A stretch of 64,000 nucleotides of DNA, taken from NCBI GenBank assembly GCA_964421635.1, contig CAYQWZ010000005.1:2748-66747 (forward strand), in the 5' to 3' direction. Positions 1 to 64,000 of the stretch are shown here, in pieces (the stretch's first letter is position 1; every line of letters begins with the position of its first letter). The notes beneath the pieces are model-generated. The model saw only the letters and a list, made by a program, of their open reading frames with translations, made no database searches and was not told where the DNA came from. The position numbers and the translations under genes were made by a program. This DNA comes from an uncultured Candidatus Saccharibacteria bacterium (GTDB taxonomy: Bacteria; Patescibacteriota; UBA1384; CAILIB01; JAUSJZ01).

Positions 1-504
1 CTCATCAGCAAAGATAATCTGCGGGTCATTAATAAGGGCGCGAGCAATGGCCACTCTTTGTTGTTGACCGCCTGATAATTGATTGGAAAAATGATGTAGG
101 CGGTCACCAAGCCCGACTCGTTCTAACGCTTTGCGAGCGCGACCGTCAGCATCAGCTTTATTAATATGATACTGAATTGGTAATTTAACATTATCGAGGG
201 CAGTAGTGCGAGATAGTAGGTTAAACTGCTGAAAGACAAATCCTACCCAATCGGAACGAAGTTCTGCTCGATCTTCATCTTTTAAATGAGCCACACTTTT
301 ACCATCAATCTTAACTGTGCCGCTATTCGGCGTATCTAGTAATCCTAATATATGCATGAGAGTAGATTTGCCTGAGCCAGAAGGTCCAATAATTGCAATA
401 AATTCTCCGCGCTCAATATTTAAATTTACTTCACGCAAAGCCCAAATAGAAACACCATCGAGATCGTAATGCTTCGTTATATTATCGACTTCAATAAAGG
501 CCAT
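1..504 (-). CDS. ABC transporter ATP-binding protein, MacB/LolD-like (C-terminal end lies outside window)
   Basis: Minus-strand translation from ATG at 504 gives Walker A (GPSGSGKST), ABC signature LSGGQQQRVAIARAL and Walker B IIFADE; start is 1 nt after the stop of the upstream HlyD gene (translational coupling). Confidence 0.85.
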   Translation of the reverse strand, partial: MAFIEVDNITKHYDLDGVSIWALREVNLNIERGEFIAIIGPSGSGKSTLMHILGLLDTPNSGTVKIDGKSVAHLKDEDRAELRSDWVGFVFQQFNLLSRTTALDNVKLPIQYHINKADADGRARKALERVGLGDRLHHFSNQLSGGQQQRVAIARALINDPQIIFADE

Positions 505-505
505 T

Positions 506-1747
506 TTACTCCTCTATTTCTACCTCAGCCGAATCCTCTAAATCTCTCACATTATTGCTGACCACAACTTGATCTCCCAGACTTACTCCAGACAACACCT
601 GCGCATCTGTGGCAGATTCAATGCCCAGCTCTACAACTGTTTTTTCAGCCCTACCGTCACGGTAAACATATACTATGTCATCGTCATCTTCAACAATAAT
701 GGCGCGAGATGGAATTGATAGAACATCGGAAACAGTTTCAATTTTAAAACTTGCTTGTCCTGAAAATCCGGCTCTAAAAGTCTTTAACGGCTTATCAATT
801 GTGATAACAACAATATAAATTTCACTACCAGTTGAGTTTAGAGTTGAAGTGCCTGACACATATTGAATTTTGCCAGAAAATGTTTCACCTGGATAAGAGT
901 CAATTTCTAAGTCAACTTCTTGACCAGCAACCAAATTAGCCACATCTGTTTCATCAACTTCAGCTTCAAATCTTAATGCGCTAGGATTAAATACGGTGAC
1001 TACATGCTGCCCTTGAGTTGTCACTTTTTGTGAAACCGCCACTAACTGACCAGAGGCGTCACGAGCTAAACTGACAACTCCTGAAATTGGAGTCAACACA
1101 GTTTTGTTATCATAGTTTTTTTGAGCAGCAGTAAGTACCGCTTCGGCAGAAGTGACAGCCTGTTCAGCCGATTTTAAATCAAGGGCATCTGGGTTTGCCT
1201 CTAAAGCTGCGTGATAAGTTTTTAAAGCTAATTCATGAGCAGTAATAGCTGCATTCCAAGCCGCTTTATTAGTCTCATTATTTGTTTGGTCATAAGCAAA
1301 ATGGGCAGCATCTCGAGCAGCTCTTGCTTGATCAACAGCCGCTTGATAGTAAGTTATATCAATATCATTTAAAACAGATTCTTTAGCTGTTTCGCGCGCC
1401 TGTTTTGTCTGTAATAAAGCTAGCTCGGCTGCTTGTACAGCAGAATTAAGAGCTTCTTCTTTGTATGAATAAAGCGCTTGACCGGCAGCCACCGCTTGGC
1501 CTTCTTGTACAAAAACTTGATCAATTTGCGCCGTTAGGGGAGCATAAACATTATTACTATCTGGGGCTTTCAGTTCACCTGAAGTAGAAATAGTTTTGGT
1601 GATTGTTTTTGTTGCCACTTTGTCTAATTCAACAATTGGCTTCTTGCCATTGCCGCCAAACACCACAAAAAGAATAATTATTACTACTAGCCAGAGCCAC
1701 CAACGCGTCTTCAAAGACTTTATTAAAGATTTAAATATTTTTTTCAT
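506..1747 (-). CDS. HlyD-family membrane fusion protein (MacA-like periplasmic adaptor)
   Basis: 413-aa ORF with N-terminal membrane anchor, long Ala/Gln-rich coiled-coil hairpin, and beta-barrel/lipoyl-like segments typical of RND/MacA MFPs; directly precedes the ABC ATPase. Confidence 0.8.
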   Translation of the reverse strand: MKKIFKSLIKSLKTRWWLWLVVIIILFVVFGGNGKKPIVELDKVATKTITKTISTSGELKAPDSNNVYAPLTAQIDQVFVQEGQAVAAGQALYSYKEEALNSAVQAAELALLQTKQARETAKESVLNDIDITYYQAAVDQARAARDAAHFAYDQTNNETNKAAWNAAITAHELALKTYHAALEANPDALDLKSAEQAVTSAEAVLTAAQKNYDNKTVLTPISGVVSLARDASGQLVAVSQKVTTQGQHVVTVFNPSALRFEAEVDETDVANLVAGQEVDLEIDSYPGETFSGKIQYVSGTSTLNSTGSEIYIVVITIDKPLKTFRAGFSGQASFKIETVSDVLSIPSRAIIVEDDDDIVYVYRDGRAEKTVVELGIESATDAQVLSGVSLGDQVVVSNNVRDLEDSAEVEIEE

Positions 1748-1864
1748 TAAACTTATTATACCCTTTTTAATTTACCCGAATATGCTAACAGAAAAATAAT
1801 ATTTTGTCACGAAAATTTCACAATTGAGCGCTATTATGAGTCTAATATAAGTAACTACCTATAT

Positions 1865-2053
1865 ATGGACACCAAAGCATGGGGGGCAGTTCTTCTTTTA
1901 GTAGGAGGATTAGTTCACTTGTGGCCTGGCCTTGACGAATGGCTGACCACAATTGCTGGTGGAAATCAGCCTTGGCTGCAAATGGTAGTAGGATTAGCCT
2001 CAATTATTGTGGCTATCGCCCTATTATCAAAGACCAGCTCAGATACTGCTTAA
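1865..2053 (+). CDS. small membrane protein, hypothetical
   Basis: 62-aa ORF with two hydrophobic helices; divergent from the HlyD gene; no homology recognised. Confidence 0.4.
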   Translation: MDTKAWGAVLLLVGGLVHLWPGLDEWLTTIAGGNQPWLQMVVGLASIIVAIALLSKTSSDTA

Positions 2054-2119
2054 TTTTTAATTAACAGCTCTGACAAAGGCTTAATTTGGCTGTAATTTTG
2101 GATTTAATAAGATAATTGC

Positions 2120-2620
2120 ATGAATACGAAAACAAAAATCTTATTAATTACAGCTGTTTTTTTAATACTAGTTTTAGCCAAACAGGCACAGGCGATATTT
2201 ATTGTTGAAAAAAGTGTCAAGAATAACATTATTCGTACGGGTGAAATTAATTTTGTGCTCAGTCCAGAAGAAGCCTGGTTAACCTCTGAAAATTTAGTGC
2301 CAGGCCAAACTATCTCTAATGAATTCACTCTCAAGAATACGGGTAGTGCCCCATTAGTAGCTACAATATCTGCAAAAAAATCTGCTGGTTATAAAAACTT
2401 ATTTGATACTTTAATTATTTCTATTAAAGATAACGAACAGCTTATATATGAAGGGCCAGCGTCTGAGATGCTTGAGGCTCAACTATTTTCAGATCCGCTA
2501 GCAGTCGATGTTGAAAAGAAATTCAGTATTCAGGCTCATTTGCCGACAGATGTTAATTCAACGGTCGATAACACCTATTCTAATTTAACTTTTGTGGTAG
2601 AGTCCAAACAAGCTGCGTAA
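2120..2620 (+). CDS. TasA/camelysin-like (Peptidase_M73 family) secreted protein
   Basis: Signal peptide ending AKQAQA, then NNIIRTGEINFVLSPEE...ENLVPGQTISNEFTLKNTGSAPLVATI, which follows the TasA N-terminal pattern (..AGTLDLS...SNLKPGDKLTKDFQFENNGS..); first gene of a tightly packed + strand operon. Confidence 0.65.
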   Translation: MNTKTKILLITAVFLILVLAKQAQAIFIVEKSVKNNIIRTGEINFVLSPEEAWLTSENLVPGQTISNEFTLKNTGSAPLVATISAKKSAGYKNLFDTLIISIKDNEQLIYEGPASEMLEAQLFSDPLAVDVEKKFSIQAHLPTDVNSTVDNTYSNLTFVVESKQAA

Positions 2621-2637
2621 TTGTATATAATAAAAAT

Positions 2638-3681
2638 GTGAAGAGAATAATTATTGTTTTATTATTGACTGTTTTTAGCAGCTCATTAGCTTCGGCTGTT
2701 GAGCAAACTAGTAGTGATAATTACATTATTGAACAACCATCTTTTTCTGGCGGTTCAAATACTAGCGATTCAGATAATTTCTCAACTCGCGGTACTGTTG
2801 GTGACACCTCAGATCTAGGACTAGAGAGTGACAATTATTCTCTTGACGCCACCGAAGCTGCTTCTCGCCAAGCTGATGTTCTGCCCAAACCAACCTTAGA
2901 GAATGATAATGATTACTTCGATAGGTTAAGAATTACTATTGATGAACAAGATAATCCTTCTGACACAAAATATGCCATTGCCATTTCTAAAGATAACTTT
3001 TCGACTTTCAGCTATGTACAGCAAGACTTAACTATAGGTTCAAGCTTGAGTAGTGAAGATTGGCTAATTTTCGCTGAACTTGGGGAAGCTGATGGAGAAT
3101 TAATTATAGGCTTAGATGAGAACACTAGTTACAAAGTAAGGGTGGCTGCTTTTCATGGTGATTTCTCAACTACTCGCTACTCCGCAACTTCAGATGAAGC
3201 TACTACTAGTTCAAGCTATTTGAGATTATCCTCAGATAAAGAAAGCTGCAGTTTGGGAACTTTAACCGAACTTGCCACCGCCACCTGCAACTACAATTTA
3301 AGTTTTTCTTCGAACTATTATGGTGGTTTAAAAATTACGACTAGTGGTTCTACACTAACTTCGGGCGGAAATAAAATTGAAGCTATTGGCTCAACCGCTG
3401 TTGCATCACAAACCGGAATAGAACAGTTCGGTTTTAACGCTAAAGCTAATTCTAATCCGGCGGTTGGTCAAGAGCCAGTCGGCAGCAACATTACTATCAA
3501 TAATCCTTTCACCACCAAAGACTTATTCGCCTTTAGTGAAAATATCGAACAAGACACATTAACCACAGATTCAATAACGGCTACTTCAACCAGCACTATT
3601 TCAATTATTGTCAACGCCGCCTCAGACACAGAGCCGGGCAGCTACCAGACAACAATAACCCACACTATTTATGCCAACTAA
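2638..3681 (+). CDS. secreted Ser/Thr-rich protein with FN3-like segment
   Basis: 347 aa, cleavable signal peptide (LASA|VEQ), very S/T/D/N-rich, segment TSYKVRVAAFHGDFST resembles fibronectin-III strands; 17 nt after previous gene. Confidence 0.7.
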   Translation: MKRIIIVLLLTVFSSSLASAVEQTSSDNYIIEQPSFSGGSNTSDSDNFSTRGTVGDTSDLGLESDNYSLDATEAASRQADVLPKPTLENDNDYFDRLRITIDEQDNPSDTKYAIAISKDNFSTFSYVQQDLTIGSSLSSEDWLIFAELGEADGELIIGLDENTSYKVRVAAFHGDFSTTRYSATSDEATTSSSYLRLSSDKESCSLGTLTELATATCNYNLSFSSNYYGGLKITTSGSTLTSGGNKIEAIGSTAVASQTGIEQFGFNAKANSNPAVGQEPVGSNITINNPFTTKDLFAFSENIEQDTLTTDSITATSTSTISIIVNAASDTEPGSYQTTITHTIYAN

Positions 3682-4528
3682 ATTGGTTGTCTTTTTTTTA
3701 TTAATCCTTCTTTTTCCATCTTTAGCTTGGGGGGCAGATTTGTCTGTGTCGCCAGCAAAACAGCATTTAACAATTAGTTCAACCCAAAACGAGCCAGTTA
3801 AATTAATTGTCAGAAATCACAGCACCAAAAACACCACCATAAATATTGAGACTCGAAATTTAGATAGTAGTTCTACTAGCAGAGTAGAAGAGTGGGTGAC
3901 CTATAGCAATAACAATTTTAATTTAAATGCCAATAGCAGTCAGGAAGTTATGGCTGAAATTAATCCTTCCAATAGTGTGCCAAGCGGCGCATACAGTATA
4001 GGATTAGTAGTTTCGGCCTCTGACCCATCGGTAGAAAGTCAGAACGCAACCGTCGATACTCAAATTACGAGCACAATCTTAATCAATTATTTTTCGAATA
4101 GTGACACCTCCGCCGGAATTGAGGGGATTGACTTAAATACTGAAGCACTAGAAATATCTAGCTATAAAATAAATAATAATTATTTTTGGCCGCAAGCCTT
4201 GCGAGTCGAATTTAATTTAAAAAATAATTCTAAATTCTTTGGAGTGCCACACGGCTTGGTTCGTCTTACTAATTCCAAAGGTGAAGTCGTCAAACAGGCA
4301 AAAATTAATATTTCAGCAAAAGAATTAATGCCCGAACAAACTGCCGAATATTATGTCGACATTAGTAAACCATTTTTCACTACAGGTAATTTCAACATCG
4401 AAATTATCGCTAGCTTGCAAGAAGAGAAGCCAGCAGTGATGCAAAAAAATGTTTTTCTTTTTCCGTGGGTGGGAGTTTTGATACTCTTGCTTATTTACGG
4501 AGGATTCAAACTAAAAGCAAAACACTAA
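3671..4528 (+). CDS. secreted protein with C-terminal membrane anchor (N-terminus weakly TasA-like: ADLSVSPAKQ)
   Basis: 285 aa; signal peptide LAWG|ADLSVSP; C-terminal hydrophobic stretch followed by KLKAKH; overlaps upstream gene by 11 nt. Confidence 0.65.
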   Translation: MPTKLVVFFLLILLFPSLAWGADLSVSPAKQHLTISSTQNEPVKLIVRNHSTKNTTINIETRNLDSSSTSRVEEWVTYSNNNFNLNANSSQEVMAEINPSNSVPSGAYSIGLVVSASDPSVESQNATVDTQITSTILINYFSNSDTSAGIEGIDLNTEALEISSYKINNNYFWPQALRVEFNLKNNSKFFGVPHGLVRLTNSKGEVVKQAKINISAKELMPEQTAEYYVDISKPFFTTGNFNIEIIASLQEEKPAVMQKNVFLFPWVGVLILLLIYGGFKLKAKH

Positions 4529-5098
4529 ATGTCAGCTAAAATAATAGTAGTGAAAAAAATATTTTATGGTGCAATCTGTTCACTGCTAGTTCTCGGTTTT
4601 GCTTTATCAGCTCAAGCCGACAACATCCAGATAACTACCTTAGTGGACACTTCCGGCTCCACCTATAATGCCAGTTTAATTATTGAACCTGAGGCAGTAC
4701 TAGCAGATGGTCAAAGCCAGGCAGTCGTCTTAATATTCATGCGTAACGCTCAGAACGAACCGGTGGCGAATAAAACAATATCCTTAACTACTTCTAGACC
4801 CGATAAGGATGACATTGAAGAAACTCACCCGACAACCGGAGTCGACGGAGTAGCTTATTTTAAATTAAAATCTCAGTTTGAAGGCGACACTATTGTTACG
4901 GCTAGTTTAGGTGAAACCAAAGTCGGAGAAGGGCAGCTAAACTTTTTTAAAAAAAGCCGAGTCTTCTTTTTAACTAATAGTCCTTTAATGGCGGCGGCCG
5001 GATTTTTTGTCATTTTTGAGCTGCTCCGCTTCATATGGTTGTTATTCTTTAAAAAACGCCAACACCAAAAGCAAAAAGAGTGGGTACAGAAATATTAA
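4529..5098 (+). CDS. Big-1 (invasin/intimin-like Ig) domain secreted protein with C-terminal TM anchor
   Basis: Signal peptide; central segment ADGQSQAVVLIFMRNAQNEPVANKTISLTTS...VDGVAYFKLKSQFEGDTIVTASLGE matches bacterial Ig-like group 1 domains; start abuts previous stop. Confidence 0.65.
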   Translation: MSAKIIVVKKIFYGAICSLLVLGFALSAQADNIQITTLVDTSGSTYNASLIIEPEAVLADGQSQAVVLIFMRNAQNEPVANKTISLTTSRPDKDDIEETHPTTGVDGVAYFKLKSQFEGDTIVTASLGETKVGEGQLNFFKKSRVFFLTNSPLMAAAGFFVIFELLRFIWLLFFKKRQHQKQKEWVQKY

Positions 5099-5180
5099 TA
5101 GTTTCCCACAACCTCGACCCTAGTAACGGCCTTGTTTCTACCTTGTTCTAATCTGTAATTCGTGAGAAAATATATATCAG

Positions 5181-8100
5181 ATGAAAGGAGGGCAAATAAC
5201 CAGAGAGTTTAAGTTGTGGAGGCCCTTATCCCGAGTTTTTGTTTGGGCGGTTTTAGCGTTGGTAGTTTTTGTACCTTTGCAGGCCGAGTCTGCCATTAAT
5301 AAACAGCTACAATTTTCAGGCAAACTTACCAAGTCAGACAAAACTAATGTTACTAATGGAGCGTACGGTTTTAAATTTGAAATTTTTAGCGTTGCTTCTG
5401 GCGGCTCAGCTTTATGGACAGAAACTTGGAATGGCTCAAGTTCAAAAATAACAGTCACCGACGGATTATTCTCAATTGCTTTGGGCACTTACACAGATTT
5501 AAGTGTCGTAGATTTTAATAGCTCAAGCTTATATTTAGCAATTTCGTTTGACCCTGGAAACGACGGTACATACGAAGAACTATTTACTACCCGCATCCGT
5601 CTGACCTCAAGCCCTTACTCCCTAAACTCTGACAAACTTGATGGAAAGGATGAAAGTGAATTCGCCGATTTATCCGAAGCCGAAACCATTTCTAATGACT
5701 GGTTATTTGGCGAGGATATCCGTTTTGGTGATGCTGACAATAGTAATTACATCGGTTTTCAGGCTCCAGCCAATATTTCTACGAATGTCATTTGGACTTT
5801 GCCAAGTGTTGACGGCACAGTTAATCAAGTATTAAAGACTGACGGTAATGGCACTCTTAGCTGGGCCGATAGCAGTAGTGGCACTATTGATTTAACTTCC
5901 GAAGTTACGGGCACATTGCCTATTACTAACGGCGGTACCGGCCAAATTACAGCTGCCAATGCTATTAATGCACTCTTGCCAACCCAAACTGGAAATAGTG
6001 GCAAGTATTTAACCACTAACGGTTCAGTCTCCAGCTGGGCCGCAGTTGCTGGAGGAGGCGCTAGTAATATAGCCGACCTAGACGATGTCACTATATCTTC
6101 CGTGGCAGACAATGAAATTTTTCAGTATGATAATGGAACATCAAAATGGATTAATCAAACTTTTGCTGAAGCTGGTATCGCCGTCACGGGTGATCTGCAC
6201 GATGCGGTGACAGTAGTAGACAGCGACACTATTGACTTCACTCTCTCCACGCAACAGATTACCGCAATCGTCATCGCCGACTCCATCGACGATACTCACA
6301 TTGATTGGGGCTCGGGTGCCAACCAAGTTGATTTGGACGACATTCCCGATGGCACTTCATACGAACGAGTGGCGGCCGCGCAGTTAAGTTCTGGAATCTA
6401 TATTGATGCTTCAACTGCCACTAAAGGTATCGCCTCTTTCACTGCCGCCGACTTTGATGCTGCCTCGGGTGTAATCTCTATTGACTACGCTAACGGGACC
6501 GCAGCTTCAGGTGCAGCTAAAGGTTTCTTAACCGCTGCCGACTGGACTACCTTTAATAGTAAACAAGCAGCTGGTAGCTACATCACTTCGTTTACCCTAG
6601 CCGGTACCTCGGGCTCCAACCAGACCATCTCTCAAGGAGACACTTTAACCATTGCTGCCGGTACAGATATCACCACTACAGGCGGAGCAACAGATATAAT
6701 AACTGTCGCTAACTCTTCTACTTTGGCTACTGTTACTGGTAGAGGAGCTACGACAACCACCTTGGTTAACTTAGATGGTGGTATTGCCGTTGACACCTCG
6801 AACTTCACGGTTTCTGGAACAACTGGAGCGACTGCTATCACGGCTGTTAACGCCGCTTCTGGCTCCCTAAACGCTCTTGGTCTGTCTGGAACACTGGGCA
6901 TTTTTAACGGCACCGACACCTTCCGTGGCATCTATCTTAACTACACCAACGCCAACCACACTGGTTCATCCAATTATGTTTACGGCTTAGATATTGCGGC
7001 TATTACTGCTGATGCGGAAGCTACAGAGCGGGCTATTAATGTTGGAGTTGGCTGGGATGTTGGATTATACATTGCTGATGCTGCTACCTATTCCCTGCAG
7101 TTAGCTTCCACAGATGGTGATGCCGCTTCGGGTATTACATTTGGAACAGATACCAACCTCTACCGCTCCGCTGCTAATACTCTAAAAACAGATGACGCGC
7201 TAATTGTTACCGGACACACTACCTTTGAAGGAGTCACCTCTACAGGTGCTACGGGTACTGGCAAACTAGTTTACGGCACTTCACCTACTTTAGCTACTCC
7301 TATCTTAGGAGCAGCTACCTACACTACCTTATCTGGTGGTAATATAACTAATTCAGCTTTAACTTCGGGTAGACTTACTTACGCCGGTACTTCAGGAATC
7401 CTTCAAGACTCTGCCAATATGACATTTGGCGCTACCTATGGATTAACTCTAGCTGCTGGTTCTACTTCTGGTTTACAGCTATCTTCAACGGCTGGTACGG
7501 CGGCGGGTGGAATCCTTCTTGGTACGGACACTAACATTTATCGCTCCGCTGCTAATATTTTAAAGACAGATGATTCCTTTACTGTTGGTACTAATCTTGT
7601 AGTAACAGGGTCCACAACTTTAGATACATCTTTGACTGGAATGGTTAAAGCTTCTTCGGGGGTTATCTCAGCCGCGTCAGCTGGAACAGATTATCTTGTT
7701 CCCGGCGGTACATTGTTTACCCTAGCCGGTACCTCAGGCTCTAACCAGACTATCTCGCAAGGGAACACTCTAACCATCGCTGCCGGAACAGATATTACTA
7801 CTACTGGTGGGGCTACGGATACTGTAACTGTTGCTAACTCATCTACTCTAGCTACGGTTACAGGTAGAGGAGCTACTACTACCACTTTAACTAATCTTGA
7901 TGGCGGTATTGCTATAGATACGGACAACTTTACCGTTTCGGGGACTTCCGGTGCCCTAGCCATTGCTGGCGCCATGACTACCGGAACTGCTGCTAACATC
8001 TCTTTTGATAGTGCCGGACAGACTGGCGCTTTAACTGGCCTAAATGTAGATTTTTCCAATATCACAGCTGACGGCACCAATACTGTTTATGGCATTCATG

Positions 8101-11100
8101 TTCAAGATCCAGTTTCTAATACAGCTAGTACCGAATACGGAATCTACCAAGCTGGCACTAACTGGGATTATGGTGGCTATTTTGAAGACGATCTTCGTAC
8201 AACCGGCATGGACATTCAACAAGCTAGTGCTGATCCGCAAATTCACTTTGATTTCTACTCCTCCGGAGCAAGCGATAACACTGGTGAAACAGTCGCCGGC
8301 ACTGGCGCTGATGATGCTTCTATGGGAACAATTGCTTGGTCTAACCCCAGCAGAGTTACGGCTGATGATGGGTCACGAGCACAGTGTATCTTTTCTGGAG
8401 TCAGCACCTGTCACTATCTCAAAGCAACAAACTTTGGTTTTAGCATTCCCGAAGGCTCATCTATCATCGGCATAGTGGCAACAGTAGAAGGATTGTGTCC
8501 GGTATGGTCAGGTGCGGCTACATGGGAATCTGTACGACTAGTTGATGGAGACGGGACTATTGTGGGAGATGATAAATCCCCGGATACTGCTTTTCCTTCT
8601 GGCGAAGATACAAAAACTGATTTTGGTGCATCCGATAACACCTGGAGCGCCTCTCTAGATAGAAATGACATCAATGATTCAGATTTTGGTTTTGTTTTTA
8701 CAGGTTCAAGATCAGGAGGACTTAACTCCCAACTGTTAATTGATGCTATGTACGTCACGGTCTATTATTCCAGCGCCGAACAAGACTACGACTGGACCAT
8801 GGGTATTGATGAAGATGCCGGTGGAATATTTGCTATCTCCAGAAGCGCCGGTACGCTGGGTAGTAATAACGCTCTCACAATCGATTCAAACAGCGACGTC
8901 ACCATCTCTTCCGACTTATCTGTCACGGACACCTTGACCGTAAACGGAGTCAACGCCGCTGGTGGTTCTGCTGATGCCACCACACTAACGGGCACTCTGG
9001 GTGCTATGGATGGTTCTGATACTTACCGCGGCTTGTATCTCAATTACACCAACGCTGACCACACCGGTGCCAGTAATGTTTTTTATGGATTAGATATTGC
9101 CGGTATTACTGCCGACGCCGACGCCACCGAATATGCAATGAATATTGGAGCCGGCTGGGATGCTGGTCTTTATATCGCTGATGGTGCCACTTATTCCTTA
9201 CAGTTAGCCTCCACTGATGGCGATGCGGCTTCAGGAATAACTTTTGGTACAGACACTAACCTCTACCGCAGTGCTGCTGACACCCTGAAAACAGATGATG
9301 CCTTAATTGTTACTGGCCATACCACCTTTGAGGGAGTTACTTCTACAGGTGCTACTGGTACCGGAAAGTTAGTCTACGACAACACACCCACTTTAATTAC
9401 CCCTGCCCTGGGAGCAGCCACCTACACTACCTTATCTGGTGGTAATATAACCAATTCAGCTTTAACTTCGGGTAGAGTTACTTATGCTGGCACAGCCGGA
9501 ATCCTGCAAGACTCTGCCAACATGACATTTGATACCACAAACGGTCTAAAGCTGGCCGCCGGAAGCGCATCCGCTCTTCAACTCACCTCAACCGCTGGAA
9601 CCTCAGTGGGTGGAGTTATGTTTGGTGCAGATACTAATTTATATCGTGTCTATGATACGGAAGCCCGATTACAAACAGATAATCCTCTAAATGTTGGTGG
9701 AACAATACAAATAAATCCATTTATCAGTGGTGGTGGTTATGTTTCTACCTACTCCTATCGTGATGATACAGGTGGTGGTGGACTTTCAACAAATGCCGCT
9801 AGAGGCACAAGGGCCACCCCAACTGTAATTCACGATGACGACTATTTAGGTAACTTTAACTTTAATGGTTACGATGGAAATTCTTATGAAATAGGTGGTC
9901 AGTTTAGATTTATGGTTGATGGAACAGTTAGCGATGGGGTTGTACCGGGAAGGTTTGAAGTAAATACAACTACTTCTGGAGGAGTATCAACTTTAGGACT
10001 AACTTTAGATAGTGCCCAAAAGCTCTGGCTTGGTAGCACCTTAGACACCAACCTTTATCGCGGTGCCGCTAATGAATTAACAACCGATGATCTCCTCTCC
10101 TTCAGCTCGACTAAAGCTGCCAACGCCGTCGACTTCAAATCCTACAAACCAGATAGCGCTGGCGGAGCTCAGTTCTTATTTAACACTTCAGCCGCAATTT
10201 CATCCGCCACCATCTTTGCTGTACAAGAGAATGGTACAAACGCATTTCTAATTGATAAAGATAATCAAGTCTTAATGCCCGCTGTTTATAACGACACTGT
10301 TGGTGGCACTAATCGCGACTTATTTATAGATAACACTGGTAAACTGGGATATGTCGTCTCTTCAGAAAGATATAAAGAGAACATAGTAGCATTGCAGAAC
10401 AATAACACTGACTGGCTTTATGACCTACGACCAGTATCCTTTGATTATAAAGATAAAAATCTCGGCGTAGATCAAATTGGTTTAATAGCCGAAGAGGTAG
10501 CCGAAATATTCCCTAATATTGTTAGCTACAGCCGTGAAAATCCAAATCTGGCTGAGACAGTTAGTTACAGTAAATTAGTTGTGCCGTTGCTTAACGAAGT
10601 ACAAAATCTTAACCAAGACTTGTCTACTGTAGATATTGCAGTAGCACAAATTCAGTCGGACATTATTGAAAGACTGACCACTCAGACTGCTATCCTTAAT
10701 ACCATTGAAAGCTCTGCCGGTAAAGATTTGGTACTCAAATCAAGTTCAGGCAAAGTTATTGTTGATTCTTCTATTGAGGTAAACGGCAAAGTGATCTTTC
10801 ATAATGATCTGACTGTCCACGGAGAAATCGCTGGTGTTAGTATTGACCTTGAAGAAAATAAATCGACTGGTCGAGGTACAATAGTCAATAACGAAGATAA
10901 GGTATATATCAAAACAGATATTATTGAGCCAGACGACAAGGTACTGCTAACACCTATTATCACAAATAAAAACGAAACTGACTTACAGGGTAACAGCGTT
11001 CAGCTTTACAGAGGTATTATAGATGAGGGCATCGGATTTTGGGTACACGTCATTAGCAGTCGCGATTTAGAGAAAGAATTGCCGTTCGATTGGCTAATAG

Positions 11101-11108
11101 TCAAATAG
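5181..11108 (+). CDS. giant secreted repeat protein (1975 aa) with C-terminal tail-fibre-type intramolecular chaperone (Peptidase_S74-like) domain
   Basis: Single uninterrupted ORF; N-terminal signal peptide (..VFVPLQAESA); long G/T/A/S-rich beta-repeat region with large internal duplications; a lectin-like segment (~8.25-8.77 kb); near the C-terminus GYVVSSERYKENIVALQNNNTDWLYDLRPVSFDYKDKN..IGLIAEEVAEIFPNIV..SYSKLVVPLLNEVQNL matches the endosialidase/T5 L-shaped tail-fibre chaperone motif (S-x-x-R-x-K-x-N-I ... PV-x-Y/F-x-YK ... G-x-IAQEV ... Y-x-x-L-x-P-L-L), followed by a predicted coiled-coil. Confidence 0.9.
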   Translation: MKGGQITREFKLWRPLSRVFVWAVLALVVFVPLQAESAINKQLQFSGKLTKSDKTNVTNGAYGFKFEIFSVASGGSALWTETWNGSSSKITVTDGLFSIALGTYTDLSVVDFNSSSLYLAISFDPGNDGTYEELFTTRIRLTSSPYSLNSDKLDGKDESEFADLSEAETISNDWLFGEDIRFGDADNSNYIGFQAPANISTNVIWTLPSVDGTVNQVLKTDGNGTLSWADSSSGTIDLTSEVTGTLPITNGGTGQITAANAINALLPTQTGNSGKYLTTNGSVSSWAAVAGGGASNIADLDDVTISSVADNEIFQYDNGTSKWINQTFAEAGIAVTGDLHDAVTVVDSDTIDFTLSTQQITAIVIADSIDDTHIDWGSGANQVDLDDIPDGTSYERVAAAQLSSGIYIDASTATKGIASFTAADFDAASGVISIDYANGTAASGAAKGFLTAADWTTFNSKQAAGSYITSFTLAGTSGSNQTISQGDTLTIAAGTDITTTGGATDIITVANSSTLATVTGRGATTTTLVNLDGGIAVDTSNFTVSGTTGATAITAVNAASGSLNALGLSGTLGIFNGTDTFRGIYLNYTNANHTGSSNYVYGLDIAAITADAEATERAINVGVGWDVGLYIADAATYSLQLASTDGDAASGITFGTDTNLYRSAANTLKTDDALIVTGHTTFEGVTSTGATGTGKLVYGTSPTLATPILGAATYTTLSGGNITNSALTSGRLTYAGTSGILQDSANMTFGATYGLTLAAGSTSGLQLSSTAGTAAGGILLGTDTNIYRSAANILKTDDSFTVGTNLVVTGSTTLDTSLTGMVKASSGVISAASAGTDYLVPGGTLFTLAGTSGSNQTISQGNTLTIAAGTDITTTGGATDTVTVANSSTLATVTGRGATTTTLTNLDGGIAIDTDNFTVSGTSGALAIAGAMTTGTAANISFDSAGQTGALTGLNVDFSNITADGTNTVYGIHVQDPVSNTASTEYGIYQAGTNWDYGGYFEDDLRTTGMDIQQASADPQIHFDFYSSGASDNTGETVAGTGADDASMGTIAWSNPSRVTADDGSRAQCIFSGVSTCHYLKATNFGFSIPEGSSIIGIVATVEGLCPVWSGAATWESVRLVDGDGTIVGDDKSPDTAFPSGEDTKTDFGASDNTWSASLDRNDINDSDFGFVFTGSRSGGLNSQLLIDAMYVTVYYSSAEQDYDWTMGIDEDAGGIFAISRSAGTLGSNNALTIDSNSDVTISSDLSVTDTLTVNGVNAAGGSADATTLTGTLGAMDGSDTYRGLYLNYTNADHTGASNVFYGLDIAGITADADATEYAMNIGAGWDAGLYIADGATYSLQLASTDGDAASGITFGTDTNLYRSAADTLKTDDALIVTGHTTFEGVTSTGATGTGKLVYDNTPTLITPALGAATYTTLSGGNITNSALTSGRVTYAGTAGILQDSANMTFDTTNGLKLAAGSASALQLTSTAGTSVGGVMFGADTNLYRVYDTEARLQTDNPLNVGGTIQINPFISGGGYVSTYSYRDDTGGGGLSTNAARGTRATPTVIHDDDYLGNFNFNGYDGNSYEIGGQFRFMVDGTVSDGVVPGRFEVNTTTSGGVSTLGLTLDSAQKLWLGSTLDTNLYRGAANELTTDDLLSFSSTKAANAVDFKSYKPDSAGGAQFLFNTSAAISSATIFAVQENGTNAFLIDKDNQVLMPAVYNDTVGGTNRDLFIDNTGKLGYVVSSERYKENIVALQNNNTDWLYDLRPVSFDYKDKNLGVDQIGLIAEEVAEIFPNIVSYSRENPNLAETVSYSKLVVPLLNEVQNLNQDLSTVDIAVAQIQSDIIERLTTQTAILNTIESSAGKDLVLKSSSGKVIVDSSIEVNGKVIFHNDLTVHGEIAGVSIDLEENKSTGRGTIVNNEDKVYIKTDIIEPDDKVLLTPIITNKNETDLQGNSVQLYRGIIDEGIGFWVHVISSRDLEKELPFDWLIVK
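6590..9660 (+). repeat. large intragenic protein-level repeats inside the giant gene (unit ~6590-7715 repeated at ~7715-8060; unit ~6890-7560 repeated at ~8995-9640)
   Basis: Near-identical amino-acid stretches (e.g. FTLAGTSGSNQTISQG(D/N)TLTIAAGTDITTTGGATD..; YLNYTNA(N/D)HTG...LYRSAA(N/D)TLKTDDALIVTGHTTFEGVTSTGATGTGKLVY) encoded with many synonymous nucleotide differences. Confidence 0.85.
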
Positions 11109-11129
11109 TTCTAGTATTATAGTATTGTA

Positions 11130-12800
11130 ATGCTTTTTTGGTACACTTTTTTTTCGTTGATTGTCTTCTCCCCCATCCTTTATGTTTATGGATTCGGAGG
11201 ATTTGAAGCAGCTAAAATTACTTTCTTTTTAATTACAGGCTCATTAATGCTCATCGCTTTCGTCAAAAACAAAAAGAATAATAATGACTCTATAATTATT
11301 AATCGACCGCTTACCACTTACTCCTTAATAGCTTTGGCAAGCTATATTACTGTTAGGTCTTTCTTTTGTGAAGGATTAAACTTGGCTTGGCTTGGCTCTT
11401 ATCTAACTCATCTTGGATCCTTCGTTTGGCTGGTTTTTGTTTTGCTGATAATTGCTTTAATAAATTTGAGAGGAAATGAAAAGATTAAAAAAACTATTAT
11501 TCTATCGGCTTTTATATCTTTAGTAGCGGTTTTAATATCTGTTGCTCTGCAACACTTCGGCTTGATGGGAGGGGAGTGGCACATCTTTGACGATCCAACA
11601 CGGGGAAGAACTCTTTTCGGTTCAATTGGCAGCTCTACTTATTTAGGCATAGTAATTACCATGTTGACATTTATAAGCCTACCTCTGATTCGTGCTTCTA
11701 ATAATATTTTCCGATACTTAGCTATCACTGTTTTAGCCATTGCAACCATTACAGTCTTTCTAACAAAATCTATTACTGGTATAGCTATTTTAGTGCTAGG
11801 CCTCGCCCTTCATTTACTTAAGGCTCCACAGTATATAAATAAATTTATTTTTATTTCACTGTTCATTATAATTTCTATATCGCCCTTTGTTTTATTATCA
11901 CCTAAAATGCAATCTTCATTATCTTCGGTTGCTCCCTCTTTAGTAGATAGAGCCTATATTTGGCAAAGCTCTATTGACTCGCTTGATAATTCAAAAACAA
12001 TTTTGTTTGGAGCCGGCTCAGAACATTTTCAATTTCTATATGATCAGCATTTTCCTCAAGAAAGAATCGACCTGCCTTCTGTTACTGAAGAGGAACCGCA
12101 TAATATAATTTTAGAAATTCTAACTGAATGGGGTTTAGTAGGATTATTACTATTTCTTACTTTCTCATACTATTTATTACAAGAAAGTAAGCTTAACAAA
12201 ACCGCCACTTTGAACTTGTTACTACTATGGTTGCTACTACAATTTAATTTTTTGTCTGCCAATCTGCTTGTAATATCTTTAATACTAATTAAATTAGCCT
12301 TTGAGATAAAATCTCAAAAGAGTATCATCCTTAGAACAAAGTTGCTTCTTCCCCTTAGCGCTCTAATATTTGTTTTATCTTCAGTAATTGGGTTGGGTAC
12401 TATTGCTTCATCTGTTGCTAATCATTTTGGAGGAGTGAGTTCAGCTAAATTAGATTTCAATAAATCTGTCAGTATTTTCGAACAAGCTACAAAATATTCT
12501 ATATTTGATAAATCCTTTACTTTACTTCAGTTGGCCGAAGCCAGAGCCAACCGAGCCATATTAAATAATGACTATAGTGATTATGCCCAGACCGAAGAAA
12601 TTTTACTACAAGCTCTCAAAGGAAATCCTAGTGCGCGGCAATATGCCATCGCTATTCGTATCATTGAGGCATACGCCGCGCACGACAACAACGCTTCACG
12701 AGAGCTATCTCGCACCGTAAATTTATTCGCAAAAAAATGGGGTAGCCATCCTAAACACCAAGATATAATTAAGAGCTTTAAAAAGGTTGGTTGGTTATAA
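11130..12800 (+). CDS. O-antigen ligase family (Wzy_C) polytopic membrane protein with C-terminal TPR-like soluble domain; candidate O-oligosaccharyltransferase
   Basis: About 10 TM helices; Wzy_C signature region ..GAGSEHFQFLY...PHNIILEILTEWGLVGLLLFL; C-terminal ~150 aa helical repeat region; 21 nt downstream of giant gene. Confidence 0.7.
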   Translation: MLFWYTFFSLIVFSPILYVYGFGGFEAAKITFFLITGSLMLIAFVKNKKNNNDSIIINRPLTTYSLIALASYITVRSFFCEGLNLAWLGSYLTHLGSFVWLVFVLLIIALINLRGNEKIKKTIILSAFISLVAVLISVALQHFGLMGGEWHIFDDPTRGRTLFGSIGSSTYLGIVITMLTFISLPLIRASNNIFRYLAITVLAIATITVFLTKSITGIAILVLGLALHLLKAPQYINKFIFISLFIIISISPFVLLSPKMQSSLSSVAPSLVDRAYIWQSSIDSLDNSKTILFGAGSEHFQFLYDQHFPQERIDLPSVTEEEPHNIILEILTEWGLVGLLLFLTFSYYLLQESKLNKTATLNLLLLWLLLQFNFLSANLLVISLILIKLAFEIKSQKSIILRTKLLLPLSALIFVLSSVIGLGTIASSVANHFGGVSSAKLDFNKSVSIFEQATKYSIFDKSFTLLQLAEARANRAILNNDYSDYAQTEEILLQALKGNPSARQYAIAIRIIEAYAAHDNNASRELSRTVNLFAKKWGSHPKHQDIIKSFKKVGWL

Positions 12801-12880
12801 TACCCCAAATAGCAGCCAAAATTATACCTAGTATTACGACGATCATTGAGAGAATCTGCATTAGAGGAGTAATTGGTATT

Positions 12881-13441
12881 TTAGACATTTGCTGTTTGCA
12901 CTAACATATTTATATAAAAACCTACATAGTAAGTGACAAGAGCGGCTACTCCACCAACCGAGGTAGAAATTAAACCATCTTTTAAAATGTTTTCTTTAAG
13001 CGCCCAACCCTTAACTACACCAACCAAAAAGAGAGCCACAAGAGTCGAAATAATTGAAAGCTGAAATATAACTCCGCTAGCTATCGGATTAAAATAATTC
13101 CAAACATAACCCATAAGAGGAATAAAACCCACTATATTAAAAGCTAGAAAAGTAACTACGGCACCCGGTAGCGGATTAAGCTCCTCATCAATATTTTGTA
13201 CTTTTAAACGCTTTGATTCCGTTTTATTGAGTTGTTTAGCACTTCCCCCGCTCATAAAACGACCAACAGACATAGAAAATCCATCTGCAAAAAGATTAGC
13301 AAACCCCAAAACAATAACTGCAAAAGAGGGGAGTCCAGCCCCAACAATCCCCGCCACTACCGCAAAAGTAGTTACTGCCCCATCCATTCCCCCATAAACA
13401 AAATCAATTATCCAATATGGGGCTTTCTCGTTTTTATCCAT
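12881..13441 (-). CDS. VIT1/CCC1-family iron/manganese transporter
   Basis: [14 protein letters not shown] motif and 5 TM helices typical of the VIT family. Confidence 0.75.
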
Positions 13442-13473
13442 ATATCTATTTTACTAAAAATGCCCCCATTCAC

Positions 13474-14694
13474 CTATGCGCTATCTACATACAATTCAGC
13501 TAAAGCCCCCGCTACATCTCTGTGCTCACCAATAAGAGGAAAATGATGCATTTCAAAGTATGGTTTAGGATTAGCCTCAACTATATATAGTTTTTGCTTT
13601 TTATAGGAAACTCCTAAATCTTGAGCGATAATATCGAGCCCCACTATTGGCACCTTCAGCAGCGTCGCCACTCGCTCAAACAACGCTCTGTTGTGCGGAT
13701 GAGTAGTTGAGGTAACATCGTAAATATCGGCGGCTGAAGCCAAATTAATTTTGTTAGACAAATTTTTTCTCTCCCCTTTTTTGAGTACCGTAGCTAAGTT
13801 ACAGTTACTCTCAGCCAGTTTTTTCAATAACGAATTATTTATCTCCACTATATGCATAGGATGATTTCGAGAATTAACCGGACCACGATATTTTTCGTTA
13901 TTCTTTTTTTCAATTAAAGCAGCAATGGTACTTCTGCCGTCTCCCTCAATTGAGGATGGCATTCTTTTAGCTACCGCTATTTGACTAAAACCAACCATAG
14001 TAGCGCGATAGTCGAATCCTTCTACAAACTCTTCTACTAAAACTTCAAGCGAAATTAGAAAAACAGATTTTATGGCCGCTTTTACCTGTTTGGCTGACTT
14101 AATATTGACAAAAGTGTGCCGCGACAAAGAACCGTCCGCGGGCTTAATAACAATAGATTTATTCTGACCTAGAAGCTGGTTAGCGTATCTTAGCGCCGGA
14201 CTAAAAAAGATAAACTTAGCGCCGGGCACAAACGGCAGCTGATGCTCATACAGTAATTTTTTAAACTCCATTTTATCGTCATAAATGAAGGAACCGACCG
14301 CCAAAGCGCTGTTCGACGGTATTGTTTCAAACAACATTCTTCTGCTATCACTTTGCAACTCGCATATTTGCATTGGGAAAACCCCGAAAAGATAAAATGT
14401 AGAGACCATCATTCCGCGCTTGGCGCAGGCTAGAGCAAAAAGTTTGGTACGCAAATGAACCCGACTATTTCCTATTGGCATTTTGAGCACTAATATTCGG
14501 CTGAGATAGCCAAATGTTACAAAAAATAAAGTAATATAAGAGCTCAAAAACAGATAGAATCTTCTAAATCTTTTCGCTAGCGGAATAATTGGCCAAAAGA
14601 AAAAATAGAACATCCTTGAAAAAGAAAGGATGATTCTTTCAGTTGAATGCAAATAATTAGCCTTTATTGGCTCACAGTGCAAACATTGTTTCAT
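13474..14694 (-). CDS. membrane-anchored ATP-grasp domain protein (RimK/D-Ala-D-Ala-ligase-like fold)
   Basis: N-terminal TM helices followed by ATP-grasp-like core (..IVIKPADGSLSRHTFV.., ..LYIVEANPKPYFEMHH..). Confidence 0.55.
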   Translation of the reverse strand: MKQCLHCEPIKANYLHSTERIILSFSRMFYFFFWPIIPLAKRFRRFYLFLSSYITLFFVTFGYLSRILVLKMPIGNSRVHLRTKLFALACAKRGMMVSTFYLFGVFPMQICELQSDSRRMLFETIPSNSALAVGSFIYDDKMEFKKLLYEHQLPFVPGAKFIFFSPALRYANQLLGQNKSIVIKPADGSLSRHTFVNIKSAKQVKAAIKSVFLISLEVLVEEFVEGFDYRATMVGFSQIAVAKRMPSSIEGDGRSTIAALIEKKNNEKYRGPVNSRNHPMHIVEINNSLLKKLAESNCNLATVLKKGERKNLSNKINLASAADIYDVTSTTHPHNRALFERVATLLKVPIVGLDIIAQDLGVSYKKQKLYIVEANPKPYFEMHHFPLIGEHRDVAGALAELYVDSA

Positions 14695-14734
14695 ATATTA
14701 ATACTAGCAGCTTTCAAAAAAGCAAAGGCACTTT

Positions 14735-15553
14735 TTAGCTTGTAGACCGTAGCTTAGAAATCAAAATACTCAAAAGCAAAATTAATCCGGCTAAGACAGC
14801 AATAGTTGGACCAGTTGGCAGGTTGTAATTGGCAGAAATCAGTAATCCGGCAATTACACTAAATAAAGATACAATTGGCGTAATAATGTACATATTGCGC
14901 AAAGAGCGAGCGTACACGCGAGCGATGGTAGCGGGCATTACAATTAGTGCATTTACTAAGATAATTCCGACGAGCTGAAGAGCAGCTACTACTGTCATGG
15001 CTAATAGAATATGAAAAATAGTATCAATGCGATCTACTTTGACTCCAGTAGTTTTGGCCAAATCTTTATCTATTGAAATTAGCAAAATTTGTTTTCTATA
15101 AAGAAATAGAAAGCAAAGCACCACTATCACCAAGCCAACCAACCAGTAAAGCTCAACTGTGCCAATAGTCAAAATACTACCAAATAGAAAACTAATCAGT
15201 TCTGGCTGGTAACCGGGCATAAAAGCCAGTAATAAAACTCCGAGCGCCAACGCCGAGGGCAATAGTGAGCCTAAAATATTATCTAGGGGCAGATGCGATG
15301 ATTTTTGTAAAATTGGCAAAAAGTAAGCTACAACAACTGCGAATATTACAGTAGTCACTAAAGGATTAACAGAAAACAATAAACCCAAAGCCACACCGGC
15401 TAAAGAGGCGTGAGCGATAGCATCCCCAAAAAATGAGGCGCGCCGCAAAACCACTTGAATGCCCATAAATGAAGTAAGTACGGCTACTAATAGTCCTCCT
15501 ATTGCGGCGCGCTGAAAAAAAGGCAGGTTAATTATTTCAAGCAGTTCATTCAT
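14735..15553 (-). CDS. metal (Zn/Mn) ABC transporter permease, ZnuB/TroC family
   Basis: ABC-3 family permease, 8 TM helices, conserved GDAIAHASLAGVALG; overlaps upstream ATPase gene by 8 nt. Confidence 0.85.
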   Translation of the reverse strand: MNELLEIINLPFFQRAAIGGLLVAVLTSFMGIQVVLRRASFFGDAIAHASLAGVALGLLFSVNPLVTTVIFAVVVAYFLPILQKSSHLPLDNILGSLLPSALALGVLLLAFMPGYQPELISFLFGSILTIGTVELYWLVGLVIVVLCFLFLYRKQILLISIDKDLAKTTGVKVDRIDTIFHILLAMTVVAALQLVGIILVNALIVMPATIARVYARSLRNMYIITPIVSLFSVIAGLLISANYNLPTGPTIAVLAGLILLLSILISKLRSTS

Positions 15554-16256
15554 TACCGTAGAGCTTACTAATAGTAGTTTTTCTCAAAACCTTATCAACC
15601 GGCCCAAAAGCCAGAACTTTTTTATTAATCACTAGCACTAAATCGGCATACTTCTTAACATAATCTAGCTCATGCGAAACTAAAATTGCAGTCATATCTT
15701 TTTCTTTGACCATTTTGGAAATTAAATTAAAGAAGGATATTTCTCCAGAAGTATCGATACCCGCCTCAGGCTCATCTAATATTAATAATTTGGGCGAGTG
15801 AATAATAGATTTTGCCAATAACACTCGTTGTAATTGTCCACCAGAGATTTCAGACAACATTGAATTTAAAATATTTTTGGCACCAACCTGAGAAAGAGCT
15901 TTAACAATACTTTTTTTTGGATTCGACAAACACTCCTCGCAGCTACATTCGGCTAGACTGATCTTTAAAAACTCTTCTACTGTAATAGGAAAACTTCTGT
16001 CAAAATTAAAATTCTGAGGTAGATAGCCAATTTGGTGATATTCTTTTTCAACCCGATTACCAAAAACTTGAACACTGCCCTCACTTTCAATTAAGCCCAA
16101 AATTGCTTTTATTAGTGTAGATTTTCCCGAACCGTTGGGCCCAATTACCATTAAAATCTTTCCCTTTGGCAGCTCAAAATTGATGTCTTTTATGGCATCA
16201 TAATTTATTTTAGGATACTTAACAGTCAGATTTTTTACAGAAACTACAGTTTTCAT
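15546..16256 (-). CDS. metal ABC transporter ATP-binding protein, ZnuC/TroB family
   Basis: Walker A GPNGSGKST, signature ISGGQLQRVLLAKS, Walker B LLILDEP. Confidence 0.85.
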   Translation of the reverse strand: MKTVVSVKNLTVKYPKINYDAIKDINFELPKGKILMVIGPNGSGKSTLIKAILGLIESEGSVQVFGNRVEKEYHQIGYLPQNFNFDRSFPITVEEFLKISLAECSCEECLSNPKKSIVKALSQVGAKNILNSMLSEISGGQLQRVLLAKSIIHSPKLLILDEPEAGIDTSGEISFFNLISKMVKEKDMTAILVSHELDYVKKYADLVLVINKKVLAFGPVDKVLRKTTISKLYGNE

Positions 16257-17167
16257 TAGTTCTCTTCGCTATTTTCGACTACTGAATTAGCCAGAATTTT
16301 ATCTAAATTATACTTAATCATAGTGATATAACTATAAGCTTCGTTGCTACCGCCAAGAGGGTCGAGAGTATCAATTTTTACCCCCAAGTCTGTCGCTAAA
16401 GATTCAATAGCCGAAGTTGAAAATTGTGGCTCAGCGTAAAGAACCGTAATACTGTTCTTCTGAATTTGATCACTAAACTCTTTTAGCCAAGCGGCAGAGG
16501 GCTCTTCGCCAGGAAACTCCTCAAAAGTAGCTACTACTTCAAATCCTACTGAATCTGCTAAATAAGCAAAGGCGTTGTGAAAAGTAGCAATTTTAATGTC
16601 CTGTTCGGCAAATTTGTTTTGATAAAATTTTTGTAGCTGCTCGGTATTTTTTATAAATATTGCTAAGTTGCTCTCGATTTCTACCTGATATTGAGGATAA
16701 AGCGCAATCAAATTATCACTAACTGCCCGAGCAATAGCAGCCGAGTTGTTTAAACTTAACCAATAATGAGGATCTTCCCCTTCTTCACCGTCTGAAATTA
16801 AAGTCGAGCCACTATCGACAACGACTGAATGCAGCCCAAGCGCTTGAACAATTTCGTCAATAATATAGTTGTCTACTCCATGGCCAAAAGAAAAAACCGC
16901 GTCAGCCTGACTCAGCTCTTTCAACTTTTTGCTTGATATTGAAAAAGTATGTGGACTAGAGCCCGTATCGACAATTAATCCTACATCAATTAAATCCCCA
17001 GCAAGCGTCCTTGTAATATCATACAAAGGATAAATTGTGGTCGCTACTTTTGGTTTATCAGACGACTTAAAAATGCTGTTGCTACTGAAAAGTTTAGCGA
17101 CCCAAAAAGCTCCGGCTACAGCAATAACAATTGAAACTATCCAGACAGTATATTTTTTGTACATCAA
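16256..17167 (-). CDS. metal ABC transporter substrate-binding protein, ZnuA/TroA family
   Basis: N-terminal anchor/signal, TroA-like cluster-9 SBP signatures (..TTIYPLYD.., ..HPHYWLS..) with acidic loop DGEEGED. Confidence 0.8.
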   Translation of the reverse strand: MMYKKYTVWIVSIVIAVAGAFWVAKLFSSNSIFKSSDKPKVATTIYPLYDITRTLAGDLIDVGLIVDTGSSPHTFSISSKKLKELSQADAVFSFGHGVDNYIIDEIVQALGLHSVVVDSGSTLISDGEEGEDPHYWLSLNNSAAIARAVSDNLIALYPQYQVEIESNLAIFIKNTEQLQKFYQNKFAEQDIKIATFHNAFAYLADSVGFEVVATFEEFPGEEPSAAWLKEFSDQIQKNSITVLYAEPQFSTSAIESLATDLGVKIDTLDPLGGSNEAYSYITMIKYNLDKILANSVVENSEEN

Positions 17168-17168
17168 T

Positions 17169-18710
17169 TTAATTATAGGTTATTAGACTGTCTCCTGTCA
17201 TTTCTGGAGGACGAGATAACCCCATAATATCTAAAATTGTTGGAGCTACATCTTGCTGGCCACCATTTTTGAGCTTAATTTTATTTTTAGCCAGCAGTTC
17301 GTCGTTAGAGATAATGTAAAATCCTACCGGATTAGTAGAGTGAGAAGGCTTCGGCGTTCCATCATCGTAAAGCTTATCTTCGGCATTGCCATGGTCAGAT
17401 GTATAAACAACCACATAGTCGTTCGCTAAAGCGGTTTTTGTCACTTCGGCTACTGTTTTATCAACCGTCTCAACAGCTTTAATAATGGCTTCCTTCTGTG
17501 CCGTGTGCCCCACTAAATCACAGTTGGCAAAATTTATTAAAATAAAATCGTACTTCTGCTCCTCAATTTTGGTTATAGCTTCAACTACAATTTTTGCAGC
17601 TGACATTTTGGGCGCTTCATCATAAGAAGGAACTTTGAGCGACGGCACCATTATTCTATCTTCACCTTCATTTGGCTCTTCTCGCTGAGAATTAAAAAAG
17701 TAGGTTACATGAGCGTATTTCTCCGTTTCTGCAATCCTTAACTGTTTCAAATTTAGAGTTGCTAACACCTGCCCTAAATTATTATTTATTACCTCTTCTT
17801 GAAAAGCAGCCATTGATTCCATTCCGTTGTCGTATGCAGTCATAGTAACAATATTTACATCTGGCCAAACTGGTCGTTCAAATTTATCAAAATCTTCATC
17901 TAATAGAGCATGAGTCAGCTGGCGTGGCCGGTCAGTTCTAAAATTAAAGAAAATCATAGCATCATTATCTGCTAACTGCCCCTTGGGCGAGCCGTTTTGA
18001 TTATAAATAACAGTCGGCGGCAGATAATAATCTGTTTTAGCACCATTCTTGTAACCAATTTCGACTGCCTGTTTGGCGCTTGAAGCCTTGGCCCCAATTG
18101 AACCTGTAAGCATATTGAAGGCTTTTTTTGTTCGCTCCCAGTTTTTATCTCTATCCATAGCGTAGTATCGCCCGACCACAGTGGCTATTTCTCCTCCTGC
18201 ATCCTCAATTTCTTTAATATATTTTTGGGCCGAGCGCTCAGCCACATCTCGACCATCAGCAATAAAATGGATGCGGACTTTCTCTACCCCTTCATCTTTA
18301 GCCATCAGCATAAGGGCTTTGAGATGATCTATGTGAGCATGCACGCCCTCGTCTGAACAAAGACCCATTAAATGCAGAGTACTTTTGGAGTCTTTAGCAT
18401 GACGCATAGCCGCCAATAATTTATCATTTTTAAAAAAACTTTTATCTTCTATGGCTTTATTAATTCGCTCATAAAGCTGCCAGACAATCCTTCCTGCTCC
18501 CATATGTAAATGTCCAACTTCAGAATTTCCCTGCGCCCCCTTTGGCAAACCAACTGCTGACCCCGAAGCCTTGTTGGAACAATGGGCATAAGTTCGTTTA
18601 ATCTTATTCAAAAATGGAGTCTTAGCTTGCGACGCAAAATTGCCCGGCCCTTTGGGAGCTTCACCTAGCCCATCGGCAACAATTAAAACTACTTTTCTTT
18701 GTGGTTCCAC
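17169..18710 (-). CDS. gpmI: 2,3-bisphosphoglycerate-independent phosphoglycerate mutase
   Basis: 513 aa; iPGM metalloenzyme motifs (LIVADGLGEAP, SEVGHLHMGAGR, TSDHGN). Confidence 0.85.
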   Translation of the reverse strand: MEPQRKVVLIVADGLGEAPKGPGNFASQAKTPFLNKIKRTYAHCSNKASGSAVGLPKGAQGNSEVGHLHMGAGRIVWQLYERINKAIEDKSFFKNDKLLAAMRHAKDSKSTLHLMGLCSDEGVHAHIDHLKALMLMAKDEGVEKVRIHFIADGRDVAERSAQKYIKEIEDAGGEIATVVGRYYAMDRDKNWERTKKAFNMLTGSIGAKASSAKQAVEIGYKNGAKTDYYLPPTVIYNQNGSPKGQLADNDAMIFFNFRTDRPRQLTHALLDEDFDKFERPVWPDVNIVTMTAYDNGMESMAAFQEEVINNNLGQVLATLNLKQLRIAETEKYAHVTYFFNSQREEPNEGEDRIMVPSLKVPSYDEAPKMSAAKIVVEAITKIEEQKYDFILINFANCDLVGHTAQKEAIIKAVETVDKTVAEVTKTALANDYVVVYTSDHGNAEDKLYDDGTPKPSHSTNPVGFYIISNDELLAKNKIKLKNGGQQDVAPTILDIMGLSRPPEMTGDSLITYN

Positions 18711-18724
18711 TTTCTATAGGATAA

Positions 18725-19297
18725 TTACTTAAACAATACCTCTTTTATACTATCAAGATTAATCCAAACTACCCCAATTAGCACTAAGTTTATTAGAGGG
18801 AAAATTACTAAATTCTCAAACCACTTGCCAGATTGAATACGGATTCCCTCAAAGGGTTTAGGTGGAAAACCAAAATTTTTATCTATTGGCCACAGAAGAG
18901 GAATGCCCAAAACAGTAATAGTATCGGCTAGAAGATGCGAGATGTAGCCAATCATAAAAGCCAGCCATGTCCAAAAGAGATTTATACCCCAATAAAGAGG
19001 CGTCCAAAAAATTAGTTGGTGAGATAGATAGCCAAACAAAATCACTCCTAATATTGAATGAGTAAGATTCCGATGACCAAAAGTAAATTTTGATGTGACT
19101 TTGCCAACCTGTTTTCCCATCGGAACAGAATCGTAAATATCGGCTGCCGCACTATCTAAATCTGGCAGTAAAGCGCCAAAGTGAGAAGCAACAATGACAC
19201 CCACGAGTGTAGCCGGCGCATAGCTTGGCTCTTGCCAAACAAAAAAGCTGCCTAAAGCAGCGGCTACACCAATTACTTGATGAGTTTTTCCAGTCAA
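18725..19297 (-). CDS. membrane-bound metal-dependent hydrolase, YdjM/DUF457-like
   Basis: MTGKTHQVIGVAAALG...SHFGALLPDLDS pattern and multiple TM helices. Confidence 0.55.
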   Translation of the reverse strand: MTGKTHQVIGVAAALGSFFVWQEPSYAPATLVGVIVASHFGALLPDLDSAAADIYDSVPMGKQVGKVTSKFTFGHRNLTHSILGVILFGYLSHQLIFWTPLYWGINLFWTWLAFMIGYISHLLADTITVLGIPLLWPIDKNFGFPPKPFEGIRIQSGKWFENLVIFPLINLVLIGVVWINLDSIKEVLFK

Positions 19298-19299
19298 GA

Positions 19300-19650
19300 C
19301 TACTTTTTATCACGGGCTAATAGCAAGTTTGTAATCAAGCTAATTAACCACAAAATTACAGCTGCCCAAAAAGCTGGCCAGAAACCTGAAACATAAAGCA
19401 AGTCGTCGCGCACCACAGCGGCTACCAACCAAATCATTAAAGCGTTAACAACAAAAGTGAATAAGCCGAGGGTCAAAATATTGATTGGCAATGTAAGTAG
19501 TAACACAATTGGTCGAATAACTGCGTTTACTAATCCTAAAATTAAAGAGATCAGTAAGGCGGTAGTAAATGACAGCACCGTAAAACCAGCCACATAGTTA
19601 GAAACTACTAGCAAACCAAGCGCATTAATAACCCACCGAAGTATCAACAT
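19300..19650 (-). CDS. DUF360/YvlD (Phage_holin_4_2 superfamily) membrane protein
   Basis: 116 aa, 4 TM helices; LVNAVIRPIVLLLTLPINILTLGLFTFVVNALMIWL is close to Bacillus YvlD family consensus. Confidence 0.7.
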   Translation of the reverse strand: MLILRWVINALGLLVVSNYVAGFTVLSFTTALLISLILGLVNAVIRPIVLLLTLPINILTLGLFTFVVNALMIWLVAAVVRDDLLYVSGFWPAFWAAVILWLISLITNLLLARDKK

Positions 19651-19685
19651 ATTAAGAACAGTATAACAAAAAGTTTGAACCGTAA

Positions 19686-19916
19686 TTAATCCTTCTTTTT
19701 CTCTCCCTCAATAATTGGCTTTCTGTCTTTCTCTGGTACTAATAACCATAATAAAATATATGCCCAAAGTGATGCTCCCCAAAACCAATAAATACAACCA
19801 ACAATTACAAAAGCTACTCTTACTACTACTGGGTCAATGCCCAAGTACTCACCTAACCCTCCGGCAACACCGGCCACAACTCTATTTTTGGTCGATCGAT
19901 ACAATTTTTTAGCCAT
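19686..19916 (-). CDS. PspC-domain protein
   Basis: LYRSTKNRVVAGVAGGLGEYLGIDPVVVRVAFVI is the PspC N-terminal domain signature, followed by a TM helix. Confidence 0.7.
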   Translation of the reverse strand: MAKKLYRSTKNRVVAGVAGGLGEYLGIDPVVVRVAFVIVGCIYWFWGASLWAYILLWLLVPEKDRKPIIEGEKKKD

Positions 19917-19975
19917 ACAAACATTTACTGTTATCAGGTTAACTTTAGCACAATTTTAACAAAAAAACCGGCCCG

Positions 19976-20371
19976 TCAATGAGGGTCGGCTGAAGTTAGG
20001 TGACTTTTTAAACAACGATCGACATATTCGGCTGCCGTTTCGTTAGACACCCGCTCAACAACCAAAGATACAGTACTGGCTCCTGCCACCGACATGGCGT
20101 GCAACAGATTTTGCTCATCATCAGTGGCTACTACTACTTTGAATCCTTGGATATCACATTCGATAAGCAAGATGCTACAACCAGCTTCAACACTCTCTAC
20201 AAGATGTCTGCGATAAGCAATGGCGCTACAACACATTCTTTGAATAACTGGCAATTGACGCCACCAGTTCGCATCAACTTCTTCGAGCTGTCTGCTTGCT
20301 CTTAGTCGTCGTCTTCTTTCTTCATCACTTTCTACCTCACAACGACGAAGTAGCTGTTGTATCCAACTCAT
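19976..20371 (-). CDS. hypothetical protein, GC-elevated
   Basis: 131-aa ORF with strong RBS GGGAGGAT 5 nt upstream of ATG; local GC clearly above flanks; no homology recognised. Confidence 0.55.
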   Translation of the reverse strand: MSWIQQLLRRCEVESDEERRRRLRASRQLEEVDANWWRQLPVIQRMCCSAIAYRRHLVESVEAGCSILLIECDIQGFKVVVATDDEQNLLHAMSVAGASTVSLVVERVSNETAAEYVDRCLKSHLTSADPH

Positions 20372-20510
20372 GGGTATCCTCCCGTAATGAGGAGAATAGC
20401 ATAAGAATAAAGGAAAGTCCAGAGTATATTGTTTATAATCTTGGAACTAAAAAAGCCCGTCGCCCTGCAAGTTAGCAGGATAAAACGAGCTTTCTCTTCG
20501 AAAAGTAGAA

Positions 20511-20771
20511 TTAGTTTCTCTCTTCTCTTTCGCGAGCAACATTTACGTTAAGCTTGCGATCATCTAACTCTGTCTCGTGCATTGCTTCGACAGCCTTATC
20601 AGCATCTTCATCGTTAGCGAATTCTACGAATCCAAAACCACGAGGACGGCCTGTTTCACGATCAGTGATGATGTTTACATCTGAAACTTCACCATGAGCC
20701 TCAAAAGCTGCTCTTAGAGAGTCTTCTGTGGTGTCATAGCTTAGGTTTCCTACATATAATCTTTTTGCCAT
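20511..20771 (-). CDS. RRM-type RNA-binding protein
   Basis: RNP-2 LYVGNL and RNP-1 RGFGFVEF motifs. Confidence 0.85.
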   Translation of the reverse strand: MAKRLYVGNLSYDTTEDSLRAAFEAHGEVSDVNIITDRETGRPRGFGFVEFANDEDADKAVEAMHETELDDRKLNVNVAREREERN

Positions 20772-20925
20772 TTTGACATACTATTATTTATCCTTTAGAA
20801 AGCTCTTTCTCTAAACACATACTCGACCGGGCATAGCGTTATCAAAAGGCACTGAACGAAAAACGTAACAGTAAATTCTAAATCACAAAAATCGTACCAT
20901 TATTTAGCAAAAAAGTCAATAACTT

Positions 20926-22017
20926 TTGTGGTATTATGTATGCGTGTCAAATATAAATAATAGTCAAGATAAAATTGTTGATTTCTTGTTCGAAGTTGGA
21001 ATTCTTTCAAAGACTCCTCGAAGTGGGTTTCATTTTTTAGGTAGCGGGCAGCAATCGGTGGCTGAGCACAATAATCGAGTGGTTTTTATTGGCTACACTT
21101 TGGCTACCTTAACTGAAGGAGTTGATGTAAGCCGAGTAATGAAAATGTGTCTCTTTCACGATTTACCAGAAGGACGCACTTCAGATTTAAATTATGTTCA
21201 CCAGAAATACGCCGAAGTCAGAGATGACGAAGCTTTGCGTGACCTTACCAAAGATCTTCCTTTTGGCGATGAGATGTATGAGCTTTACGAAGAGTATGAA
21301 AAACGCGAAAGCTTGGAATCGAAATTAGCCAAAGACGCCGACCAATTAGAATGGATTTTATCTTTAAAAGAGCAAGCTGACACGGGTAATGCTCGAGCAA
21401 ATACTTGGCTGCCACCAGGAGTAAAAAGACTATTAACCCCTATTGCCCAACAGCTAGCTACTAAAATTTTACTAACCAATTCAGACGATTGGTGGTTCTC
21501 TAACAAGCAAGATAGCTGGTGGGTAAATCGAAACAAAAATCAGCCTGCAGAAAATTTAACCCCCGCCCCTGTCGCGACTAAAAATGAAAACGAAATTGTG
21601 TTGCAAGTTGGCACTAAAATTGCCATTCAAAATGAATTAGGCCAAATATTGTTGGTTAAGCGTAATCCTCAAACATACCCTGAAGTGGTTAACCCTTGGG
21701 ATATTATTGGCGGCCGCATTGACACAGGCTCTGAATTAGAAAAAAATCTAGCGCGAGAAGTTAAAGAAGAAACTAATTTAAATTTAGTCGGCACGCCTAA
21801 ATTACTAGCTGCTCAAGACATTTTGCGTGTTCCGGGTCGTCATGTTGTTCGACTTACTTATCTCGGGCAAGCTACGGGTGAAATTAAACTTGATTCTAAA
21901 GAACATAGTGAATTCCGCTGGGTCAACCCCAATGAACTACATAATATAGAAGGATTAGACGAATACTTCAGCCAAGTAGTACAAGATAATTTTGAATTAA
22001 AAAGATCTACCGACTAA
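20926..22017 (+). CDS. HD-domain (YfbR-like 5'-deoxynucleotidase fold) fused to C-terminal NUDIX hydrolase
   Basis: N-terminal half: H..H...LFHDLPE...D HD motif layout; C-terminal half: Nudix box GGRIDTGSELEKNLAREVKEETNL; the precise start may be downstream of 20926. Confidence 0.75.
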   Translation: MWYYVCVSNINNSQDKIVDFLFEVGILSKTPRSGFHFLGSGQQSVAEHNNRVVFIGYTLATLTEGVDVSRVMKMCLFHDLPEGRTSDLNYVHQKYAEVRDDEALRDLTKDLPFGDEMYELYEEYEKRESLESKLAKDADQLEWILSLKEQADTGNARANTWLPPGVKRLLTPIAQQLATKILLTNSDDWWFSNKQDSWWVNRNKNQPAENLTPAPVATKNENEIVLQVGTKIAIQNELGQILLVKRNPQTYPEVVNPWDIIGGRIDTGSELEKNLAREVKEETNLNLVGTPKLLAAQDILRVPGRHVVRLTYLGQATGEIKLDSKEHSEFRWVNPNELHNIEGLDEYFSQVVQDNFELKRSTD

Positions 22018-23128
22018 AAATTGGAATTTGTTGATGCATCAAGCGCTCAATTTGGCTGACAAGTCGGCGTTGATCATGCGTAGCTAGCGAAATGGCCTGC
22101 CCTGCCCTTCCAGCCCGACCTGTGCGACCAACTCGATGAATATAATCTTCTGGGGCATCAGGCAAGTCATAGTTAATTACTAATCCTATATTTTCAACAT
22201 CAATACCGCGTGAAGCAACATCTGTCGCTACGAGTACACGAAAAGCTCCAGATCGAAATCCGTCTAGCGCTCGGCGTCGTTGACTTAATGATTTATTAGA
22301 ATGGATTTCAGCCGCTCGGTGTCCCATTTGTTGAACCTTACTGCGTAATTTATTCGCACCGTGTTTAGTTCGAGAGAAAACGAGCACGCTCTTGTAATCA
22401 TCATTTAAGATATGGCGTAGAGAATTTAGCTTCTCGTCTTTTCGCATATAACGCATTTGGTGCTTAATATTAGCAGCACCCGTATTAGCGGGGGAAACTT
22501 CAACTCTTACCGGATTTTTCTGATATCTTGAAGCTAAAGCCACAACCGGAGCGGCCATAGTAGCTGAGAAAAGTAGAGTTTGGTGCAGACTGGTAATGGT
22601 TGAAATGATGCGCTGAATTTGTGGAGCAAAACCCATGTCAAACATTCGATCGGCTTCGTCGAGTATAAGAAAATCTATATTTTTCACTGAAATGATGCGT
22701 TTCTCTATTAAATCGGTCAAACGGCCGGGAGTAGCAACAATTATGCGAGGATTTTGTTTTAGCTCTTTTACTTGTCGATACTGTGGCACACCACCAATGA
22801 TGCAAGTTACTTTGAAACTAACGGGTAGGGCGTGAGCAATAGATTTGATGTGTTGTTCAATCTGCAAAGCTAATTCTCGAGTTGGCGCAAGAATAAGAGC
22901 TCTCTTCTGATTGCCAGTTAATTTTTGAATCAAAGGTAAACCGAAGGCCAAAGTCTTGCCTGTCCCTGTTTGGGCAATACCAATAACATCCCTTCCGTTT
23001 AGAATTTGAGGGATCGCCTGGGCCTGAATTGGGGTCGGCTTCGTAATGCCCTTTTTTGCAAGAACTGTGATGATCTTGTGATCGAGGTCAAAAGAAGAAA
23101 AACCGGTATTATCTGTATTCATGGACAA
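22007..23128 (-). CDS. DEAD-box ATP-dependent RNA helicase
   Basis: Q motif, AQTGTGKT, DEAD, SAT, HRVGRTGRAGRAG motifs all present. Confidence 0.9.
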   Translation of the reverse strand: MSMNTDNTGFSSFDLDHKIITVLAKKGITKPTPIQAQAIPQILNGRDVIGIAQTGTGKTLAFGLPLIQKLTGNQKRALILAPTRELALQIEQHIKSIAHALPVSFKVTCIIGGVPQYRQVKELKQNPRIIVATPGRLTDLIEKRIISVKNIDFLILDEADRMFDMGFAPQIQRIISTITSLHQTLLFSATMAAPVVALASRYQKNPVRVEVSPANTGAANIKHQMRYMRKDEKLNSLRHILNDDYKSVLVFSRTKHGANKLRSKVQQMGHRAAEIHSNKSLSQRRRALDGFRSGAFRVLVATDVASRGIDVENIGLVINYDLPDAPEDYIHRVGRTGRAGRAGQAISLATHDQRRLVSQIERLMHQQIPIFSR

Positions 23129-23244
23129 GCTTAATCATACCTAAATAATCTGGTTCTGTCAATAAAGCTGCTCTACTCCCTTAAAACACAGTGGCTACAC
23201 CTTTGCTATAATGATTTCAGATAAAGGGGTAGATCTAAATTTTT

Positions 23245-23901
23245 ATGGATACAAAAAAGTCCGACACCAAAGCTGAAGCTACAAATAATTCCGCAAATTC
23301 CGTCAATTCTGCCGCGCCGACTGACAACGAAGAACTCAAAAAAAGGCGAAAAACGGTTACTTGGATTGTAATTATTGTTATCCTTCTAGCTGGCTATAGT
23401 TGGGTATCTCGCACTATCAAAATTGCCAAAATTACCCGCAGTACAGACGCTGCAATCACAGAAATTAATAAATTAGCCGATGAAGTCGAAGCAGCCCGAA
23501 ATAAAATTCCTGACGACGATTCATGGGACAACGAATATTCTGAATTTGAAGATGAAGACGAGTTTTCCGAAGAAGAAGGCTTAAGCGACCTTGCAAGCTT
23601 ATACGGTTGCGACTCCGATATGTACAAAACAGATGAAGAAGCAGCTGATGATTGGGACGCCGAAGACATTTGTATAGGTGAAATTGAAGAGCCAGTTTGC
23701 GGTTATATGCGCTTGGTTTTTGATAACGATAAAGAAAGAGAAAGTGCAGACACCTACGAAAACGCTTGCACCTATTGCAAAATGTTTGATAGTGACGGAA
23801 AAACGGGGCTTCGTGGCACCACAATGTATGAGTTAGGATACACGGACGGCGAATGTTCAGACTCTGTTTTGAATTCAGAATTGAATTATAGTTCTCAGTA
23901 G
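23245..23901 (+). CDS. membrane-anchored acidic, Cys-containing hypothetical protein
   Basis: 218 aa; single TM after basic stretch; highly acidic middle; 8 Cys in C-terminal third. Confidence 0.5.
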   Translation: MDTKKSDTKAEATNNSANSVNSAAPTDNEELKKRRKTVTWIVIIVILLAGYSWVSRTIKIAKITRSTDAAITEINKLADEVEAARNKIPDDDSWDNEYSEFEDEDEFSEEEGLSDLASLYGCDSDMYKTDEEAADDWDAEDICIGEIEEPVCGYMRLVFDNDKERESADTYENACTYCKMFDSDGKTGLRGTTMYELGYTDGECSDSVLNSELNYSSQ

Positions 23902-23962
23902 GTTTCTTGACAAACAAACCTGATATTGCTACTAATTAAGTGTTCGAGAAAGGAGCACAGCT

Positions 23963-24490
23963 GTGACTATGGCAATAACTGCCCCTACGAGAACCCGTTG
24001 CGATATACTCAGCACAATCAAAATTCGAGTAGACACCAAACAATCTATCGATTTAATGATTGAGTTGGGACAGTATCAGTGGATTAGTGAAATACTGCTT
24101 CGAAGAAAGCTTCACTACCCCCATGTACCAACACAAACTAGCCCCATATTAGAGGCTAGAATTGCTCTGGTTCAGGTTCAAGGAGATCCTGAGATCAGCT
24201 CCGTAGAAGCTAATGCCCTTATTCAAAGCAGTTTAGGATTAGTACCAATAGAGCTACTTGCATTGCTGGCTATTGGAATACAGTATCCTCATTTACAAAC
24301 AGAATTTCCCATAGTAGCGCTCGGGGCTAGAACAGCTATAAATAACTGTGACTATGTCTTCAAGTTGGGTACTCATCGCTTTTCTACCACAAACACCAAA
24401 GCTAAAGCCCTTCTTCATCACCGCTGTGATTTGCCATTCTTTTGCGCCAACTGCCTCTTCCCAGCCTTCATACCCCTTGACCGCGATTAG
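23963..24490 (+). CDS. hypothetical protein
   Basis: 175-aa ORF whose stop lies in a hairpin CCGCGA-ttagtc-TCGCGG followed by a T6 intrinsic terminator. Confidence 0.4.
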   Translation: MTMAITAPTRTRCDILSTIKIRVDTKQSIDLMIELGQYQWISEILLRRKLHYPHVPTQTSPILEARIALVQVQGDPEISSVEANALIQSSLGLVPIELLALLAIGIQYPHLQTEFPIVALGARTAINNCDYVFKLGTHRFSTTNTKAKALLHHRCDLPFFCANCLFPAFIPLDRD

Positions 24491-24507
24491 TCTCGCGGTT
24501 TTTTAAT
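24478..24507 (+). terminator. intrinsic terminator
   Basis: CCGCGATTAGTCTCGCGG hairpin followed by TTTTTTAA. Confidence 0.5.
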
Positions 24508-24601
24508 CCATATCCATCAACAATCTATAGTAAATTTTCACTGTCAACAAAAAACTGCCATTGATAAAATTTAAACTTCTCTGCTAGCAGTAAGAGATGA
24601 A

Positions 24602-25315
24602 TTATTCGTGTCTTAAAGCATCTATTGGACTTAAAGCAGCCGCTTTCTTGGCCGGGTACCAACCAAAAACCAACCCCACTGCCATTGCTACTGATAAAGC
24701 CAAAATTATTGAGTTCATATTCATAGCCACACTTAAATCAAATAAGGAGCTGGCTAGATAAGCAAAAATATAACCCAATATAACCCCGACAATGCCACCA
24801 AGAGTAGTTAACACAATAGCCTCAATCATGAACTGAGATAGAATATCGCTTCGCTTAGCACCAATAGCTTTTAGTAATCCTATTTCTTTAGTCCGCTCGG
24901 CAATAGTAACCAACATAATATTCATTATGCCAATTCCACCAACCACTAAAGAGATAGCCGCAATTCCTGCTAATAAAGAGACCATAGTACTAGTAACACT
25001 ACTAATCGAATCAATCATTGACTGGGCACTTCTTAATCTAAAGTCAGCGTCGTCAGCGTTAGAAATACCATGATTGTCTAAAAGTACTTGCTCAACTGTC
25101 TCTGTATAGTCAGTCACTATTTCTGGATCAGAAATAGCCACACTAATAGAAGTTGGATTATCTGAACCAACTAAAATTTTTTGAGCTGTACCAATAGGCG
25201 TTAAAACATCTGAACTATCGTTAATAACCCCAATAACTCTGAAACTACTTTGGTCAACTCTAATTTTTTTACCAACTACAGATTGATTTTCACCAAAAAG
25301 CTCGGTCATCCGCAT
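24602..25315 (-). pseudogene. C-terminal fragment of MacB/FtsX-type ABC permease
   Basis: Translation matches the end of the MacB periplasmic domain plus the 4-TM FtsX domain (..TAERTKEIGLLKAIGA.., ..LSPIDALRHE); upstream in frame there is no MacB-like sequence (stop at 25373-25375) and no ATPase domain, so the gene is 5'-truncated. Confidence 0.7.
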
Positions 25316-27430
25316 GACCCAAATATATCAGTGGTACCGAAAGAGTTTTCTGACTACAAGACCAATTCAATACTCACTCCTACTGATAGACGTGTGCTCG
25401 AACAGAGTTATTTCAAAGGTGGTACTCCATCTAACATAACCATTGACCACTTGCAAAACATACACGAGTACTTCAAGAGTAAGGGGTATTCCGCAATACA
25501 AACACCACGACCTTCAGACGTAAGTGGTGCCGCCACAGAGATGGTTATTATTGACCCCTCTAAGATTAAAACCAAATCCCAACTAACCGACCTCTACAAC
25601 CAAGCACACGCTAAACCTAGTGAGTTACCCCAGAACCCTCTACTAGCAGAAGCCCGTAAGTATAAGAGTGCGGAGGAGTTTGTGAATAAAATACAAGGTA
25701 GTAAGACTCAATACACAGATTACACCCCAGGATTAAGGACTGGTGGCACTTCTTCTGAGTCTATGAGGATAAGCAAACTGGGTGTTAATCCAAATCAGGA
25801 AGTAACAATTTATAGAGGAGTCCCAAAAGGTATAAAAGGTAGTATAAATTCTGGTGATTTTGTAACTACTGATTTACAGTCGGCAAAAGACTATGCAGGT
25901 AATGGTGCCGTGTTATCAACTAAAACAAAAGCCAAGAACCTTATCACGGAGTACTCTAGTGAGTTTGATAAAAACAACCCATTTAGTCCTGGCAGTGAAT
26001 TTATCTACTCGACAGAAAGTGCGTCAAAACCATTGACCAAATCCCAACTAACCGACATCTACAACCAAGCCACTAAGGCAGCATCTCTAAAAACTGCGGG
26101 ACAAACTGGACTAGAACCATTGCAGTCCAGTAAAGCGTTAGGGGTAGAACAACAAAATATACAAAAGGTTCAGATTGGGGGAGGTTTGAAAGCTCTTCAA
26201 CCAGAAGAGTCTGTTTTTCTCGGTAAAAAGCTGAAAGTATCGGAGACACCAGAACAAATAACGATAAAAAGAGAAGGAACAAAACAATTATCAGAATGGG
26301 AGTCCAAAGAAGGTATATCAAAGCGTTCATCTAGTTTAGATAGTATAGAGACTCCAAGAGTTGTCAAGCCCGAAGACATTAAAACAGGTGAATACTTAGA
26401 CCCCGAAGATGCTATACAAGCGACAGAGTTTGCGAGAGAGTTTGGTGATGAAAAAACATTTAAGCCTATATTTGATAGATTTATAGGTAAAAGAGAAGCA
26501 GCCAAAACTAAGGGCGCTTTAGTTGGTAACAAATATGTCAATATATCCGTTAAAGATGGCTTTGATGTAATAGATGGACTAGAAGGGATTGGTACTAATA
26601 AAGCGGTTGGAAAAGATGTAGCGTTACTTAGAAACGAGTACGACACCTTACGACAGCTGGCTAATAAAGAAGGTCTAAACATAAACTTCAAAGAGGATTA
26701 TATAACTCATATTTGGAAAGAATCTCCAGCAGATGTACAAAAAGTTCTTTCCGCTAAGGGTGGTTTTAAGTACGCTAAACAAAGAACTATACCAACATAT
26801 AGAGAAGGTTTGAAACTTGGACTTACACCTAAATATACCCATCCTGCACCTATAATTGCAGAATATGTTACAAAGTTAGAACAAACAAAAGCAGCTCTGG
26901 ATATGTTCAAAACTCTGAAGAAACAGGGGATAATAGTGCCTGCTAAAGTTGGCGCTAGTAATATAGATTTTGAGCCAATCGTTGCGGGTGGATTTCCTAA
27001 GTCAACTACTAACATTGGTGATGGAAGAACTTATATCGGCAACTGGTATGCTCCTAAACAAGTTGCAGATTTGATAAATAGTGTTTTCTCTCCTAGAGCA
27101 GAAAATAAGTTATTAGGATTCACAGCCAACATTTCAAGGGGAGTACAAGATGTATCTATGGGTGGTGGTATCGCATATACTCCTATTAACTTCTTTACTA
27201 TTGCTAACTCAATAAAGGAATTGACTGCATTTCGTGGTAGAGCCCCCTTTAAGGCTTTAGCACACTCAATAACTGATGGTTCTTCTAAAAGATATTTTGC
27301 TCAACACGCAAGCACTATTATAAAGATGCAAGAGAATAACATTCCAATATCAACTAGTTTTTCTACTGAAACTCTTGTACCAAGAGCATTATCTAAAAGC
27401 ATTGGTCAAAAAGCTGCATCTGCTTCTTGA
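25250..27430 (+). CDS. large hypothetical protein (up to 726 aa) with internal repeat KSQLTD(L/I)YNQA; no recognisable domains
   Basis: Long ORF antisense to, and lying between, the two efflux-gene fragments; first 66 nt overlap the MacB fragment so the true start is probably an internal GTG/ATG (e.g. GTG ~25331); repeat copies near aa 105-125 and 262-282. Confidence 0.65.
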   Translation: MVNSNFFTNYRLIFTKKLGHPHDPNISVVPKEFSDYKTNSILTPTDRRVLEQSYFKGGTPSNITIDHLQNIHEYFKSKGYSAIQTPRPSDVSGAATEMVIIDPSKIKTKSQLTDLYNQAHAKPSELPQNPLLAEARKYKSAEEFVNKIQGSKTQYTDYTPGLRTGGTSSESMRISKLGVNPNQEVTIYRGVPKGIKGSINSGDFVTTDLQSAKDYAGNGAVLSTKTKAKNLITEYSSEFDKNNPFSPGSEFIYSTESASKPLTKSQLTDIYNQATKAASLKTAGQTGLEPLQSSKALGVEQQNIQKVQIGGGLKALQPEESVFLGKKLKVSETPEQITIKREGTKQLSEWESKEGISKRSSSLDSIETPRVVKPEDIKTGEYLDPEDAIQATEFAREFGDEKTFKPIFDRFIGKREAAKTKGALVGNKYVNISVKDGFDVIDGLEGIGTNKAVGKDVALLRNEYDTLRQLANKEGLNINFKEDYITHIWKESPADVQKVLSAKGGFKYAKQRTIPTYREGLKLGLTPKYTHPAPIIAEYVTKLEQTKAALDMFKTLKKQGIIVPAKVGASNIDFEPIVAGGFPKSTTNIGDGRTYIGNWYAPKQVADLINSVFSPRAENKLLGFTANISRGVQDVSMGGGIAYTPINFFTIANSIKELTAFRGRAPFKALAHSITDGSSKRYFAQHASTIIKMQENNIPISTSFSTETLVPRALSKSIGQKAASAS

Positions 27431-27744
27431 ATAACTGTAAATAGAGTTTGCCCTTCATAAACATAATCTCCATTACTAACAGATAATCCTCTCACCACAC
27501 CACTGACAGAAGCCGTTATATCTACTGATCCTACCACCTCTATCTCACCAACTTCTGAAATAGAATTTATTACATTACCTTTTTCTACTTGGCCGTAGGT
27601 ATATTCAGTACTAGCCGAATCTTGATCTTTTTTAGTACCAAAAAAATAAAACAGACCTCCTGTGACTAAAACAGCAAGAATAATATATTTTAGAAAATTT
27701 TTTTTAAGCATAATTTTATTAGCTTCCCTTTGGCATGTTGCCAT
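27406..27744 (-). pseudogene. N-terminal fragment of HlyD-family membrane fusion protein
   Basis: 112 aa: signal-anchor plus first lipoyl-like half (..VSGVVRGLSVSNGDYVYEGQTLFTV..) but no coiled-coil or beta-barrel domains; compare intact paralog at 506-1747. Confidence 0.6.
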
Positions 27745-28036
27745 TCATCTTACGCATAGTGCGCATAGTATCTCTCATTTCCACCCTTTCTTCTTCAGAC
27801 ATATTTTCCATTCCCTCTGGCATCTCTGGTTTCACTTCTTCCATTTTCTGAGCAATCTCTTCTTCAGACAATCCTTGTTCTCGCCAATACTCTTGCATTA
27901 CCTCATTTTGACGTTCCATGTTTTTGGGGTTCATGTTAAAACGACCCCGATTATTTTGTTTCTTTAAAAAAAACCAACTGCCGAGTAAAACTATAACTAG
28001 CAGTAACAAAAAAATGATGATCTTCTTTTTCTTCAT
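27719..28036 (-). CDS. small secreted/anchored Met-rich protein
   Basis: 105 aa, N-terminal hydrophobic anchor, C-terminal half rich in M/E (MPEGMENMSEEERVEMRDTMRTMRKMNGNMP). Confidence 0.5.
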   Translation of the reverse strand: MKKKKIIIFLLLLVIVLLGSWFFLKKQNNRGRFNMNPKNMERQNEVMQEYWREQGLSEEEIAQKMEEVKPEMPEGMENMSEEERVEMRDTMRTMRKMNGNMPKGS

Positions 28037-28208
28037 ACACTTAATAAACTTACCCCCTCTTGTTAGTACTACGCATAACTGAGAAAATATATCTCAATTT
28101 ACAATATTAACTTTTTTAACAACCAATGATAACCAACATGAATGTTGTTTAAATTAGATTGGCTCTTGTCCAATTTAGCGGAGCTGACCGAGAAATAACA
28201 TTAATTCA

Positions 28209-28805
28209 TTAATAGTCTAGTGCGCCTTCTATGCCAGCTGCTGTTGCGTCCCAAACTCCAATAACTCTATCTAAAGCAGCCGTACTTTTGTCATACCAAG
28301 CCCAGTTAACTTTAGCGACAAAAGATGCATCACCAGTTTTTTGTGCCCGACTATCAGCCTCTTTAAACTCATTATCGTTCCATCCGGTAAAACCATTATG
28401 GTCATCTATAACATGGGTCATGTATTTGAAAAATTCGTTATAGTAACCGGCTAGCTCAATTTTTGACTGTAGATTCTCTTTCTCGCCTTCAAGAATTTCA
28501 ATTTGACTTTGTAATCCGGCAATTTGATCTGCAGTAGTTGCGCTACTATCAACCGCCACTGCCTCTGCTTCATCTGCCGTCTCATCTTCTTCTGCTTCCT
28601 CACTTTCCGGCTCTTCAACTTTTTCAGTCACATCGGCACCACTTAGCTGATCTATTAATTCTTTGTTCTTCTGCAACTGCCCATTATACATAGCGCCCAG
28701 AGACACCGAAGCTGCCAACAGCACTACCGCCACCGCAATGGCTATCGTTTTATTACTAATTTTTGACTTGAAAGCTGGCTTTGGTTTTGTTTCCATTTTA
28801 TTCAA
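28209..28805 (-). CDS. membrane-anchored coiled-coil hypothetical protein
   Basis: 198 aa, one TM helix, acidic linker, heptad-like segment LQSQIEILEGEKENLQSKIE. Confidence 0.55.
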   Translation of the reverse strand: MNKMETKPKPAFKSKISNKTIAIAVAVVLLAASVSLGAMYNGQLQKNKELIDQLSGADVTEKVEEPESEEAEEDETADEAEAVAVDSSATTADQIAGLQSQIEILEGEKENLQSKIELAGYYNEFFKYMTHVIDDHNGFTGWNDNEFKEADSRAQKTGDASFVAKVNWAWYDKSTAALDRVIGVWDATAAGIEGALDY

Positions 28806-28871
28806 TTAGTTTTTACATTTAAAAGCGCAATAGACATTACGAAAGGTTGATTTAATTATAACAAGATTTGC

Positions 28872-29924
28872 TTATTGACCAGTAATATTTTTTAAGATCG
28901 CCTCAGATTCATTTTCAGTAGCTAGTCTTGGTTGGCTATTGTGCTCAATAATCACGGAAATAAATTGATAATCTAGCAGCTCTTCGCCCTTCATCTGGTA
29001 TAATCCTATTACTCCCTCACTTGTTTTGCGCGACCAATTCTGATCAAAAACGAAATTTCCGTGCGAATACATTATTAGCCTGTCTTTGTATTGCTCCATA
29101 ATTTGCACCCAATGCGCATGATTCCCCAAAACTAAGTCGGCACCCGCATCTATAGCCGCATGCGCAATTTCAATTTGCCGCGCAGTTGGCTTATGAGTAT
29201 ACTCGTTGCCCCAATGAAACATAATAATTACGGCATCTGCTAGCTTGTCGGCAGCAGCAATTTCGGCCCGCACAATATTTAAATCAACATTTTTGACCTT
29301 TTTCTGATTAGCCGTCTCAACATCGTTATAGGCCAAAAAAGCGTACTTGGCACCATTGATTTCTCGAACTAAATTTTCTTCATCCTTAACCCCAATAGCT
29401 GCAATATTATTTTCTTGAAGGATTTCAATGGTTTCGCTCAATCCGGCCGTGCCTTTATTTTCAGCATGATTATTGGCAACAGATGCTATATCTACTCCCG
29501 TTTTTGCCAAGGCCGGCGCGTGCTGAAGATTGCCACAAAAGATCATTCCTTCACTTGTAAGTGGGCAGTTAGCAATTAAAGGTGATTCTAAATTGATAAA
29601 AGTCAGGTCAGCCGAATTAAGCAGTTCGGCCGTTTTTTGATAGGGCCAGCTAAAATTATTTTTATTTGAAGTTAACACATTAACATATCTACCAAGCATA
29701 ATATCGCCAGTTACTAGAAGCTTGATTGGTTTTATTTCAGCTTTTTTGGTAGCAATAGATAAATTTTTTATCGCTGGTCTGGTCGACTCTGGTGAACCAA
29801 TCTCTTGAAATAAAGATGCAAAAGAGAAAAGTTGGTCATATCTATCTATTTTTTGAGTGTATAAATAGATACTAAAAGAGTAAATTATTAATACGGCAGC
29901 TGTTATGGTTAAATATGGTTTCAT
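28872..29924 (-). CDS. CapA/PGA_cap-family metallophosphatase-like protein
   Basis: Signal-anchor; LLVTGDIMLGRYVN, ADLTFINLESP, FHWGNEY and GNHAHW motifs typical of CapA/YwtB calcineurin-like proteins. Confidence 0.7.
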   Translation of the reverse strand: MKPYLTITAAVLIIYSFSIYLYTQKIDRYDQLFSFASLFQEIGSPESTRPAIKNLSIATKKAEIKPIKLLVTGDIMLGRYVNVLTSNKNNFSWPYQKTAELLNSADLTFINLESPLIANCPLTSEGMIFCGNLQHAPALAKTGVDIASVANNHAENKGTAGLSETIEILQENNIAAIGVKDEENLVREINGAKYAFLAYNDVETANQKKVKNVDLNIVRAEIAAADKLADAVIIMFHWGNEYTHKPTARQIEIAHAAIDAGADLVLGNHAHWVQIMEQYKDRLIMYSHGNFVFDQNWSRKTSEGVIGLYQMKGEELLDYQFISVIIEHNSQPRLATENESEAILKNITGQ

Positions 29925-29955
29925 ATATTAATTTAGAAGACCTAACTCCTTGAAG

Positions 29956-30456
29956 TTAGGTCAAAAGGTCTGCTCGATTTACAGCTCGTACATTATGCTC
30001 AATCATCTGCTGAGCTTCGTTGAACACGAATCTTCCCCTTAGAATTTCACCGTCAAGCGCCCTTGGCAGCCACAAAACATCATCTGGCCACATGAGATCA
30101 AATGGTAATCCGTCAAAAGAAAACCATTGCGGATTCATCTCTTCTGTCTCAACCGGTTCCCCTTGCCAGCTGGTACAGAAATAAGTAAGAACTCTTTGGC
30201 TCCAAGCTATATTATGTGGGAAGAAGAAATCACTCACTACTCGTAGCTCCAAGCCGCCAACTACTACCCCTATTTCTTCTAGGGTTTCGCGGCGAGCTGA
30301 AGCTTCAACGGTTTCACCTTCTTCCGGTTTGCCGCCGGTTCCATTCCATTTTCCCTGACCGAACCCTCGTTTCTTCATAGCCAGAAGAACAGACCGCTCT
30401 TGTGTGTCGACCAAAAACACCAACGAGACCTGACGCAACTCTGTTGTTTCATTCAT
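29956..30456 (-). CDS. NUDIX hydrolase
   Basis: Nudix box GGKPEEGETVEASARRETLEEIGV. Confidence 0.8.
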   Translation of the reverse strand: MNETTELRQVSLVFLVDTQERSVLLAMKKRGFGQGKWNGTGGKPEEGETVEASARRETLEEIGVVVGGLELRVVSDFFFPHNIAWSQRVLTYFCTSWQGEPVETEEMNPQWFSFDGLPFDLMWPDDVLWLPRALDGEILRGRFVFNEAQQMIEHNVRAVNRADLLT

Positions 30457-30503
30457 GGCTTCACTCCTTCACTCTCATAATAGCAAATTGAATAAAAAAA
30501 AAT

Positions 30504-30530
30504 GCCTGCCCTAACTATTGTCAGGCAGGC
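30504..30530 (-). terminator. GC-rich palindrome family copy 1 (GCCTGCC-n13-GGCAGGC) acting as terminator of 30521-31561
   Basis: Hairpin immediately at the stop codon, followed on the minus strand by T9. Confidence 0.6.
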
Positions 30531-31561
30531 GGAGTTTGACCACGCGCGTCTTCGGCTCTTCTTTCTATTAAGTCTTGTAGCACTTCGGGTGGATAATGCC
30601 ACTCTGGCCGATTGTTCCCAGCGACTCTTTTCTGTCGTCGCTTACCTCTGATTCTATTTAGCACCCAGGTAAGACTTTTACCAACCCTTCTACTTAATTC
30701 ACATGTTGTGAGCCAATCTCCTGCTTCAACAAGTCTATTTACCTCAGGCCTTAATTCGTCAACTATTTCAGGAGGATAATGGATAAATATCTTACCCGAC
30801 CCAGGAATTCGTCTTAACTCTCCATCGGTACGACCTTTAAGACGAGCTCGAACCCATAAATAATCTTTTCCAAGTATGACAGCAATACTATGAGCACTTA
30901 ACCAGTCACCCCTTTCTAGATATTTATTAGACAGACCTTTGAGAATAGGTAATACCCACGGAGGCCAATGTCTAGTAACTCGGTTAGCTTTATTTGCCCG
31001 TTCTTCTCCGGGCTGATTCATCTGATCTAAACGGCTACCAATCCAGAGACGAGAACGACCTAGCTCTTGTGTCATATATCCCATGGTAATCCAGCCATTT
31101 GCCCCTTTACTCTCAGCTGACATCCTTACAAGTTCCGGAATAACCGCCAGAGGATAACAACGAAACACTCCGCCTCTGCAAATTCGTTTCTCATTAGGAA
31201 AGGGCAAACTTTCTATTCGTGCCTTGACCCACTTATAGCTCCTACCAACTCTGGAATATATTTGACCAACTGATAGCCAGTCTCGAGCAGGCTGGTACAG
31301 CCCAGAATCGTTCTCTTGTCGGCGTAGCTTTCTAAGTAAATTCGACAATAGTAGTAGCCTGTCATATATCCAGACTCGAGCCTCACCGTAATGCTCAAAT
31401 GTCATTTTACTTTCCCAAGCCCGCTTATAAACAAGCTCTACAATATTTCGTGCATCATGAGTGTCAAAAACCAGACTGATAGCACCACTTAGCAGGATTT
31501 CTTCTGTTGCTGTTTTGAATCGAGCGAACCTTTGAGCTCGTTGTTCATCTACCAACCTCAT
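30521..31561 (-). CDS. hypothetical protein with four tandem Trp-containing HTH-like repeats
   Basis: 346 aa, GC-elevated; repeats RDWLSVGQIYSRVGRSYKWVKARI / NGWITMGYMTQELGRSRLWIGSRL / GDWLSAHSIAVILGKDYLWVRARL / GDWLTTCELSRRVGKSLTWVLNRI. Confidence 0.65.
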   Translation of the reverse strand: MRLVDEQRAQRFARFKTATEEILLSGAISLVFDTHDARNIVELVYKRAWESKMTFEHYGEARVWIYDRLLLLSNLLRKLRRQENDSGLYQPARDWLSVGQIYSRVGRSYKWVKARIESLPFPNEKRICRGGVFRCYPLAVIPELVRMSAESKGANGWITMGYMTQELGRSRLWIGSRLDQMNQPGEERANKANRVTRHWPPWVLPILKGLSNKYLERGDWLSAHSIAVILGKDYLWVRARLKGRTDGELRRIPGSGKIFIHYPPEIVDELRPEVNRLVEAGDWLTTCELSRRVGKSLTWVLNRIRGKRRQKRVAGNNRPEWHYPPEVLQDLIERRAEDARGQTPPA

Positions 31562-31646
31562 CTTTCAACCTCCTTCCCGCTGAAGTTACTCTGTACAAGA
31601 GCACTCTTATCAAAACAAGAAAAGTTATTTAAACCAATAAAAAAAT

Positions 31647-31671
31647 GCCTGCCGACTATTGTCAGGCAGGC
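31647..31671 (-). terminator. GC-rich palindrome family copy 2 (near-identical to copy 1) acting as terminator of 31689-32450
   Basis: AAAAATGCCTGCCGACTATTGTCAGGCAGGCGG; T-run follows on the minus strand. Confidence 0.6.
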
Positions 31672-31688
31672 GGTTGGTAGGTCTTGTC

Positions 31689-32450
31689 TTACTCTTCGTC
31701 GAAGATGCGAAATGCTCGTTGCAGGTATGCAGTGACTTTTGTCATATCAAGTTGGTTTTGAGGATTACGCAACTGCCCTTCAGCATCAATGCTGAGAGTT
31801 GGCCACAGCTGGGCCATCCTTTCAATTGGCTCCAATGTGTCTGGCCCCAAGCCACCAGCCACAACAAGCTGAAAGTATTGGCCGTGCGAGATATTGATAG
31901 CACCAAGTCTTTCAACTGTAGCATCGGAATCGAATGGCAAGCCACGACCTCGGCTGAAATCTACTAAAACATAGTCAAACAGCTTGTGATATTTAGTCAG
32001 TTTGTATAACAGCTTATTCATGCTTCCAGTTTCTGTAATAGCAGCTCGACTGATTTGCATCACCAGCAGATCTTCAGGATACACCGTACGATACACTTTC
32101 AACATCTCAACCTCTGGCCATGGATGGTTGATTTGAGTTCCGTGACAGTGTTGTCCGCCCATTTCTCTGGCTTCCATAACACCATTTAGAGGGGTTTGTT
32201 CATCTTCGCCAATGCAGTAATGAATAAGGTTGAGTGCTCGTTTGTCTGGTGAGAAAATTTGGGACAATTGATTCGGCGGTGGTAAACGAGTGTAGCCAAC
32301 TAACACCCCTACCATCAAGCGATGAGTCGAATGGTTTGGCACCGCAGCCAAAGCTTGCGCCACCTCCGAGCCGGTAGTGAAGCCGGTAGCACCAATGTAC
32401 GGTGGCGCTTCTCTTGACATGTCAGTTCTCCTCCCATTTACTCGTATCAC
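31689..32450 (-). CDS. TIM-barrel protein, weakly phosphoribosylanthranilate-isomerase (TrpF)-like
   Basis: 253 aa, GC-elevated; ..SRGRGLPFDSDATVERL.. and ..VVAGGLGPDTLEPIERM...LSIDAEGQLRN resemble the TrpF phosphate-binding C-terminal half; assignment tentative. Confidence 0.5.
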   Translation of the reverse strand: MIRVNGRRTDMSREAPPYIGATGFTTGSEVAQALAAVPNHSTHRLMVGVLVGYTRLPPPNQLSQIFSPDKRALNLIHYCIGEDEQTPLNGVMEAREMGGQHCHGTQINHPWPEVEMLKVYRTVYPEDLLVMQISRAAITETGSMNKLLYKLTKYHKLFDYVLVDFSRGRGLPFDSDATVERLGAINISHGQYFQLVVAGGLGPDTLEPIERMAQLWPTLSIDAEGQLRNPQNQLDMTKVTAYLQRAFRIFDEE

Positions 32451-32883
32451 ATCGCTGAGATTCTCTCAGCTCAGTCAAAATGCGATCAACATGCTCGAGT
32501 GTCATGTAGCCTTCCGGCAACTGCACACCATCATCCGACAATACCTCTCTGAACAATGCATTGAGCTGGACGCCTGTAGGATTATTGCCAAGAGCCTGCA
32601 TAATGCGTTCCATAAGATCTTCCTCAAAAGCAGGCATCTCAATTTGAACAGCTTTCAGCATACACCCAAGCAACACAGTTTCCATAGAAACCAAAACGGC
32701 TTCGGCAACTGGAAACTGAGCTTTTGACAGGGAACCTGCAGTTATCGGCAAGTACTCTTTGCCCGCACCTCGTGAGAAGCGAACTGACCAGCTAGGATCG
32801 TTCTCAGAACCTTCAGTAAACATGATGAATAGGTCAAAAGGATTTGTCACAATCCCAAGAGCAGCTTCGAGTTCCATTTCCAC
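32422..32883 (-). CDS. hypothetical protein
   Basis: 153-aa ORF (GTG at 32883 or ATG at 32877), overlaps next gene by 29 nt (operon); preceded by conserved leader element. Confidence 0.5.
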   Translation of the reverse strand: MEMELEAALGIVTNPFDLFIMFTEGSENDPSWSVRFSRGAGKEYLPITAGSLSKAQFPVAEAVLVSMETVLLGCMLKAVQIEMPAFEEDLMERIMQALGNNPTGVQLNALFREVLSDDGVQLPEGYMTLEHVDRILTELRESQRCDTSKWEEN

Positions 32884-32895
32884 ACTCTCTTTCTA

Positions 32896-32922
32896 CGCTT
32901 TCGCGCTCTCACAAACTACCAG
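32896..32922 (-). promoter_or_regulatory. conserved 27-nt leader element copy 1 (minus strand CTGGTAGTTTGTGAGAGCGCGAAAGCG)
   Basis: Exact duplicate of element at 33229-33255, each 13-20 nt upstream of a start codon; contains GCGC-GAAA-GCG mini-hairpin. Confidence 0.5.
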
Positions 32923-32983
32923 TAATCAGCTATAGAAGTCAATAAAAAAACTGCCTTCCCCCGAGGAAAAGCAGCTAGATCTA

Positions 32984-33211
32984 CTATGAAGGTATACGAA
33001 ACCAAATGATCAAAAATAATGGGTTGAAAAGAAGCGTGCCACCAAGACAGACCATTAGAGTAGTAGTGCCGTAACTGTCAAACTCCTGAGGGTTACGAAA
33101 AGCCCACCATAGCTGTACAGTACATACAAGCAGAATTGCCAATCCCATTAGTCGATAGTTAATCATATTGTGATCCCAGAATTCAATGATCGCACCTATC
33201 GCGTTTTTCAT
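32984..33211 (-). CDS. small membrane protein
   Basis: 75 aa, two TM helices, RBS GAGGAAGGA upstream; preceded by leader element copy 2. Confidence 0.5.
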   Translation of the reverse strand: MKNAIGAIIEFWDHNMINYRLMGLAILLVCTVQLWWAFRNPQEFDSYGTTTLMVCLGGTLLFNPLFLIIWFRIPS

Positions 33212-33228
33212 ACCGTCCTTCCTCTCTG

Positions 33229-33255
33229 CGCTTTCGCGCTCTCACAAACTACCAG
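33229..33255 (-). promoter_or_regulatory. conserved 27-nt leader element copy 2
   Basis: Identical to 32896-32922. Confidence 0.5.
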
Positions 33256-33312
33256 AAAAGAACAGTAGTAGTCAACAAAAAAAGCCCCGGATAAATCCGA
33301 GACTGGAGGTAG

Positions 33313-33723
33313 CTACTTGCGTCTCATGCGAGCTGAAGGATGGTTAAAGTCCAAGAGTATAGTTCCGTTTTCTCCACATATGACTCGCCCGTCACGAAGA
33401 GCAAGGTTTATTCTGGGTCTAGTTGTGCTAAACAATGTAACGGTCAACCCTCGTGGACCCTCCACACAAGGAAATGATTTACTTACGATATTCCACTTCC
33501 TGCAGAATCTATCAACAAAGATATGGCCTCCTATTGTTGCTTTTTCAAAATCCTCTTCGGTTATTGGCAAACTACTGATCTGTCCCCAAACCCAGCACTT
33601 CGCGATAGATTCGAATGAATTCAGCACTGGCTCTATTGACACCAAACTCGTCAAGCACCTGACCTCGAACGGTCGGATGATGGAACTGCAATTGCTCATC
33701 ATAAAGCTTCTCGAGCAAACCAA
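33313..33723 (-). CDS. hypothetical protein (start uncertain; overlaps 33572-33913 in another frame)
   Basis: ORF ending just before a hairpin+T7 terminator (33270-33300 on minus strand); N-terminal 50 codons overlap the neighbouring ORF, so the true start may be internal. Confidence 0.4.
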   Translation of the reverse strand: MVCSRSFMMSNCSSIIRPFEVRCLTSLVSIEPVLNSFESIAKCWVWGQISSLPITEEDFEKATIGGHIFVDRFCRKWNIVSKSFPCVEGPRGLTVTLFSTTRPRINLALRDGRVICGENGTILLDFNHPSARMRRK

Positions 33724-33913
33724 TCACTTCTTCAAACTTCTCGGCACCTTGTTCAGATGCATACAACAAAAGGCTAATGATTTTACCTGAACAGTTTTCG
33801 CAGTTGTTTAAGAGTGTTTCAATGCGTTGCCATTGTTCAAATGTAAGCACCTCTGCAAGCTTCTCTTGAAACTTTTGCTTCAGTGCTTCTCTCATTGTGT
33901 CGTCTGCTGACAT
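33572..33913 (-). CDS. hypothetical helical protein (CENC motif)
   Basis: 113-aa ORF, helical composition, GC-elevated. Confidence 0.5.
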   Translation of the reverse strand: MSADDTMREALKQKFQEKLAEVLTFEQWQRIETLLNNCENCSGKIISLLLYASEQGAEKFEEVIGLLEKLYDEQLQFHHPTVRGQVLDEFGVNRASAEFIRIYREVLGLGTDQ

Positions 33914-34004
33914 GTGGCTCTCCTTCCTAATTAGACTCTAGCCAAATATATTACTTTAATCAATGCAAAAGTGATTATCGCTGAATATTTAAGGATTAAA
34001 AAAC

Positions 34005-34024
34005 TGCCTGCCGGTCGGCAGGCA
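34005..34024 (-). terminator. GC-rich palindrome family copy 3 (TGCCTGCCGG-TCGGCAGGCA)
   Basis: 10 nt downstream of stop of 34034-34342; followed on minus strand by T6. Confidence 0.55.
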
Positions 34025-34033
34025 AGCCTTACC

Positions 34034-34342
34034 CTATACGGGCTCGGCAAGGGTTAGTAGACCAGCGTCTACAAGAGTATCTTGTACTAGATTCAGCAGC
34101 TGTCCAGGTGGTCCGAAGACAATCAGCTTAAGTAGATCGCCTCGTTGCCCACCATCTTGGCAGACAACTACTACTGTTTCGCCATCACAAAGAATAATGT
34201 TGCTGCCAGGCGTAACACATTCGGTGCCCTGTGCTCGACTACCCCAGCCGCGAGCAACAAAACCGCGCTCTACACAATGTCGCCACACGCCCTCTAATCT
34301 TTCGCGCGCTCGCTCCAGCAGACCCTTCTCTGACTCTGACAT
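34034..34342 (-). CDS. hypothetical protein, GC-elevated
   Basis: 102-aa ORF with dedicated palindromic terminator. Confidence 0.5.
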   Translation of the reverse strand: MSESEKGLLERARERLEGVWRHCVERGFVARGWGSRAQGTECVTPGSNIILCDGETVVVVCQDGGQRGDLLKLIVFGPPGQLLNLVQDTLVDAGLLTLAEPV

Positions 34343-34421
34343 CCTTTTCTCCCTAAAATATAGGATATCAAAAAAATCAGCCCTTATTGCTGCTATTCAA
34401 TTTCTGCATACTGAAAAATTT

Positions 34422-34661
34422 CTATTTCACCAACAGCTCTAAAGCAAAGTAAACTAGATAAGCTGGCCAGACGATGGCTTTCAATAAACCAACGACGCCT
34501 GCGCCAAAAGTAGCTGCTTGACCTATAAAGTATACCGCCGCTCCAATTAAGCCAAGGCCGTAAACTCCACCGCCACCATGATGATAGCGTCGCCTGTCTT
34601 TACGACACTCTTTTCTCCATTCTCTCCACTCTTTCCAATCCTTTTTATCTTTTGTATTCAT
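34422..34661 (-). CDS. small Gly-zipper membrane protein
   Basis: 79 aa; basic N-terminus then GGGGVYGLGLIGAAVYFIGQAATFGAGVVGL. Confidence 0.45.
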   Translation of the reverse strand: MNTKDKKDWKEWREWRKECRKDRRRYHHGGGGVYGLGLIGAAVYFIGQAATFGAGVVGLLKAIVWPAYLVYFALELLVK

Positions 34662-34752
34662 GTTTTAATTATATCTCAAATCTAGAAGCGCAAGCTAATA
34701 ATTTTTTTTGGCTACTATACTTGGTATAATGACGGCAGGAGGATACGACCCC

Positions 34753-35034
34753 ATGATACTCTTCGCTGTCGGTAAGCAGACAAATGGTTGGGGAGGATAT
34801 CAGTGGCAATCCTATTTCGTAGTAGCCCAAAACGAAGCTGAAGCAATTGAGCTAGTTGATCGCTACTCCGGCGAAGGTTACTGGAGCAATCATCCCGACC
34901 CACCCACAGTAGTTGTAGTGGCAAGTTCAATCGATATCGTCCCTGGTATGCCTAAAATCTTCCCTATAGATTCACTTTGTGCACCCCGATTCTTCCCATC
35001 CGATGTGCCCACTCTAGCACCTCTAGTCATTTAA
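34753..35034 (+). CDS. hypothetical protein
   Basis: RBS AGGAGGA 11 nt before ATG at 34753, extended -10 TGGTATAAT upstream, perfect intrinsic terminator downstream (ORF track shows longer 34708 start). Confidence 0.55.
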   Translation: MILFAVGKQTNGWGGYQWQSYFVVAQNEAEAIELVDRYSGEGYWSNHPDPPTVVVVASSIDIVPGMPKIFPIDSLCAPRFFPSDVPTLAPLVI

Positions 35035-35042
35035 CACCTGTA

Positions 35043-35070
35043 GCCCCAGCATCACCGCTGGGGTTTTTTT
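35043..35070 (+). terminator. intrinsic terminator
   Basis: CCCCAGC-atcacc-GCTGGGG followed by T7. Confidence 0.8.
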
Positions 35071-35098
35071 ATTTATTATTAATTCCCTGCAAAAAAAC

Positions 35099-36133
35099 TT
35101 AAGGGGCAATATTGTTACCTGCCTTATTTGAATTTGAATTGCTATTCTGTTGGCCTCCACCACTTTGTTGAGCACCTTCACCAGCTGTTCCGTTTACCTC
35201 AACACTCCCCTCGGCATTACCCCCAACACCACCATCAACAGTATTTTGATTAACAGTGTTGGCTGAATTTGTCGTGCCACCATCAGTTGTGTTTACAATA
35301 ACCACATTGCTAGTCGTTGTTTTGGAATCACCAACCACCACCATACCACCCGCTTTATAACTATCAATCACCGAACCATCACTCATCTGAATTTTCCAGA
35401 CTCGCTTACCCCCTGTTGTAACTGAATTTGGACCAGTTCCCGGCGCATATTCAATCTTTAAATTACCTTGTTTATTTTGAGATATTTTACCCTCTCCTTG
35501 GTCAATAATTACTCCATCATTATCTGTAATTTTGTCACCTGGTGCATAAACACGCGATTCTTTATCTACATCTATTTTTACTGTCATTCCTTTAGGATCA
35601 CGCCAAACCGTTACTACTCGATCTACAAAATTATCAACTGTCTCCTCATCTTGAGAAGTGGCAAGAGCTTCTCTCATTCTATTAACAGCTCTCTCTTGAA
35701 CCTGAGCAATGGTTTCTTTTGTGGCACTACTTTGAGTCTCTTGACGCACCTGAGATAAAACCGCCTGTCGCTCAATAACATTCTGCTCTGATGTATCTAT
35801 TAAATCATCTTCTGTATTATCACTTTCTAGCCGAGAGCTCATACTTCCTTCTAAATATTCATACCGCTGCGCCAGTTTTTCTACTCTATCTTGCTGACCC
35901 GACGCATCTGCTACCTTAATTTCTTCGGTACGCTTAGTCGCCAATTCGTTCATTAAGGATACTTTATTTTCATGACGCCAAGTTAGAAGATGCAAACTTA
36001 TCCATTCTTTTGAGTACGTCCATCTAGATGGTAATTGATTTTCATCGGCAGCCCGAACTACTCCGGTGCCTGCAAACAGACCGAGACATATAATAAAACC
36101 GCCTAGGGCTAGTTTTGTTTTTGTGGTAGACAT
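35099..36133 (-). CDS. secreted G/T/N/S-rich protein
   Basis: Signal peptide begins at the internal MSTTKTKLALGGFIICLGLFAGTGVVRA (ORF track start 36214 probably too long); C-terminal third is low-complexity G/N/T/S. Confidence 0.6.
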   Translation of the reverse strand: MSTTKTKLALGGFIICLGLFAGTGVVRAADENQLPSRWTYSKEWISLHLLTWRHENKVSLMNELATKRTEEIKVADASGQQDRVEKLAQRYEYLEGSMSSRLESDNTEDDLIDTSEQNVIERQAVLSQVRQETQSSATKETIAQVQERAVNRMREALATSQDEETVDNFVDRVVTVWRDPKGMTVKIDVDKESRVYAPGDKITDNDGVIIDQGEGKISQNKQGNLKIEYAPGTGPNSVTTGGKRVWKIQMSDGSVIDSYKAGGMVVVGDSKTTTSNVVIVNTTDGGTTNSANTVNQNTVDGGVGGNAEGSVEVNGTAGEGAQQSGGGQQNSNSNSNKAGNNIAP

Positions 36134-36333
36134 AGAGCTAATATTAAGTAAATAGCTGGTATAACAAACAACACCCAGAGTAGAAGGTAAACACCATCTC
36201 GTGGATCGAACCAATCGAACCAGGTGATACCGACAATGATGCCGAGTGATATCAGCGACAACTTAAATAGCCCCATCTGCCACCAACGCAAAGTATAATC
36301 TTTAAAAAATCTCATCTTGTCTAAATTATACAC
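36109..36333 (-). CDS. small membrane protein
   Basis: 74 aa, two TM helices, overlaps downstream gene by ~25 nt. Confidence 0.4.
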   Translation of the reverse strand: MYNLDKMRFFKDYTLRWWQMGLFKLSLISLGIIVGITWFDWFDPRDGVYLLLWVLFVIPAIYLILALCLPQKQN

Positions 36334-36365
36334 CTCTTTCTTCAGTTTGCTATAATATTGATGTA

Positions 36366-36785
36366 ATGCTAATAAAAAATCCTGTGCTGTCGTTGAAAGT
36401 CGGTTGGTTAGTTGTAACTATTTTAGTTTTTCTAGACGCTTTTTTAGATTCTAAGCGAGGGGTAGAAGGTAATCCCCTATGGCAACCAATTGTGGAAAAG
36501 ATTGGCATTCAGAATATTTATATTCTGGTTCCTTTTGTCTTATTATTATTTTGGCTGGTAGTTAAATTTGGTGGCTGGTTAACCGCTCGTATTGACAAGA
36601 CCCCTCAAGCCGAAGAGCTGGTGTTAACTGCTTTGGTCCTAGTCTACGGTCTCTTTGATCTTTGGGTTATCGCCGTCGACTTTTTGAATTTCCACTTAAT
36701 TACTAATTACCGGTTGTTGGTTATCCCCCTGACTATCATTGCTGTCTTTTATGCTGTTTGGGCAGAGAAAAAACTTAAGCAATAA
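36366..36785 (+). CDS. polytopic membrane protein, hypothetical
   Basis: 139 aa, four hydrophobic helices. Confidence 0.55.
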   Translation: MLIKNPVLSLKVGWLVVTILVFLDAFLDSKRGVEGNPLWQPIVEKIGIQNIYILVPFVLLLFWLVVKFGGWLTARIDKTPQAEELVLTALVLVYGLFDLWVIAVDFLNFHLITNYRLLVIPLTIIAVFYAVWAEKKLKQ

Positions 36786-36799
36786 TTGCCTCTAATAGA

Positions 36800-37075
36800 T
36801 TACTTTTCAATACTAATAGCATGTCCATCTACAATTGCCTCAGCTAATTTTTGATGAGCCGAAGAAAGGATCCTCTGAAAAGTGCTTTGTGATGTTTCCA
36901 TTATCTTAGCAGAAGCCGTCTGGTTAAGTTTCTTTTTATATTTAAGACGCAGAACTTCACCTTCTTCTCTGGTCAAATTAATTACTTCAATCTCGCGCAA
37001 TCTAATTCCAGATGGCTTAAAGAATGTTGCTTTGGGTCGGAATTTAATCCTTTTTTTTAATCTCGGTCGGGCCAT
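36800..37075 (-). CDS. DUF134/UPF0251-family predicted DNA-binding protein
   Basis: MARPRLKKRIKFRPKATFFKPSGIRLREIEVINLTREEGEVLRLKY...IMETSQSTFQRILSSAHQKLAEAIVDGHAI matches the UPF0251 pattern (R-rich N-terminus, FKP-G, sigma-70 region-4-like HTH). Confidence 0.65.
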   Translation of the reverse strand: MARPRLKKRIKFRPKATFFKPSGIRLREIEVINLTREEGEVLRLKYKKKLNQTASAKIMETSQSTFQRILSSAHQKLAEAIVDGHAISIEK

Positions 37076-37076
37076 A

Positions 37077-37277
37077 TTAGCAAAATTCTCCCTGCATCAA
37101 ACTCTCGCACTTAGGACATTTTATTTCAACGCAAGGCACACCCCGCTTATTATGTGTCTTTTTATATCCACACTTTGGACAGATACATTTGCTTGAGCCA
37201 ATTGGACCTTCTCCACGACGATTCGCACCACGAACAAAATCATTGCCACTATTTCCTGTTTTGTCTTTATTAGGCAT
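37077..37277 (-). CDS. small Cys-rich zinc-ribbon protein
   Basis: 66 aa with CxCPKCGY...CxxxxCPKC pairs; 1 nt from DUF134 gene. Confidence 0.55.
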
Positions 37278-37376
37278 AGTCTAATATTTATTACTTATAT
37301 CTTTATGAGTATATACCCATAACGATATTAAGTCAAAAACCTAAAAAGCCTAATTTGAATAAGGTCTAATTGGCTC

Positions 37377-37396
37377 CCTGCCTGCCGGCAGGCAGG
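37377..37396. repeat. GC-rich palindrome family copy 4: perfect 20-nt palindrome CCTGCCTGCCGGCAGGCAGG
   Basis: Identical to copy at 39188-39207 including 4 flanking nt (GCTC); lies 3' of gene 37484-38164; no adjacent T-run. Confidence 0.8.
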
Positions 37397-37483
37397 CTCA
37401 CCTTAGACGCTATTGGAACTTTTTCTCAACCCTAGGCTCCAATCGCTTTACGCAATTGAGAGCCGAGGTGTTGAGATCATGCC

Positions 37484-38164
37484 TCACCCCCTAAAGGCTT
37501 GATTAGCTATCTTACTGCCCAGATATGTTACTGCGTAGGCCTCGCCTGATTCTTCCGTATCACGTCGTTCTATCAAACCTTGGTTGAGTAGGAACCTTAA
37601 CAAGGCAACGATCCGATCTGCATCCATTTGTGATAGGTGCTGATCGATCAGGTTGGTTAACGGAACCACCCTCTCACTCAGTGACACAAGGATCTCAAAC
37701 CAGTCTGAGCAATGAATCATTCTGCCTAGCACATTAGAGGTGCCCCCTTTGAAATAGACAGAGATCAGTTCGCAGGTGGACTGAACACATCCAAGAAGTT
37801 GGATATATGACTCTGCCACAGACAGCTCAGCTGCTACAACCGTTAAGGAAATGGGAAGGAGCTCACGCTCTCTCAGCACACCAACGAACAAGTGAAGGAG
37901 CCTATCCAGTTCTTCGCGACGACCAAGCGCCATCCATTCTATCACGCGAAGAAAGAGCGTTTCTCTGATTGCGCGCACGGCACATACAGCAGCTTGATAC
38001 GGTTCTCCACCCTTGATCTCTCCGCTCCGTAGGAAGTCGATACTCTCTCCCACAAGAGTGGCTATATCCTCTGGCTGTGGCAACAATATCACATTGGCAC
38101 CTAACTCTCTCGCCCTGTTAACGAGCCTACGTTCCTCTTCAGTCATTTCGATTAGCTTCGTCAT
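37484..38164 (-). CDS. hypothetical protein, GC-elevated, possible C-terminal winged-helix
   Basis: 226-aa ORF; no homology recognised. Confidence 0.5.
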   Translation of the reverse strand: MTKLIEMTEEERRLVNRARELGANVILLPQPEDIATLVGESIDFLRSGEIKGGEPYQAAVCAVRAIRETLFLRVIEWMALGRREELDRLLHLFVGVLRERELLPISLTVVAAELSVAESYIQLLGCVQSTCELISVYFKGGTSNVLGRMIHCSDWFEILVSLSERVVPLTNLIDQHLSQMDADRIVALLRFLLNQGLIERRDTEESGEAYAVTYLGSKIANQAFRG

Positions 38165-38230
38165 GTCGCGCCTCCTAACAAGGAGTCTAGCAAAACGTTT
38201 ACTTTTGTCAACTATTCTTTACGATTATAT

Positions 38231-38259
38231 TGACTTTACAGGTTAATTATGTTACAATA
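38231..38259 (+). promoter_or_regulatory. sigma-70-like promoter TTGACT-17-TACAAT giving leaderless or near-leaderless transcript
   Basis: -10 hexamer ends 5 nt before the GTG start at 38265. Confidence 0.5.
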
Positions 38260-38264
38260 TTTAT

Positions 38265-39014
38265 GTGAAAAAGGAGGATATTCTTCAAAAACTTAATGCC
38301 TTGCACTTCAGTGATAGCGAGGCAAAAACATATATTGCCCTGCTTCAAATTGGACAAACTCCAGCAGGAAAAATCATTAAACGCACTAGTCTACACCGAG
38401 CTGTAGTATATGCGTCCTTAGACAAGCTCATCGATCGCCATCTGGTTATGAAGGTTGAGCGCGATCACATCGCTCATTTTCAGGCACTCTCATTGGAACG
38501 ACTCACTGACTACACTACCAACCTACAACAGCAAGCGAAAAGTCTCGTTAAAGAACTAAAGTACATCAGTAATGACGAACGACCTGAAATTGTCGTTTAT
38601 GAAGGACTGCGTGCTTACCAACAGTTTTGGCTTGAATCACTAGACCGTATGCCTGTTGGCAGCATTAATTATGTTGCCGGGTCGATTGGTGATACCTGGA
38701 ATGAACTGCTTGGCAGCAAATCAAAAGAGTACGTCAAACGACACTTGCAGCGTAAGATCATGTGGCAAATGATTGTGTACGATCGTAACCAAATCGACGA
38801 ACAGTTACGCGAGAAGTATCCAAAATATCATAACTATCGCTTAATTAAGCGACCTATGTCCCGTTTAGGAAATTTTAACTTAATGGGAGAGGAGACTGTA
38901 GTACTCCACTCCACTCAGGGGCCATTGGTTATCGAGGTTCGCAGCAAAGCCCTCTATGACGTCTTCAAAGATATCTTTGATCTAATGTGGGATTTTGGTA
39001 AGGAAATAAGATAG
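38265..39014 (+). CDS. TrmB-family transcriptional regulator
   Basis: N-terminal TrmB HTH (LHFSDSEAKTYIALLQIGQTPAGKIIKRTSLHRAVVYASLDKLIDRHLV), GTG start. Confidence 0.7.
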   Translation: MKKEDILQKLNALHFSDSEAKTYIALLQIGQTPAGKIIKRTSLHRAVVYASLDKLIDRHLVMKVERDHIAHFQALSLERLTDYTTNLQQQAKSLVKELKYISNDERPEIVVYEGLRAYQQFWLESLDRMPVGSINYVAGSIGDTWNELLGSKSKEYVKRHLQRKIMWQMIVYDRNQIDEQLREKYPKYHNYRLIKRPMSRLGNFNLMGEETVVLHSTQGPLVIEVRSKALYDVFKDIFDLMWDFGKEIR

Positions 39015-39065
39015 CCTTTCGAAAGAACGACTAAACCCCACCCACTTCATACTTTGTTCTAATTT

Positions 39066-39140
39066 TGGCTCCTGGGGTCGGATTCGAACCGACAACCTAG
39101 TGATTAACAGTCACTTGCTCTACCATTGAGCTACCCAGGA
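39066..39140 (-). tRNA. tRNA-Asn (anticodon GTT)
   Basis: Minus-strand 75-nt cloverleaf TCCTGGG-TA-GCTCAATGGTAGAGC-A-AGTGA-CTGTTAA-TCACT-AGGTT-GTCGGTTCGAATCCGAC-CCCAGGA-G-CCA; 7-bp acceptor, T-loop TTCGAAT, encoded CCA. Confidence 0.85.
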
Positions 39141-39176
39141 TTAAATTGTTTGATCCATTCTCTTCCTTCACCACAT

Positions 39177-39227
39177 GTCACTTGCTCCCTGCCTGCCGGC
39201 AGGCAGGTACCATTGAGCTACCCAGGA
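39177..39227 (-). repeat. duplicated 5' fragment of tRNA-Asn (acceptor 5' strand + D-arm + start of anticodon stem) interrupted by the 20-nt palindrome
   Basis: Minus strand reads TCCTGGGTAGCTCAATGGTA-[CCTGCCTGCCGGCAGGCAGG]-GAGCAAGTGAC, identical to tRNA positions 1-20 and 21-31, then diverges; lies 37 nt upstream of the intact tRNA. Confidence 0.8.
39188..39207. repeat. GC-rich palindrome family copy 5 (perfect 20-mer) inserted in tRNA-Asn fragment
   Basis: CCTGCCTGCCGGCAGGCAGG, identical to 37377-37396. Confidence 0.8.
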
Positions 39228-39299
39228 TCAAATTTTGTGTAGCCAAAAAATTTTGACTACTTCTGAAATTTACCAGAACTAGCCAAATATTTCAACCTT

Positions 39300-39623
39300 T
39301 TAAGCGCGAACTGCTAACCCGTAGGCCAACAGATATTTCTTTAAAGATTCAGGATTTGTCTTTGGCTGGGGACTATCTTCGTCAGCAAAATCAGATATTA
39401 AATTTTGCAGAGTGCGTAGTTCAGCCATATATTGTATGTTTTTTGAGTCGTCTCTTGTCTTGGCAACTAATTCAAGCGCTCTTTCAGCTGCATTTTGCGC
39501 CAATTCAGCCTTCTTTTTCTTCTGCCAAGAGAACATTCGACTTACCTCACTGCCAATGTTAGCCATCTGCTCATAAATTGTTAGCTCTTCCCACTTTTTC
39601 ATTTCAAATTTATTCTTCGTCAA
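39300..39623 (-). CDS. hypothetical helical protein
   Basis: 107-aa ORF; no confident homology. Confidence 0.45.
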   Translation of the reverse strand: MTKNKFEMKKWEELTIYEQMANIGSEVSRMFSWQKKKKAELAQNAAERALELVAKTRDDSKNIQYMAELRTLQNLISDFADEDSPQPKTNPESLKKYLLAYGLAVRA

Positions 39624-39917
39624 TTATTAATTCATTAACAATATCTGTAATATCTTGTCGTATTTTTTTATCCTTTATATTCATGCTAAGGTTTTCGCCT
39701 GATCGAATATTAATAAGTGAATCGAACTCTAACCGTTCTGTTTTGGGCAAATCAGGATAAATATTAAAACCCCACAAATCCTTCGATTTAGAACCTTTTT
39801 GAAGAAGGATTGCCTCAGAATCTGAATGCATACCACCGCTTTGACCATATCACCAAAAGTCTCTTCGGCAGCCTTTTTTATCACCGATAATTTAATCGGA
39901 TTTTCAATCATTTTCAT
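39610..39917 (-). pseudogene. two overlapping ORFs in different frames (39729-39917 and 39610-39831): possible frameshifted small gene with acidic C-terminus
   Basis: Frame A: MKMIENPIKLSVIKKAAEETFGDMVKAVV..; frame B continues ..HSDSEAILLQKGSKSKDLWGF....DITDIVNELIIDEE; frames switch near 39830. Confidence 0.3.
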
Positions 39918-40007
39918 ACTACTAAATTACCACAGGAATAGCGCTCACTTAAAAAATAAAATATTAATACAAATGGTAAACTAGTAATAAGTTCTAATGT
40001 TTATTAT

Positions 40008-40466
40008 ATGAAAAAATTCAAATGGTTATGGTGGTTGTTGCTACTGTTAGTATTATTTCTAGGATGGATATCATATTTAGCTAATCAAAAAAATATCAAT
40101 TTCTTTTCCGAGTTTGAACAAACCGTCAAAACTAATATAAATGAATCAGTCGAAGTGATTGTATTCGACTCCGAGACTAAAGAGCCAAGATCTGGAATCC
40201 GGGTGTCGAACAGCGCTCCTAGCCCATCATGTAAAGCTCTCCAAGGTCTTAACCCTTGTGGAGAGGGAGACCCCAATCAATACGATGAAGATAGAACTGA
40301 TGAAAACGGTAGAGCCAAGGTGACTTTGTACATAACAGACAAAAACCGAGAACAAGGCTATACAACCATTTCAGTAGGAGGAAGCTCTTATCATGAAGAT
40401 CAAGCAGTTAAAATTTATCTAGATAATATCCAATCACCAATCAAGGTGATCTTACAACGAAAATAA
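40008..40466 (+). CDS. secreted hypothetical protein
   Basis: 152 aa, signal peptide/anchor (WWLLLLLVLFLGWISYLA). Confidence 0.55.
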   Translation: MKKFKWLWWLLLLLVLFLGWISYLANQKNINFFSEFEQTVKTNINESVEVIVFDSETKEPRSGIRVSNSAPSPSCKALQGLNPCGEGDPNQYDEDRTDENGRAKVTLYITDKNREQGYTTISVGGSSYHEDQAVKIYLDNIQSPIKVILQRK

Positions 40467-40477
40467 ATATTATATTT

Positions 40478-40822
40478 TTATGCCACCAAGAACTCTAAAT
40501 ATCCTAACTCAGCAGTAGATAAATTGGCGAATATTGCCTGAGCAGTAGCCTCTGTTTCATCTTCGTCTAACTTGGCATCATAAAGATGAATCATCTCATG
40601 AAGGATTGTTATAACTCTTTCGTTTATTGGTAATAGTTGATTAATAAAGATCTCGTTCTGATCTGGAATAATAAGACCACGAACTTTGCAGCTAGCGCGC
40701 TTAAGATTAATCTCATAGCCAGATTGCACCAAAGCTTTGGTTAACTGATTGAGTTGAATTGTTCGAGCCCCTGCCTTTTTCATAAATTGAATGATTATAC
40801 CCAAATAAAAGGGGTTTTGCAA
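40478..40822 (-). CDS. hypothetical protein with HExxH motif (ImmA/IrrE-like metallopeptidase motif ILHEMIHLY)
   Basis: 114-aa ORF; single HEMIH motif; assignment weak. Confidence 0.35.
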   Translation of the reverse strand: MQNPFYLGIIIQFMKKAGARTIQLNQLTKALVQSGYEINLKRASCKVRGLIIPDQNEIFINQLLPINERVITILHEMIHLYDAKLDEDETEATAQAIFANLSTAELGYLEFLVA

Positions 40823-40877
40823 CGCAATTAAAAAAGAGCATATAGATATTACGCTCTCTTACTTTTTATTACAATTA

Positions 40878-43349
40878 TTATATAAATTCATCCAATTCGG
40901 CGCGAGCTTCGGCTAGGTGTCGCCCCTCTTCATCCATAGCGTGTTCAACTAATAGGCGTTTTTCAATAGAGGCAATTAGTTTACGGGTAGCTACTACACG
41001 GTCGGGCGAGACGGATACTGAAGTAGCACCGGCGCGAACCAATGTTTCCACCACTTCAGCGTAATCTGAAGCAGCTTGGCCACAGATCGAGCAGGTAACA
41101 TTGTGTTCGCGGCAGGTTCTAGCTATATGCTCTATTGAAGCTAGCACCGCCGGATCACGCTCGTCAAAATCAGCAGCTAAAGTTGAATTGTCTCGGTCGA
41201 CTCCTAAAGTTAGCTGGGTTAAATCGTTTGAGCCAATAGAAACGCCGTCAATTCCCATTTTGCAAAACTCGTCCATCAAAATTGCCACCGCTGGAACTTC
41301 GGCCATAATCCATAATTTGAAGTCATCCCCTCGCTTGAGCTCTGACTTTTCTATTAATACTTTAATGGCATTTAGCTCATCAATTGTGCGCACAAATGGA
41401 ATCATCAACCAAACATTGTTTAAACCTTTTTTATCGCGCACATATTTGATAGCCTCTAGCTCTAACGCGAATTCTTCAGGCTGTCTAATGTAGCGCGAAG
41501 CACCGCGAAAACCAATCATTGGGTTAGCCTCTTCTTTTTCAAAGTTTTCGCCACCTTTCAAATGTGCGTATTCGTTTGTTTTAAAATCAGTAGCTCGGTA
41601 AATTACGGGTCGCGGCGCGAAAGCGTTAGCCATTTTATAAATTCCATCAGCCAGTTTTTCAACATACTCTTTAGATCGGCCTTCTTTAATCATGGCCATA
41701 GGATGCTCGCCGATTCCAGTAATAATGAATTCGGCTCGCATTAATCCTACTCCATCTGCTGGTAGTAAGGCTGTTTCTTCCGCGATATCTGGTTCACCTA
41801 AATTGACATAGACTTTTGTACCTGTCGCGGGCACCACTGTATGATAAGCCGCACTTCCCGTAAGCTCATTTGGCGCCTGACCATTTTTCATAGCCATCGC
41901 TTTTTTCTGCCCACCGTGTGATCCTTCTATTTTGCCTTTGAACACGGTGCCGTCATGGCCGTCGACTGAAATCATCATGCCGTCTTTCAAAACAGATGTG
42001 GCTGTGCCCGAGCCAACTACACAAGGAATTCCCAGTTCACGCGACACAATTGCCGCGTGTGAAGTTTTGCCACCTGTATCAGTAACAATAGCTACTGCCT
42101 TTTTCATCGCCGGCACAAAATCTGGCGTGGTCATTTCAGTTACCAAAACTTCTCCAGCGTTAATTTTATCTATTTCATCTGGCGAATGGATTATCTTAAC
42201 CGGACCAGCCGCCATACCAATAGAAGCGCCAATTCCATTTAATAAAATCTCAGCTTTACCCTCAGCAACTTCTTTGGCATTAGTTGTTGCTTGCTCCGCC
42301 CCTGTTTGCTCATTACTTAAGGTGGTGCCATCTTCAACTTTGGCGCCACCCGCAATAGCTGCAGTAGTTTTTCCTAAAGTAGTAATTGGACGGGTTTGAA
42401 CAATAAATACGCGCCCATTCTCAACAGCAAACTCACAATCTTGCGGAAAATTATAATGTTTATCAAGCACAATACCAATTTTTGCCGTTTCAATAATTAA
42501 ATCATCTGATAGTTTCTGAGTTGATCCTTCTTCTTTAGAAAGCTTTATATGCTTGTTTTCGCCCTGAACTTTAGCAATTTTCCACAGCTGCTCATGAATC
42601 TCTTTTTTAACAATCTTTAGCGATTTTTTATCTACATGATACTCATCTGGCGTCACAGAGCCTGAAACAATTGCTTCTCCTAATCCTAACCCAGCTTCAA
42701 TAACAACTACCGTCTCATCATTAGCCATTGGGTCAGCCGTGAACATTATGCCCGACACATCTGACTGCACCATCATTTGCACCGGAACCGCCAGCGCCAC
42801 CTTAGAATGATCAAATCCGTTCACTTGCCGATAATAAATTGAGCGAGCTTCAAATAAGGATGCGAAACAGCGCTTGGTAGCGTCAACCACCTCAGCGTCA
42901 CCTTGAATATTTAAATAAGTCGCTTGCTGCCCTGCGAAAGAGGCTTCGGGTAAATCTTCCGCCGTAGCTGATGAGCGCACCGCCACCAAAGCGCCATCTG
43001 GTCGCATAGCTTCTTCAGAAAGTTCATGATAAGCATCAATGATATTTTTTTCTAAATCTGGTGGAATTGGCGCCTTCAGTACTTTTTCCTTAATAATCTT
43101 AGATAAACTTTTTAATCGTTTGGTATCTTCTTGGTCTAAATCTTTAAGCTCCTTAGCGATTAGCTTGTCGAGCTTATTCTTTTTCATAAAATAAAAATAG
43201 GCGCTGGCTGAGACTATAAAACCAGGTGGAACAGGAAGTTTACTCTTAGTCATCTCACCCAAATTTGCACCCTTGCCGCCAACTTGCGGAATTGAGTCGT
43301 GGTCTACCTCAGTAAACCGATAAATATACTTTTCTTGCGCCACTTTCAA
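40878..43349 (-). CDS. ppsA: phosphoenolpyruvate synthase (pyruvate, water dikinase)
   Basis: 823 aa; N-terminal PPDK_N ATP-grasp, phospho-His domain GGKTSHAAIVSRELGIPCVVG, C-terminal PEP-utilising TIM barrel with SIGSNDLTQLTLGVDRDN. Confidence 0.8.
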   Translation of the reverse strand: MKVAQEKYIYRFTEVDHDSIPQVGGKGANLGEMTKSKLPVPPGFIVSASAYFYFMKKNKLDKLIAKELKDLDQEDTKRLKSLSKIIKEKVLKAPIPPDLEKNIIDAYHELSEEAMRPDGALVAVRSSATAEDLPEASFAGQQATYLNIQGDAEVVDATKRCFASLFEARSIYYRQVNGFDHSKVALAVPVQMMVQSDVSGIMFTADPMANDETVVVIEAGLGLGEAIVSGSVTPDEYHVDKKSLKIVKKEIHEQLWKIAKVQGENKHIKLSKEEGSTQKLSDDLIIETAKIGIVLDKHYNFPQDCEFAVENGRVFIVQTRPITTLGKTTAAIAGGAKVEDGTTLSNEQTGAEQATTNAKEVAEGKAEILLNGIGASIGMAAGPVKIIHSPDEIDKINAGEVLVTEMTTPDFVPAMKKAVAIVTDTGGKTSHAAIVSRELGIPCVVGSGTATSVLKDGMMISVDGHDGTVFKGKIEGSHGGQKKAMAMKNGQAPNELTGSAAYHTVVPATGTKVYVNLGEPDIAEETALLPADGVGLMRAEFIITGIGEHPMAMIKEGRSKEYVEKLADGIYKMANAFAPRPVIYRATDFKTNEYAHLKGGENFEKEEANPMIGFRGASRYIRQPEEFALELEAIKYVRDKKGLNNVWLMIPFVRTIDELNAIKVLIEKSELKRGDDFKLWIMAEVPAVAILMDEFCKMGIDGVSIGSNDLTQLTLGVDRDNSTLAADFDERDPAVLASIEHIARTCREHNVTCSICGQAASDYAEVVETLVRAGATSVSVSPDRVVATRKLIASIEKRLLVEHAMDEEGRHLAEARAELDEFI

Positions 43350-43491
43350 CCTCCTTTAATATTGTGTATTCATTGTAACAAATTTTTTATCCTTCATACC
43401 TTATATTTGGCACAATCTTCTTGACACTATCTAATTATTTTGCTAGAAATGTATAGTCACGATATGCTAGTAACTGAGAAAGGAGGACACC

Positions 43492-43728
43492 TTGAGTCTG
43501 CCGCCGGCCAATATTCTCGTCATCGTCGTCTCGGCTTCATACCTTCTTTGGTACGCTCTGTGCGTACATCGAAGGATATCCGTATCGGCCAGCTTCAATA
43601 GGCCAGTGATTGACCCAAGCTCGGATCAAATGGTCTATCCTGGCACTATTGGGGAAATGCCATCTGGTTCTAGCCAACCGCTACCACCAAACACACGAGT
43701 TTGTAGAGGTCCCGACCCCTTCGCCTAA
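43492..43728 (+). CDS. small GC-rich membrane-anchored hypothetical protein (TTG start)
   Basis: RBS AAAGGAGGA 7 nt before TTG; one TM helix; followed by strong terminator; region ~52% GC. Confidence 0.45.
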   Translation: MSLPPANILVIVVSASYLLWYALCVHRRISVSASFNRPVIDPSSDQMVYPGTIGEMPSGSSQPLPPNTRVCRGPDPFA

Positions 43729-43802
43729 GTTCGCCACGAGACAGTGACGAACGAGCCTTAGTTGATCTGCGCCCACCAATCGCAGACATCAAGGTTCACA
43801 CG

Positions 43803-43832
43803 AGCGCCGGTTTTCGAGCCGGCGCTTTTTTA
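43803..43832 (+). terminator. intrinsic terminator
   Basis: AGCGCCGG-ttttcgag-CCGGCGCT followed by T6. Confidence 0.7.
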
Positions 43833-44405
43833 TTTCAGGCGAATAGATAAAACTAAATCGTAGACAATATTTGGAGAAAACCCTCGGCGAGCAAGTTTGC
43901 TGGCCAATCTGTTTTTATCTTTATCTGTTTTTATTTCATACTTTTCTGAAAATTTTTTTACAATAGTTTGAGCCAATCTTTTATCTACAGAATCTTTGCT
44001 ATTATATTGAAGACCAATCTCTTCTGACCACTTTTTTGTCTGCCGATACTCTAAAATATTTTCTATAGTATTTTTGGTAATTCCTTTCTCTTGCAGCTCT
44101 TGATGCAACAGATATTCACCCCGCGGAGATAAGCGGTCGCGAAAGCGTACCCAATCTTTGACAAAACGAGTATCATCTAAAATTTTAACTTTCGTTAGTT
44201 GCTCAACGACTGAATTAATTTCATTTGCATTATACTTCAATTGCTGTAACTTTTTAACCACTTCCATAGCCGAGCGCGGCCGATATTTAATAAAATTAAG
44301 CGCCCTTGTCAATGCCTTATCTTCAGCAGATTTAGCAACTCTTTTTGGTTTAGTCTCGCTCTTTTTTGCTTGTAGCAAATTGGAGTACCTGTTTTTGAAT
44401 TTCAC
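43830..44405 (-). CDS. recX: recombination regulator RecX
   Basis: RecX helical repeat signatures ([15 protein letters not shown].., ..[18 protein letters not shown]..); directly downstream of recA; annotated start overlaps recA by 56 nt, true start may be internal. Confidence 0.75.
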
Positions 44406-45399
44406 CAGCTATTTTGCTGTTATCTTTTAGAAATTTGCGTGCCTGTTCTTTACCTTGCCCTAACTGCTTCTCACCATAGGTAAACCAAGAACCAGATTTA
44501 TTGACCACCCCCGCTAATACTCCCATATCAATTAAGTCACCTTCACGAGAAATTCCTTCACTAAATATTAGATCAAACTCAGCTTTTCTAAACGGCGGCG
44601 CAATTTTATTCTTCACTACCTTAATTCGAATACGATTTCCTACCACTTCATCACCTTCTTTTAATTGCTCAATGCGACGAATATCTAGTCGCAAACTAGC
44701 GTAAAACTTCAGCGCGTTACCCCCCGAAGTAGTCTCAGGATTACCAAACATCACTCCAATTTTCATACGAATCTGGTTAATAAAGATAACTGTTGTTTTA
44801 GACTTTGAAACCGCAGCTGTAAGTTTTCGCAAAGCTTGGCTCATCAAACGAGCCTGTACTCCAACCATAGCCGCCCCCATCTCTCCTTCTATTTCTGCCC
44901 GTGGCACTAAAGCGGCGACTGAATCGATTACCACAATGTCTACTGCGTTAGAGCGCACCAGTGTCTCTGTAATTTCTAAGGCCTGCTCGCCTGAGTCGGG
45001 TTGACTAACTAGCATAGAGTCTAAATCTACCCCGAGCATTTTGGCGTATTCAGGATCAAGTGCGTGCTCAGCATCAACGAAAGCTGCCACTCCACCTTTC
45101 TTTTGTACTTGAGCAATCATATGAATAGCAATGGTTGTTTTACCCGATGACTCTGGCCCATAAATTTCCATCACCCGACCACGCGGAATTCCACCACCCA
45201 AAGCTAAATCTAGGGACACTATATTAGTAGGAATAAGTTCAATATTAGAGTTATGCCCGTTACTCATAGTCATAATAGAGCCCGAACCGAACTGCTTTTC
45301 AATGCTCGAAAGAGCCATCTCAAGTGCCTGTTTCTTACCCGACGCTTCTTTAGAAACGGTGGCAGTTTTTGTCTTTAAGGATTTCTTACTTGGAGCCAT
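44350..45399 (-). CDS. recA: recombinase RecA
   Basis: Walker [11 protein letters not shown]1/L2 loops and canonical RecA core throughout. Confidence 0.95.
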
Positions 45400-45484
45400 A
45401 AAAATTTAGTTAGTTAATTTGCTTGACTAACTCATTATAGCAAGACCGAACATTAACCAAACATTAATCTTGTGGACAATTAAA

Positions 45485-45510
45485 TAATCCTAATGTCATA
45501 ATTAGGATTA
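45485..45510. repeat. AT-rich perfect inverted repeat TAATCCTAAT-gtcata-ATTAGGATTA between rodZ-like and recA
   Basis: 10-bp arms, 6-nt spacer; could be a weak terminator of the upstream gene or an operator. Confidence 0.5.
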
Positions 45511-45528
45511 AACTACTAAACTCGTTTT

Positions 45529-46239
45529 TTAATATTCCGCTACTACTCGCATCACTTCAATTTTCTCCGCGCCGCTTTTATTGATAGCTTTTAATTGAAT
45601 AATATTTTCCCCGCGAGTAAGCTCTACCACATGATTAAAATCTCCTTCAGAATCTACTAACACCACTTCGCCGTTAACTGTTAGCTCTGCACCAATGCTA
45701 GTTTTGCCCGTAATTGCCACCTGTTTGTCTGCCACCAAAACGGCCGAAACGGGCGAGGAGTCGGCACTTAGGGGCTCCGCGATTTCTAGCAAGGGAACAG
45801 CTGCGAATTTATTGACCTGAACTGTTAAATATCCGCCGACAACGAGCACCAAAAAAGCAGCGAATGTATAAGATAAAACACGCGGCGTAATAAACCATTT
45901 AGGCAAAATAAAAGATTTGTGAGGATTCAACCCGCTTTGAGCTTTCTGACACTTATGAGCTAACAGATTTTTCTCTTTGTTGTAATCGGCTAAAATGTGC
46001 TTTTGAGATAATCCTAAAAAACCAGAATACTTCAGTAGATAACCGCGACCGTAAACTTCAGACGGTAGCTGCTCCCAAGCATCAGATTCTAAAGCTAATA
46101 AAAACCGAGCTCGAATATGGGTGGCTTCTTCAACTTCTTCAACACTACACTTCTTGCGCACCCGAGCTCGCTTTAATTTATCGCCAATTGTTTGATTGGC
46201 GCTACGAAGGCGTTTTGTTTTAAATCCTGCAGCTGCCAT
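45529..46239 (-). CDS. RodZ-like HTH membrane protein
   Basis: N-terminal HTH_25 (IGDKLKRARVRKKCSVEEVEEATHIRARFLLALE...YGRGYLLKYSGFLGL), single TM, C-terminal beta domain. Confidence 0.65.
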   Translation of the reverse strand: MAAAGFKTKRLRSANQTIGDKLKRARVRKKCSVEEVEEATHIRARFLLALESDAWEQLPSEVYGRGYLLKYSGFLGLSQKHILADYNKEKNLLAHKCQKAQSGLNPHKSFILPKWFITPRVLSYTFAAFLVLVVGGYLTVQVNKFAAVPLLEIAEPLSADSSPVSAVLVADKQVAITGKTSIGAELTVNGEVVLVDSEGDFNHVVELTRGENIIQLKAINKSGAEKIEVMRVVAEY

Positions 46240-48462
46240 TTAATTATACGGTTGTATATTATTACTACTATCGTTTGTCTTTTTTTCTGCTCCACTATAA
46301 ACTTCCCGCGGTCTAGCCCCATCTGCTGGCCCTATCTCCCCCTGATCTTCTAGTATATCAAGAAGGCGGGCGGCACGAGCGTAGCCTATTCGTAGTCGAC
46401 GCTGTAATAGTGAAGCCGATGCCTTACCAGCTTCTCTAACAATAGCTATGGCATCGTTGTATAGTTCATCTTCGCCAACGCCACCGGAACCGCCGCCCGC
46501 CTGACCGGCAATAGCTCCCACTGTCGCCGTCTCAGCCGTAATTTCGTCGTTATACTGCGCCATTCCCTGACTCTTCACATGAGCAATAATATTATTAATA
46601 TCTTTGTCTGAAGCAAAGGTACCCTGAATACGACGCGGCTTACCGGAATCAGCGGCCACAAAAAGCATATCTCCTAATCCTAATAGCTTATCTGCTCCAC
46701 CCATATCTAAAATTGTGCGTGAGTCAGCCTGAGTAGCGGTCGCAAAGGCAATTCGCGAAGTAATGTTGGCTTTAATTAAACCTGTAATGACATCAACGGA
46801 TGGTCGCTGAGTAGCTACCAACAGATGGATTCCAGTAGCTCGAGCCATCTGTGCCAAACGCACAATAGTCGCTTCAACTTCACGCGCCGCCACGCTCATC
46901 AAATCGGCCAGCTCATCAATAATAATGACAATCTTTGGCATTTTCTGCTGACCTTCTGGTATACCTTCATTGAAGGATTGGATATTACGCCGACCCGTGT
47001 CTGAAAATAATTTATAACGACGATCCATCTCGGAAACTGCCCACTTGAGCGCCGAAACAGTTTTGTCTGATTCAGTAATAACAGGTGTTAATAAATGAGG
47101 CAGATGGTTGTATCCGGTTAGCTCCACGCGTTTAGGATCAACCATAATAAACCGCAAATCTTCTGGCGTGTTTCTAAATAGTAAAGATAGAATGACCGTG
47201 TTAATGGCCACCGATTTTCCTGATCCGGTAGCGCCGGCCACCAACAGGTGAGGCATAGTCTCAAGCGTAACCACACAAGGTGCTCCGGCGACATCGCGCC
47301 CCAAAGCGATGCCCAAATTGGTTTTGTCTGCACCAAACTCTTTGGTTTCCAAAATTTCGCGCACCGTAACTTTAGCTCGCACTTTATTAGGCACTTCAAT
47401 TCCAACCGCCGCTTTACCTGGAATAGGTGCTTCAATACGAATGGATCTGGCCGCGAGGGACAACGCTAGATCGTTGGCCCGAGCGGTAATCTGATTAAGT
47501 TTAACTCCTTCGGCTGGCTTGCAAGTATATTGGGTAACAGTTGGCCCGACATTAACTTCGCCCATTGAAACAGTGATACCAAAATCTTTGAGAGTCTTTT
47601 GAATCTTCTCCACATTTTTAGCGATATCTCCGCTCTCTGCTACTACATCTGAATTCTCTAATAAATCAGTGGTCGGCAGCTGATAGCCTTGCGCCGAAGC
47701 AGATGTCAAAGCGGCCGGCTGATTAAGTGGTTCTGGCGCGTTAACAACCTGAGTTTGCCCACGGTCAGGCAATTTTTTGCGTCCGAATCCTAACCTTCTA
47801 ATAGTTTCAAAAACGGGTGCCTTCCCCAGCTGATTAATTTGTACATCATCCCCACTTTCTTGTTTGGCTGAAATACCAAAAATTTGCGCCAACGGAACAT
47901 TAGATAGAAGGATTAAAGAGATAATTGTCATACCAAAAAGTATTAACAGCCCAACTACCGCCCCCACCGCTTGGGATAAGTTCAAACTAAGCCAGTAGCC
48001 AAGCAATCCTCCACCCCCTCCCATCTCAGCTAAAACCTGAGGATCCCCCGGCCATAACTGATGCAAAAGGGCTGGAAAGAAAATAACTAAAAAGAGGGCT
48101 CCTAAAAATCCGGTTAGTCTGATGCCGCTGTTTTTTGGTTTGAAAAATTCAATAGCGCCACCCACAAACAAAACGGGCAGAACGAAAGCCGCTATACCAA
48201 AGATTCCTCGTAAAAAGCTATCCACCAAAAGACCGAAGCTGCCCGCTCTGCCAATTAAACTCAATAACAAAAACGCGGCAATTAAAGCTAGAGAGATAGC
48301 CGTGATTTCTTTAGCCGCCTGCTCGTGAATATCGAAACTAAATATCGGCTTATCTTCATCAAACAGCTTCTCCCAAAAACTCTTCTTTTGCTTCTTCTTT
48401 TTCTTCGGCCCTGGTTTCCTCCTTCTTGCCATTACAGTCATTATACTCGAATAAATTGTCAT
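46240..48462 (-). CDS. ftsK: DNA translocase FtsK/SpoIIIE
   Basis: N-terminal TM domain, linker, motor domain with GATGSGKSV Walker A, C-terminal gamma winged helix (ASASLLQRRLRIGYARAARLLDILE). Confidence 0.9.
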   Translation of the reverse strand: MTIYSSIMTVMARRRKPGPKKKKKQKKSFWEKLFDEDKPIFSFDIHEQAAKEITAISLALIAAFLLLSLIGRAGSFGLLVDSFLRGIFGIAAFVLPVLFVGGAIEFFKPKNSGIRLTGFLGALFLVIFFPALLHQLWPGDPQVLAEMGGGGGLLGYWLSLNLSQAVGAVVGLLILFGMTIISLILLSNVPLAQIFGISAKQESGDDVQINQLGKAPVFETIRRLGFGRKKLPDRGQTQVVNAPEPLNQPAALTSASAQGYQLPTTDLLENSDVVAESGDIAKNVEKIQKTLKDFGITVSMGEVNVGPTVTQYTCKPAEGVKLNQITARANDLALSLAARSIRIEAPIPGKAAVGIEVPNKVRAKVTVREILETKEFGADKTNLGIALGRDVAGAPCVVTLETMPHLLVAGATGSGKSVAINTVILSLLFRNTPEDLRFIMVDPKRVELTGYNHLPHLLTPVITESDKTVSALKWAVSEMDRRYKLFSDTGRRNIQSFNEGIPEGQQKMPKIVIIIDELADLMSVAAREVEATIVRLAQMARATGIHLLVATQRPSVDVITGLIKANITSRIAFATATQADSRTILDMGGADKLLGLGDMLFVAADSGKPRRIQGTFASDKDINNIIAHVKSQGMAQYNDEITAETATVGAIAGQAGGGSGGVGEDELYNDAIAIVREAGKASASLLQRRLRIGYARAARLLDILEDQGEIGPADGARPREVYSGAEKKTNDSSNNIQPYN

Positions 48463-48574
48463 TTGAAATTGCCACTTTTAATTAACGAATGGTCAGCTGG
48501 CAGGGCGACTCCGACTTGACCGAAAGTCGTAAATTTGATAGGTTCATAGCGTGGAAAGCCACTAGGAGGATTCC

Positions 48575-49207
48575 ATGTCTGAACAAACTGCGCGAGAAGT
48601 AACAACGCTCGAAATAGACAAAGAAGGATTACTCGAGCTGCTTCGTGGAAACTTGAGAGAGCGAATGCTGGCTGACGGACAGCTAGCCCAAGTCGTTATC
48701 TCTACTTACAGATCTATATTCAAGTATGATGTCGACGGTTCTTTAGCAGTTGAAACAGCAAATGAGCAAGTTCGTTTAGCTCTCTGCTGTGCTGAACGAA
48801 ATATGCAAGTTTCAGCTGTCAGCTCTATGATTGATTTGGCTGGATTTTTTGGAGCCTCGTCAACCCAAGAATTGCTCGATGCAGCTGCTAGATCTAGGAC
48901 TGCTGCAACAGATAAAGCGTCTTCTGCTCATCAAGCATTGCAGGGTAAATTGGCACAAGCATCAGACACAAGATTGCTCGCTATCATCTATGTTGGTTTA
49001 GAGGCTATGAGCCAAGTTATTCAAGATATTCGTCAGCTACGAAGTGCTTCACCAGAAATCATCATTGTCGCTTTCTGCTGTAATTGTGGTGAACAAACCA
49101 AAAGAGTCAATCTTCGTGGAGTAGTTGATGTCCTCACTATTGATTCTGAATGTGGAGGAAGCGTGACTCTGAGCGAAATCGCCACACTGGTTGCTACCGA
49201 GTGGTAA
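48575..49207 (+). CDS. hypothetical protein, GC-elevated
   Basis: 210-aa ORF with RBS TAGGAGGA; followed by GC hairpin + T7 terminator (49226-49258). Confidence 0.55.
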   Translation: MSEQTAREVTTLEIDKEGLLELLRGNLRERMLADGQLAQVVISTYRSIFKYDVDGSLAVETANEQVRLALCCAERNMQVSAVSSMIDLAGFFGASSTQELLDAAARSRTAATDKASSAHQALQGKLAQASDTRLLAIIYVGLEAMSQVIQDIRQLRSASPEIIIVAFCCNCGEQTKRVNLRGVVDVLTIDSECGGSVTLSEIATLVATEW

Positions 49208-49225
49208 TGCAATCCTTTCTAAACC

Positions 49226-49258
49226 CCACCGCGCGCCAGACGGCGACGCGGTTTTTTT
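49226..49258 (+). terminator. intrinsic terminator
   Basis: CCACCGCGCGCC-aga-CGGCGACGCGG followed by T7. Confidence 0.6.
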
Positions 49259-49338
49259 ATTTTCGCGGAAGTTATTTTGACAACCAAGGTGGTTTTCGCC
49301 AGAATAAACAGGAGGCAAGCGTTTTAAAAAACAAAATT

Positions 49339-50649
49339 ATGGAAAGAACATTGGTTAGTGAGGCTTTCAAAAAAGCAGGCGAAGAGATAAATTTGCAAGG
49401 ATTCGTCAATAACATTCGTCATCAAGGCAGCATCGCTTTTATTGAACTGCGTGACCGCAGCGGCATTATGCAGGCCGTCGTTATGAAATCTTCAGAGGCC
49501 TTTGACCTTACGAAAAATTTATCTTTAGAATCTGTAGTTTCTCTATCAGGCAAAACGAAAGAAGAGAAACAGGCGCCCGGTGGAGTTGAGATGGAAGTGG
49601 CTGAAATTGAAATTTTGTCCTTGGCAGACCCTGAACTGCCAATTCCCGTTTTAGACAAAGGTGACAACGAAAGCAATCAGACGGCGCGCATGAACTGGCG
49701 CTACCTAGATTTGCGAAAACCAAAAAACAACCTGATATTTCAAGTTTGGACGGCTATGGAGACAGGTTTTCGCAGCTATTTAATTAAAGAAAATTTCATC
49801 CAAATCCATTCACCAAAAATGATGAGTACCGGCTCTGAAGGAGGCGCCGAACTTTTCGAAGTAAAATATTTCAAACGCAAAGCTTTCTTGGCGCAATCGC
49901 CGCAGTTTTACAAACAGATGGCGCAATCAGCCGGACTCGAGCGCGTATTTGAAATTGGCCCCGTATTCCGAGCTGATCCTTCTTTTACTTCACGCCATGC
50001 TACCGAATTCACCGGTTTCGACTTAGAAATGTCATTCATTAAAGATCACCACGATGTGATGAATTTACAAGCCGAACTTCTAGCCAACATGATATCTGAG
50101 GTGAAAAAAGTTTGTGGCAAAAATGTACAAGAGACATTCAAAGTTGAGCTCAATGTACCCAAACTGCCTTTTCCTAAAGTGACCATTGCTGAGGCCAAGA
50201 AAATGCTGGCTGAGAAAAAAATTCCTTCAGAAACAGATGGCGACTTATCACCTGAAGAAGAGCGAGTGCTGGGTAACATTATCAAAGAGCGCGATGACCA
50301 TGATATCGTTTTTGTCACCGATTATCCTATTTCTAATAGACCGTTTTATCATATGCGTGACGAAAAAAATCCTCAATTAACCAAAAGCTACGACCTACTG
50401 TATAAGGGAGTGGAGATTACCACGGGTGCGCAACGCGAGCATCGCTATGAAATCCTTCTTCAACAAGCCAAAGAAAAAAATATTGACATTAAAGATATCG
50501 AACATTATCTGAACTTCTTTAAATATGGCTGTCCTCCTCATGGAGGATTCGGAATGGGCCCAGCCCGCGTAGTAATGAAAATGCTAAATTTAGAGAATAT
50601 TCGCGAAGTGACTTATTTATATCGCGGCGTAAAACGGTTGACTCCTTAA
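49339..50649 (+). CDS. aspS: aspartate--tRNA ligase, archaeal/eukaryotic type (AspS2; possibly non-discriminating)
   Basis: Class II motifs: FRADPSFTSRHATEFTGFDLEM, GGFGMGPARVVM, C-terminal ..YRGVKRLTP typical of type-2 AspRS; start chosen at ATG 49339 (MERTLVSEAFKKAGEEINLQGF..) rather than the upstream extension at 49150. Confidence 0.85.
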   Translation: MERTLVSEAFKKAGEEINLQGFVNNIRHQGSIAFIELRDRSGIMQAVVMKSSEAFDLTKNLSLESVVSLSGKTKEEKQAPGGVEMEVAEIEILSLADPELPIPVLDKGDNESNQTARMNWRYLDLRKPKNNLIFQVWTAMETGFRSYLIKENFIQIHSPKMMSTGSEGGAELFEVKYFKRKAFLAQSPQFYKQMAQSAGLERVFEIGPVFRADPSFTSRHATEFTGFDLEMSFIKDHHDVMNLQAELLANMISEVKKVCGKNVQETFKVELNVPKLPFPKVTIAEAKKMLAEKKIPSETDGDLSPEEERVLGNIIKERDDHDIVFVTDYPISNRPFYHMRDEKNPQLTKSYDLLYKGVEITTGAQREHRYEILLQQAKEKNIDIKDIEHYLNFFKYGCPPHGGFGMGPARVVMKMLNLENIREVTYLYRGVKRLTP

Positions 50650-50688
50650 CTTTTTTTGGCTACTGTACTTGCAGGAAAGGAGCGTTCA

Positions 50689-50929
50689 GATGCCTAAACT
50701 GCTCAAGTTTGCTTTGGCTGCAATGGGGGTTGGTGCTGCTGTGCTTGGTACACACCTTGCATGGTTGGTATTAAAATACAGCCGTCTAATGCACAAATGG
50801 AATCAGCTAAAAGATATTGAGAAGTTTACCCTTTATGCAATGCTTTATCTGCAAACAAATCATTGTCTGATTTGTCACAAGCATAGCAATCTGGAGCCAG
50901 TTCTGCATCGACTTCATAGAGCTGGCTGA
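50689..50929 (+). CDS. small membrane hypothetical protein
   Basis: RBS AAGGAG 7 nt before ATG at 50689 (MPKLLKF..); one TM helix. Confidence 0.45.
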
Positions 50930-51065
50930 ATTATCCTTTTTGAAGATCAAGAAGGACAGGAGCATTTCGCTTTTGGTGACCATGATATTGTTTCTTTCAT
51001 TATGCAAATGAGAAAAACACAGCCATCACTTGATCATTTGTCGTATCAATTTCCTATCTTCTATC

Positions 51066-51095
51066 AGCCGTTCTGAAAAGAGCGGTTTTTTTATT
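51066..51095 (+). terminator. intrinsic terminator
   Basis: CCGTTC-tgaaaa-GAGCGG (one G-U pair) followed by T7. Confidence 0.5.
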
Positions 51096-51150
51096 ATAAA
51101 ACGACCTCTGGCGCATTGCCAGAAGCCGCGAGTAAACCCATCGCCTCACT

Positions 51151-51345
51151 TCACCCCGTAGTACGGCGATGACCGAAGCGTTCTTCGGCCGCTGCTTGCT
51201 GTTCTTCGAGTCGCCTCAATGCTCGACGCACCACCGGTCCTACATCACGACAGTAAGACGGTGGTTGACCAGCTGGCGGATCCTGACGCCCAGCCAGAAT
51301 CTTCGCCGATTGAGCCTTCATTGACTCAGTTAGTGTTCCGGCCAT
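51151..51345 (-). CDS. small Arg-rich GC-rich hypothetical protein
   Basis: 64-aa ORF with RBS AGGAAGGA ~8 nt upstream of ATG; local GC well above flanks. Confidence 0.4.
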   Translation of the reverse strand: MAGTLTESMKAQSAKILAGRQDPPAGQPPSYCRDVGPVVRRALRRLEEQQAAAEERFGHRRTTG

Positions 51346-51437
51346 TGGTCTCTTCCTTCCTACTAGAAATATATCATAAAAGAATTTTGCTTGACAGTAA
51401 ACAAGATTTCAGGTAAAAAGCACTAGAGGAGAGATCA

Positions 51438-51956
51438 ATGAAAAACCTGCGTCGTTCAGTTCGTCCGTTAATCGTTAGCCCCTTGGTTATCGGTATCTTT
51501 GTCGTAATGAATGGATGCGCATATCCGGAAAATACTTCGGCTTCATCTCAGGTTGATATCGCACCGCCCGAGGTTATGTATCCTGCTACTACACCTGAAA
51601 TCGTAGAGCGGCCGCCTCCTGCACCAGATGAGGAAGAGATTGCAGAGGCCAAACTAGTCGAACACCTCACTTCTCAGACTTGGGTAGTCAGAAGGACCAA
51701 CACTTACGGTTACGGTAATTCTAATGCCACCTCGGTCGTACTCATGAACTCTCAGAATCACCTTGAAAGACTACATGCCGTTAGTGAAATATTTTCCTCA
51801 TCTCCGCTCAGCTATGCATGCAATGGAGACATGTATGCCATCCACGAATGCGACACAAGCAGTCGTGGCGTATTCCCCAGCTACCTTCACGAGGGAAAAA
51901 GCATCAAACTTGGTCGATTTGAGTTTGAACTACTCAATGGTCTTCTTCAAAGATAA
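51438..51956 (+). CDS. putative lipoprotein
   Basis: RBS GGAGAG; signal peptide with lipobox-like VMNGC; 172 aa. Confidence 0.55.
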   Translation: MKNLRRSVRPLIVSPLVIGIFVVMNGCAYPENTSASSQVDIAPPEVMYPATTPEIVERPPPAPDEEEIAEAKLVEHLTSQTWVVRRTNTYGYGNSNATSVVLMNSQNHLERLHAVSEIFSSSPLSYACNGDMYAIHECDTSSRGVFPSYLHEGKSIKLGRFEFELLNGLLQR

Positions 51957-52041
51957 CCTTTCCCGCACACTTAGTGGCCACCTGCTCGCAAACGGGTGGC
52001 TACTTCTTTTTTACCCATCAATCTGCTAGTCTACTGCTGTT

Positions 52042-53166
52042 ATGTTAAAAATTGGAATTGTCGGATTACCCAACGCGGGCAAATCAACTTTATTCAACGC
52101 GCTAGTCAAAGGCCACCAAGCAGAGGCGGCCAATTTTCCTTTTTGCACCATTGAACCGAATGTTGGCATAGTGGAGGTTCCAGATGGCCGCCTTAATGAA
52201 TTAGCAGCACTAATTGAGCCCGAAAAAATTACTCCCGCCGCTTTTGAATTCATAGACATCGCCGGATTAGTCGAAGGCGCGCACAAAGGAGAAGGATTAG
52301 GAAATAAATTTTTATCACATATAAAAGAAGCCAACGCCATAACTTTGGTTTTGAGAACTTTTGAGGATGCGGATATCTCCCATGTTTACGGCAATATTGA
52401 CCCTGTGCGCGATTACGAAACACTAATGCTCGAGTTAGTAATGAGCGATCTGGCAACTGTTTCGGCGGCTTTTGAGCGAGCCGAGCGAGCAGCGCATGAT
52501 GGCAAAAAAGAGACTAAAGCCCGAGCTGAAATAATTGGTCAAATAAAAAAACACCTTGAACAGAACCAACCCGTGAGCGAGGCTCGCGAAATTCTAGATA
52601 ATGAAGATGCACGACAAATTTTACGCGAGCTTCAACTTATCACAGCCAAACCGCGACTAATCGTTTTTAATATTTCTGAAACAGACGCTTCAAATCCTAC
52701 TCAAAATGAAAAAATTCAAACATGGATAAAAACCGGCGCTAAAATATCCACCGATTTCAAACCCGAACACATCATCTATATATCCTCAAAACTAGAGGCT
52801 GAACTTTTGAATATGAACACTGCCGAACAATCGGAGTTTTTAGCCGAATACAAGCTGACTGAACCTGGGCTGAACCGACTTATTAAAACTGGCTACGCTG
52901 CGCTAGGATTACAATCCTTCTTCACCGCGGGTCCACAAGAAGTCCGCGCCTGGACAATCCGCGTCGGCACTAATGCCCAAGTCGCAGCCGGCGAGATTCA
53001 CACCGATTTTTCCAAAAAATTCGTTAAAGCCGAGGTTGTCAAATTTTCTGATTACATTTTTAGCGGCGGCGAAGCCGCCGCTAAAGAGAAAGGCTTAATG
53101 CGCCAAGAAGGCCGTGAGTATAAGGTGGCCGACGGCGATGTGATCTATTTTAAAATTGCTAACTAA
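52042..53166 (+). CDS. ychF: ribosome-binding ATPase YchF
   Basis: G1 GLPNAGKST, Obg-like GTPase core, C-terminal TGS/YchF domain. Confidence 0.9.
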   Translation: MLKIGIVGLPNAGKSTLFNALVKGHQAEAANFPFCTIEPNVGIVEVPDGRLNELAALIEPEKITPAAFEFIDIAGLVEGAHKGEGLGNKFLSHIKEANAITLVLRTFEDADISHVYGNIDPVRDYETLMLELVMSDLATVSAAFERAERAAHDGKKETKARAEIIGQIKKHLEQNQPVSEAREILDNEDARQILRELQLITAKPRLIVFNISETDASNPTQNEKIQTWIKTGAKISTDFKPEHIIYISSKLEAELLNMNTAEQSEFLAEYKLTEPGLNRLIKTGYAALGLQSFFTAGPQEVRAWTIRVGTNAQVAAGEIHTDFSKKFVKAEVVKFSDYIFSGGEAAAKEKGLMRQEGREYKVADGDVIYFKIAN

Positions 53167-53248
53167 AATCGCCAACTAGAAATATTGCAATAAACAGCTC
53201 AATTAGTTAAGGTGTAGCTGCAGTCTATCGAACCGAAGGGAGCACACC

Positions 53249-53461
53249 ATGAGATTACTGCTGAACTGCTATCGTTTTACTGTTACTGTAGTACTGTTTG
53301 CTATCGCAATACTGTTTCTTTTGTTGAATATGTCTATTGCTATCATGCTCGACAACAGTCGAAACAAAGCATCTATCTGGCTTGATTCAGCCTGCAACTG
53401 GTTGGTGAGCCTTAGCCCCTTGACCAGAGCCGACCATGAATCCCACCCCAGTCCTGAGTAA
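53249..53461 (+). CDS. small membrane hypothetical protein
   Basis: RBS AAGGGAG; TM helix; followed by hairpin CCTGAGT-aacaa-ACTCAGG + T6 terminator at 53452-53480. Confidence 0.5.
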   Translation: MRLLLNCYRFTVTVVLFAIAILFLLLNMSIAIMLDNSRNKASIWLDSACNWLVSLSPLTRADHESHPSPE

Positions 53462-53676
53462 CAACTCAGGATTTTTTAACACAAAAAAAAGAAGAGGCAG
53501 GTGGGGTAACGAAGGATTAAAGTTGGAACTATTATCCTATTGTGTACCGCCCTGCCGTCTCCTCGTGGTGCCGTTCACGAAACAAGTCGTGATACAGCAT
53601 GTTTCATGCAATCGTTATTTCATGAAATTAAGCCATTGTACTACTTTTTCGGCCTTCTGTCAATGAATATAAAAAG

Positions 53677-53702
53677 CCAATTAATGCAAATTGGCTCCTA
53701 CT
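53677..53702 (-). terminator. intrinsic terminator of 53715-54059
   Basis: GCCAATT-tgcatt-AATTGGC followed by T5 on minus strand. Confidence 0.6.
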
Positions 53703-53714
53703 GCGACTATTAAA

Positions 53715-54059
53715 TTATACTTTTTCGAGGTTTGTTACTCTGGCTTTGACTTTCTCCATTTCTTCCGAAGAAATTTGTACTACATCGGACAGTGTTATAA
53801 CTAACTCATCGTGATGACGATTAATTAGTTCTCTATTTTCTTTTATAAATAATCTATTTAGCTTTATCTCTTCGGTATTTTGTCGAATTCCTTCTGCGTT
53901 TTGTTTGATTCCTTCTGAGTTTTGTCGAATTCCTTCTGCGTTTTGTTTGATTCCTTTATGCAAAACTCCCTGTCCTTCTTCTAATTTCGACAGTTTTATC
54001 AGAACAATTTTCTCGAATTTCTCTTTTTTCATCGTAAAAACATTATAACAACAAACCAC
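53715..54059 (-). CDS. coiled-coil protein with 4 tandem 8-aa repeats (GI(K/R)QN(A/S)E)
   Basis: Likely start MKKEKFEK (~54029); tandem 24-nt DNA repeats ~53876-53962 encode EGIRQNSEGIKQNAEGIRQNTEEIK. Confidence 0.55.
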   Translation of the reverse strand: MVCCYNVFTMKKEKFEKIVLIKLSKLEEGQGVLHKGIKQNAEGIRQNSEGIKQNAEGIRQNTEEIKLNRLFIKENRELINRHHDELVITLSDVVQISSEEMEKVKARVTNLEKV

Positions 54060-54168
54060 ATTACAATAAGATTATCTAATTTACATTAATTGAACTTTTA
54101 TCAATTAGATTCTAATCGGCAACTAAAAAACCGCTCCTTGAATAAATTTGGAACGGTTTTTTTACTAG

Positions 54169-54306
54169 TTAAGCCAGTAAGACTTCAGCTTGTACTACTC
54201 CGGCAGCAATAGATAGAATGCCGACCAGAGCAATGGCAACTGATTCCCAAGCGGTCAAATCATCCATCAGGATGTGTTTTGGCTCAGGTAATTTGGGTTT
54301 CGACAT
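54169..54306 (-). CDS. unannotated 45-aa small hydrophobic protein
   Basis: ATG at 54306 preceded by AAAGGAGGG RBS; MSKPKLPEPKHILMDDLTAWESVAIALVGILSIAAGVVQAEVLLA; hairpin + T-run terminator at 54131-54166. Confidence 0.3.
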   Translation of the reverse strand: MSKPKLPEPKHILMDDLTAWESVAIALVGILSIAAGVVQAEVLLA

Positions 54307-54414
54307 AACCCTCCTTTTATTACTTATAAATTATATGATTATAGCGAATTTTAGGGCTTTTGTCAACCACTTTTTAGCTACCAGTTCATCTGAAATTCTG
54401 TTAAACTGAACCAG

Positions 54415-55947
54415 ATGAATGAAAAAAATTCTGAAGCTAATATAGTTGCCGCTAGAGCGCAAAAACTCAATCGCCTGAAGAAACAAAAGATTAACGCCTA
54501 TCCTTCTGCTGCTGTTCCTCACACTCCGCTGGCCGAAGTTTTGGCGCACGCCAAAAGACATTGCAAAACTCCTGAGTTTGAAGACAAGGAGAGTTTTTCG
54601 GTAGCTGGCCGTGTGCGAGCCATTCGCGGGCAAGGTAAAATTGTTTTTATTGATTTAGCCGATGTCGACACCCGCATGCAAATAGTGGCCAAGGCAGATG
54701 TTTTAGAAGAAGAACAGAAATTAATACCCCTACTAGATATTGGCGATTTTATTTGGGTTGAAGGAAACACTTTTTGCACCAAGCGCGGTGAACATTCTAT
54801 TGCTGCCCAAAGTCTAAAAATTCTAACTAAATCTATGCGGCCTCTACCAGATAAATGGAGCGGCTTAAAAGATCAAGAAACGCGTCAAAGACAGCGCTAT
54901 GTAGATTTAATTATGAACCCCGAGGTAAGACAGTTATTTCAATTGCGAAGCCAATTTATGCAACATTTTCGCAACGCCATAATCAATCAAAAATTTCTAG
55001 AAGTTGAAACACCTGTTTTGGAGCATGTTCCAGGCGGCGCTGACGCCGAGCCTTTCTCAACTCACCACCAAAGTTTAGACATTGACCTTTATTTGCGAAT
55101 ATCCTTGGAGCTTCATTTGAAGCGCGTTATGGTTGGCGGATTAGAAAGAGTATTTGAAATTGGTCGGGTCTTTAGAAATGAAGGGATGAGCACCCAGCAT
55201 TTGCAGGAGTTCACCATGCTAGAGTTTTATTGGGCTTACAACGACTACAACACCTTAATGGAGATGGTTGAACAGCTCTACGCCGAAGTTATTAAAAAAA
55301 CTTTCGGCAGTACCGTTATCAAGCGCCAAAGTAAACCAGATTTAGATTTCACTCCACCTTGGCCGCGCACTAGCTACGCCGAAGCAGTTAGAAAACATTC
55401 CGGCGTCGATATTATTAAAGCCTCAGATAGCGCCATCACGGATGCTCTAAAAAAACTAAAAGTTCAGCCGGTTGCTGGTCGAGCTCGCCAAATTGATCAG
55501 CTATACAAAAAAACCACCCGCCCTCATTTAGATAAAGTCCAGTTTTTAATTGATCCTCCTTTAATTTTGTCGCCTTTGGCCAAACCGCACGCTGATAACG
55601 ACCAGCTAGCCGAGCGATTCTGGGTTTTGTTAGATGGCGCCGAGGTTGGTAACGGATTTTCCGAACTAAATGACCCAACTGACCAAAAAGCTCGCTTTGA
55701 AGAGCAAGAAAAGATGCGGCTAGAGGGTGATGACGAAGCCCAGAGAATGGATCACGACTATGTTCGCGCCTTAGAATACGGCATGCCGCCAGCCGCCGGT
55801 TTTGGCGTAGGCATTGACCGGCTGTTTTCAATCCTTGCTAATCAGGAGTCAATTCGCGATGTGGTGCTGTTCCCAACTATGAGACCGGAGCGAGAAGAAG
55901 TCGCCGCGAAAATTAATAAATCAGCTAAAATAAAGAAGGATGAATAA
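54415..55947 (+). CDS. lysS: lysine--tRNA ligase (class II)
   Basis: N-terminal OB anticodon-binding domain, class II motifs (..RVFEIGRVFRNEG.., ..GGADAEPF.., ..GFGVGIDRL..). Confidence 0.9.
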   Translation: MNEKNSEANIVAARAQKLNRLKKQKINAYPSAAVPHTPLAEVLAHAKRHCKTPEFEDKESFSVAGRVRAIRGQGKIVFIDLADVDTRMQIVAKADVLEEEQKLIPLLDIGDFIWVEGNTFCTKRGEHSIAAQSLKILTKSMRPLPDKWSGLKDQETRQRQRYVDLIMNPEVRQLFQLRSQFMQHFRNAIINQKFLEVETPVLEHVPGGADAEPFSTHHQSLDIDLYLRISLELHLKRVMVGGLERVFEIGRVFRNEGMSTQHLQEFTMLEFYWAYNDYNTLMEMVEQLYAEVIKKTFGSTVIKRQSKPDLDFTPPWPRTSYAEAVRKHSGVDIIKASDSAITDALKKLKVQPVAGRARQIDQLYKKTTRPHLDKVQFLIDPPLILSPLAKPHADNDQLAERFWVLLDGAEVGNGFSELNDPTDQKARFEEQEKMRLEGDDEAQRMDHDYVRALEYGMPPAAGFGVGIDRLFSILANQESIRDVVLFPTMRPEREEVAAKINKSAKIKKDE

Positions 55948-56254
55948 ACCAAACAGATTACAGCTAGCCAATATTTTCGTTTACACAGGCATCTTGGCCA
56001 TGCTTTGGTCATTAATTACTATCACTTCGGGCACCTATATTGTCATTGTTAATTCTGTTATTGGAGGCGTTCTATTAATTTGGGTGGCTTCAAAACTGCG
56101 TGCCGAAAAACAGTGGGCCCGCGATGTTTTACTAGTACTGACAATTCTAATGACCTTAATGGCAATTTTCACTCTGCTTGGCGGTTTTAGTTTATTATGG
56201 ATCGCCATCGGCGCTCTCAGCATTTATCTTATTTGGGGATTGAAGGATATATAA
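55940..56254 (+). CDS. small polytopic membrane protein
   Basis: 104 aa, three TM helices, overlaps lysS stop by 8 nt. Confidence 0.5.
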   Translation: MNKPNRLQLANIFVYTGILAMLWSLITITSGTYIVIVNSVIGGVLLIWVASKLRAEKQWARDVLLVLTILMTLMAIFTLLGGFSLLWIAIGALSIYLIWGLKDI

Positions 56255-56306
56255 TTCTACTTTTGTCAACAGTTTTTATGGGCTATACTAGGTTTGTTAA
56301 AGATTT

Positions 56307-57593
56307 ATGTTAGATATTAATTTTATTCGCGACAATCAAGAGCAAGTGCGGGCTGGCATCGCCAAAAAACAGCTCGATGAAGGCTTAGTAGCCGAAGTTT
56401 TACAGTTGGATGAAACGCGCCGCGAGCTTTTGGGCAAACTACAAGAGAAGCAGGCCCGGCAGAATAAGCTGTCCGTTGAGATTGCGAAGCAGCACGGTGG
56501 GAAAAAGATTGAACTAATAAATGAGGCCGGGCCGTTAGCTGAAGATATTAAAGAATTAAAACCCGAGCTGGAAAAAACGGAAGATGAATACAAAAATGTT
56601 TTGCTGCAAATCCCTAATATTCCAGATAAAGATGTACCCGAAGGCAAAAATGAAGACGACAACAAAGAGCTCCGCCAAGAAGGCAAAAAGCCTGAATTTA
56701 AATTTAAGCCAAGGTCGCACGAAGATTTAATGGAAGAGCTCGACTTGGTAGATTTTCATCAAGCCGCAAAAGTGGCGGGCAATAAATTTTACTATCTCAA
56801 AGGTGACGCGGTGCTTTTAGAGATGGCAATCTTTCGTTACGCTATGGACAAGCTAGTTAAAAAAGGATTTATCCCTCTGATGCCGCCAGATTTGGTGCGC
56901 TATGAAGCCATGGTTGGTGCCGCTCACTTTCCGCCCGAAGACGACGCCTATAAAATTCCGGAAGATAATCTGTATTTAGCCGGTACTGCTGAAGTAGGAT
57001 TGGCTAATTATCACGCCGGCCAAGCCCTGCCCGAAGAACAGCTGCCAAAACGCTACGCTGGCTTCTCCGCCTGTTTCCGTCGTGAAGCTGGGGCTCACGG
57101 CCAAAAAGGGTCAGGATTGTACCGCATCCATCAATTTCATAAAATTGAAATGTTTTCGTTTACTCGACCCGAAGACAGCACCAAAGAGCACGAACTTTTA
57201 TTAGCCATCGCTGAAGAGATGCTGAAAGAATTAGGTTTGCATTACCGAGTCGTTTTGAACTGTGGTGGAGATTTAGGAATGCCGCAAGCCAAAAAGTGGG
57301 ATATCGAGTGTCACATTCCATCTGACGATAGTTGGGGCGAAACGCATTCTTGTTCTAACGACACAGATTATCAGGCACGCCGCCTAAATATTAAAATCAA
57401 GCGTAGTTCAAAAGGCCAGACAGAAACCGCCAAAGAGGCCAAATTTGTACACACTCTCAACAATACCGCTTTCGCTTCTCCTCGCATTTTGGTACCCCTT
57501 ATTGAACAGAATCAGCAAAAAGATGGTTCAATCGCTATTCCCAAACCACTCCAAAAATATACCGGATTTTCTGAAATCCGTCTGGCTGAATAA
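56307..57593 (+). CDS. serS: serine--tRNA ligase
   Basis: N-terminal coiled-coil arm, class II core (..FRREAGAHG.., ..GETHSCSN..). Confidence 0.9.
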   Translation: MLDINFIRDNQEQVRAGIAKKQLDEGLVAEVLQLDETRRELLGKLQEKQARQNKLSVEIAKQHGGKKIELINEAGPLAEDIKELKPELEKTEDEYKNVLLQIPNIPDKDVPEGKNEDDNKELRQEGKKPEFKFKPRSHEDLMEELDLVDFHQAAKVAGNKFYYLKGDAVLLEMAIFRYAMDKLVKKGFIPLMPPDLVRYEAMVGAAHFPPEDDAYKIPEDNLYLAGTAEVGLANYHAGQALPEEQLPKRYAGFSACFRREAGAHGQKGSGLYRIHQFHKIEMFSFTRPEDSTKEHELLLAIAEEMLKELGLHYRVVLNCGGDLGMPQAKKWDIECHIPSDDSWGETHSCSNDTDYQARRLNIKIKRSSKGQTETAKEAKFVHTLNNTAFASPRILVPLIEQNQQKDGSIAIPKPLQKYTGFSEIRLAE

Positions 57594-57834
57594 TGGCTGC
57601 GCATCCAATGCAGTTTGTTTGAACGAGGTTATCATAGTCCGCAGCCTTGCTACGCAAGTCTGCTCCTTACGGAGCCAATCAAAGATTGTCTCCTAAACAT
57701 AGTCTGCTTTTTAATATTAAGAATTTCATACAGACTGCATTGGACTGCCAGCTCCCAAACACTCCCTGCACAATAAAAAAACCGGCCGTTATTGGGTCAG
57801 TTTGGACCTGCTCATAATTTTTGTCAAAGCGAAA

Positions 57835-57860
57835 GGCGCGCCCGCAGGCGCGCCTTTTTT
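57835..57860 (+). terminator. intrinsic terminator (self-complementary GGCGCGCC-cgca-GGCGCGCC + T6)
   Basis: Perfect 8-bp GC stem followed by TTTTTTGG; preceded by A-run so could act bidirectionally. Confidence 0.7.
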
Positions 57861-57895
57861 GGTTGTCGCTATTGCGACTGTTACATGGTTGTCTC

Positions 57896-58357
57896 CTAGG
57901 GAGTGTCGAGTCGGGAGGGGTAGGTGTAGATTCGGTCGAGCCTCCAGTCTCGGTTGGGACAGATTTCCACCAGATCGTCTGCAACCAACCTGCCCTCAGC
58001 GTAGCCAGCATTGGGGCCGTCGATAGCGAGCAGACGAATCTTGTAGACATAGGTGCCCAATCGCAGCCCCGTCAGGTCGTGATTCTTCTCATACGACCTG
58101 ATTCCAGCCTGCATTGTCTTCAAGCGAACAGGCGGTGCATCGCCGCACTGCACTGTCAGTTGAAAATACTGCCCTTCGGGTTCGTCGGGAACATCCCCGC
58201 GAATCCGAATCTGTGCATGGAACGGACCGGGTGTGTTGAGCCCATCCACCCAGACATTGCCGCCGGAGCCACAACCCATCAGGCTCGTAAGGAGCACCGA
58301 CAGGATCAGAGTGGCCACGCTTCGCGTGGCCTTCTTGCCAAACCTTCGCATGGCCAT
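57896..58357 (-). CDS. GC-rich putative lipoprotein
   Basis: RBS AGGAGGAGG upstream of ATG at 58357; signal peptide with lipobox LMGC; 153 aa. Confidence 0.6.
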   Translation of the reverse strand: MAMRRFGKKATRSVATLILSVLLTSLMGCGSGGNVWVDGLNTPGPFHAQIRIRGDVPDEPEGQYFQLTVQCGDAPPVRLKTMQAGIRSYEKNHDLTGLRLGTYVYKIRLLAIDGPNAGYAEGRLVADDLVEICPNRDWRLDRIYTYPSRLDTP

Positions 58358-58416
58358 CCTCCTCCTTCTGAATGTTGTTCAGATTGCTGGCGCTACTATA
58401 ACATAAAATACCCCTT

Positions 58417-58878
58417 TTGTCAAGGTACAGGGCCTTATTGCTATTAGCCATTCAACCTGTTAGTTTGGCTTTATTGGGAACGCCCAATACAAGGAGAGAG
58501 CCCTTGCCGGAAGCGGCCTCAGACAACAGACAAAAGGTACTCGAAGCAATCGGCCGGTTTGAAGCAGAAGGATCAATAGCACGCACTGAAACAGATAGAA
58601 GAATCTTTCTCATTGTTTATGATGGTGATCTGTTGGTAGATGTTCCGGATATCGCTTTTGACAACAGATTCTCATTCACTATTGAAGTCATTCCTGACAA
58701 CACAGTGATCGTCTCTCAATCACACCGATCGTTTAAGGCACTAGGTAAGACTGTAGGATTTGTACTTCGCAACCTATTCGCCAACTATGATGTCTGGGAA
58801 AATACAGCTATCTCTGGCCGGCTCAAACCAGATGTCACCATTGAAGATGTCATCGCCACAGTTCAGCGAGAGTTCTAA
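58417..58878 (+). CDS. hypothetical protein, GC-elevated
   Basis: 153-aa ORF followed by terminator hairpin; antiparallel to neighbours. Confidence 0.5.
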   Translation: MSRYRALLLLAIQPVSLALLGTPNTRREPLPEAASDNRQKVLEAIGRFEAEGSIARTETDRRIFLIVYDGDLLVDVPDIAFDNRFSFTIEVIPDNTVIVSQSHRSFKALGKTVGFVLRNLFANYDVWENTAISGRLKPDVTIEDVIATVQREF

Positions 58879-58934
58879 CCGCAACTCCAGCCGCCCAGTA
58901 CTCACTGGCGGTTTTTTAGTAAAAGAAAACCGCC

Positions 58935-58965
58935 CCGCGTACAGCTTTTGCGGGGCGGTCGTGGG
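58935..58965 (-). terminator. intrinsic terminator of 58997-59620
   Basis: CCGCCCCGC-n13-GCGGGGCGG followed by T-rich run on minus strand. Confidence 0.6.
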
Positions 58966-58996
58966 TCGGGCGCTAGATCTGGGTGGTCTCGGTCAC

Positions 58997-59620
58997 CTAG
59001 TCGGCGATCGCGTACCCGGGCAACCGTTTCCAGTTGACCGGGATGTCGGTCGGATCGAGAGGGTTAAAACCTCTCTCAATATGATCGGCCTCTTCATACC
59101 GCCGATACTGATCGTCATCTACCAGTCGAGCCCGATTGACTCGCTGGCAGAGATCACGGTAGGCAGCGTGCCGGAAAGGCTCGATATCATGGTTCGGCAG
59201 AGGCTCGGGCAGCGGCAGTCTGGCCGTCGCCCAACCAGTCGGCCGTTCAACACTGTTGAGTCTGGTGGCGTATTGAGCCATGTCCACCATCCAGAATCGT
59301 GCCTCGACCACGAAGCGGTCACTGTCAGGGCCTTCACCACAACGGTGCTCGCCCCCCTCCAGATAGAGATTGGCAACATCTTCGCCCCTGACCTCAATCA
59401 GGATGTCCCGTCGTAGCCGCGCCGTGTAGGGCAAACACTCGAAGGCTGGGTGGAACAGCGGACAGTCCACGACTGTCGAGAAGATCTCGATATCCCCTTC
59501 ACCAAAATGGTGTCTGGGCACTCCAACCTTCTTTCTGGTCACTTGGTGACCGTCTTGGACCTTAACAGGCAGGTTAAACCTAACAAGGATTTCGCTCTCA
59601 GACTGCCAATACTCTAGCAA
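58997..59620 (-). CDS. hypothetical protein, GC-elevated
   Basis: 207-aa ORF; no homology recognised. Confidence 0.55.
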   Translation of the reverse strand: MLEYWQSESEILVRFNLPVKVQDGHQVTRKKVGVPRHHFGEGDIEIFSTVVDCPLFHPAFECLPYTARLRRDILIEVRGEDVANLYLEGGEHRCGEGPDSDRFVVEARFWMVDMAQYATRLNSVERPTGWATARLPLPEPLPNHDIEPFRHAAYRDLCQRVNRARLVDDDQYRRYEEADHIERGFNPLDPTDIPVNWKRLPGYAIAD

Positions 59621-59715
59621 AAAACCGCCTTCCTGTCAATCTCTTGGCACTAGTAATTTTGCTAATTAAATGCTAGTCTATAACTCGTCTGGTTAAGGTA
59701 GGCTACAATAAATAT

Positions 59716-62700
59716 ATGGCTCATTTCTTAGACAAATTATTCGGTGATCCTAACTCCAAAGCGCTTAAGCGCCTACAAGTTGAAGTTGAGCAAATTAACC
59801 AGTTAGAGCCCGAATTAGAGAAGCTGGAAGATAATCAGCTGAAAGAGCGAGCGCAGGCACTGCACGAGCGGGTTTTGGGCGAGCTAAAATACAATCTTAA
59901 AGAACAATTACCAGATTTAACCTACAAACTCTACCAGAAGGAACAGAAAATCCTTGATTCAGTCAAAATTGAAGCTTTCGCCCTTACGCGAGAAGCAGCC
60001 AAAAGAGTACTAGGAGAACGCCCTTTTGATGTTCAGTTAATGGCCGGATTAGCTTTGCACGAAGGAAAAGTAGCTGAACAAAAAACGGGTGAAGGAAAAA
60101 CTTTATCTGCTACGCTGCCAATATTTCTGAATGCTCTGACTGGTCGCGGCGCCCATGTAATTACAGTTAACGACTACTTGGCCAAACGCGACGCTGGCTG
60201 GATGGGACAAATTTATGACTTTTTAGGATTATCCGTTGGTTGTCTAGCCCATCAAACTAGCTATAAATTCTCAACCGAAGCTTTCGAAGAAGAGAACGAG
60301 AGTGAAGCACCCGCCAATGAAGACCCAACAGATGAGAATAATCCTACGCTAAACTTGGTGCCTATTTCTCGACCTGAAGCTTACCGACTAGACATTACCT
60401 ACGGTACGAACTCAGAGTTCGGTTTTGACTATTTGCGCGATAATATGGCACCTGCCAAAAAGTTCTTGCGTCAACGCGATTTGGTTTACTGTATTATCGA
60501 CGAAGTTGACTCAATTTTAATTGATGAAGCACGCACCCCTTTAATTATCTCAGCACCGGCTGAAGAGAGCGGCGATTTATACACCAAATTTTCACAATTG
60601 GTGCCGCGTTTAGCTGGCGAAGATTTTACAGTTGATGAGAAAGAACGGGCTGTGCGCCTAAAAGATAGCGGCATGAAAAAAATGCAGGATTGGCTCGAAG
60701 TAGAAAGTCTGTACGAAGACGAGAATGTACTTTTAGTTCACCATTTAGAAGAAGCGCTGAAAGCAGAATATTTGTTTAAGAAAGATAAAGATTATGTGGT
60801 GCGCAATGACGAAGTTATGATTGTGGATGAGTTCACGGGTCGCATGATGCCAGGGCGTCGTTATTCAGAAGGATTACATCAAGCTATCGAAGCTAAGGAA
60901 GGTGTTTTAGTTCAGCGCGAATCTGACACATTGGCCACCATTTCTATTCAGAATTACTTTAGGCTTTATTATAAGATGTCTGGAATGACAGGTACAGCCA
61001 AAACAGAAGAAGAAGAGTTTATAAAAATCTACAATATGGAAGTCGTAGCCGTACCGACCAACCGACCCGTTATTCGGTCTGATCAGAGCGATAAAATTTA
61101 TTTAAATGAGCAAGCTAAGTTCAGAGCCATTATTGAAGAGATTAAAACGCGGCGTGAACAGGGTCAGCCAATGCTAATTGGTACAATTTCGGTTGAAAAG
61201 AATGAATTGTTTTCAAAGCTGTTAAAAAAAGCTAAAATCCCACACGAAATTTTAAACGCTAAAAACCATAAAAAAGAGGCTGGAATTATCGCCAATGCCG
61301 GCCGGCCAAGAGCTGTCACCTTGGCTACCAACATGGCCGGCCGGGGTACTAACATTGTTTTAGGTGGCGCTCCGCCAGAACAAGCAGATAAAAAGAAATA
61401 TCGGGAGTGGGAAGACTCTCGCACCGCCGCTATTGAAGCAGGAGGCTTATTAGTCATTGGTACGGAGCGCCACGAATCCCGTCGCATCGACAACCAGATG
61501 CGTGGTCGTTCTGGTCGTCAGGGAGAGCCGGGTGAATCCATCTTCTATGTCTCTATGGACGACGATTTAATGCGCATTTTTGGGGGCGAGAAATTACAAG
61601 GATTAATGCAGCGAACCAATATGCCTGAAGATGTACCAATTCAGAATAATTTAGTTTCTCGCTCAATTGAGCAAGCTCAAAAACGCGTAGAAGGGCACAA
61701 TTTTGATATCCGTCGCCATGTTTTGAAGTACGACGATGTAATGAATAAACACCGCGAAGCTTTGTATAGGCGCCGCAAAGCAGTAATGATGGCGGGCGGA
61801 GATGAAGGCAAAGATTCCGATGACAAATTAAGTCAAGAGCTAAAAGGTCGAGTAAAAAATATAATCCATAATCAAGCAGATAATATTACTCGTCGTTTTA
61901 CCGTTGGCGATAAAACAGAGTGGGATACAAAAGAGTTAATCAAGGAAATCTCCAAATTTGCGCCTATCTCTAAGGAAGATTTAGTCGGCCTAAAAGAGGC
62001 TGTGCAAAATGCCGACGATTCCGAAGAGGCGGCCAAGATTGTTGCTACTGGTATAGTTGAGCGCTATTTAAAACTAGAAGCTGAGCACGGTGAAGAAGAT
62101 CAACGACAGTTAGAGCGCGCTGTAATGCTACGCACAATTGATTCTCTGTGGGTAGAGCATTTAAATGTTATGAACGATCTGCGCCAAGGTGTAGGATTAC
62201 AAGCCGTAGCCCAGAAAGATCCGTTAGTGGTTTATCAACAAGAAGGATACGAACGGTTCCAGCTTTTAATGAGCTCTATTGACTATGAAGCTTCCCGTCG
62301 ACTATTACATTTGCGCAAAGTTGACGCCGCGCAAGCCCAAGCCCAAGCTGCGGCAGCTACTCAGAATAAAAGATTAATCTTACAGGGTGCTTCAGAAGCT
62401 GACACTTCTGGTTCCGCCGGTTTAGCCACTATTAATCAATCGGCACAGCAGCAGGCGGCGGCTCAAAGCCTAGCCGCGGCAGCCGCCGCCTCAGGCCAAA
62501 ACACAGCCGACTCTGCTATCTCTACTCAATCATCCGCAGCTACCAACAACAATTCCAATAATGATGTCGATATTACCGTTCGTAAAGTCTCCGACAAGCT
62601 AGCTTATGAAGGCCGTCGCGGCTCAGATCAATCCTCTATTAAAAACGAGATCGGTAAAAAAGTTGGTCGTAATGACCCCTGCCCCTGTGGCAAAATTAAC

Positions 62701-62748
62701 CCCGCCACAGGTGATGTCTTTAAGTACAAAAAGTGCTGCGGTAAATAG
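59716..62748 (+). CDS. secA: preprotein translocase ATPase SecA (with C-terminal low-complexity A/Q/S-rich insertion and zinc finger)
   Basis: DEAD-like motor motifs, preprotein cross-linking and helical scaffold domains, C-terminal CPCGxxxxxxGxxFKYKKCCG; TACAAT -10 box 8 nt before ATG. Confidence 0.95.
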   Translation: MAHFLDKLFGDPNSKALKRLQVEVEQINQLEPELEKLEDNQLKERAQALHERVLGELKYNLKEQLPDLTYKLYQKEQKILDSVKIEAFALTREAAKRVLGERPFDVQLMAGLALHEGKVAEQKTGEGKTLSATLPIFLNALTGRGAHVITVNDYLAKRDAGWMGQIYDFLGLSVGCLAHQTSYKFSTEAFEEENESEAPANEDPTDENNPTLNLVPISRPEAYRLDITYGTNSEFGFDYLRDNMAPAKKFLRQRDLVYCIIDEVDSILIDEARTPLIISAPAEESGDLYTKFSQLVPRLAGEDFTVDEKERAVRLKDSGMKKMQDWLEVESLYEDENVLLVHHLEEALKAEYLFKKDKDYVVRNDEVMIVDEFTGRMMPGRRYSEGLHQAIEAKEGVLVQRESDTLATISIQNYFRLYYKMSGMTGTAKTEEEEFIKIYNMEVVAVPTNRPVIRSDQSDKIYLNEQAKFRAIIEEIKTRREQGQPMLIGTISVEKNELFSKLLKKAKIPHEILNAKNHKKEAGIIANAGRPRAVTLATNMAGRGTNIVLGGAPPEQADKKKYREWEDSRTAAIEAGGLLVIGTERHESRRIDNQMRGRSGRQGEPGESIFYVSMDDDLMRIFGGEKLQGLMQRTNMPEDVPIQNNLVSRSIEQAQKRVEGHNFDIRRHVLKYDDVMNKHREALYRRRKAVMMAGGDEGKDSDDKLSQELKGRVKNIIHNQADNITRRFTVGDKTEWDTKELIKEISKFAPISKEDLVGLKEAVQNADDSEEAAKIVATGIVERYLKLEAEHGEEDQRQLERAVMLRTIDSLWVEHLNVMNDLRQGVGLQAVAQKDPLVVYQQEGYERFQLLMSSIDYEASRRLLHLRKVDAAQAQAQAAAATQNKRLILQGASEADTSGSAGLATINQSAQQQAAAQSLAAAAAASGQNTADSAISTQSSAATNNNSNNDVDITVRKVSDKLAYEGRRGSDQSSIKNEIGKKVGRNDPCPCGKINPATGDVFKYKKCCGK

Positions 62749-62858
62749 AATATATTGGCAAATTAAATATGGTTTGTCATATAAAATTGTCGCCGCCAAA
62801 AGAAAGAGGCGCGGCTTTGCCGCGCCCTTCTGGGGTTATCCTTTATTGACTTAGGTTG

Positions 62859-63152
62859 TCAGGCCGGGTTCTCAATCGCGTCCCGGCAGGCTCGAATAGC
62901 AGCCCTCTGAATCTGCCTGATTTCATCTTGGTTAAAGCCGAGCGTATTCAGTACTCGATATTCGTCTAGCCGAATGATCCAACGCTCGTCTTTCCAGACA
63001 CTCGCCATTGAATGAATAGTCTGCCCTTCAGATGGCGTCCGGTCGCTCTTGATATGAATTCCTAGCGAAAAACGATAAACACCATTGGGTGCGTCGGGCA
63101 ATCTCTCAACATCTACTCCTGTCACAGTCATAGCGACCTGTTTATTGCTCAT
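62859..63152 (-). CDS. hypothetical protein, GC-elevated
   Basis: 97-aa ORF, overlaps upstream ORF by 11 nt (operon). Confidence 0.5.
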   Translation of the reverse strand: MSNKQVAMTVTGVDVERLPDAPNGVYRFSLGIHIKSDRTPSEGQTIHSMASVWKDERWIIRLDEYRVLNTLGFNQDEIRQIQRAAIRACRDAIENPA

Positions 63153-63564
63153 CCCTCACTCCTTCTCTTTGCTCGAGCTCGGCCTGCTGCTTCTGCTCGA
63201 CTAGCGCCCAGCAGAATTCGCACAACTGACAACAGATCTGATCAAACCAATCTCCTCTATAAGTTAGTTGTTCAACCCAACAAGCACCTATAATCTTGTG
63301 GCTTTCTCTAAGTGTCATATTCACCCGGCCTTCTTCTTCCCAAATAGCCACCTGAGTTTGGATTTGAATTCCATCAGGGTGAATTGCTCCACCTTTGAGA
63401 CAGATCACTACACCAAAGAAATAGACGACCATTTTCTTGCACTCACCCACAACCGTAATCTCGCCATCAATCTGTACAGGATCACACTGAACTGGTTGTT
63501 CACTCAATATGGGTCCTTTCCTGAGCCAAACAAGACTGTTCGGCTTCTGTTGAAAGGCTAGCAA
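63142..63564 (-). CDS. hypothetical Cys-rich protein, GC-elevated
   Basis: 140-aa ORF. Confidence 0.5.
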   Translation of the reverse strand: MLAFQQKPNSLVWLRKGPILSEQPVQCDPVQIDGEITVVGECKKMVVYFFGVVICLKGGAIHPDGIQIQTQVAIWEEEGRVNMTLRESHKIIGACWVEQLTYRGDWFDQICCQLCEFCWALVEQKQQAELEQREGVRDEQ

Positions 63565-63724
63565 ACAGAACTTTTCTTGTCAATGCTACGCCTTGACAAA
63601 AGGGTCTTTTTTTGCTATACTTTCACACAATACCAACTGGGTATGTGGTTCTTTTTGAACCCTTTACCCTAACTGGTATAACCTGAAAAACACAACCTAC
63701 ATCTGTCAATAACTCTATCCGGAT

Positions 63725-63740
63725 AACCGGATTGCCGGTT
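63725..63740. promoter_or_regulatory. palindrome AACCGG-attg-CCGGTT upstream of GC-rich lipoprotein gene (candidate operator)
   Basis: Perfect 6-bp arms, 37 nt upstream of ATG 63777. Confidence 0.35.
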
Positions 63741-63776
63741 GGGTCTATACCCCAACCAGTCCCTAGGAGGGACAAA

Positions 63777-63991
63777 ATGTTTCGACTCAGCAACCTTCGT
63801 GGACTGCTCAACGGCACCATGAAACACGGTGCCTCCGAGCAGCGATTCATCAACCGCATCTGGCTGGCCATGGTGTTGGCGGCCATGGTGGTCGCCAACC
63901 TCGCCAACACCGGTTGCGGTAGTGGGGCGTCCGATCTGGGCGCCCTCACCGACACCGAGCAGACCGGCGACACCACGCCGACCACGCCCAC
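63777..63991 (+). CDS. very GC-rich (~65%) putative lipoprotein, 5' part (continues beyond window)
   Basis: RBS TAGGAGGG 6 nt before ATG; MFRLSNLRGLLNGTMKHGASEQRFINRIWLAMVLAAMVVANLANTGC lipobox, then Thr/Pro-rich linker; preferred over antisense ORF 63623-63991. Confidence 0.5.
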
Positions 63992-64000
63992 GCCGACGGC

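What the first reader, a model, noticed from the sequence alone, without database searches (positions are those of the whole stretch)
11130..12800. Wzy_C (O-antigen ligase / PglL-PilO-type) enzyme immediately downstream of Ser/Thr-rich fibre proteins: possible protein O-glycosylation
The Wzy_C family includes O-antigen ligases and also the O-oligosaccharyltransferases that glycosylate pilins and other surface proteins. Here the gene directly follows extremely S/T-rich secreted proteins in the same operon and carries an extra C-terminal TPR-like domain. No LPS or O-antigen genes are evident in this window, which is consistent with a reduced-genome organism that may lack classical LPS. The protein could therefore glycosylate the fibre.
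Basis: inference. Interest (0 to 1): 0.55.

Follow-up and report, generated by a model that had tools for sequence, protein, structure and literature searches.

The report
Fibre-linked glycan transferase in ultrasmall bacteria
A membrane enzyme of the O-antigen-ligase family, carrying an outward-facing protein-binding domain, always sits right behind a giant phage-tail-fibre-like surface protein in one group of ultrasmall (CPR) bacteria that lack LPS, so it most likely attaches sugars to that fibre, although this has not been shown.

Summary

The gene starts 21 nt after a 1975-aa secreted, S/T-enriched, tail-fibre-like protein. That protein follows a Pam-type pilus operon, which marks a Patescibacteria (CPR, monoderm) genome.

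The protein belongs to a rare subfamily, with 9 representatives among 1.84 billion. Every member lies directly downstream of a homologous fibre gene, while the pilin and the other neighbours vary. The nearest out-group relative sits in an epimerase/GT2/phosphoglycosyltransferase operon, so the wider family probably uses lipid-linked glycans.

Best reading (about 0.5): a fibre-dedicated O-oligosaccharyltransferase, laid out like TfpO-pilin or PglS-ComP and built like PglS or WsfB. It is not a PglL-class member, because it has no PglL_A or Wzy_C_2 domain.

Acceptor and activity are inferred, not shown. No donor-pathway genes lie nearby, and one canonical arginine is missing. The main rival is a TacL-like glycolipid or wall-polymer ligase. 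I rate it a new variant of a known kind, of moderate interest.

The parts
11130..12800 (+). Gene for the 556-aa Wzy_C / WaaL-fold membrane enzyme with a C-terminal TPR domain (the finding itself)
11556..11633 (+). Extracytoplasmic loop aa 143-168 with the subfamily-invariant motif F-D-D-P-x-R158-G-R160-x-L-x-G-S-I-G
   Evidence: Invariant in all 9 subfamily members. R160 is Arg in 66/73 relatives; the D-D-P-x-R158 part is subfamily-specific.
11730..12158 (+). Pfam Wzy_C match (aa 201-343). It includes position 215, where the canonical T-x-S-R arginine is absent.
   Evidence: Arg at this column in 55/64 out-group relatives and 0/9 subfamily members. Mapped to PglL R224 / E. coli WaaL R215 through the 9rmk_A alignment and PMC3643930.
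11901..12104 (+). Large acidic extracytoplasmic loop between TM9 and TM10 (aa 258-325) carrying R274, W278, G294xG296, E320-E321 and the catalytic H324. H324 begins the H-[NS]-x9-G-x2-G motif, which runs on to G338 in TM10 (nt 12099-12143).
   Evidence: R274, G294, G296, H324 and G335 are invariant in 73 relatives. R274 and H324 align to PglL R298/H349 and to WaaL. Loop charge is KR 3 / DE 10.
12345..12446 (+). 13th transmembrane helix (aa 406-439), which carries the C-terminal domain to the outside
   Evidence: AF2 secondary structure; basic loops 49-59, 352-356 and 391-405 fit the positive-inside rule; the outside location itself is inferred
12447..12797 (+). C-terminal three-repeat TPR-fold domain (aa 440-556), inferred to be extracytoplasmic
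5181..11108 (+). Gene for the 1975-aa secreted, S/T-enriched, tail-fibre-like protein; proposed acceptor
   Evidence: Peptidase_S74 6.4e-11; weak Bdello_MAT_N hit; S+T 22.9%; homologous fibre directly upstream of every subfamily member
5262..5501 (+). Fibre N-terminal domain (aa 28-107), similar to the N-terminal domain of Bdellovibrio mosaic adhesive trimer fibres
   Evidence: NCBIfam NF053851 8.4e-8, below its cut-off; conserved at 27-54% identity in the fibres of L005, L008, L010, L014 and L015
10359..10523 (+). Intramolecular chaperone (Peptidase_S74) domain of the fibre (aa 1727-1781). About 190 further residues follow, ending in FDWLIVK.
   Evidence: the C-terminal region is conserved in all loci
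2120..2620 (+). 166-aa secreted protein (weak camelysin/Peptidase_M73-like) that heads the locus
   Evidence: homologues of 32-39% identity upstream of the fibre in L005, L008 and L010
2638..3681 (+). 347-aa Pam-type pilin (S+T 27.4%); alternative acceptor
   Evidence: NCBIfam CPR_Pam_pilin_C 2.8e-26, 92.4 bits against a cut-off of 55; no homologue in the other loci
3671..4528 (+). 285-aa protein with a signal peptide and C-terminal TM helix; possibly a PamC/D-like membrane-anchored chaperone
   Evidence: Sequence; layout matches the description in bioRxiv 10.64898/2026.03.03.709456; weak similarity to the L015 270-aa protein; the role is inferred
4529..5098 (+). 189-aa Big_1 (Ig-like) protein with a C-terminal TM helix; possible membrane anchor
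   Evidence: Pfam Big_1 1.5e-13; 52% identical homologue in L010 at the same position

Best explanation
The gene encodes a WaaL-fold (Wzy_C) glycan transferase of a monoderm Patescibacteria (CPR) bacterium. It most likely works as a dedicated O-oligosaccharyltransferase for the giant tail-fibre-like surface protein encoded immediately upstream.

Proposed mechanism, all steps inferred:
1. A short glycan is built on undecaprenyl pyrophosphate by enzymes encoded elsewhere in the genome, then flipped to the outer face of the membrane.
2. The enzyme binds the pyrophosphate with Arg274, Arg160 and possibly the subfamily-specific Arg158.
3. His324 acts as the base on the outer face.
4. The glycan is transferred en bloc to Ser/Thr hydroxyls of the fibre as it emerges from the Sec translocon.
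5. The outward-facing three-repeat TPR domain, brought outside by the 13th TM helix, recruits or holds the fibre polypeptide.

Shown here: family, fold, conserved catalytic residues, gene pairing and host type. The topology is inferred from the model and loop charges. Inferred only: the donor, the acceptor and the role of the TPR domain.
For: 2. His324 and Arg274 are invariant in 73 relatives. They align to PglL H349/R298 and E. coli WaaL H338/R288. The equivalent His is required in all tested O-OTases (PMC9829042).
3. The layout of 13 TM helices plus a ~115-aa extracytoplasmic C-terminal domain matches that described for the protein O-OTase PglS (PMC12800693). WaaL is shorter (chain 403-413 aa) and matches only the TM core. 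A C-terminal TPR motif is reported for PglL and for the Gram-positive S-layer O-OTase WsfB (PMC2943079).
4. The subfamily is rare: 9 representatives in 1.84 billion. In 9 of 9 the gene lies 12-51 nt downstream of a homologous fibre gene on the same strand. Meanwhile the Pam pilin, the VIT1 gene and other neighbours come and go.
5. Dedicated O-OTases (TfpO/PilO, TfpM, PglS) are typically encoded next to their target in the same orientation (PMC3643930; PMC12645811).
6. The host is monoderm, so the WaaL acceptor lipid A-core should not exist.
7. The nearest out-group relative sits in an epimerase / GT2 / Bac_transf / Wzy_C-TPR operon, a minimal Und-PP-glycan pathway.
8. O-linked extra density on a CPR surface filament (PamA Ser356) has been seen with no enzyme assigned.
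9. The enzyme evolves fast (28-34% identity) compared with its neighbours VIT1, holin_4_2 and YdjM (50-62%), as does the mosaic fibre.
Against: - There is no direct evidence for any glycan on the fibre.
- Sequence and fold cannot separate protein OTases from lipid or glycan ligases (PMC3643930). The subfamily profile scores 9rmk_A (probably PglL) and WaaL about equally: 26.6 against 25.3 bits.
- There are no PglL_A or Wzy_C_2 domains.
- No glycosyltransferase, phosphoglycosyltransferase or flippase lies within the window or consistently within 10 kb in the related loci.
- The canonical T-x-S-R arginine (E. coli WaaL R215) is missing in all 9 members.
- The whole region is syntenic among these related genomes, so part of the adjacency may be inherited rather than functional.
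- One shorter protein with the same C-terminal region (L023) has no Wzy_C gene downstream.
Confidence: 0.5

Rival explanations
1. It is a cell-envelope glycoconjugate ligase, like pneumococcal TacL or WaaL. It would move a polymer from undecaprenyl pyrophosphate onto a membrane glycolipid or another glycan, building a surface polymer. The fibre might use that polymer for anchoring, or might merely neighbour the gene.
For: The best structural match is WaaL itself. O-antigen-ligase-family enzymes do ligate teichoic acid chains to glycolipid in monoderm bacteria (TacL; PMC5727136). The out-group relative P0011 sits in a glycan-assembly operon with no obvious protein target. WaaL and OTases cannot be told apart by sequence.
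Against: In 9 of 9 cases the gene is paired with a fibre gene and never with glycan-assembly genes. The extra TM helix and extracytoplasmic TPR domain are features reported for protein OTases. TPR folds usually bind peptides.
Confidence: 0.22
2. It is a protein O-oligosaccharyltransferase, but its acceptor is not (or not only) the fibre. It would act on Pam-type pilins or many secreted S/T-rich proteins, as general PglL systems do, and the adjacency to the fibre would be incidental.
For: The window carries a 27.4% S/T Pam-type pilin 7.4 kb upstream on the same strand. PamA of Ca. Mycosynbacter amalyticus bears an unidentified modification on Ser356. PglL-type enzymes have many substrates.
Against: The pilin has no homologue in the other eight loci that carry the enzyme, whereas the fibre is always there. 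The Pam pilus paper reports no ligase-like gene in pam neighbourhoods.
Confidence: 0.13
3. It is a Wzy-type polymerase that joins lipid-linked repeat units of a surface polysaccharide.
For: The Pfam family PF04932 takes its name from the Wzy O-antigen polymerase. From my own recollection, not checked here, it also includes polymerases of monoderm bacteria such as TuaE-like proteins.
Against: No wzx, wzz or glycosyltransferase genes lie nearby in any locus. The structural match is to the ligase WaaL. The TPR domain and the fibre pairing would be left unexplained.
Confidence: 0.06
4. It is a catalytically inactive membrane dock or chaperone that holds or assembles the fibre through its TPR domain.
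For: One canonical Arg is lost in the whole subfamily. The TPR domain and the strict pairing would suit a scaffold.
Against: His324, Arg274, Arg160, the G-x-G motif and the acidic residues at 320-321 are strictly kept across members only 26-34% identical. This argues for a working active site.
Confidence: 0.04

Closest known systems
TfpO (PilO), TfpM and PglS: pilin-dedicated O-oligosaccharyltransferases of Pseudomonas, Acinetobacter and Moraxella
   Same: Wzy_C enzymes with an essential conserved His. The gene lies next to its target surface-filament gene in the same orientation. PglS is described with 13 TM helices, a ~110-aa periplasmic C-terminal domain (438-548) and proposed key residues R159, R271/R278 and H324. 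The protein here has R158/R160, R274, H324 and a domain at 440-556.
   Different: The target would be a 1975-aa tail-fibre-like trimeric adhesin, not a type IV pilin. The host is a monoderm CPR bacterium. The C-terminal domain is a TPR fold with no Wzy_C_2 or PglL_A signature. Activity is untested.
WsfB (Paenibacillus alvei) and WsaB (Geobacillus stearothermophilus): S-layer protein O-oligosaccharyltransferases
   Same: Monoderm hosts; a Wzy_C domain; WsfB has a C-terminal TPR motif; an abundant surface protein is glycosylated outside the membrane (PMC2943079).
   Different: Those genes lie in or near S-layer glycan (slg) clusters with glycosyltransferases and transporters. Here there is no glycan cluster, only the target-like fibre gene.
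WaaL O-antigen ligase (Cupriavidus metallidurans, PDB 7TPG/7TPJ)
   Different: WaaL is shorter (chain 403-413 aa) and aligns only to the TM core, so it shows no counterpart of the 13th helix and TPR domain. It transfers O-antigen to lipid A-core, which a monoderm CPR cell should not make. Only 12-13% identity.
PglL (Neisseria general O-OTase; PDB 9rmk_A 'Oligosaccharyltransferase' carries the PglL motif residues at the published numbering)
   Same: The subfamily profile matches it at E 1.9e-5 and the wider family profile at 1e-27 over nearly the full length. R298/H349 equivalents are conserved. A C-terminal TPR motif has been reported for PglL.
   Different: It lacks PglL_A (H400/E404/P406) and the PglL_B Q178/N180 residues. 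It also lacks the R224 equivalent. PglL is usually not linked to one target gene.
TacL, the pneumococcal lipoteichoic acid ligase
   Same: An O-antigen-ligase-family enzyme working on the outer face of the membrane in a monoderm bacterium (PMC5727136).
   Different: Its acceptor is a glycolipid. I did not check whether TacL has a TPR domain or lies next to a fibre-type gene.
Bdellovibrio mosaic adhesive trimer (MAT) fibres and the 'tail fibre-like protein' next to pam operons (comparison for the upstream fibre)
   Same: Weak similarity to the MAT N-terminal domain. Phage-type intramolecular chaperone domain. A tail-fibre-like gene is reported to co-localise with pam operons across CPR. MAT fibres recognise prey (PMC10769870).
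   Different: The MAT hit is below the NCBIfam cut-off. No glycosylating partner is mentioned in the pam paper. I did not check the MAT paper for one.

Membership tests
Wzy_C / O-antigen-ligase superfamily (PF04932, WaaL fold) | Pfam PF04932 match above the gathering score | tested here: met
   59.6 bits against a cut-off of 31.7, E 3.9e-16
Wzy_C / O-antigen-ligase superfamily (PF04932, WaaL fold) | Polytopic core with a large extracytoplasmic loop before TM10; WaaL-like 3D fold | tested here: met
Wzy_C / O-antigen-ligase superfamily (PF04932, WaaL fold) | Catalytic His in the H-[NSQ]-x9-G-x2-G motif, and the loop Arg (E. coli WaaL H338, R288) | tested here: met
   H324-N-x9-G335-x2-G338 and R274; both residues 73/73 in relatives
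Wzy_C / O-antigen-ligase superfamily (PF04932, WaaL fold) | Second functional Arg (E. coli WaaL R215 / PglL R224, the T-x-S-R motif) | tested here: not met
   Ile at position 215. Arg in 0/9 subfamily members against 55/64 out-group relatives. K/R two residues earlier in 7/9, and the subfamily-specific R158 could compensate; that is untested.
WaaL proper (LPS O-antigen ligase) | A lipid A-core acceptor exists (diderm host with an LPS pathway); gene lies in an LPS core/O-antigen locus | tested here: not met
   No LPS genes among the window ORFs scanned. The Pam pilin domain marks a CPR genome, and Patescibacteria are monoderm. The rest of the genome was not available.
PglL / PglS class O-oligosaccharyltransferases | PglL_A (PF15864) and Wzy_C_2 (PF11846) domains beside Wzy_C | tested here: not met
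   Only Wzy_C at E <= 0.01. Neither domain appears among the families listed for the 73 relatives. PglL H400/E404/P406 are not conserved in the alignment.
PglL / PglS class O-oligosaccharyltransferases | 13 TM helices plus an extracytoplasmic C-terminal domain forming a cleft with the catalytic loops | tested here: inconclusive
   13 helices and a C-terminal domain are present, and the outside location follows from topology and loop charge. The domain is a TPR fold, and its spatial relation to the active site could not be measured.
Target-linked O-OTases (TfpO/PilO, TfpM, PglS-ComP) | Gene adjacent to and co-oriented with the acceptor gene, conserved across relatives | tested here: met
   Fibre gene directly upstream in 9/9 subfamily representatives, gaps 12-51 nt
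Target-linked O-OTases (TfpO/PilO, TfpM, PglS-ComP) | Acceptor is a type IV pilin or pilin-like protein | tested here: not met
   The neighbour is a tail-fibre-like protein with a Peptidase_S74 chaperone domain. The only pilin nearby is a Pam-type, donor-strand pilin.
Any protein O-oligosaccharyltransferase | En bloc transfer of an Und-PP-linked glycan to Ser/Thr/Tyr of a protein | not testable with these tools
   Needs glycoproteomics or reconstitution in glyco-engineered E. coli
S-layer O-OTases (WsaB/WsfB) | Wzy_C with a TPR motif, in a monoderm host, within or near an S-layer glycan gene cluster | tested here: inconclusive
   The Wzy_C + TPR architecture and monoderm host are met. No glycan cluster lies nearby. 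No direct sequence comparison was possible.
Wzy O-antigen / EPS polymerases | Encoded with wzx, wzz and repeat-unit glycosyltransferases | tested here: not met
   None of these in the window or the related loci

The most novel reading that the evidence does not exclude
A clade of Patescibacteria has a two-gene module. A phage-tail-fibre-like host-recognition fibre is paired with its own WaaL-fold/TPR O-oligosaccharyltransferase. The enzyme would decorate the fibre with lipid-linked glycans outside the cell. If so, this would be, to my knowledge, the first protein O-glycosylation system assigned in CPR bacteria and the first en bloc glycosylation of a tail-fibre-type adhesin. It would also offer a candidate type of enzyme for the unexplained O-linked density on CPR Pam pili. 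The remodelled arginine set (loss of the R215-type Arg, gain of D-D-P-x-R158) would mark a changed donor-binding site.
Probability: 0.4. Interest if true: 0.62.

Novelty: new variant of a known kind. Interest (0 to 1): 0.45.

Why it matters
CPR bacteria live attached to host cells, and their surface filaments are thought to make first contact with the host. A 2026 cryo-EM study of the CPR Pam pilus saw an O-linked modification on the pilin and a conserved tail-fibre-like neighbour gene, but named no modifying enzyme.

A fibre-dedicated glycan transferase would give a concrete, testable candidate for how these organisms decorate their host-recognition apparatus. It would extend target-linked O-oligosaccharyltransferases from Gram-negative pilins to monoderm bacteria and to a new acceptor class. 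It could also be of interest as a compact enzyme-acceptor pair for glycoconjugate engineering.

If the enzyme instead builds a wall or lipid glycopolymer, it would still identify a conserved envelope function tied to the fibre locus.

Tried and rejected
- Word-indexed homologue search: found only the query and one 30% relative. The exhaustive HMMER search was needed.
- First AF2 run with a 2-sequence alignment was useless (pLDDT 42). It was redone with 122 sequences.
- Sequence search of the PDB with the 2-sequence profile gave only chance hits. The 73-sequence profile was swamped by TPR proteins. The 9-sequence profile gave the useful 9rmk_A and 7tpg alignments.
A degenerate DNA pattern for F/Y-D-D-P-x-R-x-R-x-L-x-G-S-I-G found one true member at a contig end (L017) and one match that is probably chance (L016, not checked further), so no taxonomy was gained.
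- Cluster look-up gave no names or accessions.
- Reverse test (fibres without the enzyme) in JGI metagenomes mostly returned unrelated proteins sharing only the intramolecular chaperone motif. Only L022 (already known) and L023 were informative.
- Phage origin rejected: no match in IMG/VR by pattern and none in GenBank phages by tblastn; the neighbours are housekeeping genes.
- Promoter/terminator scan was no better than shuffled sequence.
- Rfam and tRNA scans found only tRNA-Asn, so there is no rRNA for taxonomy.
- The AFDB fold library was unavailable.
- The pam paper's main text and the one supplementary file held as text contain no mention of ligase or glycosylation.
- The classical WaaL reading was rejected for lack of an LPS context. 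The polymerase reading was rejected for lack of wzx, wzz or GT neighbours.
Full report
**Observation**

The ORF list gives exactly 11130..12800 (+), ATG start, 556 aa. The translation is a polytopic membrane protein.

- Pfam finds one family, Wzy_C (PF04932), at E 3.9e-16 and 59.6 bits against a cut-off of 31.7, over aa 201-343. NCBIfam has no model for it.
- The gene starts 21 nt after the stop of a 1975-aa ORF (5181-11108) on the same strand.
- That protein has a signal-peptide-like N-terminus and S+T of 22.9%, reaching 37% per 100 aa. A 347-aa protein further upstream has 27.4%. Housekeeping proteins of the window have 10-11%.
- 'S/T-rich' is therefore correct; 'extremely' overstates it.

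I scanned the long ORFs across the window with Pfam or NCBIfam. None is a glycosyltransferase, flippase, sugar-nucleotide enzyme or lipid A gene.

**What organism and locus this is**

The 347-aa protein matches NCBIfam CPR_Pam_pilin_C at 2.8e-26 and 92 bits against a cut-off of 55. Pam pili were described in 2026 in Ca. Mycosynbacter amalyticus (bioRxiv 10.64898/2026.03.03.709456). That paper reports:

- They assemble by donor-strand exchange with membrane-anchored chaperones.
- A 'tail fibre-like protein' is consistently co-localised with the pam operon.
- Glycosylation and ligases are not mentioned, in the main text or in the one supplementary file held as text.

In the window, 2120-5098 reads as a compact pam-like operon:

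- a 166-aa secreted protein;
- the pilin;
- a 285-aa protein with a signal peptide and C-terminal TM helix;
- a 189-aa Big_1 protein with a C-terminal TM helix.

The 1975-aa protein is the tail-fibre-like component. It has a Peptidase_S74 intramolecular chaperone domain (6.4e-11), weak similarity to the N-terminal domain of Bdellovibrio mosaic adhesive trimer fibres (PMC10769870), and long internal duplications visible in the sequence.

A related locus comes from a MAG labelled Patescibacteria_CAILIB01. Patescibacteria are monoderm (PMC11665869).

**The protein itself**

A first model from two sequences failed. With 122 relatives the AF2 model is confident, at pLDDT 94 and pTM 0.93.

- The model has 13 long hydrophobic helices. 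A 64-residue acidic loop (aa 261-324; KR 3, DE 10) lies between helices 9 and 10.
- Six C-terminal helices span aa 443-552.
- Foldseek against the PDB gives one significant hit, the O-antigen ligase WaaL 7tpg (E 9.7e-5, prob 1.0).

Topology is inferred. The basic loops at 49-59, 352-356 and 391-405 lie on one side. The catalytic loop, the 143-168 loop and the TPR domain lie on the other, which is the outside. Helix 13 takes the C-terminal domain out.

**Active site**

- In 73 relatives, R274, G294, G296, H324 and G335 are invariant. R160 is Arg in 66/73, K29 is Lys in 61/73, Q141 is Gln in 60/73, and position 321 is D or E in 63/73.
- The sequence H324-N-x9-G335-x2-G338 is the WaaL-type motif.
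- A profile of the nine closest relatives hits two PDB sequences. One is 9rmk_A, 'Oligosaccharyltransferase', E 1.9e-5. The other is WaaL 7tpg, E 4.7e-5.
- 9rmk_A carries Q178, N180, R224, H400, E404 and P406 at exactly the numbers given for N. meningitidis PglL in PMC3643930. It is therefore probably PglL; that is my inference.
- In those alignments R274 pairs with PglL R298 (E. coli WaaL R288), and H324 pairs with PglL H349 (WaaL H338).
- The third canonical residue, WaaL R215 / PglL R224 in the T-x-S-R motif, is Arg in 55 of 64 out-group relatives but in none of the nine subfamily members. These instead share an invariant D154-D-P-x-R158 segment that is absent outside the subfamily.
- I read this as a possible swap of a pyrophosphate-binding arginine. 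I could not test it in 3D.

**Relatives and their context**

The exhaustive HMMER search of 1.84 billion representatives finds a sharp subfamily: nine full-length proteins (516-563 aa, E <= 1e-67). There is then a gap to E ~1e-19, followed by about 1,360 distant Wzy_C proteins. Members are 26-34% identical to the query.

For all nine I retrieved contigs.

- In every case the gene lies 12-51 nt downstream of a large same-strand gene (970-2570 aa where complete). The C-terminal region of that gene is homologous to the window fibre, including on contigs where only its last 95-180 residues survive.
- Fibre N- and C-termini are conserved and the middle is mosaic.
- Other neighbours vary. The Pam pilin has no homologue in the other loci. 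The 166-aa protein is present in three of them, and VIT1 in most but not all.
- Neighbouring housekeeping proteins are 50-62% identical (VIT1, holin_4_2 family, YdjM). These are therefore related genomes with partly inherited synteny, which weakens adjacency as evidence. The fibre-enzyme pair is nonetheless the only junction kept everywhere.

Among 73 relatives, all have Wzy_C and 22 have Pfam-detectable TPR repeats. PglL_A and Wzy_C_2 are not among the families listed for them.

The nearest out-group relative (P0011, Wzy_C + TPR) sits in an operon of an epimerase, GT2, a Bac_transf phosphoglycosyltransferase and Wzy_C-TPR. This is a minimal pathway for a lipid-linked glycan, and it suggests the wider family uses Und-PP-linked donors.

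Another relative, P0016, lies among housekeeping genes.

The module is not phage-borne in the collections searched.

**How it most likely works**

Published work shows the following.

- Every known O-oligosaccharyltransferase class (PglL, PglS, TfpO, TfpM) has a Wzy_C domain with an essential His (PMC9829042).
- WaaL and PglL cannot be separated by simple sequence comparison (PMC3643930).
- TfpO/PilO, TfpM and PglS are usually encoded beside their target in the same orientation.
- PglS is modelled with 13 TM helices, a periplasmic C-terminal domain (438-548) and key residues R159, R271/R278 and H324 (PMC12800693).
- PglL and the Gram-positive S-layer OTase WsfB have a C-terminal TPR motif (PMC2943079).

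The protein here has the same layout, an intact catalytic pair, a host without lipid A-core, and a conserved co-oriented partner that is a secreted, S/T-enriched surface fibre. I therefore favour, at about 0.5, a fibre-dedicated O-oligosaccharyltransferase. Und-PP-glycan made elsewhere in the genome would be bound by the arginines. His324 would activate a Ser/Thr hydroxyl. The outside TPR domain would hold the fibre chain as it leaves the Sec channel.

Only family, fold, residues, pairing and host type are shown. The topology is inferred from the model and loop charges. Donor, acceptor and TPR role are also inferred.

**Rivals**

1. A TacL- or WaaL-like ligase that attaches a polymer to a glycolipid or glycan (TacL precedent in a monoderm, PMC5727136), at about 0.22. 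It fits the fold but leaves the TPR domain and the strict fibre pairing unexplained.
2. A protein OTase whose real targets are Pam pilins or many proteins, at about 0.13. The pilin is missing from the other loci, which argues against it.
3. A Wzy polymerase, at about 0.06. There are no wzx, wzz or GT neighbours.
4. An inactive scaffold, at about 0.04. The active-site residues are too well kept for this.

**Membership**

- It is a member of the Wzy_C/WaaL-fold superfamily, with one canonical Arg not met.
- It is not WaaL proper, since there is no LPS context.
- It is not a PglL/PglS-class member, since PglL_A and Wzy_C_2 are absent.
- It resembles the target-linked OTases in gene layout but not in acceptor type.
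- It resembles WsfB in architecture but not in gene context.

**Novelty and verdict**

- The enzyme family, and the principle of an OTase encoded next to its target, are known.
- New here are the conserved pairing with a tail-fibre-like adhesin, the CPR host, the TPR variant of the C-terminal domain, and the remodelled arginine set.
- I found no published assignment of a protein O-glycosylation enzyme in Patescibacteria in the literature searched.
- I rate it a new variant of a known kind, with interest 0.45. It is a well-supported, testable hypothesis that links to a current open question, the unexplained modification on CPR pili. It rests on context and structure alone, and it concerns uncultured organisms.

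Noticed in passing
window 2120-5098 (+): A compact Pam-type pilus operon of the kind described for CPR bacteria in 2026. It comprises a 166-aa secreted camelysin-like protein, a 347-aa pilin (NCBIfam CPR_Pam_pilin_C, 92 bits), a 285-aa signal-peptide + C-terminal-TM protein (chaperone-like) and a 189-aa Big_1 + C-terminal-TM protein. Only the pilin assignment is a tool result.
   Followed up: partly
window 5181-11108 (+): The giant fibre has long internal duplications: blocks around aa 470-830 recur around 845-1000 and 1330-1490. It has a MAT-like N-terminal domain. About 190 residues follow the Peptidase_S74 chaperone domain, ending in FDWLIVK, and this end is conserved in all related loci.
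   Followed up: partly
window 11772-11774 (protein position 215) and 11589-11603 (positions 154-158): The canonical T-x-S-R arginine (E. coli WaaL R215) is absent in all 9 subfamily members but present in 55/64 out-group relatives. The D-D-P-x-R158 motif is invariant in the subfamily and absent outside it. This may be a compensatory swap.
   Followed up: partly
L018 1189-4644 (and L019): The nearest out-group Wzy_C+TPR protein (P0011) is the last gene of a GT2 / Bac_transf phosphoglycosyltransferase / Wzy_C-TPR operon, with a divergent epimerase gene beside it. This is a minimal lipid-linked glycan pathway.
   Followed up: no
L020 8001-9617 and L013/L014: A second, distant Wzy_C+TPR protein (P0016) occurs in the same two metagenome samples as the fibre-linked P0008. 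It lies next to a Trp operon and a YkuD gene. It could be a general paralogue in the same organism or belong to another organism.
   Followed up: no
L023 4612-6531: A 640-aa protein shares the whole C-terminal region of the fibre (33% identity) but is followed by a convergent gene, not by a Wzy_C gene.
   Followed up: no
window 506-1747 (-): An HlyD/YknX-type membrane-fusion protein is divergently placed upstream of the locus. It is conserved at that position in L008 and L010 (36-47% identity), with an ABC ATPase beyond it in L010.
   Followed up: no
window 13474-14694 (-): A 406-aa ATP-grasp protein matches only the central part of cyanophycin synthetase (NCBIfam 7e-57, far below the cut-off). 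It is a half-size relative of unknown role.
   Followed up: no
window 30521-34342 (-): A block of higher G+C (0.44-0.45 against ~0.38-0.40 nearby) holds minus-strand hypothetical ORFs; those scanned have no Pfam hit. One is a 346-aa protein with a motif repeated four times (G[DW]W[LI][ST]...W[VI]...R...Y/WPP[EW][IV]). This may be a foreign island.
   Followed up: no
window 28872-29924 (-): A PGA_cap (CapA-type capsule synthesis) protein, E 2.6e-62. Homologues also lie near the fibre locus in L013 and L015, beside GlmS.
   Followed up: no

Follow-up and report, generated by a model that had tools for sequence, protein, structure and literature searches.

An efflux operon in the chromosome of an uncultured Candidatus Saccharibacteria bacterium has probably lost its interior to a piece of a phage gene, which would have replaced the host sequence by illegitimate recombination. 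The locus is part of a 64,000 nt stretch of DNA (contig CAYQWZ010000005.1, assembly GCA_964421635.1), called the window here, which is bacterial chromosome, as it encodes SecA, FtsK and aminoacyl-tRNA synthetases. The sequence that fills the gap between the operon remnants was of phage origin and truncated at both ends, host and phage homologies overlapped at the left junction, and both junctions recurred in other assemblies.

Remnants of the Efflux Operon

Two truncated transporter genes on the minus strand flank the insert, as the earlier note had described. The first, at 27,406–27,744, encodes 112 aa of a membrane-fusion protein (MFP) of the HlyD/YknX type, and residues 53–109 matched the Pfam families Biotin_lipoyl_2, HlyD_3 and HlyD_D23. 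In the stub, the signal-anchor helix is preserved together with the initial strands of the lipoyl-like domain, and the SD-like sequence AAGGGAAG is located 5' of the ATG at position 27,711. When intact MFPs of 396–398 aa were used as tblastn queries, they matched the window only by their residues 1–91 or 14–114, and the alignment with the stub stopped at ...GQTLFTV(IQEA). Of a complete MFP of about 400 aa with lipoyl domain, helical hairpin and beta-barrel, only residues 1 to about 105 are present. Host-derived sequence extends to about 27,421–27,433; the final codons and the stop codon are antisense phage sequence.

The second stub, at 24,602–25,315, encodes 237 aa of a MacB-type permease. 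It matched Pfam FtsX (E = 2.7e-23) and also the last approximately 75 positions of MacB_PCD (profile positions 131–206 of 207). Its host-derived part (24,602–25,306) represents residues 161–395 of intact orthologs of 395 aa, and in tblastn searches with these orthologs only residues 161–395 aligned, to 25,306/25,309–24,605. The stub covers the end of the periplasmic domain and TM2–4; TM1 and the full MacB periplasmic core, which belong to a permease of about 395 aa, are missing. Antisense phage sequence supplies the first codons of the stub (MRM) and with them both ATGs; no SD was seen for the stub.

By tblastn, neither the ATPase nor the C-terminal part of the MFP nor the N-terminal part of the permease was found between the stubs in any frame, and no cognate ABC ATPase gene separates the MFP and permease genes. 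Orthologous ATPases as queries gave no match in the region 24.6–27.8 kb. The same queries matched two other places in the window, a paralog at 1–504 and an unrelated transporter at 15.6–16.2 kb.

A small gene at 27,719–28,036 (minus strand) encodes a single-pass membrane protein of 105 aa and has remained intact as the leading gene of what was once an operon of four. Its product is homologous to proteins of 128–131 aa encoded directly 5' of the MFP gene in two loci of related CPR/Patescibacteria (L092 and L093), with which it has the motif W..QGLSEEEI in common. In L092 and L093 the genes for the small membrane protein, the MFP, the ABC ATPase and the FtsX/MacB_PCD permease follow each other in this order, and the MFPs of these intact orthologous operons matched YknX-type beta-barrel families. 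The order on the minus strand of the window (small protein, MFP N-terminus, insert, permease C-terminus) is the same. This arrangement supported the view that both stubs stem from a single MacAB/YknXYZ-type operon, one from each end, with the interior gone.

The closest known systems are MacAB-type (type VII ABC) transporters built from separate subunits, especially YknWXYZ of Bacillus subtilis with a small membrane protein, the MFP YknX, the ATPase YknY and the permease YknZ. YknW is a multi-pass protein, whereas the small protein of the window has 105 aa and one TM helix. Compared with a MacAB/YknXYZ-type pump, the locus lacks the ATPase, roughly three quarters (75%) of the MFP and 40% of the permease, and what is left would not be able to form a pump.

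The ancestral, uninterrupted operon would have resembled L092 and L093, as read from orthologs with only 59–61% identity. The expectation that related genomes harbor the uninterrupted state was borne out by these distant orthologs, but not by a sister genome. A scan of the GTDB species representatives with the permease stub gave 48% as the best value (Ca. Amesbacteria). Among 5.8 billion proteins, the best full-length permease had 61% identity, there was no near-identical full-length MFP or permease, and the HlyD stub matched nothing beyond itself. A metagenome scan anchored on the neighboring DEAD helicase gave 53% at best, and synteny was not conserved.

The earlier note had further pointed to an intact paralogous operon at the start of the window as a comparator and proposed to align the fragments to it. 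This YknX/MacAB-type operon is present at 1–1747 on the minus strand (MFP at 506–1747; start of the ATPase at 1–504, ABC_tran E = 3.6e-34) and extends on other contigs of the same strain, where it goes on to encode an ATPase of 241 aa and at least 335 aa of a MacB-type permease. It is only distantly related, however: its permease could be aligned to the permease stub with 36% identity, but the MFP stub had no significant match to the paralog, and the paralogous MFP is about 22% identical to an intact orthologous MFP.

Origin of the Inserted Sequence

The approximately 2.1 kb between the stubs are indeed filled by one long ORF on the opposite strand, which is open over 726 codons (25,250–27,430, plus strand). 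Its classification as an ORFan had to be abandoned: 61 database matches were retrieved with E-values down to 1e-166, one of them the sequence of the window itself, and the ORF is no complete gene but an internal fragment of a phage gene. The phage-derived part, with about 60 homologs, comprises about 710 codons at 25,292–27,421 (plus strand) from a gene for a polyvalent/internal-virion protein. The TTG start and the TGA stop of the frame lie in antisense host sequence, and the annotated GTG start at 25,331 is a Val codon internal to the phage gene.

The homologs are polyvalent/internal-virion proteins of phages with 700–1270 aa, the closest having about 1100–1250 aa. PF18760 (ART-PolyVal) was precomputed for 22 of them and confirmed in the homolog P0005; the insert ORF itself stayed below every Pfam threshold. 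Its best relatives are mosaic, with P0003 matching the 5' part (59% identity over query positions 15–176, against residues 312–462 of 1185) and P0002 the 3' part (63% identity over 316–724, against residues 274–704 of 1131). The insert has homology to multi-module ART-PolyVal phage proteins and lacks their full-length architecture with native start and stop: it begins mid-domain, at residue 312 of P0003, and stops about 430 aa short of the C-terminus of the 1131 aa homolog.

At 25,292–25,606 the insert encodes the C-terminal half of an ART-PolyVal-type module (82% identity to phage locus L090 over 105 aa by tblastx), without the N-terminal half that bears the EARKYKSAEEFV...YHGT...IFAS motifs. 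Residues 230–417 of P0003 form one complete module, which could be aligned over its whole length with modules of proteins that bear PF18760. A complete internal module (ORF aa 127–274, LLAEARKYKSAEEFV to KSQLTDIYNQA) is encoded at 25,628–26,070 and showed 40–54% identity to modules in more than 15 homologs. The first approximately 355 aa of a large conserved C-terminal module follow at 26,357–27,421, with 71% amino acid identity (tblastx) and 72.5% nucleotide identity to phage locus L005. PHROG 2579 matched aa 98–234 of the ORF, and sequence searches in Pfam, PHROGs and PDB gave no name for the C-terminal module.

The full-length proteins P0002, P0003 and P0004 are encoded on phage-like contigs of 13–40 kb, in phage structural modules and adjacent to genes for SU10-adaptor, virion-structural, ERF, HNH and LysM/CHAP proteins. 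P0003 matched phrog_342, an internal virion protein. Polyvalent proteins are loaded into the capsid and injected along with the DNA (Iyer et al. 2017, PMC5512222). The fragment in the window shares the module boundaries of polyvalent/internal virion proteins (EARKYKSAEEFV ... KSQLTDIYNQA) but differs from them as an internal piece of 710 codons; its location is a host efflux operon, not the structural module or virion structural gene cluster of a phage. No donor phage with more than 82% amino acid identity was found, IMG/VR contained no close relative, and the nearest sampled phages were 72–76% identical in DNA. The same chromosome also encodes a protein of 1975 aa with a Peptidase_S74 domain, in which a stretch of 100 aa is 65% identical to an L005 protein.

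A phage-derived protein of 699–726 aa, possibly together with the short MFP and permease proteins, could be expressed and useful to the host; its benefit might lie, for example, in defense against the donor phage group, as a decoy or through superinfection exclusion. We consider such a domestication very improbable. The 2.18 kb frame is unbroken in an AT-rich genome, the complete internal module is kept, and the arrangement is the sole sampled allele in several samples, which would all fit a function. However, the frame starts mid-domain and ends mid-module, and its start and stop codons are accidental products of antisense host sequence. No SD-like motif precedes the TTG at 25,250, the GTG at 25,331 or the first ATG, whereas neighboring real genes have one, and a promoter scan gave 11 sites compared to 11.2 expected, that is, no excess over shuffled sequence.

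To judge from the sequence, the locus is genuinely pseudogenised and contains a filler derived from phage. The pump remnants and the phage fragment would then be three non-functional remnants, with loss of function. Decay was not demonstrable at the locus, because all three frames are still open and the permease stub departs from otherwise invariant columns at 8 of 89, compared to 0–6 in intact relatives. Either the event was recent or some selection persists.

Junctions of Host and Phage Sequence

DNA homology to the phage loci begins at 25,291 and ends at 27,413, which are exactly the junctions. At the left junction (25,291–25,306), phage and permease homologies overlap in a stretch of 12–16 nt, CACCAAAAAGCTCGGT. 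On the plus strand it continues the phage homology as TKKLG, and on the minus strand it continues the permease homology as TELFG. The phage relative L090 has CACCAAAAAGCTTGG at the homologous site, with 14 of 16 bases identical, and the 10 permease orthologs have (V)TELFGE at this position. The stretch is thus a candidate for the microhomology at which the crossover took place, as judged from relatives and not from the parental molecules. At the right junction (27,413–27,432), the blastn alignment to L005 stops at 27,413; phage homology is secure to 27,412/27,418 and MFP homology is secure from about 27,433. By base-by-base comparison, the possible microhomology is 0–9 nt there.

A 9 nt direct repeat, CAAAAAGCT, is present at both junctions on the plus strand (25,294–25,302 and 27,407–27,415). 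It occurs just 5 times in the 64 kb, and with random pairs of sequence windows of the same size, a shared stretch of at least 9 nt came up in 0.4% of trials. A discrete foreign segment with such flanking repeats might suggest a transposable element, a group II intron or an integrase-driven island. This explanation had practically no probability in view of the other features: the inserted DNA comes from within a structural gene of a phage, and neither terminal inverted repeats nor a target-site duplication, transposase, integrase or reverse transcriptase domain was found at it. The repeat is not a target-site duplication, since the host has lost about 2 kb of its own DNA between the flanks. Transposon, intron and integrase origins were rejected for lack of such domains and of inverted repeats at the ends.

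The earlier note had named misassembly as a possible source of the junctions. The same arrangement was found in five further contigs (L001–L004 and L089) from four other samples, assembled by three pipelines (ENA/MEGAHIT, JGI and Logan). These contigs were 100% identical to the window across both junctions, with one mismatch in L003. The replacement arrangement was the only allele sampled in several samples, and its copies were 100% or nearly 100% identical in DNA. As identical junctions occurred in contigs from four other samples, misassembly is very unlikely. A chimera of a host contig and a phage contig, formed by assembly or binning, might be suspected from the accession numbers: the host contigs belong to ERZ27248897, ERZ27248922 and ERZ27248954, and phages of the same group are found in assemblies with close numbers, L005 being from ERZ27248885. 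Nevertheless, such a chimera is extremely improbable. Besides the exact recurrence of both junctions, the sequence shared at the junctions (≤16 nt) falls below the k-mer length of any assembler, DNA identity to the nearest sampled phages is just 72–76%, and the host flanks belong to the same operon, of which they form the two ends in the right order and orientation.

Proposed Origin of the Locus

The earlier note had attributed the locus to illegitimate recombination, and this is still the best explanation in view of the left overlap of 12–16 nt and the lack of transposon hallmarks. The overlap of host and phage homologies at the left junction suggested that the illegitimate recombination may have been mediated by microhomology. 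The repair mechanism and the number of steps we infer as follows. The starting point would have been a minus-strand efflux operon of four genes, for the small membrane protein, the MFP, the ABC ATPase and the MacB/FtsX permease. About 2.06 kb, comprising the MFP from residue 105 or so to its end, the entire ATPase and residues 1–160 of the permease, would have been lost. In exchange, about 2.11 kb would have been gained in inverted orientation as a copy of the middle part of a large polyvalent/internal-virion protein gene. The sequences were presumably joined without a transposase or integrase, with the left crossover in the 12–16 nt that occur both in the phage gene and, antisense, in the permease gene, and with little or no resolvable homology on the right. 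The donor was most likely a fragment of the genome of an infecting phage, the infection having probably been aborted, and this fragment may have been caught during break repair or by template switching in replication. Such an event would leave a phage fragment without native start, stop or ribosome-binding site and a pump deprived of the ATPase and of most of its two partner proteins.

The same end state could be reached in several steps, if a phage genome or a large piece of it had integrated into the operon and later deletions, which also removed adjacent operon DNA, had left a remnant of 2.1 kb. Decay of prophages by deletion is common, and the Peptidase_S74 protein is another phage-related gene on this chromosome. 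No other phage sequence adjoins the insert, however, at least three events would be needed where one suffices, and the stretch common to the phage and permease genes at the left junction fits a direct crossover better than a later random deletion. We therefore regard the multi-step route as rather unlikely.

Direct replacement by illegitimate recombination has known counterparts in homology-facilitated illegitimate recombination, short-patch double illegitimate recombination and MMEJ/MMBIR. As in these, a foreign segment would have been joined at short shared sequences, with no features of a site-specific recombinase, and host sequence was replaced and not added to, with nearly equal lengths (about 2.06 versus 2.11 kb). 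The short-patch events that have been described replace tens of bases, whereas the event in the window involved 2 kb; it differs from microhomology-mediated capture in that a clear candidate microhomology is seen at one junction only. In the literature, we found nothing on illegitimate recombination with phage DNA in Patescibacteria, and we know of no experimental system or DNA-uptake route for the organism of the window.

Simple end-joining does not account for the presence of CAAAAAGCT at both junctions, nor for the near equality of the lengths that were lost and gained. Both might reflect a single length-conserving exchange of kilobase scale with microhomology on both sides, in which two sites containing CAAAAAGCT would have been the places where a phage strand annealed, or the limits between which it was copied, giving 2.11 kb for 2.06 kb. 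This reading, or alternatively that of the open frame as a domesticated anti-phage decoy, is clearly unlikely; if true, the exchange would correspond to short-patch double illegitimate recombination, but on a large scale and in a CPR bacterium under infection by a phage.

The locus represents an ordinary kind of gene decay and reveals no new system. For annotation, its three calls ("hypothetical/ABC permease/HlyD") are remnants that merit marking as pseudogenes. The anatomy of the junctions, with candidate microhomology, inverted orientation and nearly equal exchange, would make the locus a clean natural case of illegitimate recombination from a group of organisms with poorly known DNA repair. 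It is also a physical footprint of captured phage DNA in a Patescibacteria (CPR) chromosome and, independently of CRISPR spacers, links an uncultivated phage group to this host lineage. The phages of this group are represented by podovirus-like contigs that encode an SU10-type adaptor as well as polyvalent proteins with ART-PolyVal and that come from assemblies with nearby accession numbers.

Remnants of an Efflux Operon

The three elements described in the earlier note, two end fragments of an efflux operon and an opposite-strand ORF between them, were all located at its positions. The permease stub (24602-25315, − strand; 237-aa ORF) has a complete FtsX domain (E=2.7e-23); of the MacB periplasmic core domain ahead of it, only the final ~75 positions are left. 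The membrane-fusion protein (MFP) stub (27406-27744, − strand; 112-aa ORF) retains a signal-anchor helix plus the initial strands of the HlyD-type MFP lipoyl-like domain. The best full-length permeases (395 aa, 58-61% identity) were from Patescibacteria (Pacebacteria, Shapirobacteria, Woesebacteria). In two such loci with intact orthologous operons, L092 and L093, the gene order was small membrane protein (128-131 aa), MFP (396-398 aa), ABC ATPase (227-235 aa) and permease (395 aa). Tblastn with the proteins of these operons confirmed that only the operon ends are left (MFP residues 1-91 or 14-114, permease residues 161-395), and no trace of the ATPase, the remaining MFP or the permease N-terminus was detected in any frame. 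The host flanks represent both ends of one operon in the correct order and orientation. Since an intact 105-aa gene at 27719-28036 (− strand) matches the small protein of the L092 and L093 operons, including the motif W..QGLSEEEI, the locus appears to have once been a four-gene MacAB/YknXYZ-like operon. No near-identical full-length MFP or permease was present among 5.8 billion proteins, and the intact allele is therefore absent from the sampled sequences.

In all three loci the W..QGLSEEEI protein is a single-pass membrane protein and its gene precedes the MFP gene (L092, 3674-4069; L093, 3680-4066). It belongs to no Pfam family and may be an uncharacterised fourth pump component of these Patescibacteria operons.

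The second operon at the window start is also real (MFP 506-1747, ABC_tran domain 1-504), and further contigs from this strain show how it continues, with an ATPase of 241 aa and a permease of MacB type. It had been proposed as an intact paralog, but the relationship is only distant: its permease shows 36% identity to the stub and its MFP ~22% identity to an intact orthologous MFP. SecA, FtsK, PPDK, YchF and several aminoacyl-tRNA synthetases identify the window as bacterial chromosome.

The pump is judged dead: it lacks the ATPase, the MFP has lost its hairpin, barrel and membrane-proximal domains, and TM1 and most of the periplasmic domain are missing from the permease. Antisense phage sequence supplies both opening ATGs of the permease stub as well as the final codons and stop of the MFP stub. 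What is left of the host operon can be classed as a degraded MacAB/YknXYZ-type system. The replacement is probably recent, because all frames of the locus are still open and changes at invariant columns were not clearly more numerous in the permease stub (8 of 89) than in intact relatives (0-6).

Phage Origin of the Insert

The + strand frame between the stubs (25250-27430) is open for 726 codons. It had been regarded as an ORFan; our search returned 61 matches, one of which came from the window itself. The other ~60 are true homologs of 436-1271 aa; 22 have ART-PolyVal (PF18760), which was also confirmed in the homolog P0005. Phage-like contigs (13-40 kb) encode the three best full-length homologs, whose neighbours are SU10-type adaptor, virion-structural/internal-virion, ERF, HNH, HTH and LysM/CHAP genes. 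The homolog P0003 (1185 aa) matched phrog_342 "internal virion protein". Polyvalent proteins of this type probably travel inside the capsid and are injected together with the DNA (PMC5512222). The insert thus represents a degraded phage polyvalent/internal-virion protein, and no new kind of system exists at this locus.

ORF residues 15-176 correspond to P0003 residues 312-462 (59% overall, 82% over the first 105 aa), and residues 316-724 to residues 274-704 of the 1131-aa homolog P0002 (63% identity). One complete ART-PolyVal-type module covers P0003 residues 230-417, from EARKYKSAEEFV through YHGT and IFAS to EMVVIDPSK..LTDLYN.A. As the window copy starts at residue 312, mid-module, the N-terminal half of this domain is missing; the conserved C-terminal module, too, has lost ~430 residues. 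DNA similarity to phage loci extends from 25291 (L090) to 27413 (L005), coinciding exactly with the junctions. The TTG start (25250) and TGA stop (27428-27430) of the frame lie within antisense host sequence, and the annotated GTG start (25331) of the 699-aa protein P0001 is an internal Val codon. These alignments show that the window carries only an interior piece of a phage gene.

An SD-like motif, as found at genuine neighbouring genes, precedes none of the candidate starts, whether of the insert ORF or of the permease stub. All sampled copies of the locus were identical, one with a single mismatch. The fragment is most likely inert filler, and a domesticated role for it is very improbable. 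These results allow a correct pseudogene annotation and tie an uncultivated group of CPR phages to a host.

The insert contains two copies (25571-25605 and 26036-26070) of a 35-nt motif, ACCAAATCCCAACTAACCGAC[C/A]TCTACAACCAAGC, encoding TKSQLTD[L/I]YNQA. It was conserved at 35/35 in an IMG/VR contig despite a protein only 34% identical, and at 37/38 in L006 (10949-10986) despite 31% protein identity; L094 (4794-4828) also belongs to the loci with conserved module-boundary sequence. In the motif of the next module (EARKYKSAEEFV), a 31-nt stretch (25658-25688) was 97% identical in L090 (8304-8334). The module boundaries of these polyvalent phage proteins are thus far better conserved in nucleotide sequence than the proteins themselves, which suggests that the motifs may act as recombination linkers for module shuffling.

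Junctions and Proposed Mechanism of Replacement

Misassembly, considered earlier as a cause of the junctions, was not borne out. P0001 is also encoded on contigs of ENA ERZ27248922, ERZ27248897 and ERZ27248954, Logan SRR8437246 and JGI 3300028169, which show 100% identity to the window at both junctions, with a single mismatch in one. A chimera is very unlikely, because the junctions recur in these assemblies, host and phage have ≤16 nt in common there (under any assembler k), the closest sampled phages show only 72-76% DNA identity, and the flanks fit one operon.

At the left junction, the stub reads (M)TELFGE at the site of (V)TELFGE in ten orthologous permeases, and a phage relative reads TKKLGDPHDPN vs. 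TKKLGHPHDPN in the window. Permease and phage homologies overlap on opposite strands at 25291-25306 (CACCAAAAAGCTCGGT; CACCAAAAAGCTTGGC at the homologous L090 site), which bears the apparent signature of a crossover inside 12-16 nt of microhomology. At the right junction, phage homology is secure up to 27412-27418 and MFP homology from ~27433. No terminal inverted repeats, target-site duplication, transposase, RT or integrase were found at the insert. Together with the apparent left-junction microhomology, this backed the proposed illegitimate recombination, by which chromosome and a phage DNA fragment would have been joined through end-joining at a break or replication template switching. The replacement could have occurred in a single step; phage integration followed by deletions is a less likely, multi-step origin. 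On this reading, the event would be one more case of microhomology-mediated illegitimate recombination, a class already described.

Both junctions carry the 9-mer CAAAAAGCT in direct orientation (25294-25302 and 27407-27415), with only 5 copies in the 64 kb. In a post hoc test, a common match of at least 9 nt turned up in 0.4% of trials with same-sized random window pairs. Going by L092 and L093, the host lost 2061-2074 bp, vs. a gain of 2113 bp, repeat to repeat. Simple end-joining leaves the shared 9-mer and the near-equal lengths unexplained; they would also be compatible with a double-microhomology mechanism that conserves length, with coincidence as the alternative.

Further Features of the Window

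A 1975-aa chromosomal protein (5181-11108, + strand) ends in a Peptidase_S74 (endosialidase-chaperone) domain, as is typical of phage tail fibres or spikes. A 100-aa stretch (aa 295-391) matched at 65% the N-terminus of a 724-aa protein of L005, also the phage contig with the closest homolog of the insert. The protein is either a second link between host and phage group or the product of a prophage-derived fibre gene. A 346-aa ORF (30521-31561, − strand) has about four internal repeats of ~45 aa (e.g., GDWLSAHSIAVILGKDYLWVRARL, GDWLTTCELSRRVGKSLTWVLNRI) and lies in a stretch whose G+C content (0.44-0.47) is above that of its surroundings; the ORF possibly encodes a foreign DNA-binding repeat protein.

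What the first reader, a model, noticed from the sequence alone, without database searches (positions are those of the whole stretch)
25250..27430. 700-aa ORFan with internal KSQLTD(L/I)YNQA repeat occupying the disrupted efflux locus
I recognise no domains in this protein. It has two copies of a ~20-aa motif (..KTKSQLTDLYNQAHAKPSELP.. and ..LTKSQLTDIYNQATKAASLK..) in its N-terminal third and no signal peptide. It is the only gene in this stretch on the + strand. Its acquisition coincided with destruction of an efflux pump, which suggests a recently acquired cargo gene such as a toxin or effector, a phage-derived protein or a defence component.
Basis: partly seen in the sequence, partly recalled or inferred. 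Interest (0 to 1): 0.5.

Follow-up and report, generated by a model that had tools for sequence, protein, structure and literature searches.

The report
Dead fragment of phage virion protein gene
The "ORFan" is a 2.1-kb internal piece of a large phage virion ("polyvalent") protein gene, cut off at both ends, that replaced the middle of a MacAB-type efflux operon; it is most likely a non-functional relic, and its repeated motif is the conserved linker that separates effector modules in that phage protein family.

Summary
The ORF, its two KSQLTD(L/I)YNQA copies and the broken efflux genes on either side are all real and are identical in five independent assemblies.

The ORF is not an intact cargo gene. 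It is an internal fragment of a roughly 1100-1300-aa phage polyvalent virion protein gene. Its parts, in order:
- The last ~95 aa of an ART-PolyVal-type module, with the catalytic N-terminal half missing.
- One complete small ADP-ribosyltransferase-fold module.
- The first half of a conserved ~700-aa core. All 145 relatives with this core continue 315-680 aa beyond the point where the ORF stops.

Homology starts and stops within about 15 nt of the junctions with a MacB 3' fragment and an HlyD 5' fragment. The start and stop codons lie in efflux-derived DNA. I found no ribosome-binding site or promoter. Full-length relatives sit in podovirus-like structural modules; the window has no other phage genes.

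The "repeat" is the C-side linker of a linker pair (EARKYKSAEEFV ... KSQLTDIWNKA) that brackets interchangeable modules in this family. Both linkers are conserved at synonymous sites across 75-101 viral contexts, with an invariant AAATCCCAACT and a conserved GAGGAGTTTGTG. That is unexplained, was not found in the paper library I searched, and is the only surprising result here.

The parts
24602..25306 (-). 3' fragment of a MacB-type ABC permease gene (last ~233 of ~408 aa: end of the periplasmic domain plus the FtsX domain)
   Evidence: Pfam FtsX E 2.7e-23 and MacB_PCD positions 131-206 of 207. 48% identity to the C-terminal 233 aa of the Ca. Amesbacteria MacB.
25291..25319 (.). Left junction. 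25292-25306 (ACCAAAAAGCTCGGT) reads TKKLG on + (phage homologue) and TELFG on - (MacB homologue), so it is a possible 9-15-nt microhomology. A perfect 6-bp palindrome GGTCAT-ccgc-ATGACC lies at 25304-25319.
   Evidence: Sequence. DNA alignment to the P0003 gene becomes similar exactly at 25291. MacB relatives align from residue 3-5. Hairpin reported.
25250..27430 (+). The ORF as read by the first stage (726 codons from TTG; 699 from the GTG at 25331)
25292..25570 (+). Remnant of module 1: the C-terminal ~93 aa of an ART-PolyVal-type module. The N-linker, the YHGT histidine strand and the second-strand motif are missing.
   Evidence: 79% identity to P0003 residues 312-423. P0003 residues 253-403 match PF18760 positions 8-130, and the P0003 module starts at residue 237 with YHGT near residue 256.
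25571..25606 (+). C-side linker, copy 1 (TKSQLTDLYNQA), containing the invariant AAATCCCAACT
25649..25684 (+). N-side linker EARKYKSAEEFV (GAAGCCCGTAAGTATAAGAGTGCGGAGGAGTTTGTG)
25685..26035 (+). Module 2, complete: a small ADP-ribosyltransferase-fold domain. The invariant family residues are Arg (YRG, aa 189), Thr (VTT, aa 206) and Glu (SEFIY, aa 250).
26036..26071 (+). C-side linker, copy 2 (TKSQLTDIYNQA)
26072..26356 (+). Poorly conserved spacer between the modules and the core
   Evidence: Only weak alignment to P0002 and P0004 here. The equivalent part of the P0002 model has pLDDT below 50.
26357..27421 (+). First half of the conserved core of the phage virion-protein family. It ends inside a predicted long helix of the core.
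   Evidence: 63% identity to P0002 residues 274-704 of 1131. 145 family representatives continue 315-680 aa further. Conserved motifs downstream of P0002 residue 704 are absent here. AF2 model of P0002: helix 698-736. BFVD matches E 3e-15 to 1e-4.
27418..27432 (.). Right junction. Phage homology ends at about 27421 and HlyD homology resumes by about 27432 (possibly from 27418). The ORF's stop codon (27428-27430) and the HlyD fragment's stop codon (27406-27408) each lie in the other's DNA.
27422..27744 (-). 5' fragment of an HlyD-type membrane-fusion protein gene (first ~105 of ~370 aa)
   Evidence: Pfam Biotin_lipoyl_2, HlyD_D23 and HlyD_3 hits. Comparison with the 371-aa HlyD in L006.

Best explanation
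A ~2.12-kb internal segment of a phage gene for a large virion-associated polyvalent protein has replaced ~2.0 kb of a chromosomal HlyD-ABC-MacB efflux operon. The host is probably a Patescibacteria/CPR bacterium. The insert lies in inverted orientation. The lost DNA encoded the 3' two-thirds of hlyD, the whole ATPase gene and the 5' 40% of macB.

What is shown: the segment keeps the donor reading frame, so it still reads as one long ORF. It lacks the donor gene's start, its first module(s), the catalytic half of module 1 and the C-terminal 315-680 aa of the conserved core. It has no recognisable ribosome-binding site or promoter.

What is inferred: it is a recent, non-functional relic. It most likely arose by illegitimate (microhomology-assisted) joining of phage DNA into a chromosomal break or deletion during an infection or DNA uptake. 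The alternative is a prophage trimmed by two deletions.

In the intact donor family, the protein is encoded in the phage structural gene module (shown). By analogy with polyvalent proteins, it is presumably packaged and delivered into the host with the DNA (inferred). It carries exchangeable effector modules such as ADP-ribosyltransferase-like and ParB-like domains. Each module is bracketed by the linker pair EARKYKSAEEFV ... KSQLTDIWNKA.
For: Truncation at the N end. Homology to P0003 (79% identity) starts at codon 15, upstream of the called GTG start, in the middle of an ART-PolyVal-type module.

Truncation at the C end. Alignment to P0002 runs to 2 residues before the stop, and P0002 continues for 427 aa. 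All 145 core-family representatives continue 315-680 aa (median 537; median length 1300 aa). Conserved downstream motifs are absent. The cut falls inside a confident helix of the model.

Phage origin. P0002, P0003, P0004, P0073 and P0074 lie beside an SU10-type adaptor, a ~650-aa tail gene and lysins, and P0004 sits on 29-40-kb contigs with ERF and HNH genes. P0027 follows terminase and a 672-aa gene. The fold matches proteins annotated 'Large polyvalent protein associated domain-containing' and podovirus 'Structural protein'. Many homologues carry PF18760.

Isolated fragment. The neighbours are the efflux fragments and ordinary chromosomal genes, with no phage hits of note.

Operon damage. 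The intact gene order and sizes come from L006.

No expression signals. No SD-like string precedes any candidate start codon. There is no + strand promoter-like site between 24570 and the ORF, and the one at 24541-24570 is no better than shuffled-sequence expectation.

Reproducibility. Five assemblies are identical.

Linker role. The N- and C-linker motifs bracket different module types in nearly all 60 first-round homologues.
Against: - The frame is fully open and module 2 keeps every residue that is invariant in its family, so a translated product with some activity cannot be excluded.
- All copies found are identical, so there is no divergence with which to test for relaxed or purifying selection.
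- Several well-supported genes in this window also lack an SD-like string upstream, so its absence here is weak evidence.
- The donor phage was not found. The best relatives are only 63-79% identical per segment and each shares only one segment.
- No strain with the intact operon was found, so the order and number of events is inferred.
- The host's taxonomic placement rests only on best hits of one gene.
Confidence: 0.82

Rival explanations
1. The fragment is a functional, domesticated gene. Translation starts inside it (for example at GTG 25331 or ATG 25541) and yields a protein whose intact ADP-ribosyltransferase-like module acts as a toxin, an effector or an anti-phage (superinfection-exclusion) factor.
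For: The frame is open over 726 codons. Module 2 is complete, retains the invariant Arg/Thr/Glu and folds confidently in silico. The same allele is present in five samples.
Against: Both ends are cut inside folded units. No start codon has an SD-like string and no promoter was found. There is no partner or immunity gene. None of the 145 core-family relatives has this truncated architecture. The open frame is equally expected from a recent event.
Confidence: 0.1
2. It is the last remnant of a complete prophage. The prophage integrated into the efflux operon and was then removed by two separate deletions, each running from phage DNA into an efflux gene. On this view there was no single capture of a DNA fragment.
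For: Prophage decay by deletion is common (general knowledge). The donor family is encoded by ~30-45-kb phages.
Against: It needs three events instead of one. Both deletions would have to end inside the same phage gene. No integrase, att site, tRNA or other phage gene lies nearby; the only tRNA in the window is at 39066. The amount of host DNA lost (~2.0 kb) is nearly equal to the insert (~2.1 kb), and the left junction shows possible microhomology. Neither scenario can be tested directly here.
Confidence: 0.2
3. The arrangement is an assembly or binning chimera that joins a phage contig to a bacterial contig.
For: The junctions are abrupt and the insert comes from a different kind of genome.
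Against: An identical 6-kb region, with both junctions, appears in MEGAHIT (ENA, three samples), Logan and JGI assemblies. Shared sequence at the junctions is at most 15 nt, too short to mislead k=141 assembly.
Confidence: 0.02

Closest known systems
Polyvalent proteins of phages and conjugative elements (Iyer, Burroughs, Anand, de Souza, Aravind 2017, PMC5512222), including the ART-PolyVal domain PF18760
   Same: The homologues are large multi-module proteins encoded next to phage structural or portal genes. They carry ART-PolyVal, ParB-like and other effector-type modules in varying combinations. The core folds like BFVD proteins annotated as containing large-polyvalent-protein-associated domains.
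   Different: The window copy is a chromosomal fragment, not a whole protein. Its only complete catalytic-type module has Arg/Thr/Glu at the conserved positions, not the His/Tyr/Asp described for ART-PolyVal. The ~700-aa core matches no Pfam, PHROG or PDB sequence model. The paper contains no occurrence of the word 'linker' or 'interdomain', and the linker peptide strings occur in no paper of the library.
Virion-packaged, host-injected phage proteins of podoviruses (T7 gp14-16 internal core proteins, T4 Alt, N4 vRNAP; cyanophage A4 pre-ejectosome protein 9k3a_B)
   Different: No sequence or fold match of the core to any solved ejection protein. Packaging and injection are inferred from gene position only.
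MacAB-type tripartite efflux operon (HlyD membrane-fusion protein, ABC ATPase, FtsX/MacB permease)
   Same: The flanking fragments belong to these families and lie in the expected order and orientation.
   Different: Only the first ~105 aa of HlyD and the last ~233 aa of MacB remain, and the ATPase gene is gone. The pump cannot be functional.
Shufflon and invertible tail-fibre cassettes (Rci/sfx, Gin/gix), as a functional analogy for the linkers
   Same: Short nucleotide-conserved sequences lie inside a coding region, at the boundaries of interchangeable protein segments.
   Different: The linkers here are direct repeats, not inverted ones. No recombinase is associated with them. Exchange is inferred only from mosaic architectures. 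This is an analogy from memory and was not tested.

Membership tests
Polyvalent protein (sensu Iyer et al. 2017) | Several unrelated effector-type domains in one large polypeptide | tested here: met
   Met for the homologues: ART-PolyVal, TIYRG-type ART-like, ParB-like DGxHR and coiled-coil modules occur between the same linkers. The window fragment keeps 1 complete module, 1 partial module and half of the core.
Polyvalent protein (sensu Iyer et al. 2017) | Encoded by a phage or conjugative element, next to virion or portal genes | tested here: not met
   Met for relatives. Not met for the window copy, which has only efflux fragments and chromosomal genes around it.
ART-PolyVal (PF18760) | Complete domain with His (strand 1), Tyr (strand 2) and Asp (strand 5) | tested here: not met
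   No Pfam hit for the window ORF at E<=1. Module 1 corresponds only to roughly the last third of the P0003 stretch (residues 253-403) that matches PF18760 positions 8-130, so the His and Tyr positions are absent. At the Asp position (GYDG in other modules) it has GYSA.
ADP-ribosyltransferase fold superfamily (module 2, 25685-26035) | Split beta-sheet ART core fold | tested here: inconclusive
ADP-ribosyltransferase fold superfamily (module 2) | Conserved catalytic-type triad on strands 1, 2 and 5 | tested here: met
   Arg in YRG at the end of strand 39-46, Thr in VTT at strand 59-61 and Glu at the start of strand 105-108 are invariant or nearly so in 18 sequences. I inferred their equivalence to the R-S-E triad from order and topology, not from a superposition.
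ADP-ribosyltransferase fold superfamily (module 2) | NAD+ binding and ADP-ribosyl transfer | not testable with these tools
   Needs biochemistry.
Intact protein-coding gene | Full length relative to its family, with its own start signals | tested here: not met
   Truncated at both ends. No SD-like string at any candidate start and no convincing promoter.
MacAB-type efflux operon | Complete HlyD, ABC ATPase and MacB genes | tested here: not met
   Only the HlyD N-terminal ~105 aa and the MacB C-terminal ~233 aa remain, and there is no ATPase gene.

The most novel reading that the evidence does not exclude
The linker pair that brackets modules in these phage polyvalent proteins is a nucleotide-level element as well as a peptide linker. 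One part is an invariant AAATCCCAACT inside KSQLTD. The other is a conserved AAGAGTGCGGAGGAGTTTGTG inside KYKSAEEFV, which is a GGAGG string 5 nt before an in-frame GTG. The element would act either as a homology cassette through which effector modules are swapped among phages, or as an RNA/translation signal (pausing, internal initiation or processing) at module boundaries. On this reading the window ORF is a fossil carrying three such elements. Its own mosaic fits exchange at the linkers: module 1 is closest to P0003, module 2 to P0008/P0011/P0012 and the core to P0002, and none of these relatives shares the other segments.
Probability: 0.4. Interest if true: 0.65.

Novelty: new member of a known kind. 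Interest (0 to 1): 0.4.

Why it matters
For the genome itself, the finding removes an apparent ORFan or toxin candidate. The locus should be annotated as three pseudogene fragments, and the efflux pump is dead.

It is also a clean, datable footprint of phage DNA joined into the chromosome of a probable CPR bacterium. It links that host to an uncultured podovirus-like phage lineage that has no relatives among GenBank phages.

More broadly, the work points to a large uncharacterised family of phage virion proteins (1350 cluster representatives). It also shows a modular linker system whose synonymous-site conservation suggests a mechanism for shuffling or expressing injected effector domains. That could be tested experimentally.

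Tried and rejected
- Protein-guided scan of IMG/VR with the ORF: no confirmed relative.
- tblastn of the ORF and of P0002 against 50,697 GenBank phages: no match.
- Profile searches of PDB sequences with module 2 and with the core: nothing significant.
- PHROGs for six full-length relatives: nothing.
- Foldseek of the P0002 model against PDB: best E 0.096, no real match.
- Search for a strain with the intact operon (an 'empty site'). The GTDB genome scan, a degenerate DNA pattern and a protein-guided scan of JGI metagenomes found nothing closer than 48% identity.
- Transposon-type origin: no terminal inverted repeats or target-site duplication around the insert, and no tRNA or integrase nearby.
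- The second cluster member, P0213, differs only in how the start codon was translated, so there is no sequence variation to analyse.
- Internal translation initiation at the linker GTG. The few stand-alone modules start 10-30 codons upstream of the linker, not at the GTG, so that test does not support it.
- Literature search for the linker peptides: no paper in the library contains them.
Full report
**1. Observation**

The ORF at 25250-27430 (+) exists as described. It has 726 codons from a TTG; public gene callers start it at the GTG at 25331, giving 699 aa (P0001). Both motif copies are present and are 34/35 nt identical at the DNA level (25571-25605 and 26036-26070). Pfam finds nothing in the ORF. 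PHROGs matches aa 98-234 to the C-terminal part of phrog_2579 (E 7.6e-9).

The flanks are a C-terminal MacB/FtsX fragment (24602-25315, -) and an N-terminal HlyD fragment (27406-27744, -). The 6-kb region is 100% identical in three ENA assemblies, a Logan assembly and a JGI contig, which rules out an assembly artefact.

**2. What the ORF is made of**

Sixty-one proteins match at E<=1e-3 in the word-indexed search. Most are 700-1270 aa and many carry PF18760 (ART-PolyVal). The exhaustive search finds 1350 cluster representatives, 217 of them at E<=1e-30.

Mapping the hits on the 726-aa frame gives three segments.

- **Segment (i), aa 15-120.** It is 79% identical to P0003 residues 312-423. In P0003 this is the rear part of a module that begins at residue 237 with the N-side linker, followed by YHGT. 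P0003 residues 253-403 match PF18760 positions 8-130. The window therefore keeps only the back part of that module. The similarity starts upstream of the annotated GTG start.
- **Segment (ii), aa 127-276.** This is a complete module, about 50% identical to more than 20 proteins.
- **Segment (iii), aa 316-724.** It is 63% identical to P0002 residues 274-704. P0002 then continues to residue 1131.

**3. Truncation**

A second search with the P0002 core found 970-1256-aa proteins aligned over 72-99% of the query; the window ORF covers only 49% of it.

Among 145 representatives that contain the core, every one continues 315-680 aa (median 537) beyond the point matching the ORF's last residue. Their median length is 1300 aa. 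Conserved motifs downstream of P0002 residue 704 are missing from the window. These include PTFKRFMP, NFYGL, FFAPxYRE and the GIPFLSSIAT region.

In the AlphaFold model of P0002 the core (residues ~350-1020) is confident. The cut falls inside helix 698-736.

**4. Junctions**

*Left junction.* DNA similarity to the P0003 gene begins at 25291. Similarity of the opposite strand to MacB proteins runs up to TELFG, which is 25292-25306. The 15 nt ACCAAAAAGCTCGGT are therefore compatible with both parents, which suggests microhomology. A perfect 6-bp palindrome lies at 25304-25319.

*Right junction.* Phage similarity ends at about 27421, and HlyD similarity resumes by about 27432, possibly from 27418.

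The ORF's upstream stop, its TTG and its terminal TGA all lie in efflux-derived DNA. Conversely, the start of the MacB fragment and the stop of the HlyD fragment lie in phage-derived DNA.

By comparison with the intact Ca. Amesbacteria operon (HlyD 371 aa, ATPase 221 aa, MacB 408 aa), about 2.0 kb were lost and about 2.12 kb gained, in inverted orientation.

**5. Origin of the insert**

Full-length relatives lie in phage structural modules.

- P0002, P0003, P0004, P0073 and P0074 sit next to an SU10-type adaptor, a ~650-aa tail gene and lysins. P0004 is on 29-40-kb contigs that also carry ERF and HNH genes.
- P0027 follows terminase and a 672-aa gene.
- The P0002 model matches BFVD proteins at E 3e-15 to 1e-4. 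These are annotated 'Large polyvalent protein associated domain-containing protein', or 'Structural protein' of podoviruses (Cellulophaga phi19:3, Flavobacterium vB_FspP_elemoC_14-1A, Pseudomonas KPP25).
- Nothing in PDB matches, and nothing among GenBank phages does.

The window has no other phage genes around the insert. There is no tRNA or integrase nearby, and no terminal repeats or target duplication.

The host is probably a Patescibacteria/CPR bacterium. This rests only on the best MacB relatives and is an inference.

**6. Module 2**

Eighteen aligned sequences share invariant Arg (YRG) and Glu (E-x-[IV]-Y) and a nearly invariant Thr (VTT). Profile-profile comparison with ART-PolyVal modules aligns YRG with YHG and FVTTDxxxAxxYAG with fFTxDkxxAxxY (E 7.7e-5, probability 62%).

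I read it as a minimal ART-fold module with an Arg/Thr/Glu configuration. Iyer et al. describe His/Tyr/Asp for the ARTs of polyvalent proteins (PMC5512222). Activity is untested.

**7. The 'repeat'**

In nearly all homologues, modules are bracketed by EARKYKSAEEFV(KAQ) on the N side and (IKT)KSQLTDIWNKA on the C side. What lies between differs: ART-PolyVal type, TIYRG type, ParB-like DGxHR type or coiled coil.

The window ORF is itself a mosaic. Its three segments have different best relatives (P0003; P0008/P0011/P0012; P0002), and none of these shares the other segments.

**8. Unexpected: the linkers are conserved as DNA**

Pairwise, identical residues use identical codons in 77% of linker positions against 48% elsewhere.

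I scanned IMG/VR with fully degenerate back-translations and analysed the hits.

*C-linker, 75 distinct contexts:*

| Residue | Codon seen | Count | Background in same ORFs |
|---|---|---|---|
| Lys | AAA | 75/75 | 0.69 |
| Ser | TCC | 75/75 | 0.08 |
| Gln | CAA | 75/75 | 0.69 |

The next codons (Thr, Asp, Ile, Asn) vary freely. The result is an invariant 11-mer, AAATCCCAACT.

*N-linker, 101 distinct contexts:*

| Residue | Codon seen | Count | Background |
|---|---|---|---|
| Lys | AAG | 94/101 | 0.28 |
| Ser | AGT | 94/101 | 0.24 |
| Glu (first of EEF) | GAG | 95/101 | 0.27 |
| Glu (second of EEF) | GAG | 93/101 | 0.27 |
| Val | GTG | 70/91 | 0.13 |

The Glu eight codons upstream in the same linker (the E of EARKYK) prefers GAA (85/97). 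The conserved string contains GGAGG 5 nt before an in-frame GTG.

The contexts are not phylogenetically independent, so the binomial P values overstate significance. The contrast between neighbouring codons is still hard to explain by ancestry alone.

Most N-linkers lie deep inside ORFs (median 390 codons after the last in-frame stop). The few stand-alone modules start upstream of the linker, so internal initiation is not supported by that test.

No paper in the library contains these peptide strings, and the word 'linker' does not occur in the polyvalent-protein paper. The function of this conservation is unexplained.

**9. Expression**

None of the candidate start codons in the first 130 codons has an SD-like string, although several genuine genes in the window also lack one. 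The promoter scan finds no more sites than shuffled sequence. Upstream of the ORF on the + strand there is only one weak site, 760 nt away and just after a terminator-like hairpin. I infer that the fragment is silent or poorly expressed.

**10. Verdict**

The locus is ordinary as biology, a pseudogenised efflux operon with captured phage DNA. It gives a view into a large uncharacterised phage virion-protein family and into a linker system with nucleotide-level conservation.

Noticed in passing
window 25571-25605, 26036-26070, 25649-25684; IMG/VR loci L176-L360: Both linker peptides are conserved at synonymous sites across 75-101 distinct viral contexts. The C-linker holds an invariant AAATCCCAACT, with Ser always TCC against an 8% background. 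The N-linker holds AAGAGTGCGGAGGAGTTTGTG, a GGAGG string 5 nt before an in-frame GTG. Neighbouring codons vary freely.
   Followed up: partly
window 25304-25319: A perfect 6-bp palindrome (GGTCAT ccgc ATGACC) lies exactly on the left junction between efflux and phage DNA. It could be chance, or a hairpin that favoured breakage or joining.
   Followed up: no
window 5181-11108 (+) and 11130-12800 (+): A 1975-aa protein has a Peptidase_S74 (endosialidase intramolecular chaperone) domain near its C terminus, a feature typical of phage tail fibres and some large surface proteins. It is followed by a Wzy_C O-antigen-ligase-like gene.
   Followed up: no
window 30000-35000, especially 30521-31561 (-): This stretch has higher GC (0.44-0.49 against 0.36-0.42 around it) and several ORFs with no Pfam or PHROG hit. 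The 346-aa ORF contains about four copies of a ~45-aa repeat (W..[ST]....A..LG+S..W[VI]..R[IL]), which looks like repeated helix-turn-helix units.
   Followed up: no
L005, L086-L091 (phage contigs of relatives): The phage lineage that carries full-length relatives has a conserved '~450-aa gene followed by the large protein' pair and an 'SU10-type adaptor followed by a ~650-aa gene' pair. It often also carries several glycosyltransferase and methyltransferase genes. No member is present among 50,697 GenBank phage records.
   Followed up: partly
window 27719-28036 (-): A 105-aa ORF lies just upstream of the HlyD fragment. It has an N-terminal transmembrane helix and a Met/Glu-rich tail (MEEVKPEMPEGMENMSEEERVEMRDTMRTMRKM). 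It may be a metal-binding or accessory component of the former efflux operon.
   Followed up: no
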